Source of the DNA: Eubacteriales bacterium
GTDB taxonomy: Bacteria > Bacillota > Clostridia > Oscillospirales > CAG-272
Assembly (NCBI GenBank): GCA_045612105.1
Contig: JAZKYL010000113.1
Coordinates: forward strand, 122,315-186,314
Direction: 5' to 3'
Length of the DNA stretch: 64,000 nucleotides
The notes under the pieces were generated by a model that did no database searches, had not been told where the DNA came from, and was given only the letters and a program-made list of their open reading frames with translations. Numbering within the stretch: the first letter of the stretch is position 1; the number at the start of each line of letters is the position of its first letter. This document shows, piece after piece, positions 1-64,000 of this stretch. The translations under genes and the position numbers were made by a program.

Positions 1-52
1 AAAATTTCAAAATATTTTACCGCAATCTGCTGAAATAATAATTGATTCGGAT

Positions 53-613
53 ATGCATTATAAGCAGTATACATGTCGTATGGAAGATCTTTCGAATATG
101 AATACAATATTAGATAAGTTGATAACTTTATTAGGTAACGATGTTGTTGATTCATTTGTTGATAAAAAAGCCATGGAAGAAATGATACATTGTATAGATA
201 ATTATCCCGAAAAGCTTCAAATAGAAAGAATCAACTTTTCTGTTGTTAACAAAGAATATGACGTTACTACTTCGGTCTGTTTTGACAGAAACGGAAAATA
301 TACGTATAAACAAACAGAATTAGGCAATATCAAAAACGTTTTAGGAAATGGTGAAATTGACAAAATAATATGGAAAGATTTTGAAGTATTGTGTGCAACA
401 AACTACACAATTTATAAAAATCAAGAATTCAATCCTCGAAGCAAAAAGTTTTGGCATATAAGAATTCAATATGTAAATGGTAAAAGCTTTGAATATAAAT
501 CATCTTATTTTGATATTGAAGGATACCATATATTTCATGATTGTTTTGGAAAATATATAGACGCACCGCCACAAAATGCAGAAGAAACATTTACCATTGT
601 AGGTGAATGGTAA
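53..613 (+). CDS. hypothetical protein, no recognisable domain
   Basis: Only long ORF in a markedly AT-rich stretch; a hairpin terminator follows; no motif I recognise. Confidence 0.5.
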   Translation: MHYKQYTCRMEDLSNMNTILDKLITLLGNDVVDSFVDKKAMEEMIHCIDNYPEKLQIERINFSVVNKEYDVTTSVCFDRNGKYTYKQTELGNIKNVLGNGEIDKIIWKDFEVLCATNYTIYKNQEFNPRSKKFWHIRIQYVNGKSFEYKSSYFDIEGYHIFHDCFGKYIDAPPQNAEETFTIVGEW

Positions 614-802
614 TATTGAAAAGTAGAAATTCACCACCTTGTATAACTCGCACGATAAAAAAATAATAAAATCTCTTGGAAGCACACAATGTGTAAATCG
701 TAGAATTGTTTTTTCGCCCAACGGGCTTAATTACGACTAATCTCCAAACCACAAGGTTGTTTGTGCTAATGTTCTGATTCCCGAAGTTTAGTTTTACATT
801 AT

Positions 803-832
803 TAGGGCAGACCAAATCGGTCTGCCCTTTTG
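803..832 (+). terminator. intrinsic terminator hairpin
   Basis: AGGGCAGACC-aaatc-GGTCTGCCCT followed by TTT. Confidence 0.6.
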
Positions 833-845
833 GCACCCTCAACGA

Positions 846-906
846 TTTCTTAACTCAAATTAAGAACTTTCTTAAAAATTTTTAAGAAGCCTTAAATCGG
901 TTTAAG
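846..906. promoter_or_regulatory. three adjacent CTTAA/TTAAG-based palindromes (candidate operator cluster)
   Basis: Three back-to-back palindromes: TTCTTAA-n6-TTAAGAA, CTTTCTTAAAAA/TTTTTAAGAAG and CTTAAA-tcgg-TTTAAG. They lie upstream of the 989 membrane gene. Confidence 0.3.
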
Positions 907-988
907 ATTTATTGACTTTGCCCAAATTTTGTTTTAAGATATATTCGATAAGTTTTATGACAAGATTTGACAAGAAGGTGAATGACTT

Positions 989-1882
989 ATGATAATTCAA
1001 ATGTTCAACGGGTGGTACTTTTTCTGGATATGTTTGCTAACTCTCATAACCATAGGGTTATATTTTCTATTGAGAAACAAAAGCAAGGCGGTGCAGAGAG
1101 GTGTTCTTTTTTCATTGCTCGTGATCGGTTTCTTATTACACTTTTTAAAAGTATATATCCCACCGTATTCCGTTGATGAGGCGAGAATGCTGCGTGACGC
1201 GTGGTTTGTCAATATCTGCGCCGCGAATATTGCGCTCTTTCCGTTTTTCTTTTTCTCAAAGAATGAAAAAATTTGGGATTATATGTTCTATATTGGTGTT
1301 ATCAGCGGTTTGATCGCTATCTTTTATCCGCAGGAGCCTATGGCAAAGATTGATCAGCTTGCCGAGCAGCTTGATATAATCAGATTCTACTATCACCATT
1401 GGATGCTCCTGGCGGTTCCGCTACTTTCGGTTCTTTTCAGGCATCACAAGCTTTCCTATAAGAGAGTGTTTGTAGCTCCCACGGGGCTTATGCTGCTGAT
1501 GCTCTTTATAATGCTCAATCAGATCTTCCAATCAGAGCTTGGCTTTATTCCTTTGAGAAACGACAGCGATTTCTACCATATAAATTATAAAAACACGTCA
1601 TATATATGGGGACCGGGTGAAAACGATGCTATCGGTGAGTTCTTGGCAATGTTTTGCCCGAAGATATTCAAGACGGTTCCCGTAGGGGAATATGCGGGTG
1701 CTGTGAAATATTGGCCTTGGTTCTGGATACTTGTTCCCGCGTATATACTTGTTCCTGTTCTTGCTTTTTTGGTAGCTCTTCCTTTTGAAGCCAAGCATTT
1801 TGCGGCAGATTGCAAGGCATTGGCTGAAAAAGTAAAGACACATTTTCATTCAAACAATAACAAATTAGCTCATCATCATTAA
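989..1882 (+). CDS. polytopic integral membrane protein (tentatively YwaF/TIGR02206-like)
   Basis: Multiple hydrophobic helices; AAGGTG about 10 nt upstream of the ATG. General resemblance to the 33811..34551 membrane protein; the family call is tentative. Confidence 0.6.
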   Translation: MIIQMFNGWYFFWICLLTLITIGLYFLLRNKSKAVQRGVLFSLLVIGFLLHFLKVYIPPYSVDEARMLRDAWFVNICAANIALFPFFFFSKNEKIWDYMFYIGVISGLIAIFYPQEPMAKIDQLAEQLDIIRFYYHHWMLLAVPLLSVLFRHHKLSYKRVFVAPTGLMLLMLFIMLNQIFQSELGFIPLRNDSDFYHINYKNTSYIWGPGENDAIGEFLAMFCPKIFKTVPVGEYAGAVKYWPWFWILVPAYILVPVLAFLVALPFEAKHFAADCKALAEKVKTHFHSNNNKLAHHH

Positions 1883-1888
1883 ATATTA

Positions 1889-1917
1889 CAAAAAATCCGC
1901 CTTTTGGCGGATTTTTT
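1889..1917. terminator. bidirectional intrinsic terminator
   Basis: AAAAAATCCGCC-tttt-GGCGGATTTTTT lies between convergent genes. Confidence 0.8.
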
Positions 1918-1930
1918 GTATATTGGTATA

Positions 1931-4900
1931 TTAGAATTTGATTACTTTAACGGAAACGTCTGTGAAATCGGTTTTGATACTCGTTATATTACCATATTGG
2001 GCAACATTAAGCATTCCTGTGCCAATACCCTGAACTTTAATTCCGTCTTTCGTTATCTCAAGCACGTCGCACTCTTCACTGTCAAACCAAGCGGCAACGT
2101 TACCCGAAGCAACAGCCTTTATCATTGTTCCGTAGCGAACGTTAACAGGATATTCGTATTCGCCTACTCGAAGGGTGGCAGTATGAGTGGGAGCAGAAGC
2201 ATCGAACCAGTCGATTGCAAGGAAATAGATATGCTTCGAGCCGTCCTCTTGACCGTATATCGCAAACTGCACTATATCGTCGCCGCGCGCCCAGATTCTT
2301 TCCTCTGAGAAGATCGTCTTGGAGATCTCGGCGATAAAATTCTTCACCACCGCGTAAATTGCAGAATTTCCCGCGTATTCAAGGGTGTTGAGAAGATAAA
2401 CTTTACCGTCACCAAGATTTATCTCGTAAATCAGAGCGTTTCCGTTGTCTGTCTGTTTCAGAACAGTAGCGCCTTCGGGTATATTCTCGTTGACGCGAAC
2501 CGCGTTACCGTCAACTGTATCCTCAACAAAGTTTATCTCAGGTGCAATATATTGGATAAAGGAATGATCGATATAATCGAGATTATAATTCTCAATATCG
2601 GCTCTCAAGGTGGTAGTAGACAACTGCGCAAGACCTATAAAGAGCCTTCCACCGCCCCAAACATAGCCCTCAAGCTTGTCCATATCCTCACTAAGCGCCT
2701 TGTTGTAACCGACAGTGCAGAGAAGTTTGTAGCCATCAAAATCCTTTGCCTCAATAGGAAGAATATCAACGCCGCCCATGGGTGTGCCGCTATAAAATCC
2801 GACGGGCTTATCCTTTGGACAAGGGTGACGGTAGAGCGCGCCGTGTCTGCTTTGAGGATAGAATACGTCAAGCATATCCCATGCGTTTTCGGGGTCACCG
2901 TATTGCATATCGTTACGACCCCAAAGCGATGTCTTTGCGCCGAACATCTTCCAGCCGTCATATCTTCCGTTCAAGATTGCCACGGGTGTATAGAAGCTTC
3001 CGCTTCTGGTGTGGGTCGTTACGTATCTGTTAAAGTCCTTGTGCTCCTTCAAGTGGTCGAGACAAGCAGGGGAGAAACGGTTGTGGTAGGCAAAATACTC
3101 CTCCATTCTCCAAAGTCCCTCCTCGGTGTTTATCTCGTCCACACCCTGCATATAGGTGTTGTAAAGAGCCAAACGGTAACGCTTCGAATGCTCAGCGGCA
3201 TCGTGAGGTGTGGTCGACCACTGGGTCGCCAAATGTCCTCCGATTTTGCCACCGTAAACCCTCGCCGAGCCTCTGAGAGCCGCGCAGGTAACCTCGTTTG
3301 AGGAATACATAAGCTCAGCACCCGTCCAGGAATATCCCGCCTGATAGAAATATTTGAACAATGTTGCAGGGCCCGTGTGTCTCGTTGAACCGTCGCGGCT
3401 GGCGGCGAGGCTATTTACAACGAAATTCGCAAGAGCCTCCATATCGCGCGGTATCGTATGGTCGCGGCAAACTTCAAGCTTTCCGCCTCTTTCATAGTAG
3501 GTATCGTGGGAATATCGCACGTTCATTCTTTCGTTATCATTCATAAAGAATCGCACGAAAAGATCGTTAAACATCTGCTCGTTGAGGTTATCGGAAGCAT
3601 CTTTCCCAACTCTGCTCCAATAAACGTAAGCACCGTCAAGCTCGTGGGTCTGTCTGCCCAGGAAGCCATCCGACTCCATTTCCGCAAAGGTAGGGTTAGC
3701 GTTACAGCCCTGAAGCTCGCGTCCGTCTCTCATGTGAGCGTATTTGATTCCAAGAGACTTGAGGAGATCGGCGGTCTCGCGCCAGAGCTTGCCGTCAGCC
3801 GCCCTTGAGCCGCACCAACGATAGGTGGGACGAACGGTGAGAAGCTTGCCTATGTCGTTTGAAAGATACCAAGCGATATAATTCTCAAAATCTCTCTTGT
3901 TCTGATTGATATATACCATATCGCCCGTGCCCGTGATAACACCGTCGTCACCACGCTCAACGCAACGAGCAATATTGCACTCAACTCTGCCGCATTCGCA
4001 AACAAGAGCAAAGAACAGATCATTCTGTGGCTCGTTGCAGATGAATTTAAGCACGTTAAGTCCTGCTTTTCCGCATTTAAGCTCATCGCAGGCACTTATT
4101 GAATCGGGGGCATCGAGAGTGAAGGCTACACCATCCCTTTCGGTCTTAAGCAGGACGGGGAATTCCTCGCCCACACTCACCACCTCGGGACACCACAAAA
4201 GCATATCCCGTCTGACAGACACGATACCAAGCTCGTGCAAATTATAGGGCGCGACATCTCTGTAATCGCTTGTATGGGTTATTTCAAGAGTATTTTTGCC
4301 CTCTTTCGCCACACCGCGAGGGATAGAAAACTCCCACTCGGAATAGCGGTGGCATCTTTCAAAAATCTCACCGTCATAAATTGTCTCGCCGTTAAGCTTT
4401 ACGGTAAAGCTTGGCCATTCTACCTTTGAGAGGTTAACTCCAAGCCAGTTAAACTCAGGCTTGTCCTGCAAAAAGGGAATAAAATCGTGAAGTAGGCTCA
4501 CATCGTTTTCGGAACAGAAATAAGGCTTTTCAAAGAAAACTCTGCCCGAATAATGCATACCCTCAAGATATACGCAAACGTTGGCAATAGGAGCGGTTAC
4601 CTTTTCGAATGCCGCTTCAAAATCGCTCCAGTCGTAGCTGCCTTCGGGAATATCAATAGTTACCGTCAGGTCGGGCTTCGTGTAAGCCAAACGCTTGTCT
4701 ACACCCTTTGAATATCTTATCTCGACCAAAAGGTGAAGATAACCGTCCTCGTGAATCTTAAGGTCTTCTGCCTTTGCCGAAATGCCCGTGCGCCAGATAG
4801 AGCCGCTTCCGTAGTAGCGAGGCCACCAAAGTATCTTGTGATATGCGATCTTGGGATAATCAAAATTATCCGCACTCATATCAAGTGCAAATCGAGTCTT

Positions 4901-5128
4901 ATTTGCTTCAGCAGAAGAAAGGGAATCGTCGATCCTTCTGTAAAGGTATTGATAGTCGGGCTCGGTCTTCCAGTTATAGAAAAGCGCGGTCTCGCCCGTC
5001 ATAAAAATGCGGTCTGCGGCTTCTGCATCCTCGATCTCAAAATCAAGAGAATAGCTTCTTCCGGGTCGCAGGGAAATATCCTTGTCCTGCTCACAATGGA
5101 GAATTCTTTTGTAGCTTTCAAAATTCAT
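1931..5128 (-). CDS. 1065-aa uncharacterised cytoplasmic protein, putative glycoside-hydrolase-like
   Basis: Uninterrupted ORF 15 nt downstream of the dehydrogenase gene, with no signal peptide. The segment 'YKLLCTVGYNKALSEDMDKLEGYVWGGGRLF' resembles the GATase1-like middle domain of GH42-type enzymes. Family not recognised. Confidence 0.55.
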   Translation of the reverse strand: MNFESYKRILHCEQDKDISLRPGRSYSLDFEIEDAEAADRIFMTGETALFYNWKTEPDYQYLYRRIDDSLSSAEANKTRFALDMSADNFDYPKIAYHKILWWPRYYGSGSIWRTGISAKAEDLKIHEDGYLHLLVEIRYSKGVDKRLAYTKPDLTVTIDIPEGSYDWSDFEAAFEKVTAPIANVCVYLEGMHYSGRVFFEKPYFCSENDVSLLHDFIPFLQDKPEFNWLGVNLSKVEWPSFTVKLNGETIYDGEIFERCHRYSEWEFSIPRGVAKEGKNTLEITHTSDYRDVAPYNLHELGIVSVRRDMLLWCPEVVSVGEEFPVLLKTERDGVAFTLDAPDSISACDELKCGKAGLNVLKFICNEPQNDLFFALVCECGRVECNIARCVERGDDGVITGTGDMVYINQNKRDFENYIAWYLSNDIGKLLTVRPTYRWCGSRAADGKLWRETADLLKSLGIKYAHMRDGRELQGCNANPTFAEMESDGFLGRQTHELDGAYVYWSRVGKDASDNLNEQMFNDLFVRFFMNDNERMNVRYSHDTYYERGGKLEVCRDHTIPRDMEALANFVVNSLAASRDGSTRHTGPATLFKYFYQAGYSWTGAELMYSSNEVTCAALRGSARVYGGKIGGHLATQWSTTPHDAAEHSKRYRLALYNTYMQGVDEINTEEGLWRMEEYFAYHNRFSPACLDHLKEHKDFNRYVTTHTRSGSFYTPVAILNGRYDGWKMFGAKTSLWGRNDMQYGDPENAWDMLDVFYPQSRHGALYRHPCPKDKPVGFYSGTPMGGVDILPIEAKDFDGYKLLCTVGYNKALSEDMDKLEGYVWGGGRLFIGLAQLSTTTLRADIENYNLDYIDHSFIQYIAPEINFVEDTVDGNAVRVNENIPEGATVLKQTDNGNALIYEINLGDGKVYLLNTLEYAGNSAIYAVVKNFIAEISKTIFSEERIWARGDDIVQFAIYGQEDGSKHIYFLAIDWFDASAPTHTATLRVGEYEYPVNVRYGTMIKAVASGNVAAWFDSEECDVLEITKDGIKVQGIGTGMLNVAQYGNITSIKTDFTDVSVKVIKF

Positions 5129-5143
5129 AATAAGCCTCCGGCT

Positions 5144-6100
5144 TTAAAGTTTATTAACTATGCTGTGCGGTTTCTCGCCTTTAAGATAACGAACAACGTT
5201 ATCTCCAACCTCCTCGTGGATGGCGGTAACAGCAACGTCGGTATTCCAGGCAACGTGAGGGGTAAGAACGGCATTATGATAATTTACAATTCTCTCGTCA
5301 ACCGGTGAGTTTTCGTCCTCGAAAACGTCAAGCCCGACACCCGCGATCAGCTTTTCTTCAAGGGCTTCTATAAGCTCTTTTTCGTTTATGATCGCACCTC
5401 TGCTCGTATTTATAAGTATAGCAGTTTTTTTCATTTTTGTAAAGAGATTTTTGCCAAATAAATGGCGAGTGGTTTCGTTCAAAGGCAGGTGGAGCGACAC
5501 AAAATCGGCATTTGAAAGAAGCTCTTCAAGATCAACCTTTTTCGCATTAAATTCCGCGACTGTGTCCTCGGAAACGTAAGGATCGTAAACTAAAGCATTC
5601 ATACAAAGACCGTTGGTCATTTTACAAAGTGCTTTTCCGATATTGCCAAAGCCGACAAAGCCGATAGTTTTGACTGCAAGTCTCAAAAACGGAGGCATAC
5701 CCGGACCCCATAAGCCTTCTTTGACCCTGTCGTGCATTTTTACCGTCATTTTTGCCGTGGCAAATATAAGCGACAGCGCGTGCTCGGCAACGTCCAAAAC
5801 ACCGTAATTCGGAGCGTTGCAAACGAATATTCCGCGCTTTGCGGCAGCCTCAAGGTCAACGTTATCGTAACCTATGCCGTAACGTATTATTAGCTTACAT
5901 TTTTCAAGGGAACTTATAACCCTCTCATTCATTTTTGTTGCGGTAAAGAGAACTACCTCTGCGTCGCGTATAGCCTCGATTACTTCATCCTCGGTTTCGG
6001 CAGGAGATACTATAAACTCAACGTCGTCAAACTGCTTGAACACCTCCGTCTCATAGCTGTAGCTACTTGATTCTTTATTGAAAACAACGATTTTTCTCAT
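5144..6100 (-). CDS. D-isomer-specific 2-hydroxyacid dehydrogenase family (NAD-binding)
   Basis: GFVGFGNIGKA Rossmann motif, GLDVFEDE and TPHVAW (catalytic His) motifs. Confidence 0.85.
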   Translation of the reverse strand: MRKIVVFNKESSSYSYETEVFKQFDDVEFIVSPAETEDEVIEAIRDAEVVLFTATKMNERVISSLEKCKLIIRYGIGYDNVDLEAAAKRGIFVCNAPNYGVLDVAEHALSLIFATAKMTVKMHDRVKEGLWGPGMPPFLRLAVKTIGFVGFGNIGKALCKMTNGLCMNALVYDPYVSEDTVAEFNAKKVDLEELLSNADFVSLHLPLNETTRHLFGKNLFTKMKKTAILINTSRGAIINEKELIEALEEKLIAGVGLDVFEDENSPVDERIVNYHNAVLTPHVAWNTDVAVTAIHEEVGDNVVRYLKGEKPHSIVNKL

Positions 6101-6116
6101 AAAAGTTAACTCCGTA

Positions 6117-6998
6117 TTATTTTAAATATACTCTTTTTGCGTTCTCTCCCATAACTTGAGGCAATTCGGCTTTTGTAAATATTCCGCTTTCCTCTACTCG
6201 GTCGATAAGCTGCTTATAGGTAAATTTGCATAGCACTCCGGGAATATCTGTACCCCAAAGCATTCGCTCTGCACCTATTACTTTTTTTAAGGATCTCAAA
6301 TAATCGGCTTGGGATTCAAGAGATAAATTTGCAAAATCCATTACAAAATTATCTCCCGTAAGGCTTTTGGCAAACTCCAAACGCATTTCATTTTTACCGT
6401 CATTGTTAGGGAAGAAACAATGGGTCATAACGAACAGAACGTTCCTATATCTTTCGACTATTGTTTTAAAACCTTCAAAATCAAAGCTCGGCATACTCAT
6501 AGTTCCCATATCGATAGCGACTGTCAATCCAAGAGCATCCGCTTTTTCAAGAAGATGGCAGAAAGCCTCATCGGTCAGTTTCAGATCACTGTGAAAGCCC
6601 GAAAGCCCCCATTCCGAGGATATCTCAAATTTTAATGCCTTGAATCTGTATCTTTCGATCAGATTGTCAAATATTTTATCGGCATAGAGGGCATAAGGGT
6701 CAATAGCTCCTACCGCAGTCAGCTTTTCGGGATATTTCGCCGCCGACTCTGCCATATAATCGTTATGAAAGCCATAGTTACCTCCTTGAAGAAGCACTGC
6801 GTGGTCAATGCCGTTCTCGTCCATTAACCCGATCAAAGTTTCGGCATGAAACCCTGTATCGCCGTACTCGGCAGGGAAGAATTGCTCAACGTGACCCGTT
6901 GCCCAAACACCTTTTCCTCCGCCTAAGGGACGAAATTCACCCTTTGCTCCGTACCCCTTGAGTATCTCGTAAACATGCGCGTGCGCATCAATTATCAT
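6117..6998 (-). CDS. amidohydrolase_2 (PF04909-type) metal-dependent hydrolase / sugar-lactonase-like
   Basis: N-terminal MIIDAHAHV metal-binding motif. Length and TIM-barrel-type pattern are typical of LigI/fuconolactonase relatives. Confidence 0.75.
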   Translation of the reverse strand: MIIDAHAHVYEILKGYGAKGEFRPLGGGKGVWATGHVEQFFPAEYGDTGFHAETLIGLMDENGIDHAVLLQGGNYGFHNDYMAESAAKYPEKLTAVGAIDPYALYADKIFDNLIERYRFKALKFEISSEWGLSGFHSDLKLTDEAFCHLLEKADALGLTVAIDMGTMSMPSFDFEGFKTIVERYRNVLFVMTHCFFPNNDGKNEMRLEFAKSLTGDNFVMDFANLSLESQADYLRSLKKVIGAERMLWGTDIPGVLCKFTYKQLIDRVEESGIFTKAELPQVMGENAKRVYLK

Positions 6999-7013
6999 AA
7001 TAATACCCCCTCT

Positions 7014-7784
7014 TTAAAGCGAGTCGATTAATGCTTTAACACGTCTTGCTTCTGCCATAAGCATTCCAAGCTCGGTGTTGACCCAGAAAATATTCATTCC
7101 TTCACTGTGCCATTTGGTCATAGCCGCGTCGCCGCCCATAAAGATTCCGGCGCTTTTACCATGGGCGTTACTGACTCGGATAACCTTGCGTATATAATCA
7201 TCGTAGGTAGTATCGGGCTTTTGACAGTCAAATGTGGGATAACCCATTGCTGCTTCAAGATCGTTAGGACCAACGATCACCCCCGCTATGTGCTCGCCGT
7301 ATCTCGTAAGCATATCATCAAGCAGGTCTATTCCCTGAGGGGACTCCATCTGCAAAAAAAGAAGTCTGTTTCTGTTAAATTCGGCTATAGTCTCGCCCTT
7401 TCGGAGACAAGCTCTGCCGCCAACTCCCTTTTTGCCGTATGGAGGCATACGCAGTGAGCGGATAGCTGTTTCAACTTGCTCAAAGGTCTCTGTGCGGGGA
7501 ATAAGCACACCGTCAGCACCCATATCGATACACTTCGAGATACAGTGATATTCGCAATCCTGAACTCTTGCAATAAGAGGAATATCGGCTATTCTACAGG
7601 CCTGTCCCAAATCCCCGAGTATTTCGGGATAAAAAGCACCGTGTTCAAGGTCTGCCAAGATAAAGTCAACTCCGCAATTCTTATATACCTCGGGAAGTCT
7701 CGTATTGTTCCACTCGCAGAGCATAGTTGAATAGATCTTCTCGCCATTTTGCAATTTTTCTTTTAATTTCTCAATACCGCTCAT
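7014..7784 (-). CDS. HpcH/HpaI-family aldolase (2-keto-3-deoxy-sugar-acid aldolase-like)
   Basis: DLEHG, ARVQ, PPYGKKGVG and GPNDL motifs characteristic of class II pyruvate aldolases (YfaU/HpaI). Confidence 0.8.
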   Translation of the reverse strand: MSGIEKLKEKLQNGEKIYSTMLCEWNNTRLPEVYKNCGVDFILADLEHGAFYPEILGDLGQACRIADIPLIARVQDCEYHCISKCIDMGADGVLIPRTETFEQVETAIRSLRMPPYGKKGVGGRACLRKGETIAEFNRNRLLFLQMESPQGIDLLDDMLTRYGEHIAGVIVGPNDLEAAMGYPTFDCQKPDTTYDDYIRKVIRVSNAHGKSAGIFMGGDAAMTKWHSEGMNIFWVNTELGMLMAEARRVKALIDSL

Positions 7785-7950
7785 AATTTTTTGCCTACCT
7801 TTCGGAAATCTATTGATTTTAATCGAAAAATGTGTTAAAGTATCTTATAAACACTACCTAAATTATACATAAACAAAGATAGATTTTTAAGTGAGAATGA
7901 TACGTAAAAATTGAACTATCTTCCGAGAGAATATGTATTTGGAGGAATTT

Positions 7951-8823
7951 ATGTCAAGTGAAAGAGAACTTATACGAGTAAATAGCTTTTATACCGTGAA
8001 TTTTTTTGACCTTTCGCCGTTTTTTCATACTAATTTTCATAATCACGACTGCTGGGAGCTATTCTACGTTGACAGCGGCGAGGTTAATTGCATTACTGAG
8101 AGCGATAGCAGAATACTGAAGGCGGGGGACGTGATATTTCACTGTCCCGGATCTGTACATAATACAGTTTGTAACGGTAAGAGAGCCGCCGCTATATTTA
8201 ACGTCCTTTTTTTCATCGATTCACCGGCGATGGAGTTTCTGAGCGGAAAAAGCCTGAAGGTTCCGGAAAAGCTGTTACCTACTCTAAGGAATTTTATAAA
8301 CGAGTGCAATAAGACCTACTTGGTTTCGGAGCATCCATTGAAATCGAAAAAGAAGGCACCTTTTGGCGGGGAACAGCTTTCACGGATATATCTTGAAGAA
8401 TTTCTTTTACTTATGATAAGAGTGCTTCAAAATGATAATCAAACCGAACACTACGCAGCTGAAAACGATACAGATAACGTTCTTATTGATGATATTTGCG
8501 AATTTTTGTCCGAAAACGTTTATAATACGGTAACTTTGAGGGATCTATGTGAAAGATTTCACTTTGGTAAAAGCTATCTTTCGGAGCAGTTTAAAAAATG
8601 CAAAGGTTCTTCAATAATGAGCTTCTTTCTCGGTCTAAAACTGGCAGAAGCCAAAAGAATGCTTCGAGAAGAAAATCTTACCATTGGGCAAATATCTGAA
8701 AAATTGGGATTTGAGAGTCCCGAGTATTTTTCAAGGTATTTCAAAAAAAGAGTAGGGCATTCGCCGAGAGATTTCAGAAAAATGCTGATAAATAATGCGT
8801 CTTTGAAGAAAAAAGAACTGTAA
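7951..8823 (+). CDS. AraC-family transcriptional regulator (cupin + HTH)
   Basis: N-terminal cupin-like domain; C-terminal AraC HTH (…GFESPEYFSRYFKKRVGHSPRDFR). GGAGG SD precedes the ATG at 7951; the track ORF starts at 7933. Confidence 0.9.
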   Translation: MSSERELIRVNSFYTVNFFDLSPFFHTNFHNHDCWELFYVDSGEVNCITESDSRILKAGDVIFHCPGSVHNTVCNGKRAAAIFNVLFFIDSPAMEFLSGKSLKVPEKLLPTLRNFINECNKTYLVSEHPLKSKKKAPFGGEQLSRIYLEEFLLLMIRVLQNDNQTEHYAAENDTDNVLIDDICEFLSENVYNTVTLRDLCERFHFGKSYLSEQFKKCKGSSIMSFFLGLKLAEAKRMLREENLTIGQISEKLGFESPEYFSRYFKKRVGHSPRDFRKMLINNASLKKKEL

Positions 8824-8997
8824 ATTACGTAAAATTCTCTGATTTTTGAGCAAAAATCGCCAATATTTTATCGATTTTACGGCACATTTTATCAATTTGT
8901 CATTGTATAACAACTTCTTGTTTGATATAATTTAAATATAAAAGTGTGCATTTGCTCATGATTTATTAAGAAATAATTTTTTGGAGGTAAAAATATT

Positions 8998-10308
8998 ATG
9001 GGAAAACAGACTTCGGATTTCAGGTATAACACAGGTGCGACTAAAGTACCGTGGGCGGCGGTCGGCGAAAACTACAACGTTCACGACCTTATGGAGATAA
9101 TTCGCTTTCTTATGCAGGGCGAGGGCAAGGAGTACGAGGATGCACTTGAGGCAGTCTGGACTCAGGTCAAGAAGCTTGATGCGCTTGCAACCCCTCCCGG
9201 AAAGCTTTCTCTTGGAAGCAAGGTAGAAGCTGCCGAGGCTGCTTGTAACGAGTACCTTAAGACCGAATCCTCCACCTTCGTTACCAATGCGACCGCAGGA
9301 TTTGAGATCGCTTATAAGTACGCTAACCTCAAGGCAGGTGACGAGGTCATCGTTCCCGCTATCACCTTCGTGGCTACTATGGCTTATCCTCTTGCTATCG
9401 GCTGTAAGCTTGTATTTGCGGACGTTGATCCCAGAACCATTAATATGGACCCCGCTGACGTTGCGCGTAAGATCACTCCCAAGACCAAGATGATCGTTCC
9501 CGTACATATCGGCGGCTATCCCGTTGACCTCGATCCTATTCTTGAGCTTGCAAAGAAGCACAATATAGTTGTTCTTGAAGACGCGGCTCACGCTTTCGGC
9601 GCAATGTACAAGGGAAGAATGATCGGTACTATCGGCGATTTCGGTGCGTTTTCTATGCACGAGGTCAAGAATATCACCTCCTTCGGCGAGGGCGGTATCC
9701 TCTGTACCTCTATCCCCGGATATACTCCTCATATGAAGAGAGCACGTTTCCTGGGTCTCGACTTTACTTGTCCCATCAAGGATTGGCTTTACAACATCAC
9801 GCCCATCCCCGGAAAGGAAGAGCCCTTTGTTCCCGGAAATTCATCCACAACCGAGATTCAGGGTCTTGGTCTCGCGCTTCAGGTTGCGAGAAACGAGGAG
9901 ATCATAGCAATCCGTCGCAAGGCGGCTACCTATCTTTCCGAAAGATTCTCCGAGTGCGACGCTATCATCCCTCAGCTTCTTGACAGCGATGATATCAAGC
10001 CCACCTACCATATGTATCTGCTTCAGATCGACCCCGCAAAGGCAGGCGGCGACATTCAGACTCTGAAGAAGAAGCTTGACGAAAAGGGCGTTACTCAGAT
10101 CGCGCATTTCGGTCCTCTTTATCGCTTCAAGATTGTTCAGGATATGGGCTACGATTCCGATGAGATTGCAAAGACATGTCCTAACTGCGAGGAAGTATTC
10201 TACAAGAGATTTACTCACTTGCCTCTCTACGGTCTCTCCGATGAACAGCTTGAGTATATGGCTGATGCCGTTCTCGCGTCTGTTGCTGAAATGCAGAGAG
10301 GCGAATAA
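8998..10308 (+). CDS. DegT/DnrJ/EryC1/StrS-family PLP-dependent aminotransferase
   Basis: Family-typical pattern including FSMHEVKNIT (PLP lysine); GGAGG SD upstream. Confidence 0.85.
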   Translation: MGKQTSDFRYNTGATKVPWAAVGENYNVHDLMEIIRFLMQGEGKEYEDALEAVWTQVKKLDALATPPGKLSLGSKVEAAEAACNEYLKTESSTFVTNATAGFEIAYKYANLKAGDEVIVPAITFVATMAYPLAIGCKLVFADVDPRTINMDPADVARKITPKTKMIVPVHIGGYPVDLDPILELAKKHNIVVLEDAAHAFGAMYKGRMIGTIGDFGAFSMHEVKNITSFGEGGILCTSIPGYTPHMKRARFLGLDFTCPIKDWLYNITPIPGKEEPFVPGNSSTTEIQGLGLALQVARNEEIIAIRRKAATYLSERFSECDAIIPQLLDSDDIKPTYHMYLLQIDPAKAGGDIQTLKKKLDEKGVTQIAHFGPLYRFKIVQDMGYDSDEIAKTCPNCEEVFYKRFTHLPLYGLSDEQLEYMADAVLASVAEMQRGE

Positions 10309-10317
10309 GGTGGCGAT

Positions 10318-11358
10318 ATGAGAAAAGTAAAATGGGGTGTTATTGCCTGCGGCGGTATCGCTGACAGAAGAACTCTGCCCGGAATGATGCTTTCAGAGAC
10401 CGCCGAGCTTGTCGCGGTTATGGATGTAAATCCTGATTTTGCTGAAAAGTGTAAAGAAAAGTACGGCGCAAAATACGCTTTCACAAATTACGAAGATCTT
10501 TTGGCACTTGACGAGATTGAGGCTGTATATATCGCGTCACCCGTATTCTGCCACAAGGAGCAGGCATTGGCGGCAGCGAAGGCAAAGAAGCACATTCTGC
10601 TTGAGAAGCCTATGGGCTTGACCGTTGCCGACTCCGAAGAAATAATTGAGACCTGCGAGCGCGAGGGCGTTAAGCTCGGCACAGGCTTTATGATGCGCTT
10701 CCACGCGTATCACGAGGCTATCAAGCAGGTTATTGCAGAGGGCAAGATAGGAAATATCGTATCTATGAGAGCGCAGTTTACCTGCTGGTATCCCGAAATG
10801 GAGAATTGCTGGAGACAGGATAAAACTCTTTCGGGCGGCGGCGCGCTTATGGATATGGGAATCCATTGCATCGACCTTCTTCAGTACCTTTCGGGACTTG
10901 AAGCCGTTGAATGCGTGGGCTTTGCTCAGCATCAGACCTTCAATTACACAGCGGACGATTCAGCAAGCGTACTTATGAAGATGAACAACGGAGCATTGGC
11001 TTACGTTGACGCTAATTTCAATATTCCCGACGCGGCGGCAAAATGTCCTCTTGAATTCTACGGCACAAAGGGAAGTATCATTGCTATCGGAACGCTTTCC
11101 CAGGTTGAGGGCGGCACAGTTGAAATACTTGCGTGCCCCGAGGCTAAGGGATACGATGCTCAACAAGACCGTTCCCTCGTTGAGCCTATCAAACTTGAAG
11201 TTGAGTTTGGTAATATGTATACTAAGGAGATCGATGCGTTCGCAGAGGCGATTATTAATGACACAGAGCCTCCCGTCAGCGGCAAAGGCACCATTTCGGT
11301 ACAAAAGATCATTGAATCGGTTTACGTTTCAAACGGTAATCTTACAAAGCTCAATTAA
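10318..11358 (+). CDS. Gfo/Idh/MocA-family NAD(P)-dependent oxidoreductase
   Basis: N-terminal KWGVIACGGIA Rossmann motif and EKP motif; starts 10 nt after the aminotransferase. Confidence 0.85.
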   Translation: MRKVKWGVIACGGIADRRTLPGMMLSETAELVAVMDVNPDFAEKCKEKYGAKYAFTNYEDLLALDEIEAVYIASPVFCHKEQALAAAKAKKHILLEKPMGLTVADSEEIIETCEREGVKLGTGFMMRFHAYHEAIKQVIAEGKIGNIVSMRAQFTCWYPEMENCWRQDKTLSGGGALMDMGIHCIDLLQYLSGLEAVECVGFAQHQTFNYTADDSASVLMKMNNGALAYVDANFNIPDAAAKCPLEFYGTKGSIIAIGTLSQVEGGTVEILACPEAKGYDAQQDRSLVEPIKLEVEFGNMYTKEIDAFAEAIINDTEPPVSGKGTISVQKIIESVYVSNGNLTKLN

Positions 11359-11365
11359 ATAAATA

Positions 11366-11404
11366 AAAATTTGCCCTTTTCGGATACGGAAGGGCAAATT
11401 TTTA
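11366..11404 (+). terminator. intrinsic terminator
   Basis: AAATTTGCCCTT-n11-AAGGGCAAATTTTT. Confidence 0.8.
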
Positions 11405-11424
11405 TATCTTCAAATGTAAAAATC

Positions 11425-11453
11425 TTGACAAGATAATGATTTGTATTTATAAT
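11425..11453 (+). promoter_or_regulatory. consensus sigma-A promoter (TTGACA-17-TATAAT)
   Basis: Perfect -35 and -10 hexamers with a 17-nt spacer, read directly. Confidence 0.6.
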
Positions 11454-11499
11454 TTAAGTAATGCCAAGCCTTGGTAATAAGTTTCAGTGAGTTGACGAT

Positions 11500-11631
11500 A
11501 TGCTAAAAAACGTTATCAGAGAAAAAGAAAATTCTGCCGTCTATACCTTTGAAGGCGAGATCAATAATAGAACGCGTTGGCGTTGGAAAGATCGATATCA
11601 CCAAGGCATCAAGACATTGGAAGGATCTTAA
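11500..11631 (+). CDS. possible 43-codon orphan ORF (or untranslated RNA)
   Basis: ATG..TAA ORF (MLKNVIREKENSAVYTFEGEINNRTRWRWKDRYHQGIKTLEGS) downstream of the consensus promoter. No convincing SD and no recognisable family. Confidence 0.2.
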   Translation: MLKNVIREKENSAVYTFEGEINNRTRWRWKDRYHQGIKTLEGS

Positions 11632-11777
11632 CTACTGCTCAATCTTTAGATCAAATAAATGAAGATTTTCAAGCGGCAAATCAAAAATTAATCAAATAAA
11701 TTAAGGATTTTAAAATTAATTTATAGTATAATACAAAAAACGATATGAAGCACATGAACTTCAAAAAGGAGCATGCT

Positions 11778-13676
11778 ATGAAGATCTACGCTTATCTATA
11801 CGAAGGATCAAAACGTTCAAAGGGCTCTTTTGGTCGCCCCACAAGTCCTATCTGCAATCTCCGCGAAACGAAAATTAATGGTGTCACGCTGGTCTATGCC
11901 GACGTGATAAGCGAATGGGCACTTCATCCCGAATTTGCCGTCGGAATTGATATTCCCGTCGAGGGCAGATATATGGCGGATTTCAGAAGCAGTCAATTCT
12001 GGTGTCAGCCAAAATTCGGTAACAATCCCATAGATATACCCGACGAAACTCAGCTTTTGATATTTCAAAATGAAAAGGGCGATTTCAAAGTTATTTTGCC
12101 CGTAGTCGGAGACGCGTACCGTTGTGTACTCAAGGGCAAGGATGATCATACGGTAACTGCAAGGCTTTATTCGGGATATGAAAAGCTCTGCACCTGCAAA
12201 TCACTCGCTTTCGTTACGGCTGAAGGAAAAGAACCTCATAAGCTAATTGAAAAATGCGTACTTACAGCACTTGAAGCGTTAAACTCCAATATTCCTCACA
12301 GAAAAGACCGCAAGTATCCCGAAATATTCGAGTATCTCGGCTGGTGCTCCTGGGATGCTATGCAGATAAGAGTGACACACGAGGGCATTCTCGAAAAGTG
12401 CGCCGAATTCAGGGAAAAGAAGATTCCTGTACGCTGGGTCCTGTTTGACGATATGTGGGCCCACGTCCGTGATTTTTACGGCAGAAGCTACAATAGCTTC
12501 GGAGAGATGTGCGCTATGATGCATGCCAGCGCACTATACGATTTTGAAGCCGACCCGATACGCTTTCCAAAAGGACTTGCCGCTTGCATTGAAGATGTGA
12601 AAAAGCAGGGCTTTATTGCGGGCATTTGGTATCCCACAACGGGATATTGGCGCGGAATTGAGAAGAACAGCCCCGCATATGAAAAGCTGATGCCATATCT
12701 TCTTGAGACCGACGACGGCATCTTCGTGCCCGATTTTCTCCGCGATAAATCATATGGGTATTACCGCACGCTCAATGAATTTTTCAAGGAATGCGGTGCA
12801 GACTTTATTAAGATCGACAACCAAAGTATGTATCACCGCTTTTATAACCGATTGACTACCGTTGGCGAAGCGGCTCATTCCTTCCACGATGGAATGGAGC
12901 AGGCAACAGAGGATACCTTTGGCAATTCGCTGATAAACTGTATGGGAATGTCCTCAGAGGATATGTGGAGCAGAAAGATGAGTTCCGTATCCCGTTGCAG
13001 TGACGATTTCCAACCCGAAAACAGGGCTTGGTTCACAAAGCATATCCTTCAGTGCGCATATAATTCGCTTCTGCAGGGTCAGTTCTATTGGTGTGATTGG
13101 GATATGTGGTGGACGGATGACGGTCAGGCGCTGAAAAACAGCGTTGCGCGCGCTATCAGCGGTGGCCCCATCTACGTCAGCGACAAGATCGACAGAAGCC
13201 GTGAAGGTATTCTCGATCCTCTCGCTATGAGTGACGGCAGAATCCTACGTTGCGACGATCCCGCTACTCCCACAGCCGACTGTATCTGCACAGACCCTAC
13301 CTCTTCGGGTAAGCCGATGAAGCTACAGAACGTCTGCAAAGGAAGTGGTGTTATGGCACTGTTTAATCTTGATAGGGATAATAACGCAGTTTCCGGTGAA
13401 ATATCTCCGTCCGATATCATAGGGCTCGAAGGGGAAGAATTCGCAGTATATTCTCATTTTACAAAAGAACTTAAAATATTGAAATACAATGAAAAAATGA
13501 AAATTTCGCTTCAAGATAACGATGCTGTCGCGCTGTATATATTCGCGCCGTATATAGATGGCTTTGCGGAGCTTGGAAGAGTCGACAAATTCATTTCGCC
13601 CGCTACTATTGCAAATACAGAGTCCGACAGCGGAAACTACGCGTACGTACAGAATGGAGTGCTCTGCTACAAATAA
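11778..13676 (+). CDS. GH36 raffinose-synthase/Sip1-like alpha-galactosidase family protein
   Basis: GWCSWDA, KIDNQ, RCSDDFQP, CDWDMWW and ISGGPIYVSDK motifs match the raffinose synthase/Sip1 signature. AAGGAG SD precedes the ATG at 11778. Confidence 0.8.
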   Translation: MKIYAYLYEGSKRSKGSFGRPTSPICNLRETKINGVTLVYADVISEWALHPEFAVGIDIPVEGRYMADFRSSQFWCQPKFGNNPIDIPDETQLLIFQNEKGDFKVILPVVGDAYRCVLKGKDDHTVTARLYSGYEKLCTCKSLAFVTAEGKEPHKLIEKCVLTALEALNSNIPHRKDRKYPEIFEYLGWCSWDAMQIRVTHEGILEKCAEFREKKIPVRWVLFDDMWAHVRDFYGRSYNSFGEMCAMMHASALYDFEADPIRFPKGLAACIEDVKKQGFIAGIWYPTTGYWRGIEKNSPAYEKLMPYLLETDDGIFVPDFLRDKSYGYYRTLNEFFKECGADFIKIDNQSMYHRFYNRLTTVGEAAHSFHDGMEQATEDTFGNSLINCMGMSSEDMWSRKMSSVSRCSDDFQPENRAWFTKHILQCAYNSLLQGQFYWCDWDMWWTDDGQALKNSVARAISGGPIYVSDKIDRSREGILDPLAMSDGRILRCDDPATPTADCICTDPTSSGKPMKLQNVCKGSGVMALFNLDRDNNAVSGEISPSDIIGLEGEEFAVYSHFTKELKILKYNEKMKISLQDNDAVALYIFAPYIDGFAELGRVDKFISPATIANTESDSGNYAYVQNGVLCYK

Positions 13677-13681
13677 GTCAA

Positions 13682-13716
13682 AATAACCGCTTTCTTCTTC
13701 AGAGGCGGTTATTTTA
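13682..13716 (+). terminator. intrinsic terminator
   Basis: ATAACCGC-n15-GCGGTTATTTT. Confidence 0.7.
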
Positions 13717-13740
13717 ATTTTGTTAAATTATAATTATCGG

Positions 13741-13769
13741 TTGAAAATCGGGAAAAAATATGTTATACT
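13741..13769 (+). promoter_or_regulatory. sigma-A promoter with extended -10 (TTGAAA-17-TGtTATACT)
   Basis: Hexamers and spacing read directly; lies upstream of glgB. Confidence 0.55.
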
Positions 13770-13801
13770 GTATTTAATGAATCACTGAAAGGATACCTCT
13801 T

Positions 13802-15790
13802 ATGTCATACAGAATTTTTGAGCACGACCCACTTCTTCTGCCATATAAAAAGGATATAGAGCTTCGTATGGATAACTATGCTCGTAAGAGAGATGAGCTT
13901 GTTGGAAGAGATGGAAAGCTTATTGATTTTGCCAACGGTCACGAATATTTTGGTTTCCATAAAGTTCCGGGAGGTTGGATCTACCGTGAATGGGCTCCTG
14001 CTGCAGATGAAGTCTATCTTACCGGTGATTTCGTCGATTGGAGATGGCTTGATAGGCTTATGACTCCTATCGGTAACGGTGTTTTTGAGATATTCATCGA
14101 GGGAGAAAATACACTCTATAACGGCTGTCACGTAAGTGCAATTATCCGTCGAGGAGAGAATCTGCTTCAAAGAATTCCGCTTTATATCCGCCGTGTTGAG
14201 CAGGATCCTGTCACTTACTCCTGGTGCGGGGTAATTGTTGACGAGCCCGAATACAAGTGGAAGAAGAAAAATTTTACTCCAAAGAAGGATCTCTTTATCT
14301 ACGAATGTCACATCGGTATGGCGCAGGAAAAGGAAGGACTCGGCACTTATACCGAGTTCAAGGATAATATTCTGCCCAAAATTAAAGCTCTAGGTTATAA
14401 CACCATACAGATAATGGCAATAATGGAGCATCCCTATTACGGCTCCTTTGGTTATCAGGTATCCTCGTTCTTTGCGGCTTCGTCAAAATTCGGTACTCCC
14501 AACGAGCTTAAAGAGCTTATTGATACTGCTCACTCAATGGGAATCGCCGTATTGCTCGATGTGGTACATTCCCACGCAGTCAAGAACACTGCAGAGGGAA
14601 TCAACGAATTTGACGGAACGACCTATCAGTTTTTCCACGAGGGTTCACGCGGAGACCATCCCGCATGGGGAACTAAACTTTTTAATTACAATAAAAATGA
14701 AGTCATTCATTTTCTTCTGTCAAATCTCAAATTCTGGATGGATGAATATCATTTCGACGGCTTCCGCTTTGACGGTGTGACTTCTATGATCTATCATGAT
14801 CACGGTCTTGGCGTTGCGTTCACCGACTATTCCAAGTATTTCTCCTTGAACACCGACACTGAGGCAATCACTTATCTTCAGCTTGCAAATGAGCTGATTC
14901 GCGAGGTTAATCCCAAGGCGATCACTATTGCCGAGGATATGTCGGCAATGCCCGGAATGTGTCTTCCCATTGATGAAGGCGGTATTGGATTTGATTACAG
15001 ACTCGCCATGGGCAGTCCCGATATGTGGATCAAGCTTATCAAGGATTATCCCGATGAATACTGGGATATGTGGAAGATTTGGTGCGAGCTGACCGGAAGA
15101 AGACCTGCCGAAAAGTATATCGGATACGCGGAATCTCACGATCAGGCATTGGTTGGCGACAAGACCATAATGTTCCGCCTCTGCGACAGTAAGATGTACA
15201 CCGATATGTCAAAAGTCTCAAACGATCCCGTGATCGACAGAGGAATGGCGCTTCACAAGATGATCAGAATGGTCACCATGACATTGGGTGGCGAGGGATA
15301 TCTCAACTTTATGGGCAATGAATTCGGTCACCCCGAGTGGATCGATTTCCCGAGAGAAGGCAACGGCTGGAGCTATTTCTATTGCCGTCGCCAATGGCAT
15401 CTTGCGGATGATGAGAATCTTAAATACGGTTACCTTCGTGAATTCGATAAGTCTATGGTCTCTTTGACCTCAGACAAGAAGATTTTCCGAAAAATGCCGA
15501 AATGTCTCTTTATCGGAAACGATAATAAAGTGTTGAACTATGAGCGCGGCGGTCTTGTATTCGCATTAAATTTCAATCCCACAGAAAGCTTTGACGGCTA
15601 TTGGATAACCGTGCCGTCTGCGGGCAAATACAAAGTAGTAATGTCCTCCGATGATAAGGAGTTCGGCGGTTTTGGCAGAGTATCAAAGGAATACGTCTAT
15701 ACTGCAACAAAGCACCCCGATAAGAAAGCAAAATTACAGATCTATCTCCCCGCAAGAGTGGGTATTTGTTTGCAAAAAATCAAGGAATGA
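13802..15790 (+). CDS. glgB: 1,4-alpha-glucan branching enzyme (GH13)
   Basis: GH13 regions DVVHSH, GFRFDGVTSM, AEDMS and YAESHD, with the N-terminal E-set region. Confidence 0.92.
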   Translation: MSYRIFEHDPLLLPYKKDIELRMDNYARKRDELVGRDGKLIDFANGHEYFGFHKVPGGWIYREWAPAADEVYLTGDFVDWRWLDRLMTPIGNGVFEIFIEGENTLYNGCHVSAIIRRGENLLQRIPLYIRRVEQDPVTYSWCGVIVDEPEYKWKKKNFTPKKDLFIYECHIGMAQEKEGLGTYTEFKDNILPKIKALGYNTIQIMAIMEHPYYGSFGYQVSSFFAASSKFGTPNELKELIDTAHSMGIAVLLDVVHSHAVKNTAEGINEFDGTTYQFFHEGSRGDHPAWGTKLFNYNKNEVIHFLLSNLKFWMDEYHFDGFRFDGVTSMIYHDHGLGVAFTDYSKYFSLNTDTEAITYLQLANELIREVNPKAITIAEDMSAMPGMCLPIDEGGIGFDYRLAMGSPDMWIKLIKDYPDEYWDMWKIWCELTGRRPAEKYIGYAESHDQALVGDKTIMFRLCDSKMYTDMSKVSNDPVIDRGMALHKMIRMVTMTLGGEGYLNFMGNEFGHPEWIDFPREGNGWSYFYCRRQWHLADDENLKYGYLREFDKSMVSLTSDKKIFRKMPKCLFIGNDNKVLNYERGGLVFALNFNPTESFDGYWITVPSAGKYKVVMSSDDKEFGGFGRVSKEYVYTATKHPDKKAKLQIYLPARVGICLQKIKE

Positions 15791-15808
15791 TTAAAAGAAA
15801 GAAAATTT

Positions 15809-16519
15809 ATGAAAATTACCACGATATTATTCGATCTTGACGGAACTCTTCTGCCAATGGACCAGGATACCTTTATAAACGCGTATTTCGGCGGGCTTGT
15901 AAAAAAACTGATGCCTTACGGATACGATAAAGACAGGCTTATCGGCGCGATCTGGTCGGGAACCAAGGCTATGGTCAAGAATAACGGTGAAAAAGTAAAC
16001 GAGGAAGTCTTTTGGGATGTTTTCGCAGGGATTCTTGGAGAAAAGACCCGTAAAGATATCGTATTTTTTGAGGAATTTTACGCCAATGACTTTTGCAAGG
16101 TGCAAGCCTCCTGCGGATACGATAAAAAAGCCGCAGAAACTATCAAGGATATAAAAAATATGGGTTACCGTGTGGCTCTTGCCACAAATCCTCTGTTTCC
16201 GTCCACCGCGACGGAGCAGAGAATTTCTTGGGCAGGACTTTCTCCCAATGACTTTGAGTTATTCACTACATACGAGAATTCTCACTATTGCAAGCCCAAT
16301 CCCGACTACTATCGGGAGGTAATATCAAGACTTGGGGTTGATCCCGAAGAATGTCTTATGGTTGGTAACGACGTTGGTGAGGATATGATTGCCGAAACAC
16401 TTGGTATGAAGGTATTCTTACTGACTGATTGCCTTATAAATAAAGAGAATAAAGACATTTCGGTCTATCCCAACGGAAGCTTTGATGCTCTTATTGAATT
16501 TATCAAATCTTTACAATGA
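15809..16519 (+). CDS. HAD-family hydrolase
   Basis: ILFDLDGTL motif I and GNDVGEDM motif IV. Confidence 0.8.
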   Translation: MKITTILFDLDGTLLPMDQDTFINAYFGGLVKKLMPYGYDKDRLIGAIWSGTKAMVKNNGEKVNEEVFWDVFAGILGEKTRKDIVFFEEFYANDFCKVQASCGYDKKAAETIKDIKNMGYRVALATNPLFPSTATEQRISWAGLSPNDFELFTTYENSHYCKPNPDYYREVISRLGVDPEECLMVGNDVGEDMIAETLGMKVFLLTDCLINKENKDISVYPNGSFDALIEFIKSLQ

Positions 16520-16560
16520 ATTTTGCCACGGTGCGAATTATTTCACACCGTGGCATTTTG
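16520..16560. terminator. bidirectional terminator
   Basis: TGCCACGGTG-n12-CACCGTGGCA flanked by T and A runs, between convergent genes. Confidence 0.75.
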
Positions 16561-16568
16561 ATTTAATA

Positions 16569-18512
16569 TTAAATTCCAAGCTCTTCCTTGATCTCTGCGA
16601 CCTCACGAAGCCATATTCCGCTTGTTACGTCTGAAGGCATCTTGAAATCGTTGCTTGAAAGCGCGACAGAGCCTACCTTAGGTCCGTCGGGGAGACAAGA
16701 ACGCTTGAACTGTTGAGCAAAGAAGCGTTTTGTGAATACTTCAAGCCATTTTACAAGTGTTTTATCGTCATACTTTCCGTCAAAAGCGATTTTAGCAAGT
16801 CTGAACAGCTTTTTGGGTGAATAACCGTGTCTCACGAAATTAAAGATATAGAAATCGTGGAGTTCATAGGGACCTACAAGATCCTCGGTGACCTGAGCTA
16901 TCTCACCGTTTTCTTTCGCAGGAAGCAATTCGGGAGAAACGGGAGTATCAAGTATATCGTAAAGCGCGTCTGCAAGCTCATATTCACCATTGGATTTTAC
17001 TGTATCGGCATAATGTCTAACAACGTAACGGATAAGTGTTTTGGGAATACCGCCGTTTACACCGTACATCGACATATGGTCACCATTGTATGTTGCCCAA
17101 CCGAGAGCAAGCTCGGAGAGGTCACCTGTGCCGACAACAATGCCGTTTTCCGCGTTTGCAATATCCATAAGCACCTGGGTTCTCTCTCTTGCCTGAGCAT
17201 TTTCGTAGACCACGTTATGGTTATCCATATCGTGTCCAATATCCTTGAAATGCTGCTCGACAGCCGCAAAAATATTGACTTCGCGGAACGTAACGCCAAG
17301 CTTTTCACAAAGAATTGTAGCGTTATTTTTTGTTCTCTTGGTAGTACCGAAGCAGGGCATTGTTACGGCAATTATATCCTTGCGGTCGCGTCCGAGGTGA
17401 TCCATAGCGCGAGCCATTACAAGTATTGCAAGACAGGAGTCAAGTCCTCCGGAGATGCCTACCACAATCTTTTTGGAATATGATGCTTCGATCCTGCGAG
17501 CGAGACCGAGTGATTGAATATTCAATATTTTTTCGCATCGATTCGCGCACTCGGCTTTATCCTCGGGAACGAAGGGCATAGGATCGATCTTTCTTGTCAG
17601 CTCGGTCTCAGAAAATTCAAGATCAAACTCGATCTCGGAGAATTCCATACCATTTGTATCTTTGGAAAAGGTGTTTCTGCCTCTGCGCTCGTGAACGATA
17701 TTCTGCAGATCGATTTCGGTAATAACAAGCTCGCCCGACTCAAAGGGAGTTCTTTCCGCAAGCATCTTACCGTTTTCCGCGATCATAGAGTGTCCTGAGA
17801 ACACTACATTTGCAGTGGATTCGCCAATACCTGCTCCGGCATAAATATAACCGCAAAGAGTTCTTACGGATTGAGAGGTTACCATAAGACGTCTGAATTC
17901 ATCCTTACCTACGGTCTCACCCGATGCCGAAGGATTGACAATTAAAGTAGCACCTGCCGCAGTTAAAACGTTTGACGGGGGAGTAGTAATGAAAAGATCC
18001 TCACAAATCTCGATTCCAAGTCTCAAGATCGGCATTTCACGGCAGACAAACATCTGCTTTATGCCAAGCATTACTACGCTATCGTCGAAAACGTAGGCAA
18101 AATTATCATCGGGTGTGGGAGCAAACGTTCTCACTTCATATGCCTCGGAGAAGTCAGGCAAATTCTTTTTGGGAACAAGTCCGAGGAGCTGACCTCCCGA
18201 TACTACAGCGGCGCAATTATAGATCTTATCGCTGAATTCAACAGGGAGTCCGATCACGGACACCATATCGTACATAGCGGTTGCGTAGATATACTGACGC
18301 AAGCCGTCAAGAGCCCCCGAAAGCAGGGTTTCTGTATTGAAAAGATCTCCGCAAGAATATCCCGTAAGAGCAAGCTCGGGGAAAACAAGCACCTTAACTC
18401 CGTCATTACTTGCTTTTTCAGCAATAGATATGCATTCTTCAGTATTGAATTTCGTATCTGCCACCTTAACTATCGGTGTAGCCGCCGCAACCTTAATAAA
18501 ACCGTCTTTCAT
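16569..18512 (-). CDS. nadE: glutamine-dependent NAD+ synthetase
   Basis: N-terminal CN-hydrolase (nitrilase-like) domain plus C-terminal NAD synthetase domain (GISGGLDS P-loop); 647 aa. Confidence 0.9.
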   Translation of the reverse strand: MKDGFIKVAAATPIVKVADTKFNTEECISIAEKASNDGVKVLVFPELALTGYSCGDLFNTETLLSGALDGLRQYIYATAMYDMVSVIGLPVEFSDKIYNCAAVVSGGQLLGLVPKKNLPDFSEAYEVRTFAPTPDDNFAYVFDDSVVMLGIKQMFVCREMPILRLGIEICEDLFITTPPSNVLTAAGATLIVNPSASGETVGKDEFRRLMVTSQSVRTLCGYIYAGAGIGESTANVVFSGHSMIAENGKMLAERTPFESGELVITEIDLQNIVHERRGRNTFSKDTNGMEFSEIEFDLEFSETELTRKIDPMPFVPEDKAECANRCEKILNIQSLGLARRIEASYSKKIVVGISGGLDSCLAILVMARAMDHLGRDRKDIIAVTMPCFGTTKRTKNNATILCEKLGVTFREVNIFAAVEQHFKDIGHDMDNHNVVYENAQARERTQVLMDIANAENGIVVGTGDLSELALGWATYNGDHMSMYGVNGGIPKTLIRYVVRHYADTVKSNGEYELADALYDILDTPVSPELLPAKENGEIAQVTEDLVGPYELHDFYIFNFVRHGYSPKKLFRLAKIAFDGKYDDKTLVKWLEVFTKRFFAQQFKRSCLPDGPKVGSVALSSNDFKMPSDVTSGIWLREVAEIKEELGI

Positions 18513-18589
18513 AAATCCGACCGTTCCTTTACTGTATAATATAACATTATAATATCACAAACCGATAAAAAATACAATAGATTTACAAA

Positions 18590-18624
18590 AAATTTATCCC
18601 CGAGAACTCTCGGGGATAAAAAAT
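18590..18624. terminator. bidirectional terminator
   Basis: TATCCCCGAG-aact-CTCGGGGATA flanked by A and T runs. Confidence 0.8.
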
Positions 18625-20345
18625 TATTTGACAAGCTGTCTCTTGATCTTCTTTGTAGTCGTCTTTTCAAACTCGGTCTTTCTGATCTCAACAGCCTTGA
18701 TCTGCTTGTACGTAGGAAGCTTCTTGTTTGTCGCGTTGATGGCTTTTCTGACTGTTTCCTTGATAGTCTCTTCATCAGCGTCCTTGGGGAACTTGGTATA
18801 ATCGGGGTAAACAACCGCCGTGAGAACGATCTCATCACTATCATCGCTCTTGCGTCCGATAACACAGCACTCACTGATAGTCTCAATCGTGTCAAGATAT
18901 TCCTCGATCTCCTCGGGGAATACGTTTTTACCGTTTTCAAGAACGATAACGAACTTAATTCTACCGGTAATGTAAATATATCCGTCGCAATCAAGGTATC
19001 CGATGTCACCGGTACGGAACCAACCATCGTTGGTAAAGGCATCGGCATTTGCATCGGGGTTGTTATAATAACCGATCATTACGTTGTCACCCTTGACCTG
19101 AACCTCGCCCATAGGATATCCCTCGGGAGTTTCCTCACCGTTAGGAGCGATTCTAACGCGACAGCAGGGAACGTTGGGACCTATAGCTCCAAGCTTTCTT
19201 GCATAATAGGGAGTTACCGAAACGAGAGGTGAGCACTCGGTGATACCGAAGCCCTCAAATACAGAGATTCCGAACTCTTCAAAAGCAACGATAAGGTCGG
19301 GATTAAGCTTTGCTCCGCCGCAGATGATATGGTCAAGATTACCGCCAAAAGCATCAAGAACCGACTTGAAAAGGGTTCTTCTCATATCGATGCCAACCTT
19401 CATCATAGCTCTTGAAGCTTTAAGAGCAGTTTTCAGCATCTTGGCTCTGCCGGTTCTCTCAGCCTCGGACCAGATCCTCTTATACATCGTGTTAAGGAAC
19501 ATAGGAACGAGAACCAATCCTGTGGGCTTGAAGAGCTGGAAGTTCTTCATTACGTGACGGAGAGAGTCGTTGATGCAGGTGGTCATACCGTAAGCAAGCT
19601 CTGCGAGCAGACACATAAGCTCGTAAGTATGGTGAACGGGAAGAACCGACACAAGAACGTCGTCAGAGGTGAAGCAAACGGTGTCAATTGCGGCACTTAC
19701 TGCGGAAAAAATATTCTTCTGTGAGAGCATTACGCACTTACTGGTGCCTGTAGTACCCGAAGTAAAGAGCATCTCACACATCTCATCACGGTTCTTTACC
19801 ATACCAATGGTATAGCCCTCGTCAAGATTAGCCTGACCGATCTCCAAGAACTCCGCAAAGGGAAGTACCTTGTCGGAGAAGGAAGAATCGTAATCAGCAC
19901 TGATAGGAATAAAGCGCTTGAGTGTGTGGTGTGAGCCGATGGTTGTAACGAATTTTTCGTTAAAGGACTTGGAATAAACAATAGCCTCTGCCTCAACCAT
20001 CTCGAGGAACTTTTCGATCTCGGGAAGCGCAAGCTCCTTATCCATGGGAATAATGATAGTACCCGAAGCGAGAGCACCCATATAGGTACAGATCCACTGG
20101 GGGGAGGTGTCTCCAATAACCGCAACTCTCTTGCCAACGAGCCCCAGTTTCTGGAATGCCGCCGCTACCTGATGTACCATAGCGTACACCTCTTGATAGT
20201 TCATTTCCTTAAGCTTGCCCTGCTCAAAATACTTATAGCAGGTCTTGTCTCCATGTGACTTGATACAATCAAGAAGGTCATTGATATCCCAGATATGGGG
20301 AAGGTTTCTAATCATTCTTTTTCTGTTGGGTATTTTTGTACTCAT
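18624..20345 (-). CDS. AMP-dependent synthetase / long-chain acyl-CoA ligase
   Basis: TSGTTGTSK AMP-binding motif and GWFRTGD motif. Start set at the ATG at 20345 (AAAGGA SD), because the track start overlaps the MarR gene. Confidence 0.85.
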   Translation of the reverse strand: MSTKIPNRKRMIRNLPHIWDINDLLDCIKSHGDKTCYKYFEQGKLKEMNYQEVYAMVHQVAAAFQKLGLVGKRVAVIGDTSPQWICTYMGALASGTIIIPMDKELALPEIEKFLEMVEAEAIVYSKSFNEKFVTTIGSHHTLKRFIPISADYDSSFSDKVLPFAEFLEIGQANLDEGYTIGMVKNRDEMCEMLFTSGTTGTSKCVMLSQKNIFSAVSAAIDTVCFTSDDVLVSVLPVHHTYELMCLLAELAYGMTTCINDSLRHVMKNFQLFKPTGLVLVPMFLNTMYKRIWSEAERTGRAKMLKTALKASRAMMKVGIDMRRTLFKSVLDAFGGNLDHIICGGAKLNPDLIVAFEEFGISVFEGFGITECSPLVSVTPYYARKLGAIGPNVPCCRVRIAPNGEETPEGYPMGEVQVKGDNVMIGYYNNPDANADAFTNDGWFRTGDIGYLDCDGYIYITGRIKFVIVLENGKNVFPEEIEEYLDTIETISECCVIGRKSDDSDEIVLTAVVYPDYTKFPKDADEETIKETVRKAINATNKKLPTYKQIKAVEIRKTEFEKTTTKKIKRQLVK

Positions 20346-20371
20346 ACTTAAAATATCCTTTCTGCCGTTTA

Positions 20372-20821
20372 TTATTGAACGTCCTTCGACTTTTTGTTTA
20401 CCGTTTCGTTGATCGTGAGCATTACTCGCCAAAAGCATTTCATCTCATACTCACTAATCTTGCCGCTGACATCGGAAAAATACTTTTCGATCAAGGCTTT
20501 GGTTTCCTTTATTACTTCCTTGCCTTTTTCGGTAAGAATGTATTTGTTTCTGTATTTTCGTCCGTCATTGAATTTCTGATTGGTCTGGATAAAACCGCCC
20601 TTTATCAGGTCTGCGGTGGTTCGGGAAACAAATGCTTTATCAACACCACAATCCTTTGAAATTTCAGTAGGGGTAAGACCGTCCGCCGATAGATCTATAT
20701 GCATCATACAGTCAAAATGCGAGGAGCGTATTCCAAACTCTGAAATCTTGATATTCTTAACCTTGTTGATACATTTATTGATGTTATCGAGGGAAACTGC
20801 AAGTACAGAAAAATTCTCCAT
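20372..20821 (-). CDS. MarR-family transcriptional regulator
   Basis: Winged-HTH pattern (LTPTEISKDCGVDKAFVSRTTADLIKGGFI…) at typical MarR size. Confidence 0.85.
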   Translation of the reverse strand: MENFSVLAVSLDNINKCINKVKNIKISEFGIRSSHFDCMMHIDLSADGLTPTEISKDCGVDKAFVSRTTADLIKGGFIQTNQKFNDGRKYRNKYILTEKGKEVIKETKALIEKYFSDVSGKISEYEMKCFWRVMLTINETVNKKSKDVQ

Positions 20822-20878
20822 AGATAAACCTGAACCATCCTTTCAAGTATCGTTGGCACATAAATATGCATTATATAT

Positions 20879-20907
20879 AGTATACAGTAAATTGCAGACT
20901 TTGTCAA
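20879..20907 (-). promoter_or_regulatory. sigma-A promoter (TTGACA-17-TATACT) for the marR/acyl-CoA ligase operon
   Basis: Read on the minus strand. Confidence 0.55.
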
Positions 20908-20970
20908 CAAATCAACTTCTCTTTAACAGTTTATTTACAACTATTAATTATATAATTATTTTGCAGATTC

Positions 20971-20999
20971 TTGACAAACGGTGTTGAATGTGGTATATT
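20971..20999 (+). promoter_or_regulatory. sigma-A promoter (TTGACA-17-TATATT, TG-extended)
   Basis: Read directly, upstream of the 21043 gene. Confidence 0.55.
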
Positions 21000-21042
21000 T
21001 TTCATTGTAAAGAAAAGATTTTCAATTAACGGAGGTAACGTT

Positions 21043-22233
21043 ATGGAAAAAGTAAGAACAGCCGTTATCGGTCTTGGACAGAGAGGAAGCTCGCTTATCA
21101 GTCATCTGTTTTTAGGTATGAACAACTGCGAGATAGTCGCCGTTTGCGATCTCTATCAAGACAGAGTCGACGCTATGGTCGAAAAGGTCAAGAAAGAAAA
21201 GGGAACTGAAATCTTCGGAACCACTGATTATAAAGAAATAATCGCTAATAAGGATAAAATTGATGCCGTTTTGGTTATGACGAGCTGGGAAAGTCACGTC
21301 AAGATCGCTTGCGAGACTATGGAGGCTGGAATTCCCACGGGTCTTGAGGTCGGCGGTGCGTACGATATTGAAGAATGCTTTGATCTGGTAAAAACGCAGG
21401 TAAGAACCAAGACTCCCTTTATGTTCCTTGAAAACTGCTGCTACGGCAGATTTGAGATGATGGCGATGAACATAGTCAAGCAGGGACTTTTCGGAGAGAT
21501 AGTTCACTGTGAGGGCGGTTATCAGCACGATCTTCGCACAGAGATACTTCGCGGTGAGGAGATCCGCCATTACAGACTCGAAAACTACATCAAGAGAAAC
21601 TGTGAGAACTATCCCACACACGAGTTAGGTCCCATAGCGCAGATACTTAATATCAACCGCGGCAACCGTATGCTTTATCTGACATCGATGTCCTCAAAGT
21701 CGGTGGGTCTCAACGATTACGCAAGACTTCATCCCGATACCATTCAGGATAAATTCCAGACGCAAAAATTCAACCAGGGCGACGTTGTTACCACCAACAT
21801 TAAGTGCGCAGGCGGCGAGACTATCACTCTTATTCTCGACACCTGCTGCGGCCGTCCCTACAGCCGTAATTTCACCATTCACGGTACAAGAGGACTTTAC
21901 CGCGAGGACGGCAACTACGTCTATCTCGACTCGGATTTCGATGAATCTACCCATTGGCATTGGGAAAAGCATTACAAGAATGCCCACGAATACACCGCAA
22001 AGTACGAGCATCCCGTATGGCAGAAGTTCCTTGCGGACGGCGTGCGCGGAGGGCATGGCGGTATGGACTATCTTGTTTATAACGAGTTTTTCAACTACGT
22101 AATTAACGGTGGAGAGTCACCTATCGACGTCTACGACGCGGCGGCTTGGATGTGCATAACTCCTCTCTCGGAAATTTCTATAAGAGAGGGCAGCAAACCT
22201 GTAGAAATACCCGATTTCACAACTATTAAATGA
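21043..22233 (+). CDS. Gfo/Idh/MocA-family oxidoreductase (GH109-like, tentative)
   Basis: VIGLGQRGS Rossmann motif, and a YPTHELGP motif reminiscent of NAD-dependent GH109 glycosidases. GGAGGT SD precedes the ATG at 21043. Confidence 0.75.
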   Translation: MEKVRTAVIGLGQRGSSLISHLFLGMNNCEIVAVCDLYQDRVDAMVEKVKKEKGTEIFGTTDYKEIIANKDKIDAVLVMTSWESHVKIACETMEAGIPTGLEVGGAYDIEECFDLVKTQVRTKTPFMFLENCCYGRFEMMAMNIVKQGLFGEIVHCEGGYQHDLRTEILRGEEIRHYRLENYIKRNCENYPTHELGPIAQILNINRGNRMLYLTSMSSKSVGLNDYARLHPDTIQDKFQTQKFNQGDVVTTNIKCAGGETITLILDTCCGRPYSRNFTIHGTRGLYREDGNYVYLDSDFDESTHWHWEKHYKNAHEYTAKYEHPVWQKFLADGVRGGHGGMDYLVYNEFFNYVINGGESPIDVYDAAAWMCITPLSEISIREGSKPVEIPDFTTIK

Positions 22234-23033
22234 TCGATTTGGAGAATTTTATGGAAAACATACTCAATAAAAAAGGCTTTATCTGCGATATGGACGGCGT
22301 TATCTATCACGGAAGCAAAATTCTCGATGGAGTTGCCGATTTCGTGAATTGGATGATAGAAAACGACAAAAAGTTTGTATTTTTGACCAACAGTCCCGAG
22401 AGAACACCTCACGAGCTGAGCATGAAGCTTGAGAGAATGGGACTTTCGGTATCAGCCAACCATTTTTATACCAGTGCTATGGCGACGGCGGAATTTTTGC
22501 ACTCCCAGGCACCCGGATGCACCGCGTACGTTATCGGCGAGGCGGCACTCTCCAAGGCACTTTACGACCATAAGATATATATGAACGACGTTGATCCCGA
22601 TTACGTTGTCATCGGTGAGACAAGAACTTACTCTTTTGAGAAGATAGAGAAGGCGATCGCCCTTATAAATAAAGGTGCAAAGCTGATCGGTGCAAATCCC
22701 GACCCCATCGGTGTAACCACAAACGGAATCATGCCCGCAACAGGCTCTCTCGTCGCTCCCATTGAGATCGCAACCGGCAAAAAGGCATATTTTGTCGGCA
22801 AGCCTAATCCTCTTATGCTTCGTCACGGTCTACGCATCCTCGGTTGCCACAGTGCCGACATAGCTTTCATCGGCGACAGAATGGATACCGACATTATCGC
22901 GGGAATTGAGTCCAACGTTGATACTGTCCTCGTTCTCTCGGGCGTTACCAAGAGGGAAGATATCGATAAGTTCCCCTACCGCCCCAAGTACGTATTGAAC
23001 GGTGTGGGAGATATCGTTAAAAGCGTGAAATAA
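22230..23033 (+). CDS. HAD superfamily IIA (NagD-like) sugar phosphatase
   Basis: FICDMDGVIYHG motif and FIGDRMDTDI motif; ATGA start/stop overlap with the upstream gene. Confidence 0.8.
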   Translation: MIDLENFMENILNKKGFICDMDGVIYHGSKILDGVADFVNWMIENDKKFVFLTNSPERTPHELSMKLERMGLSVSANHFYTSAMATAEFLHSQAPGCTAYVIGEAALSKALYDHKIYMNDVDPDYVVIGETRTYSFEKIEKAIALINKGAKLIGANPDPIGVTTNGIMPATGSLVAPIEIATGKKAYFVGKPNPLMLRHGLRILGCHSADIAFIGDRMDTDIIAGIESNVDTVLVLSGVTKREDIDKFPYRPKYVLNGVGDIVKSVK

Positions 23034-23040
23034 TAATGAA

Positions 23041-23079
23041 TACGGATACTCAAGGACTTTCCGAGAGTATCCGTTTTAA
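23041..23079. terminator. bidirectional terminator
   Basis: ACGGATACTC-n13-GAGTATCCGTTTT. Confidence 0.75.
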
Positions 23080-24849
23080 TTATTTCTTCCTCATCCTCTT
23101 GATCTTTTCCTCGTCGGGGGTGACCGTTGCCGACCAATTATTATGATAGATCACAAATCCAGGCTTTGCGCTCGGAACCTTTTTGACACCGCGAGCGAAA
23201 AGGTAGTCGACCTCAACGCTTGAAGTACTCTTTGCCTTGGAATAATATGCCGCGATCTCGCAAGCGTCGGTAAAATCCTCGGCGGGGGGCTCTTCACCGT
23301 TTGTGATAAGCAGAACGTGAGATCCTGCCATATTCTTTGCGTGGAACCAGTAATCGTGACGCTCGGCTAATTTGTGTGTAATGTACTCGTTCTGATAGTT
23401 GTTCTTGCCGCAAAGCACACGGTAGCCGTTGGTAGTCACAAATTCGGCTATAACAGGAGCAGGTTGCTTCTTAGAGGCGGCATAACCCTTCATTTTTGAA
23501 GCGTATCCGCTTCTGTAAAGCTCGTCGCGTATCTCGGTAAGGTCGGCGGTTGTTTCGGCCTTGGTAAGCGCGTCAAATACCGAATAGATATATTCAAGCT
23601 CGGCGCGTGCTATCTCAAGCTGCTTGGCAAGCTCGACCTTTGCGGTCTTGCTCTTGTTGTATAGCTTATAGTATCTCTGCGCGTTGGCGGCAGGGGAGAG
23701 ACGCTCGTCAAGCTCAATAACGGTGGTGTCGAAATCCTGCTTTTCTTCGTTCCAGCTCTCGTAATCGATAACCTCCACCGACTTGTCGCCGCGCTTCAGC
23801 TTATAAAGATTTGCCGTGATCAGATCACCGTAAGCCTTATATTTTTCGCCTTTTTCGCAATCGGCAAGCTCACTCTCCTGCGCCTCTATCTTCTTGGTAA
23901 GTCTCGTTTCGGCATTAGTAAGCAAACGGAGAATATCAGCAGCCCTCTGTTTGACTCTGATCTCTCTGTCTCGGCTTGCGAAATAGATATCCAGGGCATC
24001 GGAAGGACTTTCAAAGCTCTTATATTCAAAATTTTGTCCGTAATATCCAAGTCGGATAAAGGAATACTCTATCGGAGTACCGTTTTCAAGAATGACAGTA
24101 GGTTCAAATGCGCCGTTTGCCATATCCTCAAAGACCTTGGTAATTTCATAGTAAAGCTTATCGCATTTCACTTCAAAAAGTGCCGCGTCGAATCTTCCGC
24201 AAGCTCTTGCGACAATCTCACGCGCTACGCTTGTGGCGATTCCGAGATAGGTTGAGGTTATGAACTTATCCGCGCTCTTTTCCTGCGGAAATTCATCAAA
24301 ATGGGCAGAGAATTGCTCATAATCGGTCTTGTTTGGGTCAAGCTTATCCTGGGCGGGGGGAAGCTCATAGGTCATACCCGGTAAAACCTGACGGAGACTG
24401 CTGGTGGTAAAATCCACGGTTTTGAGTGAGGCTATAACCTTCATTTTTTCGTCGCAGAAGATAAGATTTGAATATTTGCCCATAACCTCGGCAACGAGAT
24501 ATTTCTTGCACTCAAATCCCATTTCGTCGCGTGTATCAAAGGTCAATTTTACGACTCTTTCAAATCCCGCCTGCTCGATATCGGAGAGACAAGCTCCCGT
24601 CAGATGCTTGCGGAGAAGCATGCAGAACATCGGCGCCTGCATCGGGTTCTCTCTAGGTACCGCCGTAAAGCCTATTCTCGGACAGTTTGACCCCGCATTG
24701 ATAAGCAGACGCTTGCCACCCGCAAGGGTTCTCATCTGCAAGATTATCTCGTCTCGCTCGGGTTGATATATTTTTTCGATTCTGCCGCCCTGTGCCACAC
24801 CTTTAAGCTCGTGTATGACACACCTGAGCATACCTGCGTCAAATGCCAT
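23080..24849 (-). CDS. rqcH: NFACT/FbpA-family ribosome quality-control protein
   Basis: 589 aa. N-terminal NFACT-N pattern (MAFDAGMLRCV…RIEKIYQPERDEI), a coiled-coil middle region and a C-terminal NFACT-R region. Confidence 0.85.
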   Translation of the reverse strand: MAFDAGMLRCVIHELKGVAQGGRIEKIYQPERDEIILQMRTLAGGKRLLINAGSNCPRIGFTAVPRENPMQAPMFCMLLRKHLTGACLSDIEQAGFERVVKLTFDTRDEMGFECKKYLVAEVMGKYSNLIFCDEKMKVIASLKTVDFTTSSLRQVLPGMTYELPPAQDKLDPNKTDYEQFSAHFDEFPQEKSADKFITSTYLGIATSVAREIVARACGRFDAALFEVKCDKLYYEITKVFEDMANGAFEPTVILENGTPIEYSFIRLGYYGQNFEYKSFESPSDALDIYFASRDREIRVKQRAADILRLLTNAETRLTKKIEAQESELADCEKGEKYKAYGDLITANLYKLKRGDKSVEVIDYESWNEEKQDFDTTVIELDERLSPAANAQRYYKLYNKSKTAKVELAKQLEIARAELEYIYSVFDALTKAETTADLTEIRDELYRSGYASKMKGYAASKKQPAPVIAEFVTTNGYRVLCGKNNYQNEYITHKLAERHDYWFHAKNMAGSHVLLITNGEEPPAEDFTDACEIAAYYSKAKSTSSVEVDYLFARGVKKVPSAKPGFVIYHNNWSATVTPDEEKIKRMRKK

Positions 24850-24996
24850 TTTTTAATATAACCTCGTAAAATTACAAATTGTTAAATAATATTATAACAC
24901 GCTCTTGCTTTTTTTGCAAGATAGTGTTATAATAAATTTATAAAATAATGAAAACTACCCTAAAAGTGGAGTTTTTTCCACGGAAAGGCAGAAATA

Positions 24997-25857
24997 ATGA
25001 CTAATTCTACGAAAAAGACTCAAAACGTAATAGGAATAGACGTCGGCGGCAGCACTACCAAGATCGTTGGATTCAAAATGGGAGAGAGTGGCGAAAATAC
25101 GCTCATATCGCCCTTTCTCGTTCGCGCAACCGACCCCTTGACCTCAATATACGGCGCGTTCGGTAAATTCACTGCCGAAAATAACCTTTCTCTTGAAGAT
25201 ATTGACCGAATCATGGTAACGGGAGTGGGTGCTACACATATGCAGAAACCCATTTACTCTCTGAATTGCCACACCGTCCCCGAGTTTTCGGCGGCGGCTC
25301 TCGGCGGCCTCTATTTGTCGGGACTTGACGAGGCAATTATCGTCAGCATGGGCACCGGTACGGCTCTTATCCATGCCAAAAAAGAGGGAAATAAGACCAA
25401 GATCAATTACCTTGGCGGTACAGGCGTGGGCGGCGGTACGCTCCTCGGCCTTACCAAGAAAATGACGGGAATCGACACCATCGAGCATATCGAAGAAATA
25501 TGTAAGGACGGCGACCTTCATAACGTCAATTTGCTGGTTGGAGACATCTCCAAAAACGCGAAATTCACGGGCGTTAACGAAAACCTTACAGCATCCAACT
25601 TCGGCAAGGTCTCGGATATGGCGACCAACAGTGATATTGCTCTCGGAGTTGCAAATATGGTTGCCGAAACTATCGCTATGATGTCGGTGTTTACCGCGAG
25701 AGGTCACGGAATCAAAAACGTCGTGCTTATCGGAAACCTCACAACTATCAAACCCGTCCGCGACGTCTTCGCAGACCTTGACTCCTTCGGTATCAACTTT
25801 ATCATACCCGAAAACGCAAGCTTCGGTACAGTTGTCGGCGCGGCACTGTATGGATAA
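24997..25857 (+). CDS. coaW: type II pantothenate kinase
   Basis: Aligns by eye with staphylococcal CoaW motifs: GIDVGGSTTKIV, MGTGTA, GGTGVGGGTLLGL, LTASNFG and FGTVVGAALY. Confidence 0.75.
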   Translation: MTNSTKKTQNVIGIDVGGSTTKIVGFKMGESGENTLISPFLVRATDPLTSIYGAFGKFTAENNLSLEDIDRIMVTGVGATHMQKPIYSLNCHTVPEFSAAALGGLYLSGLDEAIIVSMGTGTALIHAKKEGNKTKINYLGGTGVGGGTLLGLTKKMTGIDTIEHIEEICKDGDLHNVNLLVGDISKNAKFTGVNENLTASNFGKVSDMATNSDIALGVANMVAETIAMMSVFTARGHGIKNVVLIGNLTTIKPVRDVFADLDSFGINFIIPENASFGTVVGAALYG

Positions 25858-25872
25858 TAAGGAGAAAAGCAT

Positions 25873-28800
25873 ATGAAAACATCAGTTGTTTCAAAATTAG
25901 CGTTTATATTGGCACTCATACTTTGTGTGTCAAGCCTTCAGGCGTGTGATTTGACTTCTTTGGTTGAAGGTACAGAAAACAATAGCGACGAAACCTTAGG
26001 ATCAACTTCTAATATCGAATTTGCAACTAACTCAAACGGTGTTGATTTAACCGAGGAGTCTACCGAGTCATTTGTTGAAGATCAAACCGAGACAGAGAAT
26101 GTTTTTCTCAACGATCTAACATTTTACCTTCTCGGTAACAAAGAGTTATATGAGGTTGGTATAAAAGAAAGAAATAACGGCAAGGATAACAGAATCGAAG
26201 TGCTGAATATTCCCGCAACGTTTAACGGGAAGCCCGTTGTTCAAATAAAAAACTCAGGATTTAAAAACTTACACAGTCTCACCGACGTAACGCTCCCGGA
26301 GGGTATTATTAAGATCGGTTCGGAGGCTTTTTCGGGGTGTAAATCGCTGAAAAAGGTAATAATCCCGTCAACCGTTACAAATATAGATAAGTCGGCATTT
26401 AAGAACTGTACCGATCTTGAAGAAATAAGATACAACGGCACAATCGAGGACTGGAACGGCATTCAATTCGGCAAGGATTGGGATCACAAGGTAGAATGTT
26501 ACATATACTGCACCGACGGAATAATCAATCCTAACAACGAAATAGAAACCTATCCCTCTGAAACCTCCTCTGAGACGTCCGCTGAAACGTCCACCGAATT
26601 ACTTACAAAAGAATCCACGGAGGAAACAACTATCAGCGAGGAAGAGACCTCGGTAATTGGCGAGACGACGACTATAGAAGATCTGACAACGGAAGAACTA
26701 ACAACGGAAGAACTGACAACGGAAGAGCTGACAACAGACGAAAGCGATACTAATGAAGAGTCGACAACCGAGCCCCATACCCATAGTTTCGGTGATTGGG
26801 AAATAATAAAGAATGCAGACTGCACCAACATCGGCGAGCAGAAACGCGCCTGCGCTTGTGGAGAAGTCGAAACTCAGAATATCGATCCTGTCGGTCATAC
26901 AGAAGTAACCGATGATGCTGTTGCGCCCACTTGTACCGAAACAGGACTTACAGAAGGCAAGCACTGCTCGGTTTGTGGCGAGGTTCTTGTTGAACAAGAG
27001 ATTGTTGACGCGCTTGGTCATACTGCGGGGGCAAATGCTACTTGTACAACTACACAGAATTGTACAGTTTGCGGTGAAGTATTGAATCCCGCGCTTGGAC
27101 ATACAGAAGTAACCGATGAAGCGGTTGCGCCCACTTGTACTGATACGGGTCTTACCGAGGGTAAGCACTGTTCGGTTTGTGGTGAGGTTCTTGTTGATCA
27201 AAAGATCGTTGTCGCGCTTGGTCACACAGCCGGAGCTGATGCGACTTGTACAACAACACAGAATTGTACTGTTTGCGGAGAAGTGTTGAACCCCGCGCTT
27301 GGTCACACCGAAGTAACAGATGAAGCCGTTGCTCCCACTTGTACAGAAACCGGTTTGACAGATGGCAAACATTGTTCGGTTTGTGGCGAGGTACTTGTTG
27401 AACAAGATATCGTTGCCGCGCTTGGTCACACAGCCGGAGCTGATGCTACTTGTACAACAACACAGAATTGTACCGTATGTGGAGAAGTATTGAATCCTGC
27501 GCTGGGTCACACCGAAGTAATCGATAAAGCGGTTGATCCCACTTGTACCGAAACGGGACTTACAGAGGGCAAGCATTGTTCGGTTTGTAAAGAAATCCTC
27601 GTTGCTCAAGAGATTGTTTCGGCACTTGGACACACCGCCGGAGCTGATGCTACTTGTACATCTACACAAAATTGTACCATTTGCGGTGAAGTATTGAATC
27701 CTGTGCTGGGTCATACAGAAGTAACCGATGAAGCGGTTGATCCCACTTGTACAGAAACAGGACTTACAAAAGGCAAGCATTGTTCGGTTTGTGGCGAGGT
27801 ACTTGTTGAACAAGATATCGTTGCCGCGCTTGGTCACACAGCCGGAGCTGATGCTACCTGTACAACAACACAGAATTGTACCGTATGTGGAGAAGTATTG
27901 AACCCCGCGCTTGGACATACTGAAATAACCGATGAAGCGGCTGCGCCCACTTGTACTGAAACAGGTCTTACAGAAGGCAAGCATTGTTCGGTTTGTGGCG
28001 AGGTACTTGTTGAACAAGATATCGTTGCCGCGCTTGGTCACACAGCCGGAGCTGATGCTACTTGTACAACAACACAGAATTGTACCGTATGTGGAGAAGT
28101 ATTGAACCCCGCGCTTGGACATACTGAAATAACCGATGAAGCGGCTGCGCCCACTTGTACTGAAACAGGTCTTACAGAAGGCAAACATTGTTCGGTTTGT
28201 GGTGAAGTTCTTGTTGAACAAAAGATCGTTGCAGCGTTTGGACATACTCCGGGAGCTAATGCTACTTGCACAACTACACAAAATTGTACTGTTTGCGGTG
28301 AAATATTGAATCCCGCGCTTGGTCATACCGAAGTAACGGATGAAGCCGTTGCTCCTACTTGTACAGAAACTGGTTTGACAGATGGCAAACATTGTTCGGT
28401 TTGTGGCGAAACACTCGTTGCTCAGCAAATTATCGATGCGCTTGGACATACTGCGGGGGCAGAGGCTACTTGTACAACTACGCAGAATTGTACCGTCTGC
28501 GGTGAGGTTTTGAATCCCGCGCTTGGACATAGTGAGGTTATTGATGTTGCGGTGGCTTCTACTTGTACCAAGACCGGACTTACTGAGGGTAAGCATTGTT
28601 CGGTTTGTGGCGAAGTTCTTGTTGCGCAAGAAACTATCAACGCTCTTGGGCATATTGAAGTATCGCACGAATCAAAAGAACCTACTTGCACAGAGATCGG
28701 TTGGGATTCTTATGTGACCTGCGATAGGGAAGAGTGCGAATATTCAACCTATCTCGAAAAACCTGCTCTTGGACATAATTATGTAGATAAGATTTGCACA

Positions 28801-30864
28801 AATTGCGGTAAACTTAAACCAAGTGAAGGACTGGAATTCACTTTATCATCTGATAAAAAATCCTATTATGTAAGTGGAATTGGAACTTGTACAGATACCG
28901 ATGTTGTGATTCCAGATACATATAATGGTTTACCTGTTACAGAAATTGGAAATAGTGCGTTTAGTGGCTGTATAAATATCAATAGTATAATAATCCCGGA
29001 CAGTGTAATAAGTATTAGTTATAATGCGTTCTACGGTTGTTCAAGCCTTATATACGTATCTTTACCCGATAGTGTTACACAAATTCGTTCTAATGCTTTC
29101 TACAACTGTTCAAGACTTACAAGTATAACTATACCCGATGGTATTACTAGCATTGATTATGGAACGTTTTATAACTGTATTAATCTTACTAGTGTAACCA
29201 TACCTAAAAGTGTTACCTACATTGGTGATAATTCGTTTAAAAATTGCTACAAACTTATAGAGATATACAATCAATCAAACATAACTATTGTCTCTGGTGA
29301 TTCTTATTACAACGGCGGTATTGGTTATTATGCAAAAAACATTTATACTGATACAATCGGAGAAAGTAAACTGATAAATGAGGATGGATACATTTTTTAC
29401 TGTGATGATGAAACAAGCCAATATTATCTTATAGGATATATAGGTACAGAAGCCCAATTAACTTTACCGGATACTATTAACCATAACAAATATGAAATAT
29501 ACATATATGCTTTCTATAATAATGATAAGATTACAACTGTAACCATACCAAACAGTGTCACAAGTATTGGTGGTGGTGCGTTCTATGATTGCACAAGACT
29601 CACAAGCATAACTATCCTAGCTAGCGTAACCAGCATTGGTGGCAGTACGTTCTATGATTGCGCGAACCTCACAAGCATAACTATCCCAGCTAGCGTAACT
29701 AGCATTGGTCAACAAGTTTTTCATGGTTGCTCAAGCCTTGCAAGTATAACTATCCCAGCTAGCGTAACTAGCATTGGTGACAGGGCATTCGGTGGTTGCT
29801 CAAACCTCACAAGCATAACTATCCCAGCTAGCGTAACCAGCATTGGCCAACAAGTTTTTCATGGTTGTTCAAGCCTTGCAAGTATTAATGTTAGTGAAGG
29901 TAACTCTAAATACCACAGTGACGGAAATTGTTTGATAAGTACAAAACAAAAAATGGTAATAGCTGGTTGTAAAAACAGTGTAATTCCTTCTGACGGAAGT
30001 GTTACAAGTATTGGCAATTATGCATTTTCAAATTGCACAACTCTTAAAAACATAACCATTCCTGATAGTATTACAAAAATCTTTGACCATGCTTTTTGGC
30101 TTTGTTCAGGTTTTACAAATATATATATTCCCAATAGTGTATCCGAAATAGGTACATCCGCCTTTCAAGGTTGTTCAAAACTTTTAAGTGTTACTTTCGA
30201 AGAGAATAATCAATCGCTATATTTTTATAGTGGTAGCCAATTCGCAGGATGCTTAAGTCTTACGACCATAAACATTCCTGATGGTGCTACAAGTATTAGC
30301 CATGGTATGTTTAGCGGTTGTTCAAGCCTTACAAGCATAACTATCCCTGATAGTGTTACAAGCATTGGTAATTATGCATTCTCCGGTTGCTCAAGCCTCA
30401 CGAACATAACCATCCCAGACAGTGTCATAAGCATTGGTTCTTCTGCGTTCTCCGGTTGCTCGAGTCTTATGAGCATAACCATCCCAGATAGTGTTACAGT
30501 CATTAGTAATTATGCATTCTACGGTTGCTCAAGCCTTGCGAGCATAGTTATCCCCGACAGTGTCACAAGCATTGGTAATCATGCGTTCTCAGGTTGCAGA
30601 AGCCTTACGAACATAACCATCCCCGACAGTGTCACAAGTATTGGTGAATATGCGTTCTGGGATTGCTCAAGCCTTACGAGCATAAATATCCCCGACGGTG
30701 TCACAAGCATTGGTTCTTGTGCGTTCAATAATTGCTCAAGCCTTAAAACCGTATATTACACCGGAACCGAAGAAGAATGGGCACAGATAAGCATTTCTTC
30801 AAGCGGTAACAATTATCTCACAAACGCAACGATAATCTACAACTACGTTCCCGAGGGGGAATAA
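25873..30864 (+). CDS. 1663-aa surface lipoprotein with Cys/His-rich tandem mini-domains and BspA-type leucine-rich repeats
   Basis: Signal peptide plus lipobox (…VSSLQAC) and a T/E/S-rich linker. About 9 x 68-aa repeats, then about 25 repeats of the '[23 protein letters not shown]' LRR type; AAGGAG SD. Confidence 0.9.
   Translation: [1663 protein letters not shown]
26683..26742 (+). repeat. 4 x 15-bp tandem repeat encoding (L)TTEE linker
   Basis: CTGACAACGGAAGAA-type unit repeated head to tail. Confidence 0.85.
26893..28647 (+). repeat. 8.6 x 204-bp in-frame tandem repeat (68-aa unit)
   Basis: Unit starts fall at 26893, 27097, 27301, 27505, 27709, 27913, 28117, 28321 and 28525, exactly 204 bp apart. 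Degenerate units flank the array (~26776 and 28648-28830). Confidence 0.95.
28900..30770 (+). repeat. BspA-type LRR (LRR_5-like) coding repeats, ~69-bp period with near-identical cassettes
   Basis: Recurrent ITIP(D/A)SVTSIG…F.GCSSL(T/A)S units; several DNA units are nearly identical. Confidence 0.85.
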
Positions 30865-30880
30865 TCGAATAATTTAAGAA

Positions 30881-30907
30881 AGCGCGGGAGTGATCTCGCG
30901 CTTTTGC
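30881..30907 (+). terminator. intrinsic terminator
   Basis: AGCGCGGGAG-tgat-CTCGCGCTTTT. Confidence 0.75.
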
Positions 30908-31000
30908 TATGAATGAGGGAAATTTAAGGTCTTGGGACGCTAAAAGAGGGAATTAAGCTCAATTTTTGCAAAAATCTCGGCAAATATCGTTGAAAATCCC

Positions 31001-31029
31001 TTGACTTTCCCTTGTTTTAATGATATAAT
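31001..31029 (+). promoter_or_regulatory. sigma-A promoter (TTGACT-17-TATAAT) for alaS
   Basis: Hexamers and 17-nt spacer read directly. Confidence 0.6.
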
Positions 31030-31089
31030 ATTATGGTTAAATTATAAAATCGCTAATTATGGCTAAATTTTGAAAGGACGTACACAAAA

Positions 31090-33720
31090 ATGAAGTGGAC
31101 ATCACTCAACGATCTGAGAGAAAAGTATCTCTCCTTCTTTGAATCCAAGGGACATCTTCGTCTCCCTTCCTATTCGCTCGTTCCTCACAATGACAAGTCT
31201 TTGTTACTTATAAACTCGGGCATGGCTCCTATGAAGAAGTTCTTCACGGGCGAGGAAATTCCTCCCAGAAACCGCGTTACCACATGCCAGAAGTGCATTC
31301 GTACTCCTGACCTTGAGCGCGTTGGTCACACTGCGCGTCACGGTACATTCTTCGAGATGCTTGGTAACTTCTCCTTCGGTGACTACTTCAAGGAAGAAGC
31401 TATCGCTTGGTCCTGGGAATTCCTCACCGGTTGGCTTGAGATCCCCGGAGACCTTCTCTGGCCCTCTATCTACGAGAACGACGAGGAGGCTTACGACATC
31501 TGGGTCAATAAGATCGGCGTGAACCCCGCACACGTAGTTCGTCTCGGCAAGGCAGACAACTTCTGGGAGCACGGAAGCGGTCCTTGCGGTCCTTGCTCCG
31601 AGATCTATTTTGACCGCGGTATCAAGTACGGTTGCGGAAGTCCCGACTGTAAGCCCGGTTGCGATTGCGACAGATTTATGGAGATCTGGAACAACGTATT
31701 CTCTCAGTTCAACAACGACGGCAAGGGCAACTACACCGAGCTGGCGCAGAAGAACATCGATACAGGTATGGGTCTTGAGAGACTTGCTTGCGTAATGCAG
31801 GGCGTTGACAATATGTTCGAGGTCGACTCCATCCGTAAGGTCATCGACAAGACCTGCGAGATCGCAGGCAAGAATTACGGCGACAATGCAGAGAACGATA
31901 TCTCTATCCGCGTTGTAACCGACCACTCCAGAAGCGCAATGTTTATGATAAGTGACGGTGTTATCCCCTCCAACGAGGGAAGAGGCTACGTCCTCCGCCG
32001 TATAATCCGCCGCGCTTGCCGCCACGGTAAGCTTCTCGGCATCAATCACCCTTTCCTTGTTGATACCGTTACCGTATCTATTGAAGAGAGCTGCCGCGCT
32101 TACCCCGAGCTTGACGAAAAGCGCGCTTATATCCTCAAGGTCATCGCAATGGAGGAAGAAAGATTCGACGCGACCGTTGATGCAGGTCTTTCCAAGCTCT
32201 CCGAGATGATTGAGGATGCAAAGAAAAACGGAGCAGATCAGCTTTCGGGCGACGATGTATTCAAGCTTTACGATACATTTGGTTTCCCCATTGACCTCAC
32301 CCGTGAAATCGCTGAAGAAAGCGGGCTTGCAATCGACGAGGAGACCTTCAAAGCTCTTATGAAGGAGCAGAGAGACAGAGCGAGAGCCGCAAGAGGCAAC
32401 GTTGGCGGTTGGGACAGCTCCGATAAAGAAATGCTCGCAGGTATTTCCGCTACCGAATTCACCGGCTACACCGAGACCGAGATCGAAGCAAAGGTAGTTG
32501 CTATCATTGCCGACGGTATGCTGGTTGATGAAATAAGCGAGGGCGAATTCACTCTCATTCTCGATAAGACACCTTTCTACGGAGAGGGTGGCGGTCAGGT
32601 TGGTGATACCGGTGTTATCAGCAACGCTGATTTCACCGCAACCGTTCTTGACACCAAGAAGACCGACGGCATCTATCTCCACGTATGTGAGCTGTCCTCC
32701 GGCGCGGTTAAGGTTGGTGACACCGTTACCGCAAGCATTGATAACGCTCGCAGAAACGCTATAAAGAGAAATCACTCCTCGCTCCACCTCCTCCAGGGTG
32801 CACTCCGTCAGGTGCTTGGCACCCACGTTGAGCAGTCCGGCTCTTACGTTGACGCTGAAAGAGGTCGTTTCGACTTTACTCACTTCGCCGCAGTTACCCC
32901 CGACGAGCTTGCAAAGGTTGAGGCTCTTGTAAACGCTACCGTTCTTTCCGGTATCGCGGTTGACACTATTGAAACCGACATCGAGAGCGCAAAGAAGCTT
33001 GGCGCGATGATGCTATTCGGAGAGAAGTACGGCGCAACCGTCAGAGTTGTTAAGATGGGAGACGCTTCCACCGAATTCTGCGGAGGTACTCACGTTGATA
33101 ACACCGCAAAGATCGGTCTTTTCAAGATCTTATCCGAGTCGAGCGTTGCCGCAGGTATTCGTCGTATCGAGGTCGTAACAGGTCTTGGCGTGCTTGATCT
33201 TTTGGCTGCAAAGGACAAGCTGATCTCGGAGACTGCCGCAGAGCTGAAGGTTCAGAACCCCGTTGACATCGCAAAGAAGGCATCTCAGCTTCAGGGCGAG
33301 ATTGCAGGCATGAAGAAGGAGATCGAATCTCTCAACTCCAAGCTTGCCGGCAGTAAGCTTGCAGATGTTCTCGCAGGTGCAGTTTCCGTTGGCTCCGTTA
33401 AGCTCGTTACCTACCTTGCTGACGGCATGGAGATCGATGCCGCAAGAAGCCTTTGTGACAAGATCAAGGCAGAGAACAGTGATATGGTTGCGGTTCTTGC
33501 GGTCAAGTCGGGCGACAAGCTCAACTTTATCGCGGTCGCAGGTAAGGACGCAGTTGCCGCAGGCGCGCATGCGGGCAAGATCGTAGGCGCAGTTGCATCT
33601 GTAACCGGCGGTAAGGGCGGCGGACGTCCCGACAATGCAATGGCAGGCGGACGAGACGCAAATAAGATCGCAGAAGCTCTTGAGAGCGCAAAGGCAACTC
33701 TTGAGGGAATGCTTAAGTAA
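31090..33720 (+). CDS. alaS: alanine--tRNA ligase
   Basis: 876 aa. Class II AlaRS N-terminal pattern (FFESKGH, RHGTFFEMLGNFSFGDYFK), editing-domain HxxxH/CxxxH motifs and a C-terminal DHHA1 domain. Confidence 0.95.
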   Translation: MKWTSLNDLREKYLSFFESKGHLRLPSYSLVPHNDKSLLLINSGMAPMKKFFTGEEIPPRNRVTTCQKCIRTPDLERVGHTARHGTFFEMLGNFSFGDYFKEEAIAWSWEFLTGWLEIPGDLLWPSIYENDEEAYDIWVNKIGVNPAHVVRLGKADNFWEHGSGPCGPCSEIYFDRGIKYGCGSPDCKPGCDCDRFMEIWNNVFSQFNNDGKGNYTELAQKNIDTGMGLERLACVMQGVDNMFEVDSIRKVIDKTCEIAGKNYGDNAENDISIRVVTDHSRSAMFMISDGVIPSNEGRGYVLRRIIRRACRHGKLLGINHPFLVDTVTVSIEESCRAYPELDEKRAYILKVIAMEEERFDATVDAGLSKLSEMIEDAKKNGADQLSGDDVFKLYDTFGFPIDLTREIAEESGLAIDEETFKALMKEQRDRARAARGNVGGWDSSDKEMLAGISATEFTGYTETEIEAKVVAIIADGMLVDEISEGEFTLILDKTPFYGEGGGQVGDTGVISNADFTATVLDTKKTDGIYLHVCELSSGAVKVGDTVTASIDNARRNAIKRNHSSLHLLQGALRQVLGTHVEQSGSYVDAERGRFDFTHFAAVTPDELAKVEALVNATVLSGIAVDTIETDIESAKKLGAMMLFGEKYGATVRVVKMGDASTEFCGGTHVDNTAKIGLFKILSESSVAAGIRRIEVVTGLGVLDLLAAKDKLISETAAELKVQNPVDIAKKASQLQGEIAGMKKEIESLNSKLAGSKLADVLAGAVSVGSVKLVTYLADGMEIDAARSLCDKIKAENSDMVAVLAVKSGDKLNFIAVAGKDAVAAGAHAGKIVGAVASVTGGKGGGRPDNAMAGGRDANKIAEALESAKATLEGMLK

Positions 33721-33726
33721 TTAAAC

Positions 33727-33764
33727 AAAGGGATATTTTATAAAATACGTAAAATATCCCTTAA
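33727..33764 (+). terminator. hairpin, probable terminator
   Basis: AAAGGGATATTTT-n11-AAAATATCCCTT; the T-tail is weak. Confidence 0.5.
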
Positions 33765-33810
33765 TTTATGAATAATGATGTCGAAATTTGACATTTTTAG
33801 GAGGACAGAT

Positions 33811-34551
33811 ATGAGTTGGGGAACCTTCGGCTTAGTTCATATTCTTTCGCTTTTGGCGGCTGCACTTATTATCATAGGATTGTATTTTTCCATTCGCAAG
33901 CTCTCTCTGAAATGGCAGACTTTAATTCTCGGAATACTCTCATTTTCGGGACTTGCCGCGATTATTTATAATCTGGTTGCCTGGAATTCACCTATCGAGT
34001 ATCTTCCGTTCCATCTTTGCTCAATAAATGCGCTTTTATTGCCCATAGTAGTGTTCACAAAAAACAAAACTCTCGGAAATCTTCTGCTTTTCTGGAGTCT
34101 CGGAGCTTTGCTTGCACTTGTCCTGAATACTTCAATGGCTGAAGCCGAGCTTTTCTCGATGCCTTTCTGTTTCTATTATTTCCCGCACGTTTTGGAATTT
34201 GGAATCCCGATCATTCTTTTCAAATTGGGAATAATCAAGAAGGATTTCAAGTGCATTCCATCGACGTTGATAATCACACTTGGTATTTTTATCGTCGTTC
34301 ATTTCATCAACCTTGGTATAAACAATTATTGTGTTACAAACAATGTGGTCGACTATGCGGGGAATATCATTCAGGTCAACTATATGTTCACCATGTTCCA
34401 TGATAATATTCCTTTGCTCACGACCTTTTATGCAATCATACCTTATCCATTCTGGTATCTGCTTTTCGCACTGCCAATAATCGCGATCTATCTCGGTTGT
34501 GTATATCTCAAGCAGATAATAGGGTATTTCAAGTCAAAGAAACAGGCTTAA
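33811..34551 (+). CDS. polytopic integral membrane protein (tentatively YwaF/TIGR02206-like)
   Basis: Seven hydrophobic segments with an 'LPFHLCS' motif. GGAGG SD precedes the ATG at 33811; the track ORF starts at 33775. Confidence 0.65.
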   Translation: MSWGTFGLVHILSLLAAALIIIGLYFSIRKLSLKWQTLILGILSFSGLAAIIYNLVAWNSPIEYLPFHLCSINALLLPIVVFTKNKTLGNLLLFWSLGALLALVLNTSMAEAELFSMPFCFYYFPHVLEFGIPIILFKLGIIKKDFKCIPSTLIITLGIFIVVHFINLGINNYCVTNNVVDYAGNIIQVNYMFTMFHDNIPLLTTFYAIIPYPFWYLLFALPIIAIYLGCVYLKQIIGYFKSKKQA

Positions 34552-34558
34552 TATAATC

Positions 34559-34596
34559 AAAAAGGAGAAAGCTTCGATCGGCTTTCTCCTTTTTGT
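34559..34596. terminator. bidirectional terminator
   Basis: AAAAGGAGAAAGC-n8-GCTTTCTCCTTTTT. Confidence 0.8.
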
Positions 34597-34609
34597 TATT
34601 GAATTTTCG

Positions 34610-34807
34610 TCATTGGATGGACCCAAACACCGTATTTGTTTTTAAAATAGACCCTAAAATTTTTGCCTTCGAAGGAAATTGCCCTTGTAAAGCGACCGTA
34701 GGCACGTCTCTTATAGGTGTCCATTTGAAATCGGTAAGCTGTCTTGATCTCGCTATTATTGCTTTTTCCGCTCGAGTATCCGGAAGAGTGCTATTCAATT
34801 CATTCAT
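34610..34807 (-). CDS. possible 65-aa protein or gene remnant downstream of rpe
   Basis: The ATG lies 4 nt after the rpe stop, with AAAGGGTGA upstream, and the ORF ends at the terminator. No recognisable family, and an ORF overlaps it on the opposite strand. Confidence 0.3.
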   Translation of the reverse strand: MNELNSTLPDTRAEKAIIARSRQLTDFKWTPIRDVPTVALQGQFPSKAKILGSILKTNTVFGSIQ

Positions 34808-34811
34808 TATA

Positions 34812-35483
34812 TCACCCTTTGAATGGGTTCTTTGCGGCGGTGTCCTTCATTTCCTGAATAACTGCCTTTGGCTTCTTTGCCTTGAAGATTGCCGAACCCG
34901 CAACGATAACGTTAGCTCCCGCTGAGGTCAGAAGACCTACGTTCTGCGCGTTGATACCACCGTCAACCTCAATGTCGAGGTTGATTCCGCGCTCGGAAAC
35001 GTATTTGCGAAGCACAGAAACTTTTTCAAGTGTCTCGGGAATAAGCGACTGACCGCCAAATCCGGGCTCAACGGTCATAATAAGTGCCATATCAATGTGA
35101 CCGATAAAGGGGAAGAGATGCTCAACGGGGGTCTTGGGGGAGATTGCCAAAGCAGCCTTCATCTCGTAGGAATGAATGAGGTGAATGACAGACATGGGAT
35201 TCTCGCAAGCCTCGTAGTGAACTGTAATGATGTCAGCACCCGCCTTAACGAAGCGGTCTATGTATCTTTCGGGGCGCTTTATCATAAGATGTACGTCGAA
35301 GATCATATCAGTGGTTTTTCTGATACCCGCAATAAGATCGGGACCGAAGCTTATGTTGGGAACGAAAGCACCGTCCATGATATCAAGGTGAAGATATTGA
35401 GCACCTGCCTCGTCGACTCTCTTAATATCTTCCGCGAGATTTGCGTAATTTGCGGCAAGGAGGGAAGGAGCTATATAGATCAT
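34812..35483 (-). CDS. rpe: ribulose-phosphate 3-epimerase
   Basis: LHLDIMDG, DVHLM, MTVEPGFGGQ and VDGGI motifs. Confidence 0.93.
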   Translation of the reverse strand: MIYIAPSLLAANYANLAEDIKRVDEAGAQYLHLDIMDGAFVPNISFGPDLIAGIRKTTDMIFDVHLMIKRPERYIDRFVKAGADIITVHYEACENPMSVIHLIHSYEMKAALAISPKTPVEHLFPFIGHIDMALIMTVEPGFGGQSLIPETLEKVSVLRKYVSERGINLDIEVDGGINAQNVGLLTSAGANVIVAGSAIFKAKKPKAVIQEMKDTAAKNPFKG

Positions 35484-35682
35484 AAAAATTACCTGACCTT
35501 TCTAAAAAGTTAATTGTCAATTATTGTAGAATTATAGTTTTGAAACGCATAAAATGTCGTAAGGCAACGCTTCGGGGATAGCCTTTTTCGTCGTTAAAGA
35601 AATAGATGTAAACAGATTTTGCAGGGTGTTTCCGTGGCGATTATATAGGGGTCGTCAATTTTTGGCGATCCCATCCGCCAAG

Positions 35683-36156
35683 TCAGACATTTTCAAGCAA
35701 ACAGACCGCATGAGCGGAGATTCCAAGGCCTTCGCCCGTAAATCCAAGCCTTTCCTCGGTTGTTGCCTTTACGCTGACGTTTTCGATATCGGTATCAAGT
35801 ACCCTTGCGATATTTTCTCTCATTTTTTGAATATGAGGTGCCATTTTGGGGGCTTGGGCGATGACCGTGGCATCGATATTGCCGATTTTATATCCTTTTT
35901 GCTTCATTACCTCGGTAACGTGAGAGCAGAGGACTAAGCTATCAGCACCTTTATATGCAGGATCGTTGTCGGGGAACAGCTTTCCAATATCACCGAGACA
36001 GAGTGCGCCAATGATTGCGTCCATTATCGCGTGGACAAGCACGTCCGCATCGGAATGCCCCAAAAGTCCTTTTAAATGGGGAATATCAACACCACCGATT
36101 ATGCATTTTCTGCCCTCGACAAGCCTGTGAACGTCGTAACCGTGTCCTATCCTCAT
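35683..36156 (-). CDS. ispF: 2-C-methyl-D-erythritol 2,4-cyclodiphosphate synthase
   Basis: [10 protein letters not shown] and GHSDADV motifs; 157 aa; ATGA overlap with ispD. Confidence 0.93.
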
Positions 36157-36986
36157 TTTTTCTTACCCTTTTTCTCGTTTTCGGATACGTCTGCCTCTGC
36201 CTTAGCGGCAAGCTTTGCCTCTTCGTCGGCTCTCGCGCGGAGAATTGCCTCGGCGAAATAAATGTCCATAGGATCGGTTACCTTGATGTTTTCCCTTGAG
36301 CCTTCTACGAGTTTTACGGGAATGCGGATGTGCTCAAGGAGCGACGCATCGTCGGTTCCTTCGAACTTTTCGTCGCGTGCAATATAGGTAGCCGCACGAA
36401 ACGCGTTGATTTTAAACACCTGGGGGGTTTGCGCCTGCCAGGTCATCTTTCTGTCGGGAGTCTCTTCCACAAACGCGCTCTTATCACCAATCTTTACGGT
36501 ATCGACCGCTTTGATCGCCAACACAGCACCGCCGTGAAGGTATGCTCCATGGCAAGCCTTGTAGATCATTTCACCGGTAACGAGACATCTTGCCGCATCG
36601 TGAATTGCAATATACTTTGATTTATCGTTTACCGCATCCGAGCCGATCCTTGCGGATTCCTGTCTCGTCTCACCGCCTTCAATAACTTTAAACGGTTTTG
36701 TTATTTTATATTCTTCCACAAATCCGTCATATTTTGCTATTTCGTCAGCTTTGGCAACGACTATTATCTCATCAATAAGGGGCGATTTTTCAAACTCAAG
36801 AATAGTTCTGACAACTACGGGCATTCCGCAAAGCTCAAGGAACTGCTTTGTAGAATCTCCACCCATTCTGGTAGAAGAGCCTGCCGCGAGAATGACTGCC
36901 GAGGTATAATATTTTTTGCCCGTTTTGCCGGCTGTCGCGCGCAAGACTTCAGCGACCTTGTGCGCCGTATCTTTTCTTTCTGCCAT
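36153..36986 (-). CDS. ispD: 2-C-methyl-D-erythritol 4-phosphate cytidylyltransferase, with short charged N- and C-terminal extensions
   Basis: [13 protein letters not shown] motif and the IspD fold pattern. Start set at the ATG at 36986 with GGAG SD. The track ORF (to 37052) reads through the upstream repeat element from a TTG. Confidence 0.88.
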
Positions 36987-37108
36987 TATAATCTCCATTC
37001 CGCCGCCAAGCGGCGGCACAAATAGTAATCGATGAATTTTGCCGCACGGCAAAATTCGCGCGTGAAAAAGATCGTTTCACCTTTATATTGGAAGTAACTT
37101 TCACGCTA
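36987..37108 (-). promoter_or_regulatory. copy A of a recurrent ~122-nt three-hairpin leader/intercistronic element
   Basis: H1: GCGUGAAAG…CUUUUUCACGC. H2: GAAUUUUGCC-gugc-GGCAAAAUUC. H3: GCCGCC-gcuu-GGCGGC, followed by GGAG SD and ATG. 104/122 positions are identical (hand count, gapless) to copy C. Confidence 0.7.
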
Positions 37109-37125
37109 ATCAGCCTTTCTGAAAA

Positions 37126-37572
37126 TCAGTTATCGTTCTCGATGTCGGTAAGCAGATCGACTCTTGTCTGATGTCTGCCGCCTTCAAATTCAGTATCAAC
37201 GAAAAGGTCAACCATATCACACGCAAGACCGGGACCAACAACTCTACCACCCATACAAAGAACGTTTGCATTATTGTGCATTCTGGTCATTCTTGCTGAA
37301 AAGGTGTCGGAGCAGCAAGCGGCACGGATACCGTTGTGCTTGTTTGCCGCGATAGAAATGCCGATTCCCGTACCGCAAACAAGAATTCCGCGCTCAAACT
37401 CGCCTGACTGGATTCTTTCGCATACCTTGCGAGCATAATCGGGATAGTTGCAGGAGTCGGTGGAATATGTTCCTACGTCGGTAACCTTAATTCCTTTTTT
37501 TTCAAGATGAGCAATGATTTCGTTCTTAAGCTCAAATCCACCGTGGTCGCAACCGATAATGATCTTTTCCAT
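37126..37572 (-). CDS. rpiB: ribose-5-phosphate isomerase B
   Basis: IIIGCDHGGFELK and GTGIGISIAANK motifs; 148 aa. Confidence 0.92.
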   Translation of the reverse strand: MEKIIIGCDHGGFELKNEIIAHLEKKGIKVTDVGTYSTDSCNYPDYARKVCERIQSGEFERGILVCGTGIGISIAANKHNGIRAACCSDTFSARMTRMHNNANVLCMGGRVVGPGLACDMVDLFVDTEFEGGRHQTRVDLLTDIENDN

Positions 37573-37599
37573 AATATAATACCTCTTTTTTATTATTTT

Positions 37600-38298
37600 T
37601 TATTTAATTCCAAGCCTTTCGTTTCTCTCGCGTTCTGCCTGCGAGGGACGAAGGTATATTGGGACTATCTCACCGTCTGTAAGCGTTTGCCCCATATTGT
37701 ATTTTTCAAAAGCACAGCAAGCTACGCTGTATGCGCTCTGTACTCTCATTCTTTCGGGCACGAAACCGATCTTTGTTTTCTTAAATCCCTTTTCAGTGAT
37801 CGAATAACCGTCGCCGACGAGATAGATCGGCTTTTCAACAGCCGAAAGCTCTTCGTCAAGCTCTTCAATAGATAACGCTCTGTCATCGCATAGACGGATC
37901 AATACACCGTTTTTACACTCAAAGAGAGCATTGTAGACCTGATTTCGTCTTGCATTCATAACCGGGCAAATGATGCCATCAAATCCAATAAGATTATAAG
38001 CCAATGCCTCGAGAGTTGAAACCGAAACGCAGGGTTTATCCATTCCGTATGCAATACCTTTTACGGTAGCAACTCCGATTCGTACCCCGGTAAAGGATCC
38101 GGGACCTGTACTGCATGAGAAGCAATCGATCTCGTCAAGTTCTGTCTCGGAGATCTTTAATATTTGTTCAACCACGGGAAGAAGGGTCTGGGAATGTGTA
38201 TTTCCTGTATTCACTGTCATCTCAGCAATGAGCTTTTTGTCATCGCAGATCGCGGCGGTGCAGACCTCTGCAGTGGTATCAAGTGCTAATATCTTCAT
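37600..38298 (-). CDS. tsaB: tRNA t6A37 biosynthesis protein TsaB
   Basis: MKILALDTT N-terminus and GPGSFTGVRIG motif. ATG at 38298; the track start at 38307 is a TTG. Confidence 0.88.
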   Translation of the reverse strand: MKILALDTTAEVCTAAICDDKKLIAEMTVNTGNTHSQTLLPVVEQILKISETELDEIDCFSCSTGPGSFTGVRIGVATVKGIAYGMDKPCVSVSTLEALAYNLIGFDGIICPVMNARRNQVYNALFECKNGVLIRLCDDRALSIEELDEELSAVEKPIYLVGDGYSITEKGFKKTKIGFVPERMRVQSAYSVACCAFEKYNMGQTLTDGEIVPIYLRPSQAERERNERLGIK

Positions 38299-38303
38299 TA
38301 TTA

Positions 38304-38786
38304 TCAAGCTCCAATAAGACTAATTGTAATATTTCTCTTATCTCCAAGATCTATCTTCTCGATCTCAACCTTGAGATAGCTGTCGGGAAGCGCATAGGGG
38401 ATCATCTCGCACCATTCAGCGATACAAACGGCATCGGGACGGAGATAGTCGTAAAAACCGATAGAATACAGGTCGTCCTCGTCGGCAATACGGTACATAT
38501 CAAAGTGGTAGACCCTTTTGATGCCGCCCACAGGTAATTTGCATTTGTATTCGTTTACAAGAGCAAACGTAGGGGATTTTACGGTATATCCTTGACAGAT
38601 CTCAGAGCAAAATCCTTGCACGAATGCGGTCTTGCCCACTCCAAGATCACCGTACATTGCTACAAATCTTGGAAGACTCTCGTCACTTGTTATAGCTTCA
38701 GCCAATAAGTGACCCAATGCCTCGGTTGCGTCGGAGTTCTCAGTAACAGTGACTAATGGTAGATTCATATTCTTATTCATCTGCAC
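38304..38786 (-). CDS. tsaE: tRNA t6A37 biosynthesis ATPase TsaE
   Basis: GDLGVGKT Walker A and SPTF motifs. Start is ambiguous among three ATGs (38786, 38780, 38768). Confidence 0.85.
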   Translation of the reverse strand: MQMNKNMNLPLVTVTENSDATEALGHLLAEAITSDESLPRFVAMYGDLGVGKTAFVQGFCSEICQGYTVKSPTFALVNEYKCKLPVGGIKRVYHFDMYRIADEDDLYSIGFYDYLRPDAVCIAEWCEMIPYALPDSYLKVEIEKIDLGDKRNITISLIGA

Positions 38787-39879
38787 TATTTTCCATTGAT
38801 TCTACAGCGGCGATAAATCTCACGTCGTTGCGTATAGGTGCCCAGATACGGTTAGAGAATCGACCGCGAAGAAGCTTTTCACAAAGAGTTAAGGTCTCAA
38901 CACCATCACGTTTTTCGGTATTATAATCAATAGTATTCAGAAGAACAGATTCATACTTTGCAGTTTCAGGCAGGGAATCAAACGCGATAGCATAATGTGC
39001 CATTTTCTCAACGCATTTGATCGCGTTTTCTCTGTCACCCTTTACAAGATAATTAAGCGCGAGCTGGCGGTATGAATTGGCAAGTCTATCATTATAATAC
39101 AAATAATTACCGTCAAAGATCAACTCAAAAAGCTTTACACCCTTTTCAAGTATCTCTATCTTTTGATCAATGGAGTAATGGTCTCCCGAAATATCCGGAA
39201 CACAAGCAATATTGTAAAAATGCCACCACATACTGTCCGCAAACTCCATAATATTAGTTTGCGCCTGATTGAAGGCTATATCACCGGTAAGCACAGTCGC
39301 TTTTACGATCTCCTTACTGTAATCCATAGAGTGAAGCTTTTCGGCAATGTCCATAGCTAACTGATCGTTACCGAGCTGATGAGAATATATGTCGCAAAGA
39401 GTCTTTTTAGTCTCATCGCGTATTTCATCATCAGTACAAAACTCAAGAATGTGATTGCAAAGAGAAACAGCCTCAATAAGATCGTTCTTTCGGGGCTTGC
39501 CTTCAGCCGAAATTGCCGAAAGGGTCTTGGCAAGCTCAAGTTGGATCTCGTAAGAAGAGGGAATATCCGCATAGGCTTCTCTGAGCAGAGCAAGGCACTC
39601 ACCAAGCTTTTCATTCGAAGCAAGAATATCAGCTTGCTCTATATAATCCTTGATCTTAGCTTCTTTTTGAACGCTGTCGTAACACAGCAGCTCATCCATT
39701 CCGACACCGAAAAAGTCCGCGATCTGGGGTAAAGACTCTATATCGGGATAGCAGATTTCCGATTCCCAGCGGGAAACCGCCTGAGGAGTAACTCCGAGGT
39801 ATGCCGCAAGCTTGTCCTGCGTAACGTCATTGTTTTTCCTCAAAAGTCGTATTTTTTGACCAATTTTAATTTCTGTCAT
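38773..39879 (-). CDS. XRE-family HTH regulator with TPR-like C-terminal domain
   Basis: N-terminal IGQKIRLLRKNNDVTQDKLAAYLGVTPQAVSRWE (Cro/C1 HTH), followed by about 300 aa of helical repeat-like sequence. Confidence 0.8.
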   Translation of the reverse strand: MTEIKIGQKIRLLRKNNDVTQDKLAAYLGVTPQAVSRWESEICYPDIESLPQIADFFGVGMDELLCYDSVQKEAKIKDYIEQADILASNEKLGECLALLREAYADIPSSYEIQLELAKTLSAISAEGKPRKNDLIEAVSLCNHILEFCTDDEIRDETKKTLCDIYSHQLGNDQLAMDIAEKLHSMDYSKEIVKATVLTGDIAFNQAQTNIMEFADSMWWHFYNIACVPDISGDHYSIDQKIEILEKGVKLFELIFDGNYLYYNDRLANSYRQLALNYLVKGDRENAIKCVEKMAHYAIAFDSLPETAKYESVLLNTIDYNTEKRDGVETLTLCEKLLRGRFSNRIWAPIRNDVRFIAAVESMENSADE

Positions 39880-40150
39880 TTTAATCCAAACCTTTCATAA
39901 ATATGATAAATCTGCAATTATACATAATACATTATATATCAAATAATAGCGAATGTCAATATTTAATTTACAAAAAGCAACCGATTGTTTAAAAAATATT
40001 TTTAAGAAAAATCAAAAACCCTCTTTACTTTCGCGCAATAAAGTGGTAGAATAATATAGGTAAATATTTTGACGAAAAATATACCGATATCGCATGCCCC
40101 TTTTCGACCTTAAAAAAAAATCAACATTAAATTAAAAAAAGAGGTAAAAA

Positions 40151-40456
40151 ATGAAAAGAGATCACGACGAAAACATCGAATTTCTTTACAGAAGTATCGT
40201 TTCTATCGAAAATCCCGAAGATTGCAAAAGCTTTTTCGAGGATATCTGCACCAAGAGTGAGATACTCGAAATGTCCAGAAGACTTAAGGCAGCAAAAATG
40301 CTCAGCGAGGGAATAGTCTACGCTGAAATCGCCGCTCAGACCGGACTCAGCACCGCCACCATCAGCCGTGTTAATCATTGCTTGAAATACGGTAGCGAGG
40401 GATATCTGAAGGTTCTTGAAAAAATGAAGCTTGAAGATAAAAAACTTTTGAAATAA
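40151..40456 (+). CDS. YerC/YecD-family TrpR-like protein
   Basis: …FFEDICT.SEILEMSRRLKAAKML…TGLSTATISRV… is typical of the YerC family; GAGGT SD. Confidence 0.8.
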   Translation: MKRDHDENIEFLYRSIVSIENPEDCKSFFEDICTKSEILEMSRRLKAAKMLSEGIVYAEIAAQTGLSTATISRVNHCLKYGSEGYLKVLEKMKLEDKKLLK

Positions 40457-40475
40457 TTAGTGAAAGGGATTTTAT

Positions 40476-41246
40476 ATGCCCGCATACGATTCAATAGCAT
40501 CGGTATACGATAACATAAACTCAGAGATAGACTATTCCGCTTGGGCGGATTTTATCGAGGATTGCTTTAAAAAGCATTTGTCTAACAAGCCCGAATTAGT
40601 TTTTGACCTTGCCTGCGGAACAGGAAGTATGACCCTTGAATTGGCATCACGCGGCTACGATATGATAGGTGCGGACCTCAGCGAGGATATGCTCACAGAG
40701 GCGATGGACAAGGCTTATGACAAGGGTATTGAGGGAGTTCTGTTTTTAAGACAGGATATGCGTTCTTTCGAGCTTTACGGCACGGTGGGAGCTATCACGT
40801 GCTGTCTTGACAGCGTCAACTATCTTACCGAAGTCGGCGACCTTGAAAAATGCTTCAAATGCGTACACAACTATCTCGACCCCGACGGACTTTTCATTTT
40901 CGACGTAAATACACCCCATAAATTCGAAAACATATACGGTAATCAGCATTACATCTTTGAGGACAAGAATTCTTATGGGGAAAATGTTTATTGCGGTTGG
41001 CAAAACGATTACGACGAGGAAACGAAGCTCTGCAATTTCTATCTTTCGGTATTTACCGAGGAAGAAGACGGCAGATTTTCTCGTGCTGACGAGGTACAGA
41101 CCGAACGTTGTTATTCGAAGGAAGAATTAACGGATAATCTGAAAATTTGCGGATTTGAGGTCATCGGATTTTACGGCGATTACAAGTTTTCTGCTCCCGA
41201 AAATGATTGTGAACGGTGGTATATCGTTGCAAGGGCAAAAAAATAA
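40476..41246 (+). CDS. class I SAM-dependent methyltransferase
   Basis: VFDLACGTG motif I with the downstream pattern. Confidence 0.8.
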
Positions 41247-41271
41247 CAGCACTACAAATTTAGGAGAAAAA

Positions 41272-42150
41272 ATGGCACAGTCTAAAATTTTGCGCGCTAT
41301 GACCAGTGATGGCAGCGCAAGAATACACGTAATAAATTCGACAGAGATAGTTAATAAGGCTATCGGTTATCACAACACATCCGCAACGGCAACAGCTACA
41401 CTCGGAAGACTTTTGACGGTTACGTCTATGATGGGATGTATGCTCGGCGACAAGGAGGACACCATCACCGTTTCTCTCAACGGCGACGGTCCTGCGGGTA
41501 GAGTGCTTGCGGTCAGCGATTATATCGGAAACGTACGCGGATACATTCAGAATCCATCGGTTGATATTCCTCTTAAGCCTAACGGTAAGCTTGACGTAAG
41601 CGGAGCTGTGGGCAAGGGATTTCTCAATCTTATCAAGGATATGGGATCCGCAGAGCCTTACAATGGCTCTATCGAGCTGGTTTCGGGCGAGATCGCGGAA
41701 GATATCGCTTCCTATTACGCGCAAAGTGAACAGGTACCCACTGTTTGCGCTCTTGGTGTACTTGTTGATACCGATCTCTCCTGCAAAGCCGCAGGAGGTA
41801 TCATAATTCAGCTTCTTCCTTTTGCAGATGATGAAACTGTTACTAAGATCGAGAAGAATATTCCTTTTCTCTCAAACGTTTCCAGACTCTTTGATAAGGG
41901 TATGAGCAACGAAGAAATTGCTGCATTAGCTCTTCAGGATATCGAATACGACCTTTTTGACGAGATCGACGTTGATTACCTCTGCACCTGCTCGAGAGAA
42001 CGTATGGAGAAAGCTATGAAATCTATCGACCCCAAGGATCTTCGCAAAATGTTCGATGAGCAGATTGCTGAAGGAAAGCCCGAGGAGCTTGAGATCCAGT
42101 GTAGATTCTGTAATTCAAAATACACATTTAAACCTGAGGATTTGATATAA
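41272..42150 (+). CDS. hslO: redox-regulated chaperone Hsp33
   Basis: C-terminal CTCS…CRFCN zinc centre on an Hsp33 core. AGGAG SD precedes the ATG at 41272; the track start at 41155 overlaps the methyltransferase. Confidence 0.88.
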
Positions 42151-42190
42151 TTCATCAATCGCAAATCAACTGATCAGGAGGAATAAGTAT

Positions 42191-42937
42191 ATGGAATTTC
42201 AAAACAAAACCGCTTTAATAACAGGCGGCGCATCGGGTATTGGTTTTCTGACCGCAAAATGCATGGCAAAAGAAGGCGCGAACGTGCTTTTGGTTGATAT
42301 CAATGAAACCGCTCTTATCGAAAAAGCCGCAGAGATCAATGCAGATGGTGTCGGTAAGGCTGAATATGCGGTTTGCGACGTAAGAGAATACGACCAGGTC
42401 GTTTCCGCTACCGACAGAGCGGTTGAAAAGTTTGGAAGACTTGACATACTCATAAACTGTGCCGGAGGCTGTGAGCGTCGTTGCAACAATTACGAGGGTG
42501 ATTGGCTTGATATGCCTTCCGAGATCTTTGATTGGGGCGTTGACGTTAATCTGAAGGGACCCTACTATTTCTCCCAAGCGGCTATGCGCCATATGGTCAA
42601 GCAAAAAAGCGGAGTAATTATTTATTTAGGCTCGATCTGCGGAGAAGAAGCGGCACTTTCTATGGCTTATGCGGTTTCCAAGGCGGGACTTATGAACGCT
42701 CTTGTAAAATCTGTCGCTCAATACGGTGCTCGCCACAACGTAAGAGCCGTTTGCGTCAGCCCTGGTCCCGTGCTTACTCGCGAGGCTATGGGCAAGCTGA
42801 GAACTCTTGTAGGCAGAGCGGCAGAAACACAGGAAATCGTTGATTTCATTATGTATATGGCATCGGATAAAGCAGCCTTTATTACAGGAAGCAACCATCT
42901 TATCGACGGCGGAAGAATCGCTATGACAAGAGGATAA
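42191..42937 (+). CDS. SDR-family oxidoreductase
   Basis: TGGASGIG and YAVSKAG motifs. Confidence 0.85.
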   Translation: MEFQNKTALITGGASGIGFLTAKCMAKEGANVLLVDINETALIEKAAEINADGVGKAEYAVCDVREYDQVVSATDRAVEKFGRLDILINCAGGCERRCNNYEGDWLDMPSEIFDWGVDVNLKGPYYFSQAAMRHMVKQKSGVIIYLGSICGEEAALSMAYAVSKAGLMNALVKSVAQYGARHNVRAVCVSPGPVLTREAMGKLRTLVGRAAETQEIVDFIMYMASDKAAFITGSNHLIDGGRIAMTRG

Positions 42938-42962
42938 TTAACATCAAACGGAGGACAAAAAT

Positions 42963-43835
42963 ATGATTTATTCAACCACACTTGACGTTTTAGCAACAAC
43001 CTTTGGCAGAGGTAAGGGAATTGAGATAATCGCAGACGCAGGATTTCCCGCAATCGACTTTTCAATGTTCCGTGACCTTGATTTCGCTTTTGCGGATAAC
43101 TGGAAGGAAAACACCCTCTTATTCAAAAATATTGCCGACTCGCGCGGGGTTATCTTCAATCAGGCTCACGCTCCTTTCGGCGGCGGTTGGGAAAAGTACA
43201 CCAAGGAGACGGCACCTATGTTTCCTCGTCTCTTTGAGGTCTGCGCTCTTCTCGGTATAAAGAATATAATTGTTCACCCCATCCAAAAGGTTCCTTATCT
43301 CGGACGAGAAGAAGAAATGTTCGAGATAAATATGGAATTTTACAATTCCTTGGCACCTCACGCAAAGAATTGCGGCGTTAAGATCGCAATCGAGAATATG
43401 TGGCAGAACAGACCGGTCACCGGATACATATGCGACTGTGTTTGCGCAGATCCCCGAGAGCTTAACCGCTATTATGACTCATTGAACGATCCCGAGGCAT
43501 TTACCGTTTGTCTCGACCTCGGTCACGTAGCACTTTGCGGCAGAGAGCCTCAGGATGCTATCAGAACCATCGGTCATGACCGTCTCGGTTGTCTCCACGT
43601 ACACGACGTTGACTACGTAAAGGATCTTCACACCCTCCCCGGAAGTGCAAGAATCAACTGGGATGCGGTTTGCCATGCACTGGCAGACGTTGATTATAAG
43701 GGCGACTTCACACTTGAAGCTGACAACTTCCTGCTTAAATACGATCCCGAATTTCGTCCTACTGCAACGAGATTTATGGCAGACGTTTGTAAGCATCTGA
43801 CCGGTAAGATCGAGGCTTACAAGGCGGCGAAATAA
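42963..43835 (+). CDS. sugar-phosphate isomerase/epimerase (xylose-isomerase-like TIM barrel)
   Basis: Pattern …IVHP…IAIENM…LDLGH…HVHD… is typical of the AP_endonuc_2 family. Confidence 0.75.
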   Translation: MIYSTTLDVLATTFGRGKGIEIIADAGFPAIDFSMFRDLDFAFADNWKENTLLFKNIADSRGVIFNQAHAPFGGGWEKYTKETAPMFPRLFEVCALLGIKNIIVHPIQKVPYLGREEEMFEINMEFYNSLAPHAKNCGVKIAIENMWQNRPVTGYICDCVCADPRELNRYYDSLNDPEAFTVCLDLGHVALCGREPQDAIRTIGHDRLGCLHVHDVDYVKDLHTLPGSARINWDAVCHALADVDYKGDFTLEADNFLLKYDPEFRPTATRFMADVCKHLTGKIEAYKAAK

Positions 43836-43852
43836 TAGTTATACATAAAATT

Positions 43853-43876
43853 AGGGCTCTCCAACAGGAGAGCCCT
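43853..43876. terminator. bidirectional terminator
   Basis: AGGGCTCTCC-aaca-GGAGAGCCCT between convergent genes. Confidence 0.75.
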
Positions 43877-43886
43877 TGTTGTTAAA

Positions 43887-44450
43887 TTATACGTATTGTT
43901 TTTTGACTAACCTTTGCAGAAGCTCTTTCAAAGGGAAGATCAAAAGCCCTGCAACGAGATTTCCTATGCCATGTATAATGTCAAAGGGAATTCCGGCGAT
44001 TATCCAGGCTACCAATCCGTCAAAATCAAGGCCGAACATTAGTGCCTCTGCCGGGGCATACAAGATTCCGTATGCAAAGCCGTGTATGCTGCATAGCAAT
44101 GGATATACTACGCAAGCGAGCCATTTTGGCATATTCTTCGGCAAGATCATAGCTATCGCCCAAAGAATAGTCCAAATATAAAGGTAGGGAACCCACCAAA
44201 GATTGAAGCCGCCGTAGAGTCCGATCAACAAAACGTTGATATATATGGGAATCAGTGCTTTTGCGCGAAAAACCAAGGTGTAGGTTATGGTCAACATTCC
44301 GAGCAGGTGAACGTTTGGCAGAAATTCCATAACAACCTTTGAGCAGAACATCAGCGCGCCGAGCATTGCGAATACAACGATCTCCCACACTCGTCTGCGC
44401 CATTTATCGCGTCCTCTTTTTCCGTTTTGCGAATTACTTTGTGTAGACAA
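43887..44450 (-). CDS. ECF-transporter S-component-like membrane protein (candidate cobalamin-specific, CbrT-like)
   Basis: About 6 TM helices and 187 aa. Second gene of a riboswitch-led operon, overlapping the DUF4430 gene by 17 nt. Substrate is inferred from context only. Confidence 0.6.
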   Translation of the reverse strand: MSTQSNSQNGKRGRDKWRRRVWEIVVFAMLGALMFCSKVVMEFLPNVHLLGMLTITYTLVFRAKALIPIYINVLLIGLYGGFNLWWVPYLYIWTILWAIAMILPKNMPKWLACVVYPLLCSIHGFAYGILYAPAEALMFGLDFDGLVAWIIAGIPFDIIHGIGNLVAGLLIFPLKELLQRLVKKQYV

Positions 44451-44886
44451 ATCTGTAGCTCTCCCCGCCGTCGATCTTTTCTTCGTTTACACCATGGGAC
44501 ATCATAGTCTCACCCCCGTAAAAAGCCCAGTATGCCTGATCCTTTTCCCAGCTTGCTTCGATTCCGTTAAGTACGTTGAAAAAAGAAGCATCGTTGATAA
44601 GCTTATGTTCAAACATAGCTTCGCCAAGAGTTGCCTTGTCTGTTTTCAAGGTAATAGTAAGGCTTTTTCCTTCAGCCTCAACGGTAAGGGTAACCGTTTT
44701 GGCGCCTTCGCCAACAGTGGTGTTGGAAAGATGAGTAGCTGTTGTCCAAAGCCCCGTGGCTTCGAGCTTTTCGCCTTCAGCTAGGGTTTCAGCGGTTGTG
44801 TCTTCGTTTTTCTCGCAAGCAGCAATGCTGAAAATGCAAATCAAAGCAAGCATGAGCGCGAGAAGTGTCAATGTGATTCTTTTCAT
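44434..44886 (-). CDS. DUF4430-like lipoprotein (transcobalamin-like domain)
   Basis: Signal peptide plus lipobox (…SIAAC). The C-terminal …NGIEASWEKDQAYWAFYGGETM…GGESYRFVY pattern is typical of DUF4430. Confidence 0.7.
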   Translation of the reverse strand: MKRITLTLLALMLALICIFSIAACEKNEDTTAETLAEGEKLEATGLWTTATHLSNTTVGEGAKTVTLTVEAEGKSLTITLKTDKATLGEAMFEHKLINDASFFNVLNGIEASWEKDQAYWAFYGGETMMSHGVNEEKIDGGESYRFVYTK

Positions 44887-44919
44887 TTTGCGAATCCTTT
44901 CTTGTGTTTATTTTCACAA

Positions 44920-44953
44920 AAAGGATAAAATAAAAGCGCCCTCCCGTGGGCGC
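44920..44953 (-). terminator. intrinsic terminator (riboswitch expression platform)
   Basis: On the minus strand: GCGCCC-acggga-GGGCGC followed by UUUUAUUUU, about 35 nt before the SD. Confidence 0.75.
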
Positions 44954-45150
44954 AAAAAGGGAAGGCGACCCTGCTCAAGTCACCTATTACCCATCTCCCC
45001 ACGTTGCCCAAGAGACTTTTACAGGTCGCAGAACGATAAGCATTCCGACTTGATCGCTTACGTAGTAAGCAAAGATACGGTAATGGCTGTTGCCGCGGAT
45101 TCCCACCGCCGTTTCCTTATCCCCGAGTAATACCGTCAAGCAGTATACCC
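44954..45150 (-). promoter_or_regulatory. probable cobalamin riboswitch aptamer
   Basis: Minus strand shows AGGAAacggcGGUGGGAAUCCgcgGC, …CAGCCAUUACCGUA… and a B12-box-like AAGUCGGAA…GACCUG. Gene context fits; the match to consensus is imperfect. Confidence 0.6.
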
Positions 45151-45201
45151 GACAAAGAATTTACATTCTATGAACTGCGTTTATTCTTTTTATGTATCTG
45201 T

Positions 45202-45230
45202 ATTATAACACGAAACTCTATAAAAATCAA
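45202..45230 (-). promoter_or_regulatory. sigma-A promoter (TTGATT-17-TATAAT) driving the riboswitch operon
   Basis: Read on the minus strand. Confidence 0.6.
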
Positions 45231-45307
45231 TAATTTTTTCAAATTTATATAATTATTTTAATTTTATTTGTAAATCATATTGTAATTACTCACACGGAGA
45301 ACTTATA

Positions 45308-45418
45308 ATGACTACCGGTTGGAAGTATTATATGCAGAACGAGGTGCATCCCAACGCTAAAGGTTAGGATCTTTACGGCGAAGTAGTATATGCTTACGTA
45401 GAAAATGCTTTGAAATAA
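45308..45418 (+). pseudogene. remnant of the C-terminus of an SGNH/GDSL hydrolase, with an in-frame TAG
   Basis: Translates as …MQNEVHPNAKG*DLYGEVVYAYVENALK*, resembling SGNH block V (DxxHPN..G) and the terminal helix. No upstream body remains, only AT-rich non-coding DNA. Confidence 0.4.
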
Positions 45419-45440
45419 GCTTTGCACAACTAAAAATTTA

Positions 45441-45470
45441 GCCTCCCGAGACGACCTCGGGAGGCATTTT
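45441..45470. terminator. bidirectional terminator
   Basis: GCCTCCCGAG-acgac-CTCGGGAGGC followed by TTTT. Confidence 0.8.
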
Positions 45471-45480
45471 ACTTATTGAA

Positions 45481-48315
45481 TTACTTAACGAGAATTACAA
45501 CGGTTGCAATACCTTCCTTATAGACCTTACTGCCCTTGAAGAAAAGTCTTTCGTCGATGCGAAGATCACATCCGTCGGTATCAACGTCAAGATATATCTC
45601 CGCGTTCTCGGGGATCTTTGTGCAGATATCGACCACGGGAGCGTTGGAACTGATTATCCAACCCGACTTATAGCCTTCGGGAAGTCTCTCTTCCTCAATG
45701 GTAGCAAAGACCGTATTAGCAGGCTCCTTGGTGATCTTATAGGTCTTACCGTCGATAGTTACACCGCAGGTAGCGTCGCCGCGGAAGCCGATAAGCTTAC
45801 CTCTATTACTGAGGCGATACTGAAGCAGGTTCTTGCCCGTGTAGGTAATTTTATGTCCGTCGAGAGAGAACTCATCGAAATCAAGCTCCAGCGGAACCAT
45901 AAGCTCATAGGTCTTGAGGAATTCTGCGTCTGCTTCTTCGTTTCTTCTGAAGCTACCGTCGGGCCAAAGCTCTCTCATAGTCTTGTAATGGCGGCAGAGA
46001 GAGTAGGTGCCGTTGGGGAACTGAGTTGCGAAAAATTCGGTCTTACGGGAGATTGTTTCGGGGGTGTCGATGGCATCCTTGCCACCGTATGCGCCGAGAG
46101 CTTTGAGTACATCGAAGAGTGTGGAGGGAGCGTCGCCCGACTCGCCTGATTGGTCGTCACGGAGACGGCAACCGATATAAGTGGCTCTGCCAAGTCCGTA
46201 CTTGCGAGTAGCACCGATTACGAAATTGTTTGCGTTAGCTACCGCCTCGCCGCTGTTAAGAGTAACGTTATAAACTCTGTCGGGAAGCATATCGGTAGGT
46301 ATCTTCATCTTGGGAATGTCCGAAAGAATGCCGGTGAAATTGACCTCATGAGCCGCGCCGCCCTCAAAAACGGTCTGGGCGGATTTAAGACCAAAGAGAC
46401 GAAGCCATCTTGAGGGAATCTTGCCGTTTTCACCTGCAGATGGAGTTGCGTTCCATACAAGGTTACCGCCTCCGCGTACAAATTTCTCAAGAAGCTCGAT
46501 AAATTTCTCATTGTAGAAAGGCTCAAATCCCACAACGATAGTGGAATAGGTTCCGATGCCAAGCTTCAGCTTGCCTTTTTCAACTGTTCCAAGGTTTACG
46601 ATTCTGTCAGCAGGGCAATAGTTACAGTAGCAGTACTGAACCATCCAGCTTCCGAATCTTTCTTCGATCATAGTCAGATCCTTGGGGTAAACGTAAAGCA
46701 CGTCGATAGCTCTGGGGCGTCCGTAGGTCAATATAGACTCTCGTGTTCCTCTGCCGCCTCCCGAGAAAGAAAGGGAAACGTTATTAAATCTCTTTCTTGC
46801 CTCAGTTGGGAATCCCCAAGCACCCCAGGATGCTACTTCATTTCTGTTAAGAGTGCCGAGAGATGCTGACATAGCTCCGCCGTAGTAGTTACGGTCAAAC
46901 CATCCGCACTCACAGAAGTCGGTTCCGCCGTATGAAAAATAATCATTCCACTTAAAATAATCGTAGCATCCGGAGATAGCCTCACGAATAGTGCTGGAAT
47001 ATACGTAATCGGGTGAATAATCAAAGGTGCAGAAGCCTCTTCTCAGCGCATGATGGAATCTACCCTGACCGCGACCGGGTGCATAATGGTCACAGGTGGG
47101 GGACTCCTGCCAGGTTGCGTGACCGAGGCAGAGGGGATCCCATCCCTCGTGCTTTGCGTAGGTATCTCTGATATAATCTCTTGCCTCACAGCACATACCG
47201 ACTACCTGATCCTGGAGGGTCTCGAAATATACTCGACGCATACGGAAGGTACGGTAGAGGTCAGCCGCGCTGTTGCCTATGACGTGCTGAGTATGCGATC
47301 TTCCAAGATGCTCTCTGTCAGCAAGCATATCGTAGCCGAAATATATAAGAGCCTTATCAAAATCAGCAAAAAGGGGATCGACTGCTGCCAGCTTGCTCTG
47401 GAAATTTTCAGTCATATAGCGGGAGGGAATTTCATAAGGTCCAAAATGAGCAAATCCCCAGTCGAACTGAATGTGCATCTCGTCGGAGTAAAGCTCCATA
47501 AACTCAACGCCCTCGCGACGGTACATATCGATCACGTCGTGAACATACTCGGTCACTTCGGGGTGGAAGTAGTCCATCTCGGGAGTATCCATATAGAAAA
47601 TCGCGAAGATTCGGTTTCCGGGAAGGGAAGTTTTACCTTCTACTACCATATGCTTGTTTCCGAAATAGGTGCTGAGCTCGTAAGGCTCATTACTAATAGT
47701 ACAAGTATAGTCGCTCTCGGGAATTTCCAAGATCGACTCGGGCTTAATAACAAGATAAGCAGTTCCGTTGTCCTCCTCTGTGTATGTGAAGAGTCGCGCA
47801 TGGTTGAACTGAGGATATACGTGACCTTTGTTATTCGTCCAACGCTCTGAAAGAACACCGTTGAATTTGAAGCTGCCGTCAGCTTCTCTGATGCCCTCGG
47901 CAAAGAAGCGGTGCTGACCGCCAACACCCTTATCTTGCTTGAAGTTTCTTCCAAGATCAAGGGGGTTGGTAACACTTGCACCTATTCCAATGCCGTATTT
48001 TTCGGCATATTCCGAGACCTTCTTGGTACAATCGATAAACTCGGGATGAGTCAAATGAAGCTCACGTTCTCCACCGCCGAAGAAATGATCGTGGAAGAAT
48101 GTGATGATCTCTGACTTGCTTTTTTTGGCATTCTCGCAAACATCTTTCAAGGAAGAGCTTGCACCTGAGATCTGATTGTTTGCCATTTTAGGAGTGTACT
48201 GCTCCTCGGGCGCGTTGGCATACGCTCTTAATTGGTCGTCCTCGGTAAGAACGATGCCTTGACGGCGAACCATCGCGTGAAGTGGCGGATTTTTCTTAAG
48301 TTTTGGTGTAGACAT
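45481..48315 (-). CDS. 944-aa uncharacterised cytoplasmic protein, putative glycoside-hydrolase-like
   Basis: Long clean ORF with AGGAGG SD before the ATG at 48315; the track ORF is extended through the leader element. 'YSTIVVGFEPFYNEKFIELLEKFVRGGGNLVW' resembles the GH42-type GATase1-like middle domain. Family not recognised. Confidence 0.55.
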   Translation of the reverse strand: MSTPKLKKNPPLHAMVRRQGIVLTEDDQLRAYANAPEEQYTPKMANNQISGASSSLKDVCENAKKSKSEIITFFHDHFFGGGERELHLTHPEFIDCTKKVSEYAEKYGIGIGASVTNPLDLGRNFKQDKGVGGQHRFFAEGIREADGSFKFNGVLSERWTNNKGHVYPQFNHARLFTYTEEDNGTAYLVIKPESILEIPESDYTCTISNEPYELSTYFGNKHMVVEGKTSLPGNRIFAIFYMDTPEMDYFHPEVTEYVHDVIDMYRREGVEFMELYSDEMHIQFDWGFAHFGPYEIPSRYMTENFQSKLAAVDPLFADFDKALIYFGYDMLADREHLGRSHTQHVIGNSAADLYRTFRMRRVYFETLQDQVVGMCCEARDYIRDTYAKHEGWDPLCLGHATWQESPTCDHYAPGRGQGRFHHALRRGFCTFDYSPDYVYSSTIREAISGCYDYFKWNDYFSYGGTDFCECGWFDRNYYGGAMSASLGTLNRNEVASWGAWGFPTEARKRFNNVSLSFSGGGRGTRESILTYGRPRAIDVLYVYPKDLTMIEERFGSWMVQYCYCNYCPADRIVNLGTVEKGKLKLGIGTYSTIVVGFEPFYNEKFIELLEKFVRGGGNLVWNATPSAGENGKIPSRWLRLFGLKSAQTVFEGGAAHEVNFTGILSDIPKMKIPTDMLPDRVYNVTLNSGEAVANANNFVIGATRKYGLGRATYIGCRLRDDQSGESGDAPSTLFDVLKALGAYGGKDAIDTPETISRKTEFFATQFPNGTYSLCRHYKTMRELWPDGSFRRNEEADAEFLKTYELMVPLELDFDEFSLDGHKITYTGKNLLQYRLSNRGKLIGFRGDATCGVTIDGKTYKITKEPANTVFATIEEERLPEGYKSGWIISSNAPVVDICTKIPENAEIYLDVDTDGCDLRIDERLFFKGSKVYKEGIATVVILVK

Positions 48316-48418
48316 AATAGCCTCCTTTCTGCCGCCGTCGGCGGCAAAAAATAGTGGATGGATTTTGCTTTTCGGCAAGATCCACGCGTAAACCTGCTTT
48401 TTATGCAGGCCTCACGCT
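48316..48418 (-). promoter_or_regulatory. copy B (diverged) of the three-hairpin leader element
   Basis: H1: GCGUGAGG-CCUGC-auaaaaa-GCAGG-UUUACGC. H2: GGAUCUUGC-cgaaaa-GCAAAAUCC. H3: UGCCGCC-gac-GGCGGCA. AGGAGG and ATG follow. Confidence 0.6.
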
Positions 48419-48563
48419 GTCCTCCATTTTCAAGTATTTGGCGACGGGAATATAATTTGTCGCCTTAATCCGCTGGGGTCTTACCCCAAAATATTGACCT
48501 GCACTCTGACTTTTAGTTTTCATGAGCGTCGGCGCATGAGCTTTATTTGCTTATGCTGTGGCA

Positions 48564-48592
48564 ATTATATCACACAAAAAAAGATTTTGCAA
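48564..48592 (-). promoter_or_regulatory. sigma-A promoter (TTGCAA-17-TATAAT) giving a ~240-nt 5' UTR
   Basis: Read on the minus strand. Confidence 0.55.
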
Positions 48593-48669
48593 TACTTTTG
48601 ATGAATTTTTTTTGTATTTTTTTCACAGATTTAATTGTATCAGATCGCAATTAATTAACCAAATACAAC

Positions 48670-48720
48670 AAAAACGTCCTTAAAGCCGAATAATCACGGT
48701 ATTAAGGACATTTTTGTTTT
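48670..48720. terminator. bidirectional terminator
   Basis: GTCCTTAA-n18-TTAAGGAC flanked by A and T runs. Confidence 0.7.
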
Positions 48721-49281
48721 TTAAAGAAAGAGCTTTCTTATTTGTTTTCCAAGTAACGCATTTTCAAGCGTTATCGGCAAAAGGGAAAAATCTGCAACGA
48801 GAGAATGCGGCTTTTTAATAGGATCATCCTGCTTCATCGGCACAAAATAAACGTTTTTTCTCGTCAAAAGTCTGCCGAGGTTTCCGAGGTTTGCCGACAT
48901 AGCATCATTTGATGCAAGGGCAATTACCAGTGGGCGATCGCTTCGCAGATGTGCCTTTGCCGCCATACAAACGGGTGTATCTGTAATACCGTTTGCAAGC
49001 TTGGCGAGAGTGTTTCCTGTACAGGGAGCTATAACTAATGCATCAAGGGATATTTTAGGACCAAGCGGCTCTGCATCCTCTATAGTGTTGATTATTCTTT
49101 TGCCGCACAACTTTTCAATTTTTGCTATCCACTCCTCGCTTTTTCCGAAACGGGTGTCGGTATTATAAGCGTTGTAGCTCATTATTGGAATTATATCGTC
49201 ATATTTGCTTTTCAGTTCCGATAGCACCGCGAAAGACTCAGCAAAGGTGCAAAAGGAACCGCAAAATGCATAGCCTATCAT
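48721..49281 (-). CDS. dpaB: dipicolinate synthase subunit B
   Basis: MIGYAFCGSFCTF N-terminus (flavoprotein-like SpoVFB family); overlaps the dpaA stop. Confidence 0.85.
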   Translation of the reverse strand: MIGYAFCGSFCTFAESFAVLSELKSKYDDIIPIMSYNAYNTDTRFGKSEEWIAKIEKLCGKRIINTIEDAEPLGPKISLDALVIAPCTGNTLAKLANGITDTPVCMAAKAHLRSDRPLVIALASNDAMSANLGNLGRLLTRKNVYFVPMKQDDPIKKPHSLVADFSLLPITLENALLGKQIRKLFL

Positions 49282-50177
49282 ATTTTACTCCTTTCGAAAA
49301 GTATTTCGTAGATCGTTTCAAAAACGTATTTTCCGGCACTTATGGGCGAGTATTTTCCCGGCAATGACGGAGCAAATATCGTCTCCAGTCCCACGTCTCT
49401 TGCGGCAGTAAGATCAATTCCTCCCGGAGAGGATGCTATTTCAACGTAAAGCGGCTTATTTTTGACTTTTTTCAACACTTTTTCGGTAAATATCACATTT
49501 GGAACAGTGTTGAATATTACGTCGCAATTACTTGCCGCTTCGACAAGCTCGGTGCTATCCCCACCAAGACGTATTGCTTTAAATCCCATCAAGGACAGCT
49601 CGCAGAGAGTTTCGTCACGTCGAGCGCCTACCGTAACCTCAGCTCCAAGCTTGTCAAGCATATCTGCAAGCAGCGAGCCTATACGTCCGTAGCCTGTGAC
49701 CAGAGCCTTCATACCTTTCACTGTTATTTCTGTATGTTCCATAGCGATCATCAAAGCCCCCTCGGCAGATGGGAGCGCGTTCTTCCTCTGTAGGCTCTCG
49801 TTCTTATAATAATCGTAAGCTTCAACTCCCAAAGCTTCGCACTGTCTCAAGGTCTCGAGAGGTATCATTCCACCGAGAAGAAAAGACTTGCTTTTTGCAG
49901 TAAGTTTAACGATTTCCGAAAGCGTCACCTTTACGTTTTGCGCGGAAAGATGAATATTGTCTCTCGTTACGGGCAAGGGAAGTACAACAACGTCGCATCC
50001 CTCAATCGCCTTTTCTACGCTCATACAATTTTCAGAGCCGTGCATTGCACTTCTGTTGTCACCAAGCGCAAAGATTCGTACGTCAGCCCCAGCGTTTATT
50101 AATTCGTTGACTATAACCGCCTGACGTTTATCTCCGCCAAGGACGGCAAATTTAAAACCTTTAAAATTTATCTCCAT
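49278..50177 (-). CDS. dpaA: dipicolinate synthase subunit A
   Basis: FAVLGGDKRQ N-terminus and a GYGRIG NAD-binding motif. ATG at 50177 is preferred to the track start at 50234. Confidence 0.85.
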   Translation of the reverse strand: MEINFKGFKFAVLGGDKRQAVIVNELINAGADVRIFALGDNRSAMHGSENCMSVEKAIEGCDVVVLPLPVTRDNIHLSAQNVKVTLSEIVKLTAKSKSFLLGGMIPLETLRQCEALGVEAYDYYKNESLQRKNALPSAEGALMIAMEHTEITVKGMKALVTGYGRIGSLLADMLDKLGAEVTVGARRDETLCELSLMGFKAIRLGGDSTELVEAASNCDVIFNTVPNVIFTEKVLKKVKNKPLYVEIASSPGGIDLTAARDVGLETIFAPSLPGKYSPISAGKYVFETIYEILFERSKI

Positions 50178-50416
50178 AAATAATACCTCTTTCGGTACTG
50201 TTGATCGGTTTAGGTCGTAGAAACACGACCTCATTCCATTCTATGCAGTAATGCGAATAATAGTGATAACTGTCGAAAGGGGGAAAGTGAAGAAATAATT
50301 TGTTCAAAAAGCGTTTTATTAACAAAATATTCAAACAAAAAGACATTGAATATGTTATAATTTAATCTGTAGTGTTATCACTTATAATATTTAACAGTTT
50401 TTATACGGAGGTATTT

Positions 50417-51889
50417 ATGGCTGAACTTAAGATGCTTGCCATCGACCTTGGCGCTTCCAGCGGCAGAGGCATCGTAGGCGCTTTCGACGGCAACAAGCTC
50501 ACTCTTCGCGAAAATCACCGTTTTTCCAACGATCCCGTATTCGTAAACGGTAGATTCACCTGGGATATTCTCAGAATATTCTTTGAAATCAAGAACTCCA
50601 TCACCAAGACCGTTATCGACGGCGACAACGTTTCCTCTATGGGTATCGACACTTGGGGCGTTGACTACGCTTTCATCGATAAAAACGGCAGAATGATGGC
50701 TAACCCCACCCACTACCGTGATACAAGAACCGTAAATATCACCGATTACGTAAAGCAGTTCGTTTCTCCCGAGGAGATCTACAACGTTACGGGTATTCAG
50801 GCTATCGACTTCAACACTCTCAATCAGCTTGCCGCTGACCGCAGAGATGATCCCGAGATGCTTGCCCGCGCTGACAAGATGCTCTTTATCCCCGACCTGC
50901 TTAACTACTTCCTGACAGGTAAGATGGCAACAGAGTACACTATCGCGTCCACAGGTATGATCCTTGATGCGGCTAAGAGAGATTTTGCGTTTGATCTCAC
51001 CGACAAGCTCGGCATTAACAAGAATCTTTTCGCTCCTTTGGTTCAGCCCTGCAATAATCTTGGCGCGCTTCTTCCTCAGATTAATGAAGAGGTTGGTAAG
51101 AACAATATCAAGGTAGTTAACGTTGCTTCTCACGATACCGCAAGCGCAGTTATCGCGGTTCCCGCAAAGAACAACGATTTCATCTACATATCCAGCGGAA
51201 CATGGTCGCTGATGGGTGCTGAGCTTCTTCAGCCTCTCATCAACGCTGAAACAAGAGGTGCTAACTACACCAACGAGGGCGGTGCTATGGGTACTATACG
51301 CTTCCTCAAGAACATTATGGGTCTCTGGATCATTCAGGAGTCCAGAAGACAGTGGAGAAGAGAAGGTAACGAGTACTCCTTCGCGCAGATGGAGGCTTGG
51401 GCAAAGGAAGCAACTCCTTTTGCATCTCTCATCAATCCCGACCACGCTTCCTTTAATACCCCCGGCAATATGCCCGAGAAGATCAGAGAGTTCTGCCGCG
51501 AGACAGGCCAGCACGTTCCCGAGACCGTTGGCGAAGTCGTTCGTTGCATCTACGAGTCTCTCGCGCTGAAGTACAGATACACCGTTGAGACCATCGAGCG
51601 TCTTATGGGCAAAAACACCTCTATGATCAACGTCGTTGGCGGCGGTACCAAGGATAAGTTCCTCTCCCAGATGACCGCAGATGCTTGCGGAATCCCCGTT
51701 TGCGCAGGTCCCGAGGAGGCAACCGCTATCGGTAACCTTATGATGCAGGCGATCGCAGCAGGCGAGGTCAAGGATCTCAGCGAGGCAAGAGAAGTAGTTG
51801 CTAACTCCTTTGAGCTTAAGCACTACGAGCCCACTGCTGACAGAGCCGCTTGGGACGCAGCTTACGAAAAGTTCTGCAAGCTTCAGTAA
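50417..51889 (+). CDS. rhaB: rhamnulokinase (FGGY family)
   Basis: MLAIDLGASSGRGIVG…HRFSN N-terminal signature and C-terminal FGGY motifs (VVGGGTKDKFL). GGAGGT SD precedes the ATG at 50417. Confidence 0.8.
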   Translation: MAELKMLAIDLGASSGRGIVGAFDGNKLTLRENHRFSNDPVFVNGRFTWDILRIFFEIKNSITKTVIDGDNVSSMGIDTWGVDYAFIDKNGRMMANPTHYRDTRTVNITDYVKQFVSPEEIYNVTGIQAIDFNTLNQLAADRRDDPEMLARADKMLFIPDLLNYFLTGKMATEYTIASTGMILDAAKRDFAFDLTDKLGINKNLFAPLVQPCNNLGALLPQINEEVGKNNIKVVNVASHDTASAVIAVPAKNNDFIYISSGTWSLMGAELLQPLINAETRGANYTNEGGAMGTIRFLKNIMGLWIIQESRRQWRREGNEYSFAQMEAWAKEATPFASLINPDHASFNTPGNMPEKIREFCRETGQHVPETVGEVVRCIYESLALKYRYTVETIERLMGKNTSMINVVGGGTKDKFLSQMTADACGIPVCAGPEEATAIGNLMMQAIAAGEVKDLSEAREVVANSFELKHYEPTADRAAWDAAYEKFCKLQ

Positions 51890-51928
51890 TTAAACAATAA
51901 GATATAATCAATTTCGGAGGATTAAAAA

Positions 51929-53089
51929 ATGAAGGACGCACAGTTCGCCGAGCTCAGTGTTATCGGTATGAAGGGTTGCGAGGCTTTTGCCGAGCAGGTT
52001 GACAACTATCTTAAGGAATGGCGCAGACACACCAGCGAGGACACATATCTCGTTGAGGCGGTTTGCCCCAGATTCGGCACGGGTGAAGGTAAGGGTCTTA
52101 TCCATCATTCCATGAGAGGTCAGGACGTTTACATCATCTGCGACGTATTCAACTACGGAGTTACCTACCGTATGTACGGTCAGACCGTACCTATGAGCCC
52201 CGATGACCATTACGCTGATCTTAAGAGAATCATTGCGGCTATCGCGGGTAAGGCAAGAAGAATTACAGTAATTATGCCTATGCTTTACGAGGGTAGACAG
52301 CACAAGAAGTCTACAAGAGAGTCTCTTGACTGCGCAGTTATGCTCCAGGAGCTTGTTGCTATGGGTATTACCAACATCATTACCTTTGATGCTCACGACC
52401 CCAGAGTCTGCAACGCTATCCCGCTTCACGGATTTGACAATGTACGCCCCTCTTATCAGATGATAAAGGCACTTATCAAGGCGGTTCCCGATATCGTTAT
52501 CGATAAGGAAAACCTTATGATGATCTCCCCCGACGAGGGAGCTATGGGCAGATGTATGTACTACTCCTCGGTTCTCGGAATCGATATCGGTATGTTCTAT
52601 AAGCGCCGTAACTACTCGGTAATCATCAACGGAAAGAACCCCATCGAGGCTCACGAATATCTCGGTCAGGACCTTACCGACAAGGACGTTATCGTAGTTG
52701 ACGATATGATATCCTCGGGTGAGTCTATGCTTGACGTTTGCTCTCAGCTCAAGGAGAGAGGAGCAAAGAGAATATTCGCATTCTCTACCTTCGGTCTCTT
52801 TACCGACGGATTTGATAAGTTCGATAAGGCTTATGAGGACGGTATCATCTCCAAGGTATTTACCACCAACCTGGTTTACCGCCGCCCCGGTCTGCTTGAA
52901 AAGCCCTGGCACGTTGACGTTAATATGTGTAAGTACGTTTCTTACATCATTGACACTCTCAACCATGATGCCACCATCAGCGAGTTGCTTGACCCCGCTA
53001 AGAGAATCAACGCTATCGTTGCAAAGCACAAGTCAGAGATGGACGCTCACGGACAGATCAAGATATCCTTTGACGTTGAGGATAAGTAA
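51929..53089 (+). CDS. prs: ribose-phosphate pyrophosphokinase family protein (long form, 386 aa)
   Basis: PRPP-binding loop VIVVDDMISSGESM and the Prs N-terminal pattern. It is longer than canonical Prs. Confidence 0.7.
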   Translation: MKDAQFAELSVIGMKGCEAFAEQVDNYLKEWRRHTSEDTYLVEAVCPRFGTGEGKGLIHHSMRGQDVYIICDVFNYGVTYRMYGQTVPMSPDDHYADLKRIIAAIAGKARRITVIMPMLYEGRQHKKSTRESLDCAVMLQELVAMGITNIITFDAHDPRVCNAIPLHGFDNVRPSYQMIKALIKAVPDIVIDKENLMMISPDEGAMGRCMYYSSVLGIDIGMFYKRRNYSVIINGKNPIEAHEYLGQDLTDKDVIVVDDMISSGESMLDVCSQLKERGAKRIFAFSTFGLFTDGFDKFDKAYEDGIISKVFTTNLVYRRPGLLEKPWHVDVNMCKYVSYIIDTLNHDATISELLDPAKRINAIVAKHKSEMDAHGQIKISFDVEDK

Positions 53090-53102
53090 TATTGCGCATT
53101 TT

Positions 53103-53136
53103 AATATCCCGCGGAATTTTCTGCGGGATATTTTTA
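53103..53136 (+). terminator. intrinsic terminator
   Basis: AATATCCCGC-n10-GCGGGATATTTTT. Confidence 0.8.
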
Positions 53137-53224
53137 CATCTTTTTTCAAAACAGTGACCTTTGCCTCAAAAACGGTACTATATTGGTGAAAGGCCTTTAC
53201 AGCTATAAAGGGAGGTGAGTAAAA

Positions 53225-53785
53225 ATGGATGATAACAAAATAATCGAGCTATATTTTGCGCGAGACGAGAAAGCTATTTCCGAGACCAAAGCCAAATACG
53301 GCAAGTACTGCCTGAAGATTGCGTGTAACGTGCTTGGAAACCGAGAGGATGCCGAGGAATGTGAAAACGATACCTATCTCGGTGTTTGGAATGCTATTCC
53401 ACCAACAAGACCAAGCGTTTTTTCGGCATTTATCGGTAGAATAACCCGCAATATTTCCCTGAAAAAGCTACGCGCAAAAACCGCTGACAAGAGACGGTGT
53501 AGCGAAGCTATTATTTCACTTGACGAGCTTGGCGAGTGCATTCCAGACGGGCAAGGCTTTGCCGACAGTCTTGAAGAAAGCGAGCTTGCAGAGATCATCA
53601 ACTCATTTTTAGGCTCACTTAACGTGACCGAAAGAAGAGTTTTCGTTTGCAGATATTGGTACTGTGATTCTATTGCTGATATTTGCGAACAATTCGGCTT
53701 CGGTCAGAGTAAGGTCAAAATGATGCTTTTGAGAACAAGAGAAAGGCTTTTGACCTACTTGAAGGAAAGAGGTGTATTTATATGA
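53225..53785 (+). CDS. ECF-type sigma-70 family RNA polymerase sigma factor
   Basis: Region 2 (…DAEECENDTYLGVW…) and region 4 HTH (…SIADICEQFGFGQSKVKMMLLRTRERL). Confidence 0.85.
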   Translation: MDDNKIIELYFARDEKAISETKAKYGKYCLKIACNVLGNREDAEECENDTYLGVWNAIPPTRPSVFSAFIGRITRNISLKKLRAKTADKRRCSEAIISLDELGECIPDGQGFADSLEESELAEIINSFLGSLNVTERRVFVCRYWYCDSIADICEQFGFGQSKVKMMLLRTRERLLTYLKERGVFI

Positions 53786-55089
53786 AGGAAAAAGAGTTCT
53801 TGCAGGACTCCATAGGTCTTATTGACGAAAAGTTTATAAAAGAAGCAAAGGATGAGCCGAAAAGAAAAGGCTTGCCTTGGATAAAAATCGTAGCCATAGC
53901 CGCCTGCTTAGCCATTCTTGCGGCAATTCCCGTCGGATTTTTAGTCGCTAACCGCGACGAGGCTCCTACAGAGGGAACAGAGAACACCGGCGAGAGCGAG
54001 GAGAGTACGGCGATCAACACCGATGTGCCATTCGACGAGGACGGCAGAGAGATATGGGTCGACAACCGCAAATATAAGGACGGAGTTGACGTCGGCGGAG
54101 AAGAGCAGGCTTACGGTTGGAAATGGGAGTATCTTGATATATACGAAAAGTATTGGCTTATCGATGCTATCGGTGAGGATGAACAATATTACTATATGAG
54201 CACACAGATACCCGAAAATCTTTTGGGAGATTATCTTGGCGAGATGATCGCATACGGTTATGACGATTTCGGCGAGGGCGGAAGACATGAAATTAATTGT
54301 GTCGCTTATTCCATAAAGGGCGCGCCTGATAATGATGCCATAGCGGTCAAGCTTGACGGCACGGACAAATATATGACATATCGCCTCATTCGCAGAAATA
54401 ATTATGTCCACCCAGCGACTCTCGGAGAGCTTATTTCAATGAAGGAGCTCTGCGAAACGCTGACATTTGCAAGCTTTTATTACGACCATGATAATGACCC
54501 GTGGACTTCACCAATTAAATATGAATTAACGAAAGTACAAAACGATTATATATGGAATATACTTGCAGAAAAGTGTTGGAATGCCGAATCCCTCGATTAC
54601 GACAGCTTCTACGGTTCCTACGAAATAGGCTTTAACGTTACAAGCATACCTCTTGGTTTGCAGAGTAAATCCATAAGCATATATTCTGACGGAGTTATAA
54701 GAACCAATATTATGGAATACGGCGATTGCTTCTTTATAGGCAAGGGGGTAGCAGAGGAAATCATCGAATATGTGCTCACCGACCCCAAGGAAGCTCCCGA
54801 AAGCACAAATAAATGGGTTGCGGGTACAATCACCGAGATAGGAGAGGATTATTTCAAGATAAACGATGCTCCAATGATGGAAAACGAGGAAGACGGCATT
54901 GAATTTACTGTAAAAACTACCGATATCAAGATTCTTCGCTATTTCAAATCAGGGATTCTGAAGGTTGGAGACACTGCTATCGTCAGATACAACGGTAACA
55001 TCTACGCAGATGATCCAACGACGATCGATAGCGCGTACAGCATCGATGAATGTCATATTTACGGTGGAGATGCGTACATTCCCGAATAA
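53782..55089 (+). CDS. putative membrane-anchored anti-sigma factor with ~370-aa extracytoplasmic domain of unknown family
   Basis: ATGA overlap with the sigma gene. Short cytoplasmic N-terminus and a single TM (IVAIAACLAILAAIPVGFLV). The anti-sigma role is inferred from position and topology only. Confidence 0.55.
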   Translation: MKEKEFLQDSIGLIDEKFIKEAKDEPKRKGLPWIKIVAIAACLAILAAIPVGFLVANRDEAPTEGTENTGESEESTAINTDVPFDEDGREIWVDNRKYKDGVDVGGEEQAYGWKWEYLDIYEKYWLIDAIGEDEQYYYMSTQIPENLLGDYLGEMIAYGYDDFGEGGRHEINCVAYSIKGAPDNDAIAVKLDGTDKYMTYRLIRRNNYVHPATLGELISMKELCETLTFASFYYDHDNDPWTSPIKYELTKVQNDYIWNILAEKCWNAESLDYDSFYGSYEIGFNVTSIPLGLQSKSISIYSDGVIRTNIMEYGDCFFIGKGVAEEIIEYVLTDPKEAPESTNKWVAGTITEIGEDYFKINDAPMMENEEDGIEFTVKTTDIKILRYFKSGILKVGDTAIVRYNGNIYADDPTTIDSAYSIDECHIYGGDAYIPE

Positions 55090-55092
55090 AAT

Positions 55093-55125
55093 TAGCCTCC
55101 AAGCTTCGGTTTGGAGGCTTTTTCA
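55093..55125 (+). terminator. intrinsic terminator
   Basis: AGCCTCCAA-n8-TTGGAGGCTTTTT. Confidence 0.85.
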
Positions 55126-55232
55126 ATATTTTTTGCAATTTTCACACGGAGTTAATATATTTATGTTATTATATTATTTTGGTAAGGAATTTTTATCAAA
55201 TCAATATATAATGAAAGGACTTATTTGCACAA

Positions 55233-56438
55233 ATGAGCAAAAATAACAACTGCTGCAAAAAGACCTCTATCGGCGGTCAGGCTTTGATGGAAGGAATTAT
55301 GATGCGCGGTCCCGAGATCTCCGCTATGGCAGTGAGAAATCCTCAGGGCGAGATCGTGCTTGAAAAGTTCCCGTCAGAGACCAAAAAGCGCGCAAAATTC
55401 TTTAAGCTTCCAATAGTTCGCGGACTTTTCAACTATATAGACTCAATGTCTCTTGGAACCAAGTGTCTTATGCGCTCTGCCGAGATCTCGGGTCTTGAAG
55501 AAGCTGAGGAAGAGTTAAGACGCGAAAAAGAAGCGAAAAAAGCCGAAAAAGAGGCTAAAAAAGCGTCGAAAAAGGGAATAAAAGCAGAAGAAACCGTTGA
55601 AAACACCGAAAATGAGGCTGCCGAGACTACTTTAAGCGTTGAAGATAGTGCTGCTTCTGACGCGGAGATTGCCTCAGAAGAGAACAGCGACACTGTCGTT
55701 GAAGAAAAGCCTGCTGACGACAAGAAGAAAAAGGACGAATCGTCACTTACTATGGGCATTATTATGACAATCAGCGTCGTTTTAGGTCTTGCGCTTGCTA
55801 TCGGCTTGTTTTTCGTTCTTCCCACGTATATTTACAGCGGTGTTACCTATTTAATACCCGCTATCAAGCCTAAGGATCTTCTTATGAACTCACTTGTTCA
55901 GTCGGTATTTGAGGGTGTTATAAAGCTTGTGCTTATTATCGGATATATGGCGCTTATGACGCTTATGAAAGACATCAAGCGTACATTCCAGTTCCACGGC
56001 GCAGAGCACAAGACTATCTTCTGCTACGAATCTGGACTTGAGCTTACCGTTGAAAACGTAAGAAAGCAGAGAAGATTCCACCCCAGATGCGGCACCAGCT
56101 TCCTTATTTTGATGATCATCGTAAGCATATTTATCGGCTTCTTCATCACACCCTTGTATATATGGATACTTGGCGAGGAAACAGTTATGGCATTGGGTAA
56201 TTGGATGAACGCTATCAGAGCGGCAACGAGAATTTTGCTCATTCCCCTTATCGTCGGTATCGGTTACGAGCTTATAAAGATCGCGGGTAAGCACGACAAC
56301 TGGTTTACAAGATTCATTTCAGCTCCCGGTGTTTGGCTTCAGCATATTACGGTGCTCGAGCCCGACGACAGTATGATCGAGTGCGCTATCGCGGCAATGA
56401 AAGAAGTTATCCCCGAGGACGACAGCGATAAATGGTAA
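55233..56438 (+). CDS. DUF1385 (YqhQ-like) membrane protein with a ~95-aa charged low-complexity insertion
   Basis: SIGGQALMEGIMMRGP N-terminal signature and the HGAEHK motif. A K/E/A-rich segment lies at residues ~88-185. Confidence 0.8.
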   Translation: MSKNNNCCKKTSIGGQALMEGIMMRGPEISAMAVRNPQGEIVLEKFPSETKKRAKFFKLPIVRGLFNYIDSMSLGTKCLMRSAEISGLEEAEEELRREKEAKKAEKEAKKASKKGIKAEETVENTENEAAETTLSVEDSAASDAEIASEENSDTVVEEKPADDKKKKDESSLTMGIIMTISVVLGLALAIGLFFVLPTYIYSGVTYLIPAIKPKDLLMNSLVQSVFEGVIKLVLIIGYMALMTLMKDIKRTFQFHGAEHKTIFCYESGLELTVENVRKQRRFHPRCGTSFLILMIIVSIFIGFFITPLYIWILGEETVMALGNWMNAIRAATRILLIPLIVGIGYELIKIAGKHDNWFTRFISAPGVWLQHITVLEPDDSMIECAIAAMKEVIPEDDSDKW

Positions 56439-56468
56439 TTTGTTAATAATAGGATTGGAGATATAGCT

Positions 56469-57191
56469 ATGAAAATTTTGAAATTTGCGACTTACGACGA
56501 AATGAGCGCGGCTGCTGCCGATATTCTTGCGAAGCAGATCAGCATTAAGAAGGATTCTGTTTTGGGTCTTGCAACCGGTTCCACACCCGTTGGAACTTAT
56601 AAAAGACTTGTTGAAATGAACAAGTCGGGAATGATCGATTTTTCTGAGATCAAGACCGTAAACCTTGACGAATACTATCCTATTTCTCCCGAAAACAAGC
56701 AGAGCTATCGTTATTTTATGAACGAAAATCTTTTTGATCACGTTAATATCAACAAGGCAAACACCTACGTTCCCGACGGTATGGCAGAGGATGCAGACCT
56801 GGCTTGCGAGAACCATGAAAAGATCATTCGCGCTCTCGGTGGAATCGATATTCAGGTTCTTGGCATCGGACAGAACGGTCACATCGGTTTCAACGAGCCC
56901 GAGGAAAATCTCTCGCTCTTTACTCACAAGACCGCACTCACCGAGAACACCATCCAAGCAAACTCCAGATTCTTCTCCGAGGACGAGGTTATTCCCACTA
57001 TGGCTCTCACCATGGGTATGGGAACTATTTTCAGCGCAAAGAAGATTCTTCTTCTCATCAACGGCAAGAATAAGAGAGATGCATTTGAACAGCTCTTTAC
57101 CGACAAAATCACCACGTCCTGCCCCGCAACACTTTTGAAGCTTCATCCCAACGTAACTATTCTTTGTGACAGTGAAGCTTACGGCGAGTAA
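56469..57191 (+). CDS. nagB: glucosamine-6-phosphate deaminase
   Basis: GLATGSTP and LGIGQNGHIGFNEP motifs. Confidence 0.92.
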   Translation: MKILKFATYDEMSAAAADILAKQISIKKDSVLGLATGSTPVGTYKRLVEMNKSGMIDFSEIKTVNLDEYYPISPENKQSYRYFMNENLFDHVNINKANTYVPDGMAEDADLACENHEKIIRALGGIDIQVLGIGQNGHIGFNEPEENLSLFTHKTALTENTIQANSRFFSEDEVIPTMALTMGMGTIFSAKKILLLINGKNKRDAFEQLFTDKITTSCPATLLKLHPNVTILCDSEAYGE

Positions 57192-57310
57192 CGTGAAAGT
57201 TACTATCTTTCTTATAGTGAAGCGAACTTTTTCACGCGCGAATTTTGCCTTACGGCAAAATTCATCGATCACAAATTGTGCCGCCGTTTGGCGGCGGAAT
57301 GGAGATTAAT
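57192..57310 (+). promoter_or_regulatory. copy C of the recurrent three-hairpin leader/intercistronic element
   Basis: Fills the entire nagB-to-UPF0340 spacer. H1: CGUGAAAG…CUUUUUCACG. H2: GAAUUUUGCC-uuac-GGCAAAAUUC (57240-57263). H3: GCCGCC-guuu-GGCGGC (57280-57295). GGAG at 57301, ATG at 57311. Confidence 0.7.
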
Positions 57311-57892
57311 ATGTCAGAGAATTATAGAGGTGCAGACGCGACGGTAGACGTAGCATTTGCTGAAGAGATAAGAAAAGCGACCGAAACCGCCATAAACGAG
57401 GCTATTGAGGGCGCAAACATTAAAACGGGAGACATTTTCGTTATCGGTTGCTCCTCCTCCGAGATACTCGGCTCAAAGATCGGTAAGGGCTCAAGCTTTG
57501 AAGCGGCAAGAATAGTTTTTGATACGATATATACCCGTCTTAGCGAAAAGGGAATCCACCTTGCGGCTCAATGCTGTGAGCATCTGAACAGAGCTCTTGT
57601 AATCGAAAGAGAGTGCGCAGAAAAATACGGTCTTGATCCCGTTGCCGTTATCCCTCAGCCCAAGGCAGGCGGCTCATTTGCTACTTTAACCTTTGAAAAT
57701 ATGAAAAATCCCGTAGTAGTTGAGCATATCCGAGCTCACGCGGGACTTGACATCGGTCTTACTCTTATCGGTATGCATCTGCGTGACGTTGCCGTTCCGC
57801 TTCGTCTTTCGGTTAATAAGATCGGTGAAGCCAACATCGTTTGCGCTTACACAAGGCCAAAGTTTATCGGTGGAATCAGGGCAACATATTAA
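57311..57892 (+). CDS. UPF0340/TIGR01440-family protein (YwlG-like)
   Basis: …GDIFVIGCSSSEI…AAQCCEHLNRALV…GLDIGLTLIGMH… is typical of the family. Start at 57311; the track start at 57245 is a TTG inside hairpin H2. Confidence 0.8.
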   Translation: MSENYRGADATVDVAFAEEIRKATETAINEAIEGANIKTGDIFVIGCSSSEILGSKIGKGSSFEAARIVFDTIYTRLSEKGIHLAAQCCEHLNRALVIERECAEKYGLDPVAVIPQPKAGGSFATLTFENMKNPVVVEHIRAHAGLDIGLTLIGMHLRDVAVPLRLSVNKIGEANIVCAYTRPKFIGGIRATY

Positions 57893-57898
57893 TAATAG

Positions 57899-57936
57899 AT
57901 ATGGGAAGAAACGCGTGGTTTCTCCCCATATTTTTT
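57899..57936. terminator. bidirectional terminator
   Basis: ATATGGGAAGAAAC-gcgu-GGTTTCTCCCCATAT followed by TTTTTT. Confidence 0.8.
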
Positions 57937-58888
57937 ATAGTTGCTCGATAGCTTCTTTCAGCGAGCTTGCCGATTCAAGTAGTCTCGAATGTTCATTTTT
58001 ATCAAGTGGGATCTCAAGTATCTGCTCGATACCGTTTCTTCCTACGATGCAGGGAATTCCCATACAAACGTCATAAACACTGTATTCGCCCGAAAGTTTG
58101 GTGGAAACGGGAAGAATGGTATGCTCGTCGTTTACGATAGCCGAGACTATTCTGCGAACCGAATCGGCAATTCCGTAATAGGTTGCGCCCTTTGCCTCGA
58201 TAATTCGGTATGCACTGCTCATAACTTCGGCACTAAGACGGTCGAGTGCGGAACGGTCGAATTCCATCTTTCGCTCCTTGCAATAGCTGTCCAGATCTAT
58301 TCCGGAGACGTTTGCGCTACTCCAAACCGCCACCTCGCTGTCGCCATGCTCACCGATAACGAAGGAGTGTACGTTTCTGCTGTCAACTCCAAGATATCTG
58401 CCCACAAGCTCCTTGAGTCTTGCGGTATCAAGTACAGTTCCGGAGCCGATAACTCTTGATGCCGGAAATCCCGATTTCGCAAGTGTGATATAGGTAAGAA
58501 TATCAACGGGATTAGTAACTACTAAAAGAAGCGCGTCCTTGTTATATTCAATTATGCTATCAACTATTCCACGGAATATCTTGGCATTTTTCTGTAAGAG
58601 ATCAAGTCTTGTCTGCCCGGGAGTTTGATTGACTCCGGCGGTAATAATTATAAGTCCACAGTCAGCAAGATCGCAGTAATCTCCCGCAATTATTTCCATA
58701 GGAGAATTAAAGGGAAGCGCGTGGGAAATATCCTCCGCCTCGCCGTATGCCTTTTTCTTGTTAATATCGATCAAAACGAGCTTTGAAAGCAGCTTACTGT
58801 GCATAAGCGCGTAAGCCGTCGCCGCTCCTACGTTTCCACAACCGATTATGGCGCAGGAACGAATATTTATTTCTGTTTTATTTGTCAT
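57935..58888 (-). CDS. ldh: L-lactate dehydrogenase
   Basis: IIGCGNVGAA, TAGVNQ and GEHGDS motifs. GGGAGG SD precedes the ATG at 58888; the track start is a TTG. Confidence 0.92.
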   Translation of the reverse strand: MTNKTEINIRSCAIIGCGNVGAATAYALMHSKLLSKLVLIDINKKKAYGEAEDISHALPFNSPMEIIAGDYCDLADCGLIIITAGVNQTPGQTRLDLLQKNAKIFRGIVDSIIEYNKDALLLVVTNPVDILTYITLAKSGFPASRVIGSGTVLDTARLKELVGRYLGVDSRNVHSFVIGEHGDSEVAVWSSANVSGIDLDSYCKERKMEFDRSALDRLSAEVMSSAYRIIEAKGATYYGIADSVRRIVSAIVNDEHTILPVSTKLSGEYSVYDVCMGIPCIVGRNGIEQILEIPLDKNEHSRLLESASSLKEAIEQL

Positions 58889-59043
58889 TTTGTCAAACCT
58901 CCCATTTTTTATGATTATTGACAATTTTATTTCTAAATATTAAATGTTAATGGGTTTTACTATAATTTACAGCAAATTCACATATTTAAAAACGTAAAAT
59001 GCTATAATGATTACAATGAGTAAAACACACGGAGGACATATTT

Positions 59044-59307
59044 ATGAGAAGACAAGAAATCATTGTCATTGAAGAAAAGAAGACTTCTCCCTTGAAGGTT
59101 ATCTTTGTTATTGCTACAGCACTTCTCGCTGTTGCTGCGGCAGCTGCGGCTGTGTATCTTTATCTTAACAAGAATATCAAATCAAAGATTCTTGGTCACG
59201 TTGATATCGACGGTGACGGAGAAGCAGATGCTATTATGCTTGATACCACAGGCGACGGAGAAATCGATACTATAGTTTTAAAATCCGATCTCGAAGACGA
59301 GGAATAA
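59044..59307 (+). CDS. small single-pass membrane protein with two DxDGDG-type Ca-binding-like motifs
   Basis: GGAGG SD, a TM helix (VIFVIATALLAVAAAAAAVYLYL), then DIDGDGEADAIML / DTTGDGEIDTIVL; a terminator follows. Confidence 0.6.
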   Translation: MRRQEIIVIEEKKTSPLKVIFVIATALLAVAAAAAAVYLYLNKNIKSKILGHVDIDGDGEADAIMLDTTGDGEIDTIVLKSDLEDEE

Positions 59308-59314
59308 TCTGCAA

Positions 59315-59360
59315 TAAAGAAGACGGTTGCTAAATCAGTCAACCGTCTTCTTTATTTTTG
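59315..59360. terminator. bidirectional terminator
   Basis: AAGAAGACGGTTG-n10-CAACCGTCTTCTTTATTTTT. Confidence 0.85.
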
Positions 59361-59397
59361 TTTTGTGTTTCAGTAATTAACTATAGAGCAGCAGCAA

Positions 59398-59511
59398 TCA
59401 GATCATATTGAAAATCAGAGCAATGGCTGTATATGCAGAGCCAAGACCCATAAGAGCTACTAAAAGTATAGCCATAAACTTTACCCAAAACTTTCTCTTC
59501 TTATCTCCCAT
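59398..59511 (-). CDS. 37-aa single-TM small protein (absent from the ORF track)
   Basis: MGDKKRKFWVKFMAILLVALMGLGSAYTAIALIFNMI. Strong AAGAGGTGA SD 5-7 nt upstream, 31 nt downstream of the topoisomerase gene and before the terminator. Confidence 0.5.
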   Translation of the reverse strand: MGDKKRKFWVKFMAILLVALMGLGSAYTAIALIFNMI

Positions 59512-59542
59512 TTTTATCACCTCTTTTTTTGTTATACTATTT

Positions 59543-61786
59543 TTATACTTCGTCAATGCTTATCTGTCGGTTTTTTATATCTTTATCACTGAGCAGAGAG
59601 CCGCTTGCGGGTAGCTTCAGCTTTCGAAGTCCCTTTGTTTTGTCCGAATCTCCGTCAAAGTCCGAAATAGCGCTTACTATTGTTTGATTCTTCTTAAGAG
59701 TCATAAGCTGAACTCCGATAGAAGTCTTTGTGGTCTTGACGGGAATCAGGGATGATTTGAATATAATAGCTCTGTCGTCGTTTGAGATCATCATTATCTC
59801 GAACGGCTTCTTTTCGTTTTCGGAGAACACGGCAACTATTGGCGACGCAGTAGAGAACACTCCCTTAAGTTTACGACGAATGCTGGAGGTTTCGTATGCC
59901 TTTTCGGGAATTCTCACCCCCTTACCGTTTTCAAATATAAATACGTAGTTATAACCATCTCTGAATTCGCTTTGAAGCGACATAAATACCGGCTTTTCGC
60001 CCGCATCCATCTTAAGTTCGGAAGGAACAAACTGACCGATAACAGATGCTTTGCAGTTTTCAAAGTCATTTATCGCCGCACGGTAAAGCTGACCCTTATC
60101 GGTGAAGAAGAGCAAAGTATCTTTGTTCTCAGCGTCGAAAATCTGCCTGAGTCCGTCGCCGTCCTTGAAATACTGCTCGTCATTACCCTGAAGCGAACGG
60201 TAAGTGATCTTCTTGAAGTATCCTTCACGAGAAAGAACGATCTTGCAAGGATAATTCTCGACTGTTTCTTCCTCAACATAAGTCTCAATGGTATCAGAAT
60301 GGATTATCTGGGTTTTTCTCGGCTGACCGTATTTTTTCTTTATCTCAAGCAGCTGACTTGCGATAAGTGCTTTAAGCTTGAATTCATCGGCAAGTATCTC
60401 TTCGATCTCGGCTATCTCTTTCTTGAGGTCTTCGATCTCGGAAATACGGTTGATAATATACTCACGGTTAAGATTACGGAGCTTGATATCTGCGATGTAG
60501 TTTGCCTGTATCTCATCAATACTAAAGCCTACGCAAAGGTTGGGAATAACGTCCTCATCCTTTTCGGTCTTACGGATTATTCTGATTGCCTTATCGATGT
60601 CAAGAAGGATTTTGCCAAGACCTAAGAGTAAGTGGAGCTTGTCCTTCTTTTTGCCAAGATCGAATTCAAGCTCTCGGCTGAGGCAGACCATTCGGAAGGC
60701 TATCCACTCGGAAAGTATCTCAATAACACCCATCTGGCGAGGCTCGGCATCAATAATTATATTGAAATTACACTTGAAGCTGTTTTCAAGAGGGGTAGAT
60801 TTAAAGAGCTTTTGCATAAGCTTGTCGGGGTCGACACCCTTACGCAGGTCAAGAGTCAGCTTAAGACCCTCCTTGTCGGTCTCATCTCTGAAATCCACGA
60901 CCTCCTTAAGCTTTCCTTCCTTAACCAGTACGGACACCTTATTAAGTATCTGTTCAATCGTAGTGGAATAGGGAATTTGAAAAATATCGATACAGTTAGC
61001 GGAAGGATCATATGAATATCTTGATCGGATTTTGAAAGAACCGTCACCCGTTTCGTAGATCGACTTCATCTGCTCATAATCATAGATTATCTGACCGCCG
61101 CCCGGGAAGTCGGGAGCCTTGATAATATCCATTATCTTTTCGGTGGTGATATTGGGCTTTTTAAGTATCGCGATAGTACCGTCACAGATTTCTGAGAGAT
61201 TAAAAGAACATATATCAGATGCCATACCAACGGCAATTCCGCTATTTGGCGAGACGAGAATGTTTGGGAATGCGGTGGGAAGCAACTGAGGCTCCTTCAT
61301 TGTACCGTCGTAGTTATCTATCATCTCAACGGCATTTTTATCAATTCCCGTAAACAAGGTCTCACAGAAAGCATCAAGCTTCGCCTCAGTATAACGGGGT
61401 GCCGCAAATTTGGTTTCTGACGAATACTGCTTGCCGAAGTTACCCTTGGAGTCGACGAAGGGATGAAGCAAAGTCTCGTTGCCTCTCGTCAGACGAACCA
61501 TTGTCTCGTAGATCGATTGGTCACCGTGAGGGTGGAGCTTCATAACCGCACCAACAATATTTGCGCTCTTGGTTCGGGGCCCCTTCAAAAGACCCATATT
61601 ATACATTGTATAAAGGATCTTTCTGTGAGCGGGCTTGAAGCCGTCTATCTCGGGAATGGCACGGGAAACTATAACGCTCATAGTATATGGCATATAGTTT
61701 TTCTCGATGGTTTCTGTTATAGGCTGAGGCAATATGGGGGCATAAACGATTTCTTTGACTTCGTTTTGTTTCTTTTTCTTTGCCAT
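59543..61786 (-). CDS. type IIA DNA topoisomerase subunit A (ParC/GyrA-like)
   Basis: …RAIPEIDGFKPAHRKILY…HPHGD…APRYTEAKL (active-site Tyr) followed by a beta-pinwheel C-terminal domain; 747 aa. Confidence 0.88.
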   Translation of the reverse strand: MAKKKKQNEVKEIVYAPILPQPITETIEKNYMPYTMSVIVSRAIPEIDGFKPAHRKILYTMYNMGLLKGPRTKSANIVGAVMKLHPHGDQSIYETMVRLTRGNETLLHPFVDSKGNFGKQYSSETKFAAPRYTEAKLDAFCETLFTGIDKNAVEMIDNYDGTMKEPQLLPTAFPNILVSPNSGIAVGMASDICSFNLSEICDGTIAILKKPNITTEKIMDIIKAPDFPGGGQIIYDYEQMKSIYETGDGSFKIRSRYSYDPSANCIDIFQIPYSTTIEQILNKVSVLVKEGKLKEVVDFRDETDKEGLKLTLDLRKGVDPDKLMQKLFKSTPLENSFKCNFNIIIDAEPRQMGVIEILSEWIAFRMVCLSRELEFDLGKKKDKLHLLLGLGKILLDIDKAIRIIRKTEKDEDVIPNLCVGFSIDEIQANYIADIKLRNLNREYIINRISEIEDLKKEIAEIEEILADEFKLKALIASQLLEIKKKYGQPRKTQIIHSDTIETYVEEETVENYPCKIVLSREGYFKKITYRSLQGNDEQYFKDGDGLRQIFDAENKDTLLFFTDKGQLYRAAINDFENCKASVIGQFVPSELKMDAGEKPVFMSLQSEFRDGYNYVFIFENGKGVRIPEKAYETSSIRRKLKGVFSTASPIVAVFSENEKKPFEIMMISNDDRAIIFKSSLIPVKTTKTSIGVQLMTLKKNQTIVSAISDFDGDSDKTKGLRKLKLPASGSLLSDKDIKNRQISIDEV

Positions 61787-61818
61787 TTATATATTTACCT
61801 TTCGTATATTTTTCAACG

Positions 61819-62856
61819 TCATATTTTCAGTACCGTATGCGCCGCCGCGCGGATCATTCGGTTATAAAGAGCAAGTCCCAAGCCCTCTTTATCGGGAATA
61901 TGGGCATAGATTATATCGGGAGAGAGGGAATCGCACTCGCGGAGTCTCGCGAAAAGCATTTTCGCGTGTGTTTTCAGGTCTCCGCGGCGACCTATCGGCA
62001 ACAAAAGCTTATTTTCAAGCAATTCTGCCTCCTCGTCGTAACAGAGGATAGCACATTTGCGTGTTTTTTGCTCGTTTCTTAAAAATTCAATGATTTTATC
62101 GTCTTCACCGTCGAGAAGCACGAATTGTGCAGTGGGTGCGTAGTGCTTGTATTTCATTCCTGGGGATAGGGGGTGCTCGTTTTCGCTTAAAGTCCCCTCA
62201 AGGGTAGGGGAAATCGTCACATTGTCGCAAACACAACAAAGTGCGTCGTAGGTGATGGCTCCCGGACGGAGCAATATAAGTCCGCCGTCCTTTGTAACCA
62301 TAACTATTGTTGATTCAAGACCTATCTCGCAAGCACCGCCGTCGATTATCATATCAACTCTGCCGTCAAAATCCTCGATAACGTACTCAACCGCCGTGGT
62401 AGACGGCTTTCCCGAAATATTAGCCGATGGAGCGGCGATGGGAATTCCTGCCGCCTCGATTATGGCATGAGCCACGGGATGGGATGGGCAACGGATTGCA
62501 ACCGTATCGAGTCCTCCCGTAGTTTCATAGGGAACAGTATCCTTTTTGGGAAGAATGACCGTCAAAGGTCCCGGCATAAAGGCTTTGGCGAGTTTATAAT
62601 AGATCTCGTTTGTAAATGCATATTTTTCCGCATCACGAGGATCGGCAATATGTATTATCAAGGGGTTGTCCGAGGGACGCCCTTTTGCCGCGTATATTTT
62701 TTTTGATGATTGTGGATTGGTGCCGTCTCCGCCAAGACCGTAGACCGTCTCGGTGGGGATGACAACCAATCCACCGCCACAGAGAAGAGCCGCCGCTTGC
62801 GCGATGTCTTCTTTTTGTATACTTACGTCGTCTATTTTAACTATTTTAGTTACCAT
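61819..62856 (-). CDS. tsaC: L-threonylcarbamoyladenylate synthase (Sua5/YwlC type)
   Basis: VIPTETVYGLG and KGRPSDNPLI motifs plus a Sua5 C-terminal domain; 345 aa. Confidence 0.88.
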   Translation of the reverse strand: MVTKIVKIDDVSIQKEDIAQAAALLCGGGLVVIPTETVYGLGGDGTNPQSSKKIYAAKGRPSDNPLIIHIADPRDAEKYAFTNEIYYKLAKAFMPGPLTVILPKKDTVPYETTGGLDTVAIRCPSHPVAHAIIEAAGIPIAAPSANISGKPSTTAVEYVIEDFDGRVDMIIDGGACEIGLESTIVMVTKDGGLILLRPGAITYDALCCVCDNVTISPTLEGTLSENEHPLSPGMKYKHYAPTAQFVLLDGEDDKIIEFLRNEQKTRKCAILCYDEEAELLENKLLLPIGRRGDLKTHAKMLFARLRECDSLSPDIIYAHIPDKEGLGLALYNRMIRAAAHTVLKI

Positions 62857-62877
62857 AGCGGCTCCTTTCTGAATTAA

Positions 62878-63954
62878 TTAGTTATTGCTTTCGGCTTTCA
62901 GCTTTTCCGCAGTGTCTGCCGCGATAAGCGAGTCTATCATCTGTCCGATGTTTCCGTTGACAAAGCTGTCAAGGGAGTGGATGGTAACGCCGATCCTATG
63001 ATCGGTAACACGGTTTTGAGGATAGTTATAGGTGCGGATCTTTTCGCTTCTGTCTCCCGTGCCTACCTGACTCTTTCTGTCGGAGGCAACCTTTTCGGAT
63101 TGCTCTCTCTGCTTTATATCGTAAAGCTTTGCGCGGAGCATCTTGAGAGCCTTATCCTTGTTTTTGAACTGAGAACGCTCTTCCTGACATTCTATTACGA
63201 TGCCGGTAGGCTTGTGAGTCAGACGAACCGCGGACTCGGTTTTGTTGATGTGCTGACCGCCTGCACCGCTGGACTTGCAGGATTCGTATATAAGGTCGGA
63301 ATCCTTGATCTCGATTTCAACGTCCTCGACCTCGGGAAGGACCGCAACGGTGGCTGTAGAGGTCTGAATACGTCCTTGAGACTCGGTCTCGGGAACTCGC
63401 TGAACTCGGTGAACACCTGATTCAAACTTAAATCTTGAGTAAGCTCCGTCACCTTCAACAGTGAAGGAAATTTCCTTGAATCCGCCGAGCTCGGTCTCGT
63501 TTGCATTTGCAATTGAGACCTTGAAACCGACTGTTGCCGCATACATAGAGTACATACGGTAGAGAACTGCGGCAAAGAGACCCGCCTCCTCGCCGCCCGC
63601 ACCGGCGCGGATTTCAACGATAATATTTTTATCGTCGTTGGGGTCACGTGGAAGCAGCAGGACGGTCAATTCTTCAGCAAGACGTTCAACTCTTGCTTTA
63701 GCATCTTTTAGCTCATCTTGAGCCATAGCGCGAAGCTCCTCGTCGTCAGCCTCCTCGATAAGAAGCAGAGCCTCCTCAATATCGCTCTCGGCCCTCTTAT
63801 ATTCGCGGTATTTTTCTACCACGGGAGTCAAAGAGCGATATTCTTTTATTGCTTTTGCATAGGCTTGCGCATCTGTGATTAGAGAAGTATTATTGGCAAG
63901 CTCGTATTCGAGCCTGTCATATTTTTGGGCTGTATCTACAAGCTTTTCAAACAT
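62878..63954 (-). CDS. prfA: peptide chain release factor 1
   Basis: PxT-type RF1 pattern and the SGAGGQHINKTESAVRLTH (GGQ) motif. Confidence 0.95.
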   Translation of the reverse strand: MFEKLVDTAQKYDRLEYELANNTSLITDAQAYAKAIKEYRSLTPVVEKYREYKRAESDIEEALLLIEEADDEELRAMAQDELKDAKARVERLAEELTVLLLPRDPNDDKNIIVEIRAGAGGEEAGLFAAVLYRMYSMYAATVGFKVSIANANETELGGFKEISFTVEGDGAYSRFKFESGVHRVQRVPETESQGRIQTSTATVAVLPEVEDVEIEIKDSDLIYESCKSSGAGGQHINKTESAVRLTHKPTGIVIECQEERSQFKNKDKALKMLRAKLYDIKQREQSEKVASDRKSQVGTGDRSEKIRTYNYPQNRVTDHRIGVTIHSLDSFVNGNIGQMIDSLIAADTAEKLKAESNN

Positions 63955-64000
63955 AAATTAAGCCATATTGAAGGCAAGGAACGCCTTGTGAGCAGAATAA

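Follow-up and report, generated by a model that had tools for sequence, protein, structure and literature searches.

A seven-gene cluster of a gut Clostridia bacterium combines three modules and may serve the catabolism of an amino-sugar-containing compound

What could a bacterium degrade with sugar-acid enzymes grouped around an AraC regulator, when neither a transporter nor a dehydratase is encoded among them? This question is raised by a cluster of seven genes in a gut bacterium of the Clostridia that has not been cultured; we analysed it within a 64,000-nucleotide stretch of DNA (the window). An earlier note had assigned the genes to families, and Pfam matches confirmed these assignments, with all seven open reading frames lying at the coordinates that it gave (Table 1). 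Its remark on missing functions also held, as no transporter family and no enolase- or IlvD-type dehydratase family was found in the seven genes or in positions 1-30 kb of the window. None of the seven proteins reached an NCBIfam equivalog cut-off, with scores 5- to 25-fold short, and nothing mapped closely to pathways that have already been assigned. Gaps of 15-16 bp separate the genes of the leftward operon, and 9 bp separate DegT from Gfo. Given the hairpins at both ends and the promoter that follows the hairpin after Gfo, the limits of the island (1931-11358) match transcription-unit signals.

Table 1. Coordinates of genes and predicted control elements of the island.
Feature	Position	Strand	Details
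Terminator-like hairpin (intrinsic)	1887-1920	-	15-bp stem, T-run on both sides; ends leftward operon after giant gene
Giant gene	1931-5128	-	1065 aa; no Pfam or NCBIfam match
2HADH gene	5144-6100	-	2-Hacid_dh_C / 2-Hacid_dh (3e-54 / 4e-32)
Amidohydro_2 gene	6117-6998	-	Amidohydro_2 (2.7e-24)
HpcH aldolase gene	7014-7784	-	HpcH_HpaI (1.8e-15)
Promoter-like site, leftward operon	7862-7890	-	-10 conserved across five orthologous loci
AraC regulator gene	7933-8823	+	Cupin_2 + HTH_18 / AraC
Tandem 13-nt direct repeat	8865-8898	+	ATTTTATCGATTT / ATTTTATCAATTT; 21 bp start-to-start; immediately upstream of DegT promoter
DegT-Gfo promoter-like site	8903-8931	+	TTGTAT, 17-nt spacer, extended -10 TGATATAAT; read from sequence
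DegT gene	8998-10308	+	DegT_DnrJ_EryC1 (3.9e-71)
Gfo gene	10318-11358	+	GFO_IDH_MocA + both C-terminal domains
Terminator-like hairpin after Gfo	11375-11394	+	Ends rightward operon
Promoter of gene next after island	11425-11453		12/12 consensus; downstream of Gfo hairpin

Because the identical seven-gene order is found in other loci with different flanking genes (L001, L002, L084 and L085, and in part L135), the arrangement is not due to chance and the seven genes are a real cluster. Between Gfo and a GH13 gene, the orthologous loci carry a GH36-like gene, a GH127 gene, an AraC gene or nothing, and the giant gene is followed by either a TMEM164-like or a BD-FAE esterase gene. The proposal that the genes form a functional unit holds within this one clade. 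The regulator consists of a cupin sensor and an HTH_18 domain, and its translation probably starts at the ATG at 7951 rather than at 7933, since GGAGG precedes the former. The -10 element of the leftward operon reads TGTATAAT in four of the five orthologous loci and AGTATAAT in L001. The tandem repeat, with its 21-bp spacing, is kept in all five (L001, L002, L084, L085 and L135) and is a candidate AraC operator. A clear repeat is present only at the DegT promoter and the two operons have separate promoters, which counts against one AraC-controlled unit.

The six families were also expected to co-occur in other genomes, and this expectation failed beyond close relatives. The full arrangement was found only in a narrow clade in which the giant protein is at least 67% identical. 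Among 78 species-level loci with a more distant giant protein (35-47% identical; L001 and L002 left out), none contained the HpcH aldolase or the full set, and 75 had no DegT, Amidohydro_2, HpcH or 2HADH gene altogether. Within 10 kb, a DegT or Amidohydro_2 gene occurred only in L016, which has both and where the giant gene (44% identical) is followed by genes for glutamate dehydrogenase, AraC, DegT (33% identical), Amidohydro_2 and an ABC transporter; 2HADH was found in two loci, in neither case adjoining the giant gene. Glutamate dehydrogenase also adjoins the giant gene in L012 and L018. Other partial combinations are DegT-Gfo-HpcH in L093 and Gfo and 2HADH with DegT-Gfo in L100. In the syntenic locus L083, the giant gene directly follows NadE and an 11.4-kb block is absent, which shows this block as a putative indel beside a resident giant gene. 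As broad co-occurrence of the six families is lacking and L083 carries the giant gene without the others, the island is a recent composite of three modules and not an ancient six-family unit.

The first of these modules, the DegT–Gfo pair, is slow-evolving and widespread. DegT is a PLP aminotransferase of the DegT/DnrJ/EryC1 family with an N-terminal extension of ~65 aa; because the Schiff-base lysine, Lys224, is kept, we consider it a transaminase and rejected a ColD/E1-type dehydratase. Gfo is a Gfo/Idh/MocA NAD(P) oxidoreductase that keeps the EKP and DxxxH motifs and is about equally distant from sugar dehydrogenases specific for C1, C2 and C3; its best matches are xylose 1-dehydrogenase (C1), 1,5-anhydrofructose reductase (C2), DgpA and levoglucosan dehydrogenase (C3), and inositol 2-dehydrogenase. 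DegT has more than 3400 relatives, including more than 120 clusters at 86-94% identity that lie mostly in DUF1080/PIG-L operons, and orthologues at least 75% identical are followed by an orthologous Gfo (55-76%). Elsewhere the pair is accompanied by DUF1080 (16 contexts), a family of experimentally demonstrated 3-keto-glycoside hydrolases (PMC8121099), and by PIG-L/BshB1-like deacetylases (8), NagB/Pgl-like proteins (7), PfkB kinases (4) and, in L100/L129, heparinase II/III-like lyases. These partners, along with the non-homologous aminotransferases found beside the second module, lend support to the amino-sugar part of the earlier note, whose interpretation is partly supported overall.

AraC and the second module, the HpcH–Amidohydro_2–2HADH trio, are the conserved core of the island. 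HpcH is a class II HpcH/HpaI-family 2-oxo-acid aldolase that keeps R73, E147 and D175 and matches YfaU (2vws, 2.7e-22) and the KDR aldolase model. The Amidohydro_2 enzyme is divergent, with invariant D4, H6, H8, H193 and D251. Its predicted structure (pLDDT 95) is closest to COG3618 lactonases and a lactone isomerase, the best fit being L-fucono-1,5-lactonase 4dlf (TM 0.71/0.73), followed by 4i6k, 2ffi, LigI and the lactone isomerase Atu3138, with decarboxylases lower (0.55-0.60). 2HADH is a D-2-hydroxyacid dehydrogenase nearest to short PGDH-type enzymes and glyoxylate/hydroxypyruvate reductases, and it has a GxGxxG motif as well as the Arg/Glu/His triad. L153 encodes an orthologous trio with AraC (HpcH 71%, Amidohydro_2 62%, 2HADH 64% and AraC 46.5% identical), accompanied by a class III aminotransferase and a Gfo different from that of the island. 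In L086, a related trio is accompanied by a class I aminotransferase and an Ldh_2 oxidoreductase, and also by an ABC transporter with an NgcE-like binding protein of the GlcNAc/chitobiose type (3e-62). As trio relatives are thus paired with an aminotransferase and an NAD(P) oxidoreductase in three combinations, non-homologous each time, transamination looks integral to the trio pathway and could provide the 2-oxo group otherwise made by a dehydratase. L154 argues against this, as its Amidohydro_2 and HpcH genes have no aminotransferase and lie with GH78 and GH28 in a pectin/rhamnose-like setting.

The third module, the giant gene, is usually solitary, without the other modules, and its family forms 285 or more clusters when grouped at 50% identity. 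Pfam has no model covering the catalytic domain. A confident AlphaFold model (pLDDT 90) gave Foldseek matches to GH164, GH42 and GH35 enzymes at E about 1e-14 and probability 1.0, including the exo-beta-glucosaminidase GlmA (5gsm), and divides into an all-beta region (~1-395), a (beta/alpha)8 barrel (~398-730), a GH42M/GlmA-like alpha/beta domain (~780-960) and a C-terminal beta-sandwich. The invariant residues R433, H465, H495-E496, H632, E669/E670 (motif EINTEEG) and W726 fit the clan GH-A pattern. With these clan GH-A families the protein shares the barrel, the trimerisation-type (GH42M) domain, the beta-sandwich and invariant glutamates after the strands expected to bear acid/base and nucleophile. 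In contrast to them, it is only 10-13% identical, has no catalytic-domain Pfam or NCBIfam match, distant family members included, carries the extra N-terminal region of ~395 residues, and has H-E in place of N-E at the putative acid/base motif. We describe the giant protein as cytoplasmic and, on this model, as glycosidase-like with a clan GH-A-type fold. The fold favours the earlier note's idea that this protein releases a sugar.

Our leading reading, which we hold about as likely as not, makes the island a cytoplasmic unit under AraC control that catabolises an amino-sugar-containing compound and is composed of these three modules. The giant protein would act as an exo-glycosidase of an unclassified clan-GH-A-like family that releases a sugar from an imported glycoside. 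DegT and Gfo, expressed from an AraC-type promoter with the two 13-nt repeats, would convert amine, ketone and alcohol (or lactone) groups of this sugar into one another, so that nitrogen would leave via transamination. The trio would constitute a non-phosphorylative lower pathway of COG3618-like lactone hydrolase, class II 2-oxo-acid aldolase and 2-oxo-acid reductase. In the route that we prefer, Gfo would oxidise a 2-amino-aldose at C1, the Amidohydro_2 enzyme would open the lactone, and DegT would convert the 2-amino-aldonate to a 2-oxo-aldonate. HpcH would then split this acid into hydroxypyruvate and an aldehyde, with 2HADH reducing hydroxypyruvate to glycerate; alternatively, 2HADH would reduce the 2-oxo-aldonate directly. 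As transamination would make the 2-oxo group, a sugar-acid dehydratase would be unnecessary. Our observations cover the genes, folds and catalytic residues, together with their conservation and the partnerships that recur; the substrate, regiochemistry, step order and flux direction of this route are inferred. Against the reading, the island encodes no transporter to admit a glycoside, and all NCBIfam scores are far under cut-off. In addition, DegT enzymes usually act on ring ketones and not on acyclic 2-oxo acids, and in most other genomes DegT–Gfo occurs without a lactonase or aldolase. This suggests that the pair completes a conversion of amine to ketone to alcohol by itself, and the lower pathway would then lack a dehydrogenase for C1.

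It is unlikely, in our view, that the three modules are functionally independent and lie together by chance in one lineage. The mostly solitary giant gene, the DUF1080/PIG-L setting of most DegT relatives, the L153 trio without a giant gene, the apparent indel in L083 and the separate promoters would all agree with independence, as would sharply different evolutionary rates (versus L084, 99% amino-acid identity for DegT and 74% for the giant protein). However, the juxtaposition is kept in at least five loci despite changing flanks, the short gaps couple the giant gene to the trio, and family-level combinations recur independently (L016, L093, L100, L086 and L153). We regard as rather improbable a non-phosphorylative oxidative pathway for a 6-deoxy sugar of the L-rhamnose/L-fucose type, with Gfo as sugar 1-dehydrogenase, Amidohydro_2 as lactonase, HpcH as KDR/KDF aldolase, a dehydratase encoded outside the island or an unrecognised enzyme in its place, and DegT serving an amino-deoxy variant. 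This template of the earlier note was not established. Besides the YfaU, KDR aldolase and 4dlf matches, it is weakly indicated by a rhamnulokinase-like FGGY kinase beside the L153 trio (401 bits versus a cut-off of 528), the GH78 and GH28 of L154, a GH78-like six-hairpin domain fused to a giant-family protein (P0421) and a GH78-like gene 5.7 kb from the L084 giant gene. Yet the six orthologous loci all lack an enolase- or IlvD-type dehydratase, as do L086, L153 and L154. Lactaldehyde dehydrogenase or reductase is absent, equivalog scores are far too low, and neither the strongly conserved aminotransferase nor the 2HADH would have a role.

Two further readings concern the DegT–Gfo pair. Catabolism of an aminocyclitol or GlcN-inositol, which we judge distinctly improbable, would assign DegT the role of a scyllo-inosamine:2-oxoglutarate (or glutamine:scyllo-inosose-type) transaminase, with Gfo as inositol dehydrogenase and the lower genes handling ring-opened keto-acids. 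IolG is the best NCBIfam match of Gfo (2e-44), but its 152 bits fall short of the cut-off, 355, and DegT matches glutamine-scyllo-inositol and 2-deoxy-scyllo-inosose aminotransferases (7b0d, 1e-39; 2c7t), but ArnB and perosamine synthases match it equally well. In L092 and L124, DegT and Gfo are separated by a creatininase-family protein that matches the 3-dehydro-scyllo-inosose hydrolase IolN (5.5e-12), and the PIG-L partners resemble MshB/BshB-type deacetylases of GlcNAc-inositol or GlcNAc-malate; other iol genes are absent, and the DUF1080, NagB-like and heparinase-like partners indicate hexosamines over cyclitols. Least credible is a biosynthetic pair that builds a kanosamine-like amino sugar (cf. 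NtdA/NtdC or RifK/RifL). A dehydrogenase with a DegT enzyme is classic biosynthetic logic, DegT matches AHBA synthase (1b9h, 3e-36) and NtdA (7.7e-20), and the L092 pair lies among housekeeping genes without a regulator. The NtdA match is weak, though, and the pair has no neighbouring phosphatase of the NtdB type, glycosyltransferase or nucleotidyltransferase. Its regulators are AraC sensors of the cupin type, it is accompanied by hydrolases, a kinase, lyases and uptake systems, and the divergent operon is of a catabolic kind.

The L-rhamnose and L-fucose oxidative pathways comprise a sugar 1-dehydrogenase, a COG3618 or SMP30 lactonase, an enolase/IlvD dehydratase and a YfaU/HpcH-type aldolase. 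Like them, the island encodes a class II aldolase of the HpcH family, catalytic Arg and metal ligands included, an amidohydrolase with a COG3618-like fold and an NAD(P) sugar oxidoreductase, and it has no kinase; it differs in its integral aminotransferase and 2-hydroxyacid dehydrogenase, its missing dehydratase and lactaldehyde-handling enzyme, and its low equivalog scores. Bacteroides thetaiotaomicron BT2156-BT2160 combines Gfo-type glycoside 3-dehydrogenases with a DUF1080 3-keto-glycoside hydrolase (PMC8121099). In both systems an oxidoreductase of the Gfo/Idh/MocA family acts on a sugar ring, and DegT–Gfo orthologues usually adjoin a DUF1080 gene; the island itself lacks a DUF1080 or xylose-isomerase-like partner, has an aminotransferase missing from the Bacteroides system, and encodes cytoplasmic proteins without export signals. 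The amino-sugar biosynthesis pairs NtdC/NtdA, RifL/RifK and WbpB/WbpE represent the same two adjacent families and the same chemistry, from alcohol via ketone to amine or in reverse, whereas the island has a catabolic context (AraC-cupin regulator, hydrolases, kinase, lyases), no phosphatase or nucleotide-sugar machinery, and only a distant match to NtdA. In 2-ketogluconate utilisation, the PfkB kinase KguK acts with KguD, a reductase of the 2-hydroxyacid dehydrogenase family, and D-glucosaminate catabolism uses the ammonia-lyase DgaE and the aldolase DgaF. Compared with both, the island presumably does without phosphotransferase uptake and a KDPG-type aldolase. We take its 2HADH-family reductase, and the PfkB kinase found with DegT–Gfo in other genomes, to be likenesses to the Kgu system. 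The proposed 2-oxo-aldonate and 2-amino-aldonate would presumably be the intermediates of the 2-ketogluconate and D-glucosaminate routes, with deamination in the island by transamination and not, as in the Dga system, by PLP-dependent elimination.

ORF calling combined with Pfam and NCBIfam searches recovered the seven genes of the island where an earlier note, made from the sequence alone, had placed them and with the families it had assigned. The HpcH/HpaI aldolase, Amidohydro_2, D-2-hydroxyacid dehydrogenase (2HADH) and 1065-aa (hereafter giant) genes are joined by gaps of 15-16 bp, and DegT is separated from Gfo by 9 bp. For the AraC regulator, the ATG at 7951, which has GGAGG ahead of it, is a more likely start than 7933. 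Since hairpins flank the island and a new promoter follows Gfo, its stated limits agree with transcription-unit signals. As the earlier note had stated, the island lacks both a transporter and an enolase- or IlvD-type dehydratase, and Pfam searches found neither in the window from 1 to 30 kb. A sugar-acid dehydratase of the enolase superfamily or the IlvD/Edd type was also absent from five loci compared from other genomes (L084, L085, L086, L153 and L154), and an Rfam scan of positions 1-17000 returned no element and no riboswitch.

Genes and transcription signals of the island, with positions in the window
Feature	Position	Strand	Evidence
Strong hairpin 3' of the giant gene	1887-1920
Giant, 1065-aa ORF	1931-5128	(-)	No Pfam or NCBIfam match
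D-2-hydroxyacid dehydrogenase (2HADH)	5144-6100	(-)	Family match
Amidohydro_2 protein	6117-6998	(-)	Family match
HpcH/HpaI aldolase	7014-7784	(-)	Family match
Cupin-AraC regulator	7933-8823	(+)	Cupin_2 + HTH_18/HTH_AraC
DegT-family enzyme	8998-10308	(+)	PF01041, 240.6 bits
Gfo/Idh/MocA oxidoreductase	10318-11358	(+)	Family match
Hairpin 3' of Gfo	11375-11394
Promoter serving the next gene after the Gfo hairpin	11425-11453		Perfect TTGACA-17-TATAAT

To the left of the island, window positions 1-1000 have a G+C content of 30%, against 40-51% across the island, and carry an unassigned 186-aa ORF (53-613). Next comes a 297-aa TMEM164/TP0381-like integral membrane protein (989-1882), convergent with the giant gene and sharing a bidirectional terminator with it. 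It is the sole membrane protein near the island, cannot be recognised as a transporter and is kept at that place in L084 (95% identical); L085 has a BD-FAE esterase instead. To the right, the slot between Gfo and a GH13/CBM48 gene (11359-13800), which in the window begins with the new promoter, is variable, holding a GH36-like raffinose-synthase-family gene in the window and L084, GH127 in L085, an extra AraC in L002 and nothing in L001. A 420-aa GH109-like NAD-dependent glycosidase (GFO_IDH_MocA + Glyco_hydro_109_C) and, after it, a NagD-type HAD phosphatase lie some 10 kb away from the island (20971-23033), and the two may be another amino-sugar-related pair. With six BspA-type leucine-rich-repeat regions (PF13306, 574 bits), a 1663-aa protein at 25873-30864 probably acts at the cell surface or in adhesion.

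A scan of one genome per species yielded 80 loci with giant homologues, whose neighbourhoods were surveyed as stop-to-stop ORFs. All seven genes were found in only two of them (L001 and L002; giant 79% identical). At the other 78 loci, where the giant is 35-47% identical, DegT and Amidohydro_2 occur only in L016, 2HADH occurs in two (L065 and L078) and is not adjacent to the giant, and the HpcH aldolase occurs in none. Broad co-occurrence of the six families, for which the earlier note had proposed a neighbourhood check, is not seen: none of these 78 loci has the full set. The numbers of Gfo (8/80) and AraC (22/80) genes near distant giant homologues were dropped as evidence because they are close to what is expected of abundant families among ~1600 neighbouring genes. 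Using an exact-protein look-up, we found the seven genes in conserved order between different flanks in L084 (giant 74%) and L085 (67%). The AraC of L081 (55% identical; giant 63%) diverges from a different Gfo and the giant, and in L083 (giant 59%) the giant stands alone. L083 4633-13192 is syntenic with window 16569-20438, with genes for an AMP-binding protein, a leucine-rich-repeat protein and NadE and then directly the giant. In the window, nine genes in an 11.4-kb block (HAD, GH13, GH36-like, Gfo, DegT, AraC, HpcH, Amidohydro_2 and 2HADH) separate NadE (16569-18512) from the giant, and this block, missing in L083, is a clean insertion or deletion as a whole. Together, the synteny and the locus survey therefore indicate an arrangement that is real and stable within a narrow clade, and a giant gene that was resident before, or without, the rest.

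At L016 (giant 44%) the gene string is GH2-like, giant, glutamate dehydrogenase, AraC, DegT (33%), Amidohydro_2 and ABC transporter. A glutamate dehydrogenase lies one or two genes downstream of the giant in L012 (4701), L016 (13416-14684) and L018 (11333), which come from differently labelled Clostridia MAGs, and in two of these three loci the upstream side additionally carries genes for a class I aminotransferase and a GH2-like protein. A 1031-aa protein at the edge of L154 was considered and rejected as a giant homologue.

Two 13-nt direct repeats, ATTTTATCGATTT (8865-8877) and ATTTTATCAATTT (8886-8898), lie 21 bp apart and stop 5 nt short of the -35/extended -10 promoter of DegT. L001, L002, L084, L085 and L135 (a further DegT locus) have the pair at an identical spacing, likewise upstream of DegT, and it was found in none of the other DegT contexts. 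Tandem repeats before a -35 are the classic AraC operator layout, which marks the pair as a candidate site, and with an N-terminal cupin sensor, a C-terminal double HTH and this predicted operator abutting the -35 the AraC/XylS feature set is present. At the leftward promoter, the -10 and flanking blocks are conserved and no clear repeat copy was found. A single AraC may serve both operons.

The giant has no catalytic-domain match to any defined GH family in Pfam or NCBIfam. A word index gave 260 homologues, and an exhaustive profile search gave 285 clusters at 50% identity with E <=1e-30 (922 with E <=1e-3); nearly all are 1030-1130 aa long and belong to animal-gut Clostridia MAGs. PF08532 is annotated on many homologues, and distant members have no Pfam match but weak GH42M/GLMA_2nd. 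When the AlphaFold model built from 37 sequences (pLDDT 90, pTM 0.89) was compared with the PDB using Foldseek, ~760-800 columns were aligned at 10-13% identity (E ~1e-14, probability 1.0; 6t5o, 5xb7, 5gsm, 7vkw). The matches include a GH164 beta-mannosidase, GH42 beta-galactosidases, an alpha-L-arabinopyranosidase, the GH35 exo-beta-glucosaminidase GlmA (5gsm) and a GH35 beta-1,2-glucosyltransferase. The model has the overall fold of GH42/GH164/GH35 clan GH-A, a (beta/alpha)8 barrel with a GH42M-type domain and a beta-sandwich, as well as an extra all-beta region at residues 1-395; in a profile search of the PDB, the trimerisation (GH42M/GlmA second-domain) region alone was detected (E 0.018). 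In the model, barrel strands are followed in turn by the invariant residues R433, H465, H495-E496, H632, E669-E670 (EINTEEG) and W726, as is usual for clan GH-A, and R433, H465, H632 and W726 agree with the pattern of that clan. E496 follows strand 489-495 and E669/E670 follow strand 665-668, positions taken from the predicted model; E496 would then serve as acid/base, and either E669 or E670 as nucleophile. No signal peptide was found in the giant. We conclude that it is a cytoplasmic glycosidase-like enzyme of a family that lacks a catalytic-domain model. In P0421, a 1713-aa giant-family protein from a search of representatives, a GH78-like alpha-L-rhamnosidase six-hairpin domain (residues 349-593) is naturally fused to the giant-family part (717-1443), which in Rosetta-stone fashion hints at rhamnose-containing glycans as substrates of the family.

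HpcH, Amidohydro_2 and 2HADH form the conserved core of the island. HpcH (PF03328, 57 bits) has R73, E147 and D175 and matches YfaU in the PDB (2.7e-22); its 82 bits against the KDR-aldolase equivalog (cut-off 441) make this a family-level match only. A single-sequence search of the PDB with Amidohydro_2 gave no match, and its profile reaches 4i6k, 3irs, 2ffi, the L-fucono-1,5-lactonase 4dlf and LigI. The best fits to its model (pLDDT 95) are COG3618 lactonases and the lactone isomerase Atu3138 (TM 0.63-0.73); decarboxylases fit less well (TM 0.55-0.60). With the COG3618 lactonases it shares 14-18% identity at TM 0.68-0.73, and it scores 15.7 bits against the 400 cut-off of the FuconLaconase equivalog. 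Its invariant residues are D4, H6, H8, H193 and D251. In L153, an AraC diverges from HpcH (71%), Amidohydro_2 (62%) and 2HADH (64%), an orthologous arrangement with no giant, and the AraC flank carries genes for an FAD protein, a different Gfo, an aminotransferase of class III and a rhamnulokinase-like kinase. In L086, a GntR regulator and an ABC system with an NgcE-like binding protein precede a set made up of Amidohydro_2 (57%), Ldh_2, an aminotransferase of class I, HpcH (38%), 2HADH (28%) and another Amidohydro_2. Counting the window, an aminotransferase with an NAD(P) oxidoreductase thus joins the trio three times, non-homologous each time and always in a dehydratase-free context. The LacI-regulated cluster of L154 (4379-14628), with Ldh_2, HpcH, aldo-keto reductase, MBL-fold, GH36, Amidohydro_2, an ABC system and then GH28 and GH78, has no aminotransferase and is another sugar-acid-like set without a recognisable dehydratase.

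DegT has 3429 relatives with E <=1e-30; upwards of 120 different 90%-clusters are 86-94% identical to it. Between the window and L084 (4815-6125) it is 99% identical in protein and ~90% in nucleotide sequence, and giant, Amidohydro_2 and 2HADH are only 74-80% identical in protein, which argues for very strong purifying selection on the aminotransferase. A recombined cassette in L084 was rejected, the nucleotide profile having uneven divergence (64-96%) and no sharp breakpoints; we read the mosaic of identities as different selective constraint with no demonstrated replacement. Since DegT retains the Schiff-base lysine K224 (motif SMHEVK), and the dehydratase subgroup has His in its place, it is a transaminase and not the missing dehydratase of the ColD/E1 type. 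Gfo keeps the EKP and DxxxH motifs. Among loci from the protein look-up and a metagenome scan, DegT orthologues of at least 75% identity have an orthologous Gfo after them (55-76%). The genes that come with such pairs include a DUF1080/3-keto-disaccharide-hydrolase gene (16 separate contexts), a PIG-L/BshB1-like deacetylase (eight), a distant NagB/Pgl relative (1.5e-11; seven contexts), a PfkB kinase (four) and a creatininase-family protein (two). In L100 and L129 there are also two heparinase II/III-like lyases, a further Gfo, 2HADH and a Na:alanine symporter, and in L093 an MFS transporter together with an HpcH aldolase. The usual partners, DUF1080 among them, have no homologue in the whole 64-kb window.

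The best-supported reading, drawn from context, is that the island is a composite catabolic unit for an amino-sugar-containing compound. The clan-GH-A-like giant would release the sugar, DegT and Gfo would strip the amino group via a keto intermediate, and the rest of the breakdown, with no phosphorylation, would fall to lactonase, class II aldolase and 2-oxo-acid reductase. Of the amino-sugar or deoxy-sugar catabolism put forward in the earlier note, it is the amino-sugar half that gains support. In one scheme, oxidation at C1 would be followed by lactone hydrolysis, transamination of the 2-amino-aldonate would give a 2-oxo-aldonate, and this would be either cleaved by the aldolase to hydroxypyruvate and an aldehyde or reduced by 2HADH. 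Such a scheme uses every enzyme and would account for the missing dehydratase. HpcH-family aldolases take hydroxypyruvate as nucleophile in vitro, and 2-ketogluconate reductases are members of the 2HADH family. In other DegT-Gfo operons, the NagB/Pgl-like protein could be the lactonase and PfkB the 2-oxo-aldonate kinase of a phosphorylative version. Against the scheme, DegT-Gfo is mostly found without a lactonase or aldolase, the sequence of Gfo fits more than one regiochemistry, and DegT enzymes usually use ring ketones. It is possible, if on the doubtful side, that the island and the wider DegT-Gfo and trio modules of gut Clostridia represent an undescribed dehydratase-free oxidative amino-sugar route, in which the 2-oxo group would come from a transaminase in place of a dehydratase or sugar-phosphate deaminase, a class II aldolase would free hydroxypyruvate and a new GH family of ~1050-residue cytoplasmic enzymes would feed the route.

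Functional independence of the modules fits the many loci in which giant or DegT-Gfo stands apart from the trio, and the constant order of the seven genes in L084 and L085 speaks for a joint function; we consider independence unlikely. A 6-deoxy-sugar pathway with its dehydratase gene elsewhere, which would suit the YfaU match and the rhamnosidase fusion and leaves the aminotransferase and the 2HADH without a step, seems decidedly unlikely. The distances of Gfo to C1-, C2-, C3- and inositol-specific enzymes are about the same. For catabolism of an aminocyclitol or GlcN-inositol we see very little chance. A biosynthetic DegT-Gfo is the most improbable reading. No nucleotidyltransferase or 4,6-dehydratase was found near DegT, and the context suggests a free sugar or glycoside as its substrate.

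In kind, the proposed system is a sugar catabolic island of the non-phosphorylative sort, regulated by AraC, which has a transaminase as an integral part and includes an unclassified glycosidase family. If the amino-sugar route is true, gut and rumen Clostridia own a second path by which to use the amino sugars of mucins, glycosaminoglycans and chitin-like or microbial glycans; it would bypass the classical NagA/NagB phosphate pathway, and nitrogen would leave as glutamate. Targets for enzyme discovery are the giant family (at least 285 clusters at 50% identity, clan GH-A fold, no family model), the very slow-evolving DegT-Gfo pair (>3400 relatives, usually beside a 3-keto-glycoside hydrolase) and the divergent Amidohydro_2 subgroup, which has no solved relative by single-sequence search. 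The present value of the proposal is that of a well-delimited, testable hypothesis.

Nothing of relevance came from literature searches on this enzyme combination, on the PDB codes 8GYH and 7B0D or on a transaminase route for glucosaminate. Close homology to already assigned pathways, which the earlier note had named as grounds for abandoning its reading, was not encountered; every NCBIfam score falls well short of its cut-off, so that no enzyme maps to such a pathway. The kanosamine operons NtdABC and KabABC came into question through the 436-aa DegT with its N-terminal extension, and this idea was rejected: matches to NtdA (4k2b, 7.7e-20) and KabA (7kz3, 1.8e-21) are weak beside that to ArnB (6.6e-42), and the island operon has no NtdB/KabB-type phosphatase, the HAD gene at 15809 lying behind two other promoters. 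Experiments have shown DUF1080 to be a family of 3-keto-glycoside hydrolases, partnered with Gfo-type dehydrogenases in Bacteroides (PMC8121099). The island differs from the BT2156-2160 3-keto-glycoside pathway in having no DUF1080, and scores 52 bits for BT_2159_fam against a cut-off of 650. The L-rhamnose/L-fucose oxidative pathway, the template of the earlier note, has a dehydratase step without counterpart in the island and is not established as its model; Gfo, the candidate for the sugar 1-dehydrogenase step, has its catalytic motifs and is equidistant from C1-, C2- and C3-specific enzymes, and the aldolase agrees with the template at family level, with its HpcH/YfaU-type residues present.

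What the first reader, a model, noticed from the sequence alone, without database searches (positions are those of the whole stretch)
26893..28830. Perfectly periodic array of ~19 His/Cys3 mini-domains in a surface lipoprotein
The 68-aa unit consists of two sub-repeats. Type A is 41 aa: GH-T-x10-C-x10-C-x2-C, for example [41 protein letters not shown]. Type B is 27 aa: GH-T-x6-C-x5-C-x2-C, for example GHTAGADATCTTTQNCTVCGEVLNPAL. Each sub-repeat has one invariant His and three invariant Cys, which looks like a treble-clef or zinc-knuckle-like Cys3His site. Alternatively, the 6 Cys per unit could form 3 disulfides. This gives a beads-on-a-string stalk between an N-terminal LRR-like head and a C-terminal BspA-type LRR block, on a lipid-anchored protein. 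A long chain of putative metal- or disulfide-stabilised knuckles outside the cell is not a domain type I can name. It could act as a rigid spacer or adhesin stalk, or as a metal sink.
Basis: partly seen in the sequence, partly recalled or inferred. Interest (0 to 1): 0.6.

Follow-up and report, generated by a model that had tools for sequence, protein, structure and literature searches.

The report
Zinc-clasp mini-domain stalk in surface adhesin
A gut-anaerobe surface lipoprotein holds its leucine-rich binding head on a rod of 20 tiny His/Cys3 (probably zinc-clasped) beta mini-domains, which belong to a huge, uncatalogued repeat family noticed so far only in one IgA protease in 2025.

Summary
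ORF 25873-30864 (+, 1663 aa) encodes a lipobox signal, a small BspA-type LRR, a Thr/Glu-rich linker, 20 His/Cys3 units (aa 302-985) and a large BspA LRR block.

Eight 204-bp A+B periods are 88% identical in protein and 84% in DNA. Differences sit mostly at third codon positions, so the protein sequence is under purifying selection.

No Pfam or NCBIfam model covers the unit. AlphaFold2 gives an all-beta model at pLDDT 97, and Foldseek finds no significant PDB match.

A profile of single units hits the Thomasclavelia ramosa IgA protease (PDB 9qa6, E=1.4e-8). The hit falls in its "ZBD1/ZBD2" (also called CTD2/CTD4) regions. Two 2025 papers describe these as putative zinc-binding, rod-like "periscope" domains of an uncharacterised fold. 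Zinc binding was never measured.

The family is very large: 48,705 clusters at 50% identity, mainly Oscillospiraceae and other gut or rumen Clostridia.

In close relatives the same chromosomal slot is empty or holds cassettes with 0, about 4 or at least 7 units.

Best reading: a metal-clasped spacer that projects the LRR head. It is a new member of a barely characterised kind.

The parts
25859..25864 (+). Shine-Dalgarno AAGGAG, 8 nt before the ATG. The upstream gene stops at 25857, so the two genes are probably co-transcribed.
   Evidence: Sequence read.
25873..30864 (+). Whole gene: 1663-aa surface lipoprotein (LRR, linker, His/Cys3 stalk, LRR).
   Evidence: ORF list; Pfam.
25873..25947 (+). 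Signal peptide with lipobox L-Q-A-C (aa 22-25). Cys25 is the predicted lipidated N-terminus.
   Evidence: Translation. The lipobox assignment rests on the pattern only (own knowledge of PROSITE PS51257) and was not run through a predictor.
26236..26451 (+). Small N-terminal BspA-type LRR (LRR_5) domain, core match aa 122-193.
   Evidence: Pfam LRR_5 E=9.3e-19 on aa 26-230.
26518..26775 (+). Thr/Glu/Ser-rich low-complexity linker (aa 216-301), with 12-bp and 15-bp tandem repeats (TTEEL x4).
   Evidence: TRF rows 26555-26592 and 26677-26735; translation.
26776..26892 (+).
   Evidence: The same start-unit type is present in relative L082.
26893..28524 (+). Eight A+B periods of 204 bp / 68 aa (aa 341-884). 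A = 41 aa, H-x11-C-x10-C-x2-C. B = 27 aa, H-x7-C-x5-C-x2-C.
   Evidence: AF2 of aa 474-617 gives pLDDT 97.
28525..28647 (+). Ninth A unit (aa 885-925).
28648..28770 (+). Divergent 'EIGW' unit (aa 926-966), knuckle C-x4-C. The same subtype builds the stalk in relative L090.
   Evidence: unit HMM E=1.7e-11.
28771..28827 (+). Truncated cap unit GHNYVDKICTNCGKLKPSE (His plus CxxC only) at the junction to the LRR head.
   Evidence: Analogous caps occur in P0087 (GHSFTDGTCTVCG) and L090 (GHTFNNENTCARC).
28828..30861 (+). C-terminal BspA-type LRR block (LRR_5 x5, PARCEL repeats): the presumed ligand-binding head.
   Evidence: Pfam LRR_5 E=9.7e-160; NCBIfam TIGR02167 57.5 bits against a cut-off of 30.
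26698..28668 (-). Antisense 656-aa ORF: a repeat-generated artefact, not a gene.
   Evidence: The codon-position bias of substitutions fits the + frame.

Best explanation
The array is a stalk. Each of the 20 units is a tiny all-beta mini-domain with almost no hydrophobic core: three strands in type A, one hairpin in type B.

I infer that each unit is held together by one tetrahedral structural metal ion, most likely Zn2+. The proposed ligands are the His at the start of the unit, a Cys in the PTCTxxG loop, and the two Cys of the CxxC knuckle between the last two strands. Because the His sits directly after the 'ALG' tail of the previous unit, each site would also clasp neighbouring units together. 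The result would be a continuous semi-rigid rod.

Scaling from the published roughly 110 A for the 129-residue homologous ZBD1, 684 residues would span roughly 50-60 nm.

The protein would be lipid-anchored at Cys25. The rod would carry the C-terminal BspA-type LRR head through and beyond the cell wall. There the head binds its still unknown ligand on a host, food particle or other microbe.

Shown here: the repeat anatomy, the conservation, purifying selection, a confident all-beta prediction, homology to the IgA-protease ZBD/CTD2 domains, the family size and the locus variability.

Inferred: metal identity and occupancy, rigidity and length, lipidation, and the function of the head.
For: - Ligand columns: in 1221 unique related units, His was never substituted where aligned. 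C1 is 98% and the Gly four residues after C1 is 100% conserved. C2 and C3 are 99%, and every apparent loss listed is a Cx1C or Cx4C spacing variant.
- 1256 of 1287 GH-delimited units have exactly 3 Cys.
- Arrays begin with His and end without it (P0009, P0017, P0082). This places His as the N-terminal ligand of each unit.
- AF2: the four-unit model has pLDDT 97.0 and pTM 0.63. The single-unit model has pLDDT 92.8. Both are all-beta, with the CxxC between strands 25-28 and 34-36.
- A single-unit profile hits PDB 9qa6_A, the T. ramosa IgA protease, at E=1.4e-8. The match includes HNLTLVAAKAATCTTAGNSAYYTCDGC, which has identical H-x11-C-x10-C-x2-C spacing.
- Those regions are ZBD1/ZBD2 in PMC12237041: about 110 A long, three-stranded subdomains, predicted tetrahedral Cys/His sites at the subdomain interfaces, no disulfides seen, DTT needed for monodispersity.
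- The same regions are CTD2/CTD4 in PMC12415215. SAXS of isolated CTD2 shows a fully extended rod that matches the AF2 model.
- Purifying selection: 135/81/680 differences by codon position.
- Spacer role across the family: the units sit between cohesin, dockerin, SLH, LRR_5, Big_2, catalytic modules and membrane anchors in thousands of proteins.
- In close relatives, BspA-type LRR lipoprotein cassettes in the same slot come with 0 or at least 7 units, so the stalk is a separable module.
- Hosts are gut and rumen anaerobes, where extracellular thiolates can stay reduced (own knowledge).
Against: - No metal has been measured for any member of this family, including the IgA-protease domains.
- I could not read the model coordinates, so I did not verify here that the four ligands converge.
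- AF2 does not model metals.
- pTM 0.63 leaves the inter-unit geometry, and hence rigidity, uncertain. SEC-SAXS in PMC12237041 found flexible linkers between the C-terminal domains of IgAse.
- C1 is lost in about 2% of units, often to residues that cannot bind metal (Tyr, Ala, Thr).
- The very high cross-taxon conservation of non-ligand residues could mean the units do more than act as a spacer.
Confidence: 0.7

Rival explanations
1. Disulfide-stabilised extracellular mini-domains (EGF-like or Kazal-like). The six Cys of each A+B period would form three disulfides, with no metal involved.
For: - The protein is extracellular and Cys-rich.
- There are weak cumulative Pfam hits to the laminin/attractin EGF model on relatives.
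- The single-unit profile gives borderline hits to Kazal inhibitors (ovomucoid E=0.0058). They share the same local spacing, C-x3-G-x-T-x4-C-x2-C.
Against: - There are three Cys per unit. Units occur singly and in odd-numbered or mixed arrays, so intradomain pairing would always leave a free thiol.
- The invariant His would be unexplained.
- C1 is replaced by Glu, Asp or His in 12 of 26 exceptions.
- IgAse variants carry 2His+2Cys sites instead, and no disulfides were seen there (PMC12237041).
- The hosts are strict anaerobes.
- No EGF or Kazal Pfam model passes its threshold.
Confidence: 0.08
2. The units are themselves adhesive or ligand-binding repeats (multivalent binding to a glycan, mucin, plant polymer or partner protein), not merely a spacer. 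A metal site may still be present.
For: - Non-ligand residues are unusually conserved between units (88% aa despite many synonymous changes).
- Conservation is also high between proteins of different families and taxa (50-70% identity).
- A 200-aa lipoprotein in relative L082 consists of about 4 units with no other domain.
- Proteins such as P0001 and P0044 are almost nothing but units plus a membrane anchor.
Against: - No binding data exist.
- Mini-domains without a core may simply tolerate few substitutions.
- The units are always interposed between recognisable functional modules and anchors.
Confidence: 0.15
3. Iron or redox centres (a rubredoxin-like chain) for extracellular electron transfer, or a bulk metal store or sink.
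For: There are weak NCBIfam rubredoxin hits that span the CxxCG knuckles of adjacent units (41.8 bits), and rubredoxin appears in the PDB sequence search at E of about 0.9.
Against: - The score is far below the rubredoxin cut-off of 90.
- There is only one knuckle per unit, and the ligand set is Cys3His, not Cys4.
- If units are about 3-4 nm long (from the published ZBD1 length), the sites would be too far apart for electron hopping (own knowledge).
- There is no CxxCH haem motif.
- No redox genes are linked; the neighbours are alaS, an NFACT-family gene and a Fumble-like gene.
Confidence: 0.03

Closest known systems
ZBD1/ZBD2 (= CTD2/CTD4) of the Thomasclavelia ramosa IgA protease IgAse/IgAP (UniProt Q9AES2; PDB 9qa6 sequence; PMC12237041, PMC12415215)
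   Same: - Homologous by profile (E=1.4e-8), and one subdomain has the identical H-x11-C-x10-C-x2-C spacing.
- Small all-beta subdomains placed end to end.
- Four Cys/His ligands per junction.
- No close structural homologue in the PDB.
- Proposed role as a stalk or 'periscope' in a surface protein of a Gram-positive gut anaerobe.
   Different: - IgAse has only 3+2 heterogeneous subdomains, mostly 2His+2Cys sites, interrupted by a beta-barrel domain. They sit C-terminal to a protease with a sortase anchor.
- Here there are 20 units, 17 of them near-identical and strictly alternating A/B, all Cys3His. They lie between two BspA LRR domains on an N-terminally lipid-anchored protein.
- Neither case has a solved structure or a metal measurement for these domains.
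Periscope proteins and SasG/Aap G5-E rods (PMC8201768; PDB 3tiq, 4wve, 5tu9)
   Same: - Tandem, highly similar small beta domains without a conventional hydrophobic core form a rod that projects a binding domain.
- G5-E structures are the top, though non-significant, Foldseek hits.
   Different: - There is no sequence or significant fold similarity (E 0.2, TM 0.14).
- In Aap, zinc acts between molecules through His, Asp and Glu. Here an intramolecular Cys3His site is expected.
- The DNA repeats are only 84% identical with many synonymous changes, so this is not recent homogenisation.
- Allelic variation in repeat number was not demonstrated.
Zinc ribbon / zinc-knuckle hairpins (for example the TFIIS C-terminal domain, NrdR, rubredoxin)
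   Same: - A CxxC(G) knuckle sits between two antiparallel strands of a three-stranded sheet.
- Weak sub-threshold hits to many zinc-ribbon models.
- PMC12237041 notes a distant resemblance of one ZBD1 subdomain to TFIIS.
   Different: - There is only one knuckle. The other two ligands (His and Cys) are 11 residues apart and come from the N-terminal strand and a loop.
- The domain is extracellular, tandem, and has no nucleic-acid context.
- No model passes its threshold.
BspA-like LRR (Pfam LRR_5) surface proteins
   Same: The head and the N-terminal domain are bona fide LRR_5. This architecture is common in gut Clostridia.
   Different: This describes the flanking domains, not the repeat under study.

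Membership tests
IgAse ZBD / IgAP CTD2-CTD4 type Cys/His beta-rod domain | Sequence homology to the ZBD subdomains | tested here: met
   A profile of 131 single units against PDB sequences hits 9qa6_A at E=1.4e-8. It matches three stretches (854-885, 939-978, 1106-1141) that map onto ZBD1 and ZBD2. A four-unit profile gives E=0.0033.
IgAse ZBD / IgAP CTD2-CTD4 type Cys/His beta-rod domain | Each subdomain is a small up-and-down antiparallel beta-sheet, with no helices and units arranged end to end | tested here: met
   AF2 models with pLDDT 97.0 and 92.8. Type A has strands 7-10, 25-28 and 34-36. Type B has a two-strand hairpin. This is a prediction only.
IgAse ZBD / IgAP CTD2-CTD4 type Cys/His beta-rod domain | Four Cys/His ligands per unit or junction | tested here: met
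   One His and three Cys in 18 of the 20 units. The 'EIGW' unit has a wider Cx4C knuckle. The cap has only His plus CxxC.
IgAse ZBD / IgAP CTD2-CTD4 type Cys/His beta-rod domain | Zinc actually bound; extended rod in solution | not testable with these tools
   Zinc was not measured even for the founding member. The rod shape is shown by SAXS only for IgAP CTD2 (PMC12415215).
Periscope proteins (Whelan et al. 2021) | Cell-surface anchoring | tested here: inconclusive
   Signal peptide plus LQAC lipobox read from the sequence. No predictor or experiment was used.
Periscope proteins (Whelan et al. 2021) | Tandem array of highly similar folded domains | tested here: met
   Eight periods, 88% aa and 84% nt identity (77-95% pairwise). 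Confident fold prediction.
Periscope proteins (Whelan et al. 2021) | Repeat-number variation between strains | tested here: inconclusive
   In relatives with 93-95% identical AlaRS the same slot is empty or holds 0, about 4 or at least 7 units. The LRR heads are only about 36% identical. This is cassette replacement, not allelic length variation.
Classical zinc ribbon / rubredoxin | Two CxxC knuckles per domain; model score above the curated cut-off | tested here: not met
   One knuckle per unit. All zinc-ribbon, DZR, VATC and rubredoxin hits are sub-threshold or are cumulative, with no individually significant stretch.
Treble-clef zinc finger | Zinc knuckle followed by an alpha-helix that supplies ligands | tested here: not met
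   No helix in either AF2 model.
Kazal / EGF-like disulfide-rich domains | Six conserved Cys forming three disulfides within one domain; Pfam match | tested here: not met
   Three Cys per unit. No Kazal or EGF model passes its threshold. There is only a local motif resemblance.
G5 / E repeats (SasG, Aap) | Significant sequence or fold similarity | tested here: not met
   Foldseek best E=0.2, TM 0.14. No Pfam G5 hit.
BspA-type LRR (LRR_5) protein (whole protein) | Pfam PF13306 above its gathering score | tested here: met
   E=2.7e-175 for the whole protein. N-terminal domain 9.3e-19 and C-terminal block 9.7e-160.

The most novel reading that the evidence does not exclude
These Cys3His clasps could make the stalk a reversible extracellular switch. 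In the anoxic, zinc-replete gut lumen the rod would be stiff and extended. Oxygen, oxidants, or host zinc withholding (for example by calprotectin) would strip the metal, collapse the stalk and retract the adhesin head.

If so, tens of thousands of Clostridial surface proteins would share a built-in redox and zinc sensor. They would also carry a large extracellular zinc quota.
Probability: 0.12. Interest if true: 0.8.

Novelty: new member of a known kind. Interest (0 to 1): 0.55.

Why it matters
- **Scale.** This repeat may be one of the most abundant uncatalogued extracellular domain families in gut and rumen Clostridia. It has 48,705 clusters at 50% identity, occurs in proteins up to 7,583 aa, and often has many paralogues per genome.
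- **No reference data.** It has no Pfam or NCBIfam model, no solved structure and no biochemical data.
- **Unusual chemistry.** Cys-rich zinc sites are generally regarded as intracellular (own knowledge). A metal-clasped, core-less beta rod used outside the cell by strict anaerobes would be an unusual way to build long, mechanically strong stalks. Such stalks carry adhesins, cellulosome and amylosome components, and proteases.
- **A good test subject.** The window gives a clean, regular, canonical-tandem example. It would suit structure determination, metal analysis and single-molecule mechanics.
- **Annotation.** Defining the family would annotate large unannotated stretches of microbiome surface proteins. 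It would also flag a repeat that breaks short-read assemblies.

Tried and rejected
- **Family databases.** Pfam and NCBIfam scans of the whole protein, the array, single and double units and six other family members found nothing that models the unit. The only hits are cumulative sub-threshold matches to zinc-ribbon, EGF, rubredoxin, VATC and DUF7459 models. Relatives with more than 20 units carry no precomputed Pfam hit from a newer release either. That argues against PF26486 or any similar model covering the repeat.
- **PDB by sequence.** phmmer of the array against PDB sequences gave nothing. Only the single-unit profile found 9qa6.
- **PDB by fold.** Foldseek of the four-unit and one-unit models found no match at E<=0.001.
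- **Exact look-ups.** The protein, its upstream neighbour and the 100%-identical AlaRS were not on record. The source record and species name were therefore not obtained.
- **Literature.** Keyword searches for cysteine-rich or zinc-ribbon repeats in Ruminococcus or the cellulosome were uninformative.
- **Considered and rejected.** c-type haem sites (no CxxCH); thioester, isopeptide or ester cross-link domains (units too small, motifs absent); a phage origin (1 viral locus against at least 532 genomic loci).
- **Other copies.** There is no second copy of the repeat elsewhere in the window.
Full report
**1. What is in the sequence**

ORF 25873-30864 (+) encodes 1663 aa. An AAGGAG Shine-Dalgarno lies 8 nt upstream of the ATG, directly after the stop codon of the preceding gene.

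The product begins MKTSVVSKLAFILALILCVSSLQAC. This is a signal peptide ending in an L-Q-A-C lipobox, assigned by pattern only. The rest of the protein runs as follows:
- A small BspA-type LRR domain (Pfam LRR_5, E=9.3e-19).
- A Thr/Glu/Ser-rich linker that contains short DNA tandem repeats.
- The His/Cys array (aa 302-985).
- A large LRR_5 block (E=9.7e-160; PARCEL repeats).

TRF reports a 204-bp period x 8.5 copies at 26896-28631, with 84% matches and no indels.

Splitting the translation at 'GH' gives these units:
- 9 A units of 41 aa (H-x11-C-x10-C-x2-C) alternating strictly with 8 B units of 27 aa (H-x7-C-x5-C-x2-C).
- A divergent 41-aa unit with a C-x4-C knuckle.
- A truncated cap, GHNYVDKICTNCGK.

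The array therefore has 20 units and spans window 26776-28827.

The eight full periods are on average 84% identical in DNA and 88% in protein. Their differences fall 135/81/680 on codon positions 1/2/3. The + frame is therefore translated and under purifying selection. The units have diverged substantially at synonymous sites, so they are not very recent copies. The 656-aa antisense ORF is an artefact of the repeat. No other ORF in the window carries the unit.

**2. Not in the domain catalogues**

Pfam-A and NCBIfam give no model that covers a unit. There are only sub-threshold or cumulative hits to CxxCG-containing zinc-ribbon, rubredoxin, VATC, EGF and DUF7459 models. None has an individually significant stretch of the right extent. 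The same holds for six other family members.

Relatives made of more than 20 units carry no precomputed Pfam annotation at all from a newer release.

phmmer of the array against all PDB sequences finds nothing.

**3. A very large family**

A word-indexed search saturated: 7944 of 8000 scored candidates had E<=1e-3.

A full HMMER profile search of 1.84 billion representatives found 48,705 clusters at E<=1e-3. Of these, 33,453 were at <=1e-10 and 14,412 at <=1e-30. Proteins reach 7,583 aa with dozens of units.

Units of 41, 39, 38, 27 and 46 aa are mixed modularly. They lie between cohesins, dockerins, SLH domains, LRR_5, Big_2, transglutaminase-like or other catalytic modules, and C-terminal membrane anchors.

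A scan of species-representative genomes gave at least 532 loci. Most are in Oscillospiraceae, Acutalibacteraceae, Lachnospiraceae, Christensenellaceae and Faecousia, often with several loci per MAG. The cultured Ruminococcus sp. JE7B6 also carries one. Only one locus turned up in 2.9 million viral contigs.

**4. Conservation pattern**

An HMM of the A unit retrieved 1547 units (1221 unique) from 121 proteins:
- His was never substituted where aligned.
- C1 is 98% conserved.
- The Gly four residues after C1 is 100% conserved.
- C2 and C3 are 99% conserved. Every apparent loss that was listed is a Cx1C or Cx4C spacing variant.

C1 is replaced in 26 units. Twelve of these replacements are Glu, Asp or His.

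1256 of 1287 GH-delimited units have exactly three Cys.

Arrays start with His and end without it.

**5. Structure**

AlphaFold2 of aa 474-617 (A-B-A-B), with 62 homologous four-unit segments, gave mean pLDDT 97.0 and pTM 0.63. The model is all-beta. Each A unit has strands at residues 7-10, 25-28 and 34-36, with the CxxC knuckle between the last two. Each B unit is a single hairpin around its knuckle. A single A unit with 130 homologues gave pLDDT 92.8 and the same strands.

I could not read the coordinates. The convergence of the four ligands on one site is therefore inferred, not measured.

**6. The link to known biology**

A profile of 131 single units against PDB sequences hits 9qa6_A, 'IgA protease', at E=1.4e-8. 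It matches three stretches. One is HNLTLVAAKAATCTTAGNSAYYTCDGC, with exactly the type-A spacing. The four-unit profile gives E=0.0033. This protein is the Thomasclavelia ramosa IgA protease.

PMC12237041 names these regions ZBD1 (E879-T1008) and ZBD2:
- ZBD1 has three subdomains and is about 110 A long. Each subdomain is a three-stranded antiparallel sheet.
- Putative tetrahedral zinc sites sit at the subdomain interfaces. They are 2His+2Cys, with one 3Cys+1His site.
- The models are AI predictions only.
- No disulfides were seen, and DTT was needed for monodispersity.

- SAXS shows that isolated CTD2 is a fully extended rod consistent with its AF2 model.
- The authors compare the domains with the G5 domains of SasG and Aap.

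Neither paper measured zinc in these domains. In the passages I read, neither describes the wider family or long tandem arrays.

**7. Locus comparison**

The adjacent AlaRS has a 100%-identical database entry and many relatives at 92-95% identity. Named relatives are 'Clostridia bacterium', and Oscillospiraceae or Ruminococcaceae at about 80%.

In those relatives, the slot between the BcrAD_BadFG/Fumble-like gene and alaS holds the following:
- L085, L086, L088 and L089: nothing.
- L083 and L084: an 836-aa lipoprotein with a Thr/Glu-rich linker and a BspA LRR head, but no His/Cys units.
- L090: two genes. One is a 320-aa lipoprotein with a small LRR. The other is a lipoprotein with at least 7 'EIGW'-type units, a cap and an LRR head. 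Its array contains a 100-N scaffold gap and frameshifts.
- L082: an M48 peptidase gene plus a 200-aa lipoprotein made of about 4 units and no head.

The LRR heads are only about 36% identical to the window's. This is a hypervariable surface-protein islet with cassette replacement. It is not proven allelic variation in repeat number. It does show that the stalk is a separable, optional module of variable length and unit type.

**8. Interpretation**

The best-supported reading (about 0.7) is a metal-clasped stalk. I infer one structural Zn(His)(Cys)3 site per unit. It would tie the N-terminal strand, the PTCTxxG loop and the knuckle hairpin together. Because the His directly follows the previous unit's tail, the site would also stiffen the junction. 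The resulting rod would be roughly 50-60 nm long, scaled from the published ZBD1 length. It would project the BspA LRR head from the lipid anchor through the wall.

Rivals:
- Disulfide-stabilised domains (about 0.08). This is disfavoured by the odd Cys count, the invariant His, the ligand-type substitutions, the IgAse data and the anaerobic hosts.
- The units as adhesive repeats in their own right (about 0.15, and not exclusive of a metal site). This is suggested by the strong conservation of non-ligand residues and by proteins that consist only of units.
- Iron, redox or metal-store functions (about 0.03).

'Treble clef' is contradicted by the helix-free models.

**9. Novelty and score**

The domain kind is no longer unnamed in the literature, because it was flagged in one protein in 2025. 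I therefore file this as a new member of a known but barely characterised kind.

What appears new here:
- The canonical near-identical tandem form.
- The A/B alternation.
- The size and taxonomic spread of the family.
- The variable locus.

Interest 0.55.

Noticed in passing
window 24997-31090; loci L082, L083, L084, L085, L086, L088, L089, L090: The slot between the BcrAD_BadFG/Fumble-like gene and alaS is hypervariable among relatives with 93-95% identical AlaRS. It is empty, or holds different lipoprotein cassettes with 0, about 4, at least 7 or 20 His/Cys units. The LRR heads are only about 36% identical.
   Followed up: partly
window 25873-26775 compared with L090 5429-6391 and about 6700-8622: The window's single 1663-aa protein looks like a fusion of the two adjacent lipoprotein genes seen in L090: a small-LRR lipoprotein, then a stalk+LRR lipoprotein. 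After its N-terminal LRR it runs straight into a Thr/Glu linker with no second signal peptide.
   Followed up: no
L082 8104-8706: A 200-aa lipoprotein consists only of a Thr/Glu linker plus about 4 His/Cys units and has no head domain. Its first unit resembles the window's start unit and its second resembles the window's 'EIGW' unit. It is either a remnant or a sign that the units function on their own.
   Followed up: no
window 26893-28524: The repeats differ mostly at synonymous sites (135/81/680 by codon position). The A-unit consensus is 50-70% identical across proteins from different bacterial families. That is unusually strong constraint for a mere spacer.
   Followed up: partly
single-unit profile A2 against PDB: There are borderline hits to Kazal-type inhibitors (ovomucoid E=0.0058, PSTI, SPINK6). 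They share the local motif P-x-C-x3-G-x-T-x4-C-x2-C with identical spacing. This is probably convergence, but remote ancestry was not examined.
   Followed up: no
window 26555-26592 and 26677-26742: Short in-frame DNA tandem repeats (12, 15 and 30 bp) in the Thr/Glu-rich linker encode TTEEL-type repeats. Relatives have much longer (ETETT)n linkers (L090), so linker length also varies.
   Followed up: no
window 26698-28668 (-): A 656-aa antisense ORF runs through the array. It is a by-product of the periodic sequence, not a gene.
   Followed up: yes
L090 7238-7337; many loci: The arrays break assemblies. L090 has a 100-N scaffold gap and frameshifts inside its array, and many family loci lie at contig ends. 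Repeat numbers in short-read MAGs are therefore unreliable.
   Followed up: no
L017, L022: Two loci with the repeat are on contigs binned as Bacteroidales or Bacteroidaceae. This could be horizontal transfer or mis-binning.
   Followed up: no
L081 4336-8610: In one relative, a 1424-aa lipoprotein with no Pfam hits and no His/Cys units lies just downstream of alaS. It is another uncharacterised surface protein in this variable neighbourhood.
   Followed up: no
L030 19-4704 (Ruminococcus sp. JE7B6, NZ_CP162391.1): A cultured, completely sequenced organism encodes an ORF of at least 1561 aa (it may continue upstream of the fetched locus). Reading the translation by eye, it appears to contain LRR repeats, several unit subtypes (about 13 units), a cohesin-like module and a dockerin-like C-terminus; none of these was scanned. 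It would be a tractable experimental model.
   Followed up: no

Follow-up and report, generated by a model that had tools for sequence, protein, structure and literature searches.

A three-hairpin repeat between the Shine-Dalgarno sequence and the start codon of genes in gut Clostridia is probably a miniature IS110-type element

The structured element directly upstream of a 944-aa gene in a 64-kb stretch of clostridial DNA (64,000 nucleotides, hereafter the window) is almost certainly a recent insertion of a member of a repeat family. This family, F1, comprises at least 48 non-redundant copies, including the three of the window, copies A, B and C, of which copy B precedes the 944-aa gene. Comparison of sequences suggests that F1 is probably a non-autonomous miniature element of IS110 type that is mobilised in trans. 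Both the TD-2-like repeat and the IS110-associated miniature element are kinds already known. What appears to be new here is homing to the spacer that separates the Shine-Dalgarno sequence (SD) from the start codon, together with a replacement SD carried by the element itself; no description of this was found.

Copy B lies on the minus strand at 48316..48417 and ends 1 base before the ATG (48315-48313) of the 944-aa gene (45481..48315, minus strand). It consists of three hairpins, an SD and a spacer. H1 (48417-48386), which would be the side of the right end (RE) of an IS, closes with GCGUGA...UUACGC around an inner CCUGC/GCAGG hairpin. H2 (48383-48360) reads GGAUCUUGC-CGAAAA-GCAAAAUCC, and after a U-rich linker H3 (48345-48331) reads GCCGCC-GAC-GGCGGC. 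The second SD, SD2 (GGAGG, 48325-48321), is borne by the element and is now the working SD of the 944-aa gene, while the old SD (GGAGG, AAAATGGAGG, 48425-48421), identified from its context in orthologues, is stranded upstream. A preliminary description of this DNA had given the same order (H1, H2, H3, SD, ATG), the same closing sequence of H1 and the same GCCGCC/GGCGGC core of H3, all of which were confirmed by the coordinates on the minus strand. The fold of copy B reaches -46.5 kcal/mol (z = -5.0), which none of 200 shuffles equalled, and the folds of all three copies are much more stable than those of shuffled sequences (z -3.9 to -5.0). The family HMM matches copy B with an E value of 7e-13, the covariance model scores it at 85.9 bits, and as sole query it recovers about 40 family members. 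No further or degenerate copies were found within the 64-kb window by the covariance model with filters off.

A sigma-70-like promoter (TTGCAA-17-TATAAT, TG-extended) at 48564..48592 on the minus strand is conserved in orthologues of the 944-aa gene. It is older than copy B and lies about 150 nt upstream of it, so that copy B stands inside a 5'UTR of about 250 nt. The part of this 5'UTR upstream of the element (48426-48500, minus strand) is also older, being conserved among orthologues that lack copy B. It contains a GGGnnnnCCC hairpin, an invariant GCGGAU and a second hairpin with double-sided pair changes in several of the 5 sequences compared. It has no Rfam match and may represent a distinct RNA that regulates the 944-aa gene in cis. 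The gene product is without a Pfam domain. At E <= 0.001 there are 648 homologues, of which the best 120 are mostly unnamed or hypothetical proteins of uncultured Clostridia. The gene had been labelled GH-like, and no evidence of a glycoside hydrolase was seen. In one relative (L245) the homologous gene follows a gene with a faint GH28 match.

Copy B is absent from 9 orthologous loci with 59-88% protein identity (L250, L247, L242, L243, L244, L249, L245, L246 and L248). Six of these orthologues, at 88, 86, 85, 81, 77 and 77% identity, share the dpaA-dpaB context and lack the element, as do three more distant ones. The old SD context, ...GAAA(T)ATGGAGGTAAAC..ATG, is present in all close orthologues of the gene. 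Empty sites read ...GAAA(T)ATGGAGGTAAACnnTTATGTCT, and the filled site of the window reads ...GAAAATGGAGG[ACAGCGTGAGG...GGCGGCAGAAAGGAGG]CTATTATGTCT. Therefore, copy B represents a lineage-specific insertion between the old SD and the ATG. The earlier view of copy B as a drifted copy under selection at its locus had to be given up, since the element is missing from all nine loci, even from the 88%-identical one.

Copies A and C are matched by the HMM and the covariance model as well. Copy C (57192-57310, plus strand) lies between a pgl-like gene and a DUF436 gene, with H1 at 57192-57236, H2 at 57240-57263, H3 at 57280-57295, SD2 at 57301-57304 and the ATG at 57311. Two relatives (L251 and L252) are without the element, and there the upstream stop abuts the DUF436 ATG (GGAGAATAATG, GGTGAATAAAATG); the window reads GGCGAGTAA[CGTGAAAG...GGAATGGAGATTAAT]ATG. 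At these syntenic loci, copies B and C both show clean SD|element|ATG junctions, and neither pair of junctions carries a clear target duplication. Copy A (37106-36987, minus strand) lies between rpiB and ispD of the ispD-ispF pair, with H1 at 37106-37060, H2 at 37057-37034, H3 at 37017-37002, SD2 at 36996-36993 and the ATG at 36986. A relative whose IspD is 93% identical (L253) holds only the tail, CGGAATGGAG (TGATTATCGGAATGGAGAAAATAATG). Within the window GGAATGGAG was not seen as a general SD context, and the L253 site is thus a deletion remnant and copy A is older. A long target-site duplication that includes the SD was rejected, since GGAATGGAG is borne by the element and persists as a solo tail in L253. 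The left flank of copy A (37107-37125, minus strand) holds TTTTCAGAAAGGCTGATTA, which is similar to the 3' tail of copy B (CAGAAAGGAGGCTATTA) and may be the remnant of an earlier B-type unit.

The family was sampled by pattern scans of one genome per species and of metagenomes, followed by an HMM search of the fetched loci. Its hosts are metagenome-assembled genomes (MAGs) labelled Clostridia, Eubacteriales or Oscillospiraceae from animal and human gut, JAZNER01 and JAFQPM01 being examples rich in F1, and its members are about 105-125 nt long with three hairpins. All 48 sampled copies run in the sense direction and immediately precede either a start codon or a further unit of a tandem array. 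They stand before unrelated housekeeping genes (DnaB, AspRS, Ddl, GalE, RNase III, SASP, Hsp33 and others), which excludes a metabolite- or pathway-specific leader; a riboswitch or other sensing leader was likewise rejected, the genes being incoherent and the stems invariant with variable loops. Several units form head-to-tail arrays of 2 or 3 (L110 4786-5052, L053 5333-5575, L044 6816-7019 and L175 1-171), and their junction, GGAG-N4-GCGTGAA, is the same as that between host SD and single unit. Neither split nor autonomous copies were found in the fetched loci, no terminal inverted repeats were found in F1, and no Rfam family reached its gathering score in the window or in the loci of F1, F2 and F4. 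A scan of viral contigs for a phage association gave chance matches only. The matched flanks of F1 are only slightly more alike than unmatched ones, a small effect (p = 0.0016). With neither terminal inverted repeats nor a target-site duplication of fixed length, F1 is not a classical MITE.

As the empty sites indicate, the SD-like sequence before nearly every unit is the former SD of the host gene, and the element brings the working one. A leader peptide or attenuator, as might be read from the SD-like GGAG, the GTG and the frame of 6-10 codons before most units, was rejected on these grounds, the GGAG being the host's old SD. As a primary function a leader peptide also fails, the frame being absent or different in copy B, L106, L087 and L038. 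About half of the F1 units lie in 5'UTRs and not between cistrons, and most have an early stop in the H1 loop. Frames through the whole unit were seen in 4 of about 15 intercistronic copies and in none of about 17 others. A coding repeat was rejected as well, loop lengths differing by non-multiples of three. In copy C a GTG frame of 38 codons without early stop (57193-57309, plus strand) starts in H1, 1 nt past the upstream stop, and its TAA lies 1 nt before the DUF436 ATG; in copy A a GTG frame of 51 codons (37103-36948, minus strand) reaches into ispD out of frame.

The stems of the family are well paired. Among 37 full-length copies 96.1% of stem cells pair, compared to 26-56% for slid partners. 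In the same copies, 4 pairs show changes on both sides (1.5 +/- 0.8 in shuffles, equalled in 1 of 500), and the covariation score is 0.072 against 0.044 in shuffles (0 of 500). Stems and linkers are nearly invariant, and the loops vary in sequence and length (3-6 nt in H2 and 3-7 nt in H3, the arms of H1 being 20-35 nt apart). In copies A and C, H2 is GAAUUUUGCC-N4-GGCAAAAUUC and H3 is GCCGCC-N4-GGCGGC. The second pair of H2 is A-U in these copies and G-C in copy B, and the fifth is U-A in these copies and a C/A mismatch in copy B, as comparison of the copies confirmed for the double change and single mismatch first described. The double change had been taken to argue for selection on pairing. 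The 96% of paired stem cells, the 4 pairs with changes on both sides, the variable loops and the pairing of outer H2 by different sequences in different families (GAAU/AUUC, CGAGU/AC(A)UCG and CAAGGU/AC(G)CUUG) uphold pairing as a maintained feature, but the change in copy B adds little to it. The G-C pair is private to copy B among 48 copies, and when 4 random substitutions, as many as the stem differences of copy B, are simulated in the 20 stem bases, at least 1 Watson-Crick double change occurs in 10-16% of cases, so that the single compensatory pair has no statistical weight alone. A wider set of homologues likewise gave a divided answer to the search for uncompensated changes in H2 and H3: the pairs are kept, but uncompensated changes in F1 are about as frequent as compensated ones, among them 8 A.C cells in H2 and, in L099, a double change to C.C. 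The G-C pair in H2 of copy B is best read as a subfamily difference that keeps the hairpin, and not as compensatory evolution in place.

The same data bear on whether the stems function as single-stranded hairpins or as double-stranded DNA. If H1-H3 were palindromic operator sites for dimeric transcription factors, the arms of H2, a perfect 10-bp palindrome in copies A and C, would be well suited to it. Against such operators stand the variable spacing of the arms in all three hairpins, the bulge on one side of H2 in the sister families, the unrelated housekeeping genes downstream, and the position of copies A and C inside operons, where no promoter-like or terminator-like sites were found on the sense strand. 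In the stems CGAGU/AC(A)UCG and CAAGGU/AC(G)CUUG the bulge occupies the same position. Such bulges and the variable spacing together argue for a hairpin in single-stranded nucleic acid and against a symmetric operator, which is consequently a highly improbable reading. RNA helix and DNA palindrome had been considered inseparable from the sequence alone; the choice is now narrowed, with the palindrome disfavoured.

The mismatches offer some indication of which strand is used. In H2, mismatches that are A.C on the gene strand are G.U on the opposite strand in 8 cases, against 1 of the other kind. On the plus strand H2 of copy B forms 11 continuous pairs, 2 of them G.U, and the helix is interrupted on the gene strand. 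The mismatches of H1 lean slightly the other way (10 G.U and 6 A.C), and the assignment of the strand by G.U versus A.C across all helices is not decisive overall. The strand opposite to the gene is that of the Rfam family TD-2 and also the strand of the IS110 transposase and bridge RNA. TD-1 and TD-2 are multi-copy candidate RNAs of Treponema denticola with unknown function; TD-1 is the reverse-strand partner and was noted as lying 5' of genes (Weinberg et al. 2007, PMC1950547). No later work on them was found in a literature search.

At relaxed thresholds TD-2 (RF03162) aligns to copies A and C along the complete model (1-98 of 98), antisense to the genes. The scores are 28.2 bits for copy A (E 0.016) and 32.4 bits for copy C (E 0.002), below the gathering threshold of 48.7; copy B has no match at E <= 10, and Treponema loci, used as positive control for the model, score 54-92 bits. 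Both families are multi-copy and agree in their three hairpins, whose order on the TD-2 strand is H3-H2-H1 in either case, with a nearly identical H2 core (GAGUUUUGCC-N4-GGCAAAACUC in TD-2, GAAUUUUGCC-N4-GGCAAAAUUC in F1) and with CCGCC/GGCGG in H3. They differ in host, Treponema as opposed to Clostridia, in the sub-threshold scores of copies A and C, and in placement: F1 always lies at a start codon with an SD, whereas TD-2 in Treponema occurs in mixed orientations and mostly away from ORF starts. The full-length alignment, the G.U mismatches of H2 on the antisense strand and the left-end terminus, which reads there as CATTATAATC and resembles a -10 box, would suit an antisense small RNA of TD-2 type, transcribed opposite to the host gene and acting in trans. 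Such an RNA is improbable, considering that the scores are below 48.7 and copy B is without match, that no promoter-like site reading into copy A, B or C was found on that strand, and that it leaves the exact SD/ATG placement and the empty sites unexplained.

Including Treponema TD-2, three sister families have H2 and H3 cores in common with F1. The second is a very high-copy repeat of about 130 nt with four hairpins in rumen MAGs (RUG12020, RUG13741 and RGIG4922), found at L004, L008, L026, L057, L075, L091 and some 20 further loci. Its parts are GCGCGCGCC..GGCGCGC, UUUUUGCC-N4-GGCAAAAA, CUGCGUUAGCAG, UACCGCC..GGCGGUA and a conserved tail; its H2 and H3 cores are those of F1, and it lies away from start codons. 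The third is a multi-hairpin repeat of Flavonifractor, Lawsonibacter, Pseudoflavonifractor and Intestinimonas (L016, L022, L025, L056, L073, L102, L109 and L116) with the H2 core of F1 and the outer stem CAAGGU/AC(G)CUUG, its bulge placed as in Treponema TD-2. For neither of these two repeats did any Rfam family reach its gathering score.

A further reading concerns the sense strand, where the three hairpins could form a cis-regulatory mRNA leader of the host, act through a global RNA-binding protein or on stability or translation, and be selected for regulation of the downstream gene. The strict sense orientation with an SD at the 3' end is in line with this reading, and so is the behaviour of orthologous filled sites, where change in the element is slower than at 4-fold degenerate sites, with 62/76 (82%) against 14/23 (61%) in one comparison (p = 0.05) and 121/125 (97%) against 21/27 (78%) in a second (p = 0.002). 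Some constraint after insertion is therefore real; it could come from element maintenance or gene conversion, or from a host function of the leader. Additionally, the U-rich linker is able to pair with SD2 in minimum-free-energy folds, and REP2 of Neisseria is an earlier example of a repeat with a regulatory effect on the genes downstream of it. However, SD2 is no more masked than the SDs of empty sites, its unpaired probability being 0.42 (0.40 in copy B) against 0.15-0.49, and these probabilities also do not support masking of the SD by an extended H3. The downstream genes have no common function, copies B and C are recent insertions missing from close relatives, near-invariant stems with variable loops are the opposite of riboswitch-type conservation, and the mismatch types of H2 favour the other strand. 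A host leader is accordingly unlikely, though a better candidate than an antisense RNA.

The reading of F1 as a miniature IS110-type element draws on the ends of full-length ISs. When plasmid and phage records were searched by blastn with copy A, the matches covered only the module of linker, H3, SD and ATG. On the plasmid of Roseburia sp. 831b (NZ_CP135163.1), both matches are the outward-facing left-end terminus of an IS110-family IS of 1692 bp, present in two copies with 99.7% identity, whose mutual similarity stops exactly after ...GGAATGGAGATTATTATG. The F1 HMM matches this terminus in both copies with an E value of 1.7e-10 and ends at the IS boundary, the strong match being confined to the last ~46 nt. 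In gene orientation the right end reads [host SD AGGGAG]AAT|CTTAGTGTGAAAG... and resembles the 5' junction of F1, GGAGATTA|GCGTGAAAG. The reverse-complemented right-end termini GCTTGAAAAT and GTGTGAAAG are like the 5' end of F1, GCGTGAAAGT, over 10-12 nt only, after the SD-spacer, and the 5' end of copy B (GCGTGA) likewise resembles the reverse complement of IS110 RE termini.

Relatives of the transposase with 44-49% identity occur in C. tagluense, E. raffinosus, E. faecalis and L. lactis and have homologous left-end termini; the C. tagluense left end scores weakly against F1 (E 1.4) and was assigned by its position and architecture. The ISs of C. tagluense and E. raffinosus each end in a CAT at which an antisense host gene is annotated to start, for a polysaccharide deacetylase in the former and for an SDR oxidoreductase in the latter, and the flank past the right end is the SD of that gene (AAGGAG-ATAAA|GGTTGAAAC and GGAGGG-AAGAA|GTTTGAAAT). 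Two E. faecalis IS copies in different contexts, one of them flanked by GGAGGGGTAA and ATGAATAAT, have an exact common unit from GCTTGAAAAT... to ...TTATAAAT(ATG), and the tail therefore belongs to the IS. The SD|ATG position is thus occupied by full-length ISs as well: by copy 1 of Roseburia, by the L261 copy of E. faecalis and by the ISs of C. tagluense and E. raffinosus. They lie antisense to the host gene, and their left-end terminus doubles as a replacement ribosome-binding site. No Rfam family reached its gathering score in the IS left ends. In the published work, IS110 elements are without terminal inverted repeats, leave a core repeat of 1-5 nt only, are site-specific, move by way of a circular form, and have their bridge RNA encoded within the left end, on the same strand as the transposase (Durrant 2024; Siddiquee 2024). 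A mini-IS of IS110 type with ends of 29 bp and 16 bp is described as moving in trans, and neither an SD/ATG target nor a replacement SD at an outward-facing end was found described in the papers on IS110 elements that were searched.

Several points count against the IS110 reading. Neither the 64-kb window nor the fetched loci with F1 and its sister families, about 1.5 Mb in all, yielded an IS110 recombinase gene, the match is limited to ~46 nt and the right-end likeness to 10-12 nt, and the filled sites evolve slowly. Furthermore, H2 as such was not seen in the sampled full-length ISs, and no bridge RNA or target-binding loops were found for F1 and this IS110 subgroup.

Three further observations were made around these termini. 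The start of the Roseburia transposase CDS (L257 8221-8209; ATGAAAGTTACTT, MKVTY...) and the 5' end of F1 (GTGAAAGTTACTT) have 12 consecutive bases alike (TGAAAGTTACTT), on opposite strands of the IS. On the same plasmid record, the annotated start of the hypothetical protein BIV16_RS15490 (L257 8517-9302, NZ_CP135163.1) lies 14 codons downstream of the ATG of the IS terminus; the reading frame is already open at this ATG (MKVYEFGEKEKPSIMLFPGT...), and the annotated start may be too far downstream. In MT836273.1 ('Bacteriophage sp.', human faeces; L255 1186-1249), a solo module of linker, H3, SD and ATG identical to the Roseburia IS terminus stands directly before an ORF that begins MHYIISDIHGQ..., whose N-terminus looks metallophosphatase-like by eye, and no transposase was found within 1.2 kb of it.

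If F1 is a miniature of IS110 type, it would have arisen by fusion of the right-end terminus of an IS (the H1 side) with the outermost ~100 nt of its left end, which comprise H2, linker, H3 and SD. Parent ISs and miniatures would integrate in one orientation into the spacer between SD and start codon. The outward-facing left-end terminus would carry a hairpin and a new SD, so that the host gene stays translatable, and the old SD would be left upstream, fronting a short dead-end GTG reading frame. Movement would depend on a DEDD recombinase of IS110 type, provided in trans, with a bridge RNA as its guide. The circle junction of F1 would read …CGGCGGAATGGAGATTA|GCGTGAAAG…, and the junctions of tandem units, GGAGATCA|GCGTGAAGG, mimic such a junction of right and left ends. 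Tandem arrays would follow from the fact that each inserted unit recreates the SD-spacer-start target. The stems would be kept as parts of the element, either as the scaffold of an RNA from the transposase strand or as a subterminal recognition structure, and presumably not for regulation of the 944-aa gene. The G.U pattern of H2 and the 11-bp H2 of copy B on the plus strand are consistent with function on the transposase strand. A wider proposal, which should be regarded as speculative, is that a Firmicute IS110 subgroup and its miniatures (F1, possibly also TD-1/TD-2, F2 and F4) evolved homing to translation initiation regions, with insertion between SD and start codon, a new SD provided by the outward-facing end, and the hairpins, on the transposase strand, as retained guide-RNA scaffold; if this is true, some miniatures may still contribute RNA to their own targeting.

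If the IS110 reading is true, a widespread structured repeat of uncultured gut and rumen Clostridia would be given an identity, and TD-2/TD-1, orphans since 2007, would receive a testable explanation. The natural bridge-RNA-guided recombinases of IS110 type would then include a lineage aimed at the SD/ATG spacer, which bears on the target choice of IS110 elements and on the engineering of bridge recombinases. Insertion would be nearly harmless even inside operons of essential genes, since the element rebuilds the ribosome-binding site that it displaces. For annotation, such leaders are easily mistaken for riboswitches, and the adjoining start codons can be called too far downstream, possibly as in the Roseburia record. 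Also, hairpin covariation among copies of a repeat can mirror the subfamily history of a mobile element and not local selection on a leader.

Several known systems can be compared with F1. Integron attC sites, REP/RAYT and IS200/IS605-type elements were considered by their known architectures and set aside; F1 has three separate hairpins without a conserved flanking tetranucleotide, and its orientation follows the gene and not one strand of the window (copies A and B minus, copy C plus). The REP2 repeats of Neisseria and the IR-A/B repeats of Borrelia are more similar in form, being 120-150 bp long, without terminal inverted repeats, with internal stem-loops and a ribosome-binding site, and directly upstream of ORFs (Delihas 2011, PMC3184786). 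REP2 differs in carrying its own promoter, whereas copies A and C have no promoter-like site in the sense direction, and there is no sequence similarity. The mycobacterial MIRU resembles F1 in its intercistronic position, its tandem arrays, its empty and filled sites and its unit-spanning ORFs that abut the flanking genes, as in copy C; it differs from F1 in that most F1 units have the early stop in the H1 loop and about half lie in 5'UTRs. The IS110 family and F1 have in common the lack of terminal inverted repeats, no or minimal target duplication, and site- and orientation-specific insertion, and the 3' end of F1 matches the left-end terminus of the Firmicute IS110 subgroup, its 5' end being similar to the right-end terminus over 10-12 nt only; F1 differs in having no recombinase gene and only ~100 nt of left end. 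Finally, MITEPpu9, the MITE-like partner of the IS110-family element ISPpu9, is proposed to use the IS recombinase in trans (PMC12288879). Like F1, it is non-autonomous and flanked by IS-end-like sequences; unlike F1, which targets translation initiation regions in Clostridia, it contains a gene for an sRNA, and its targets are REP sequences in Pseudomonas.
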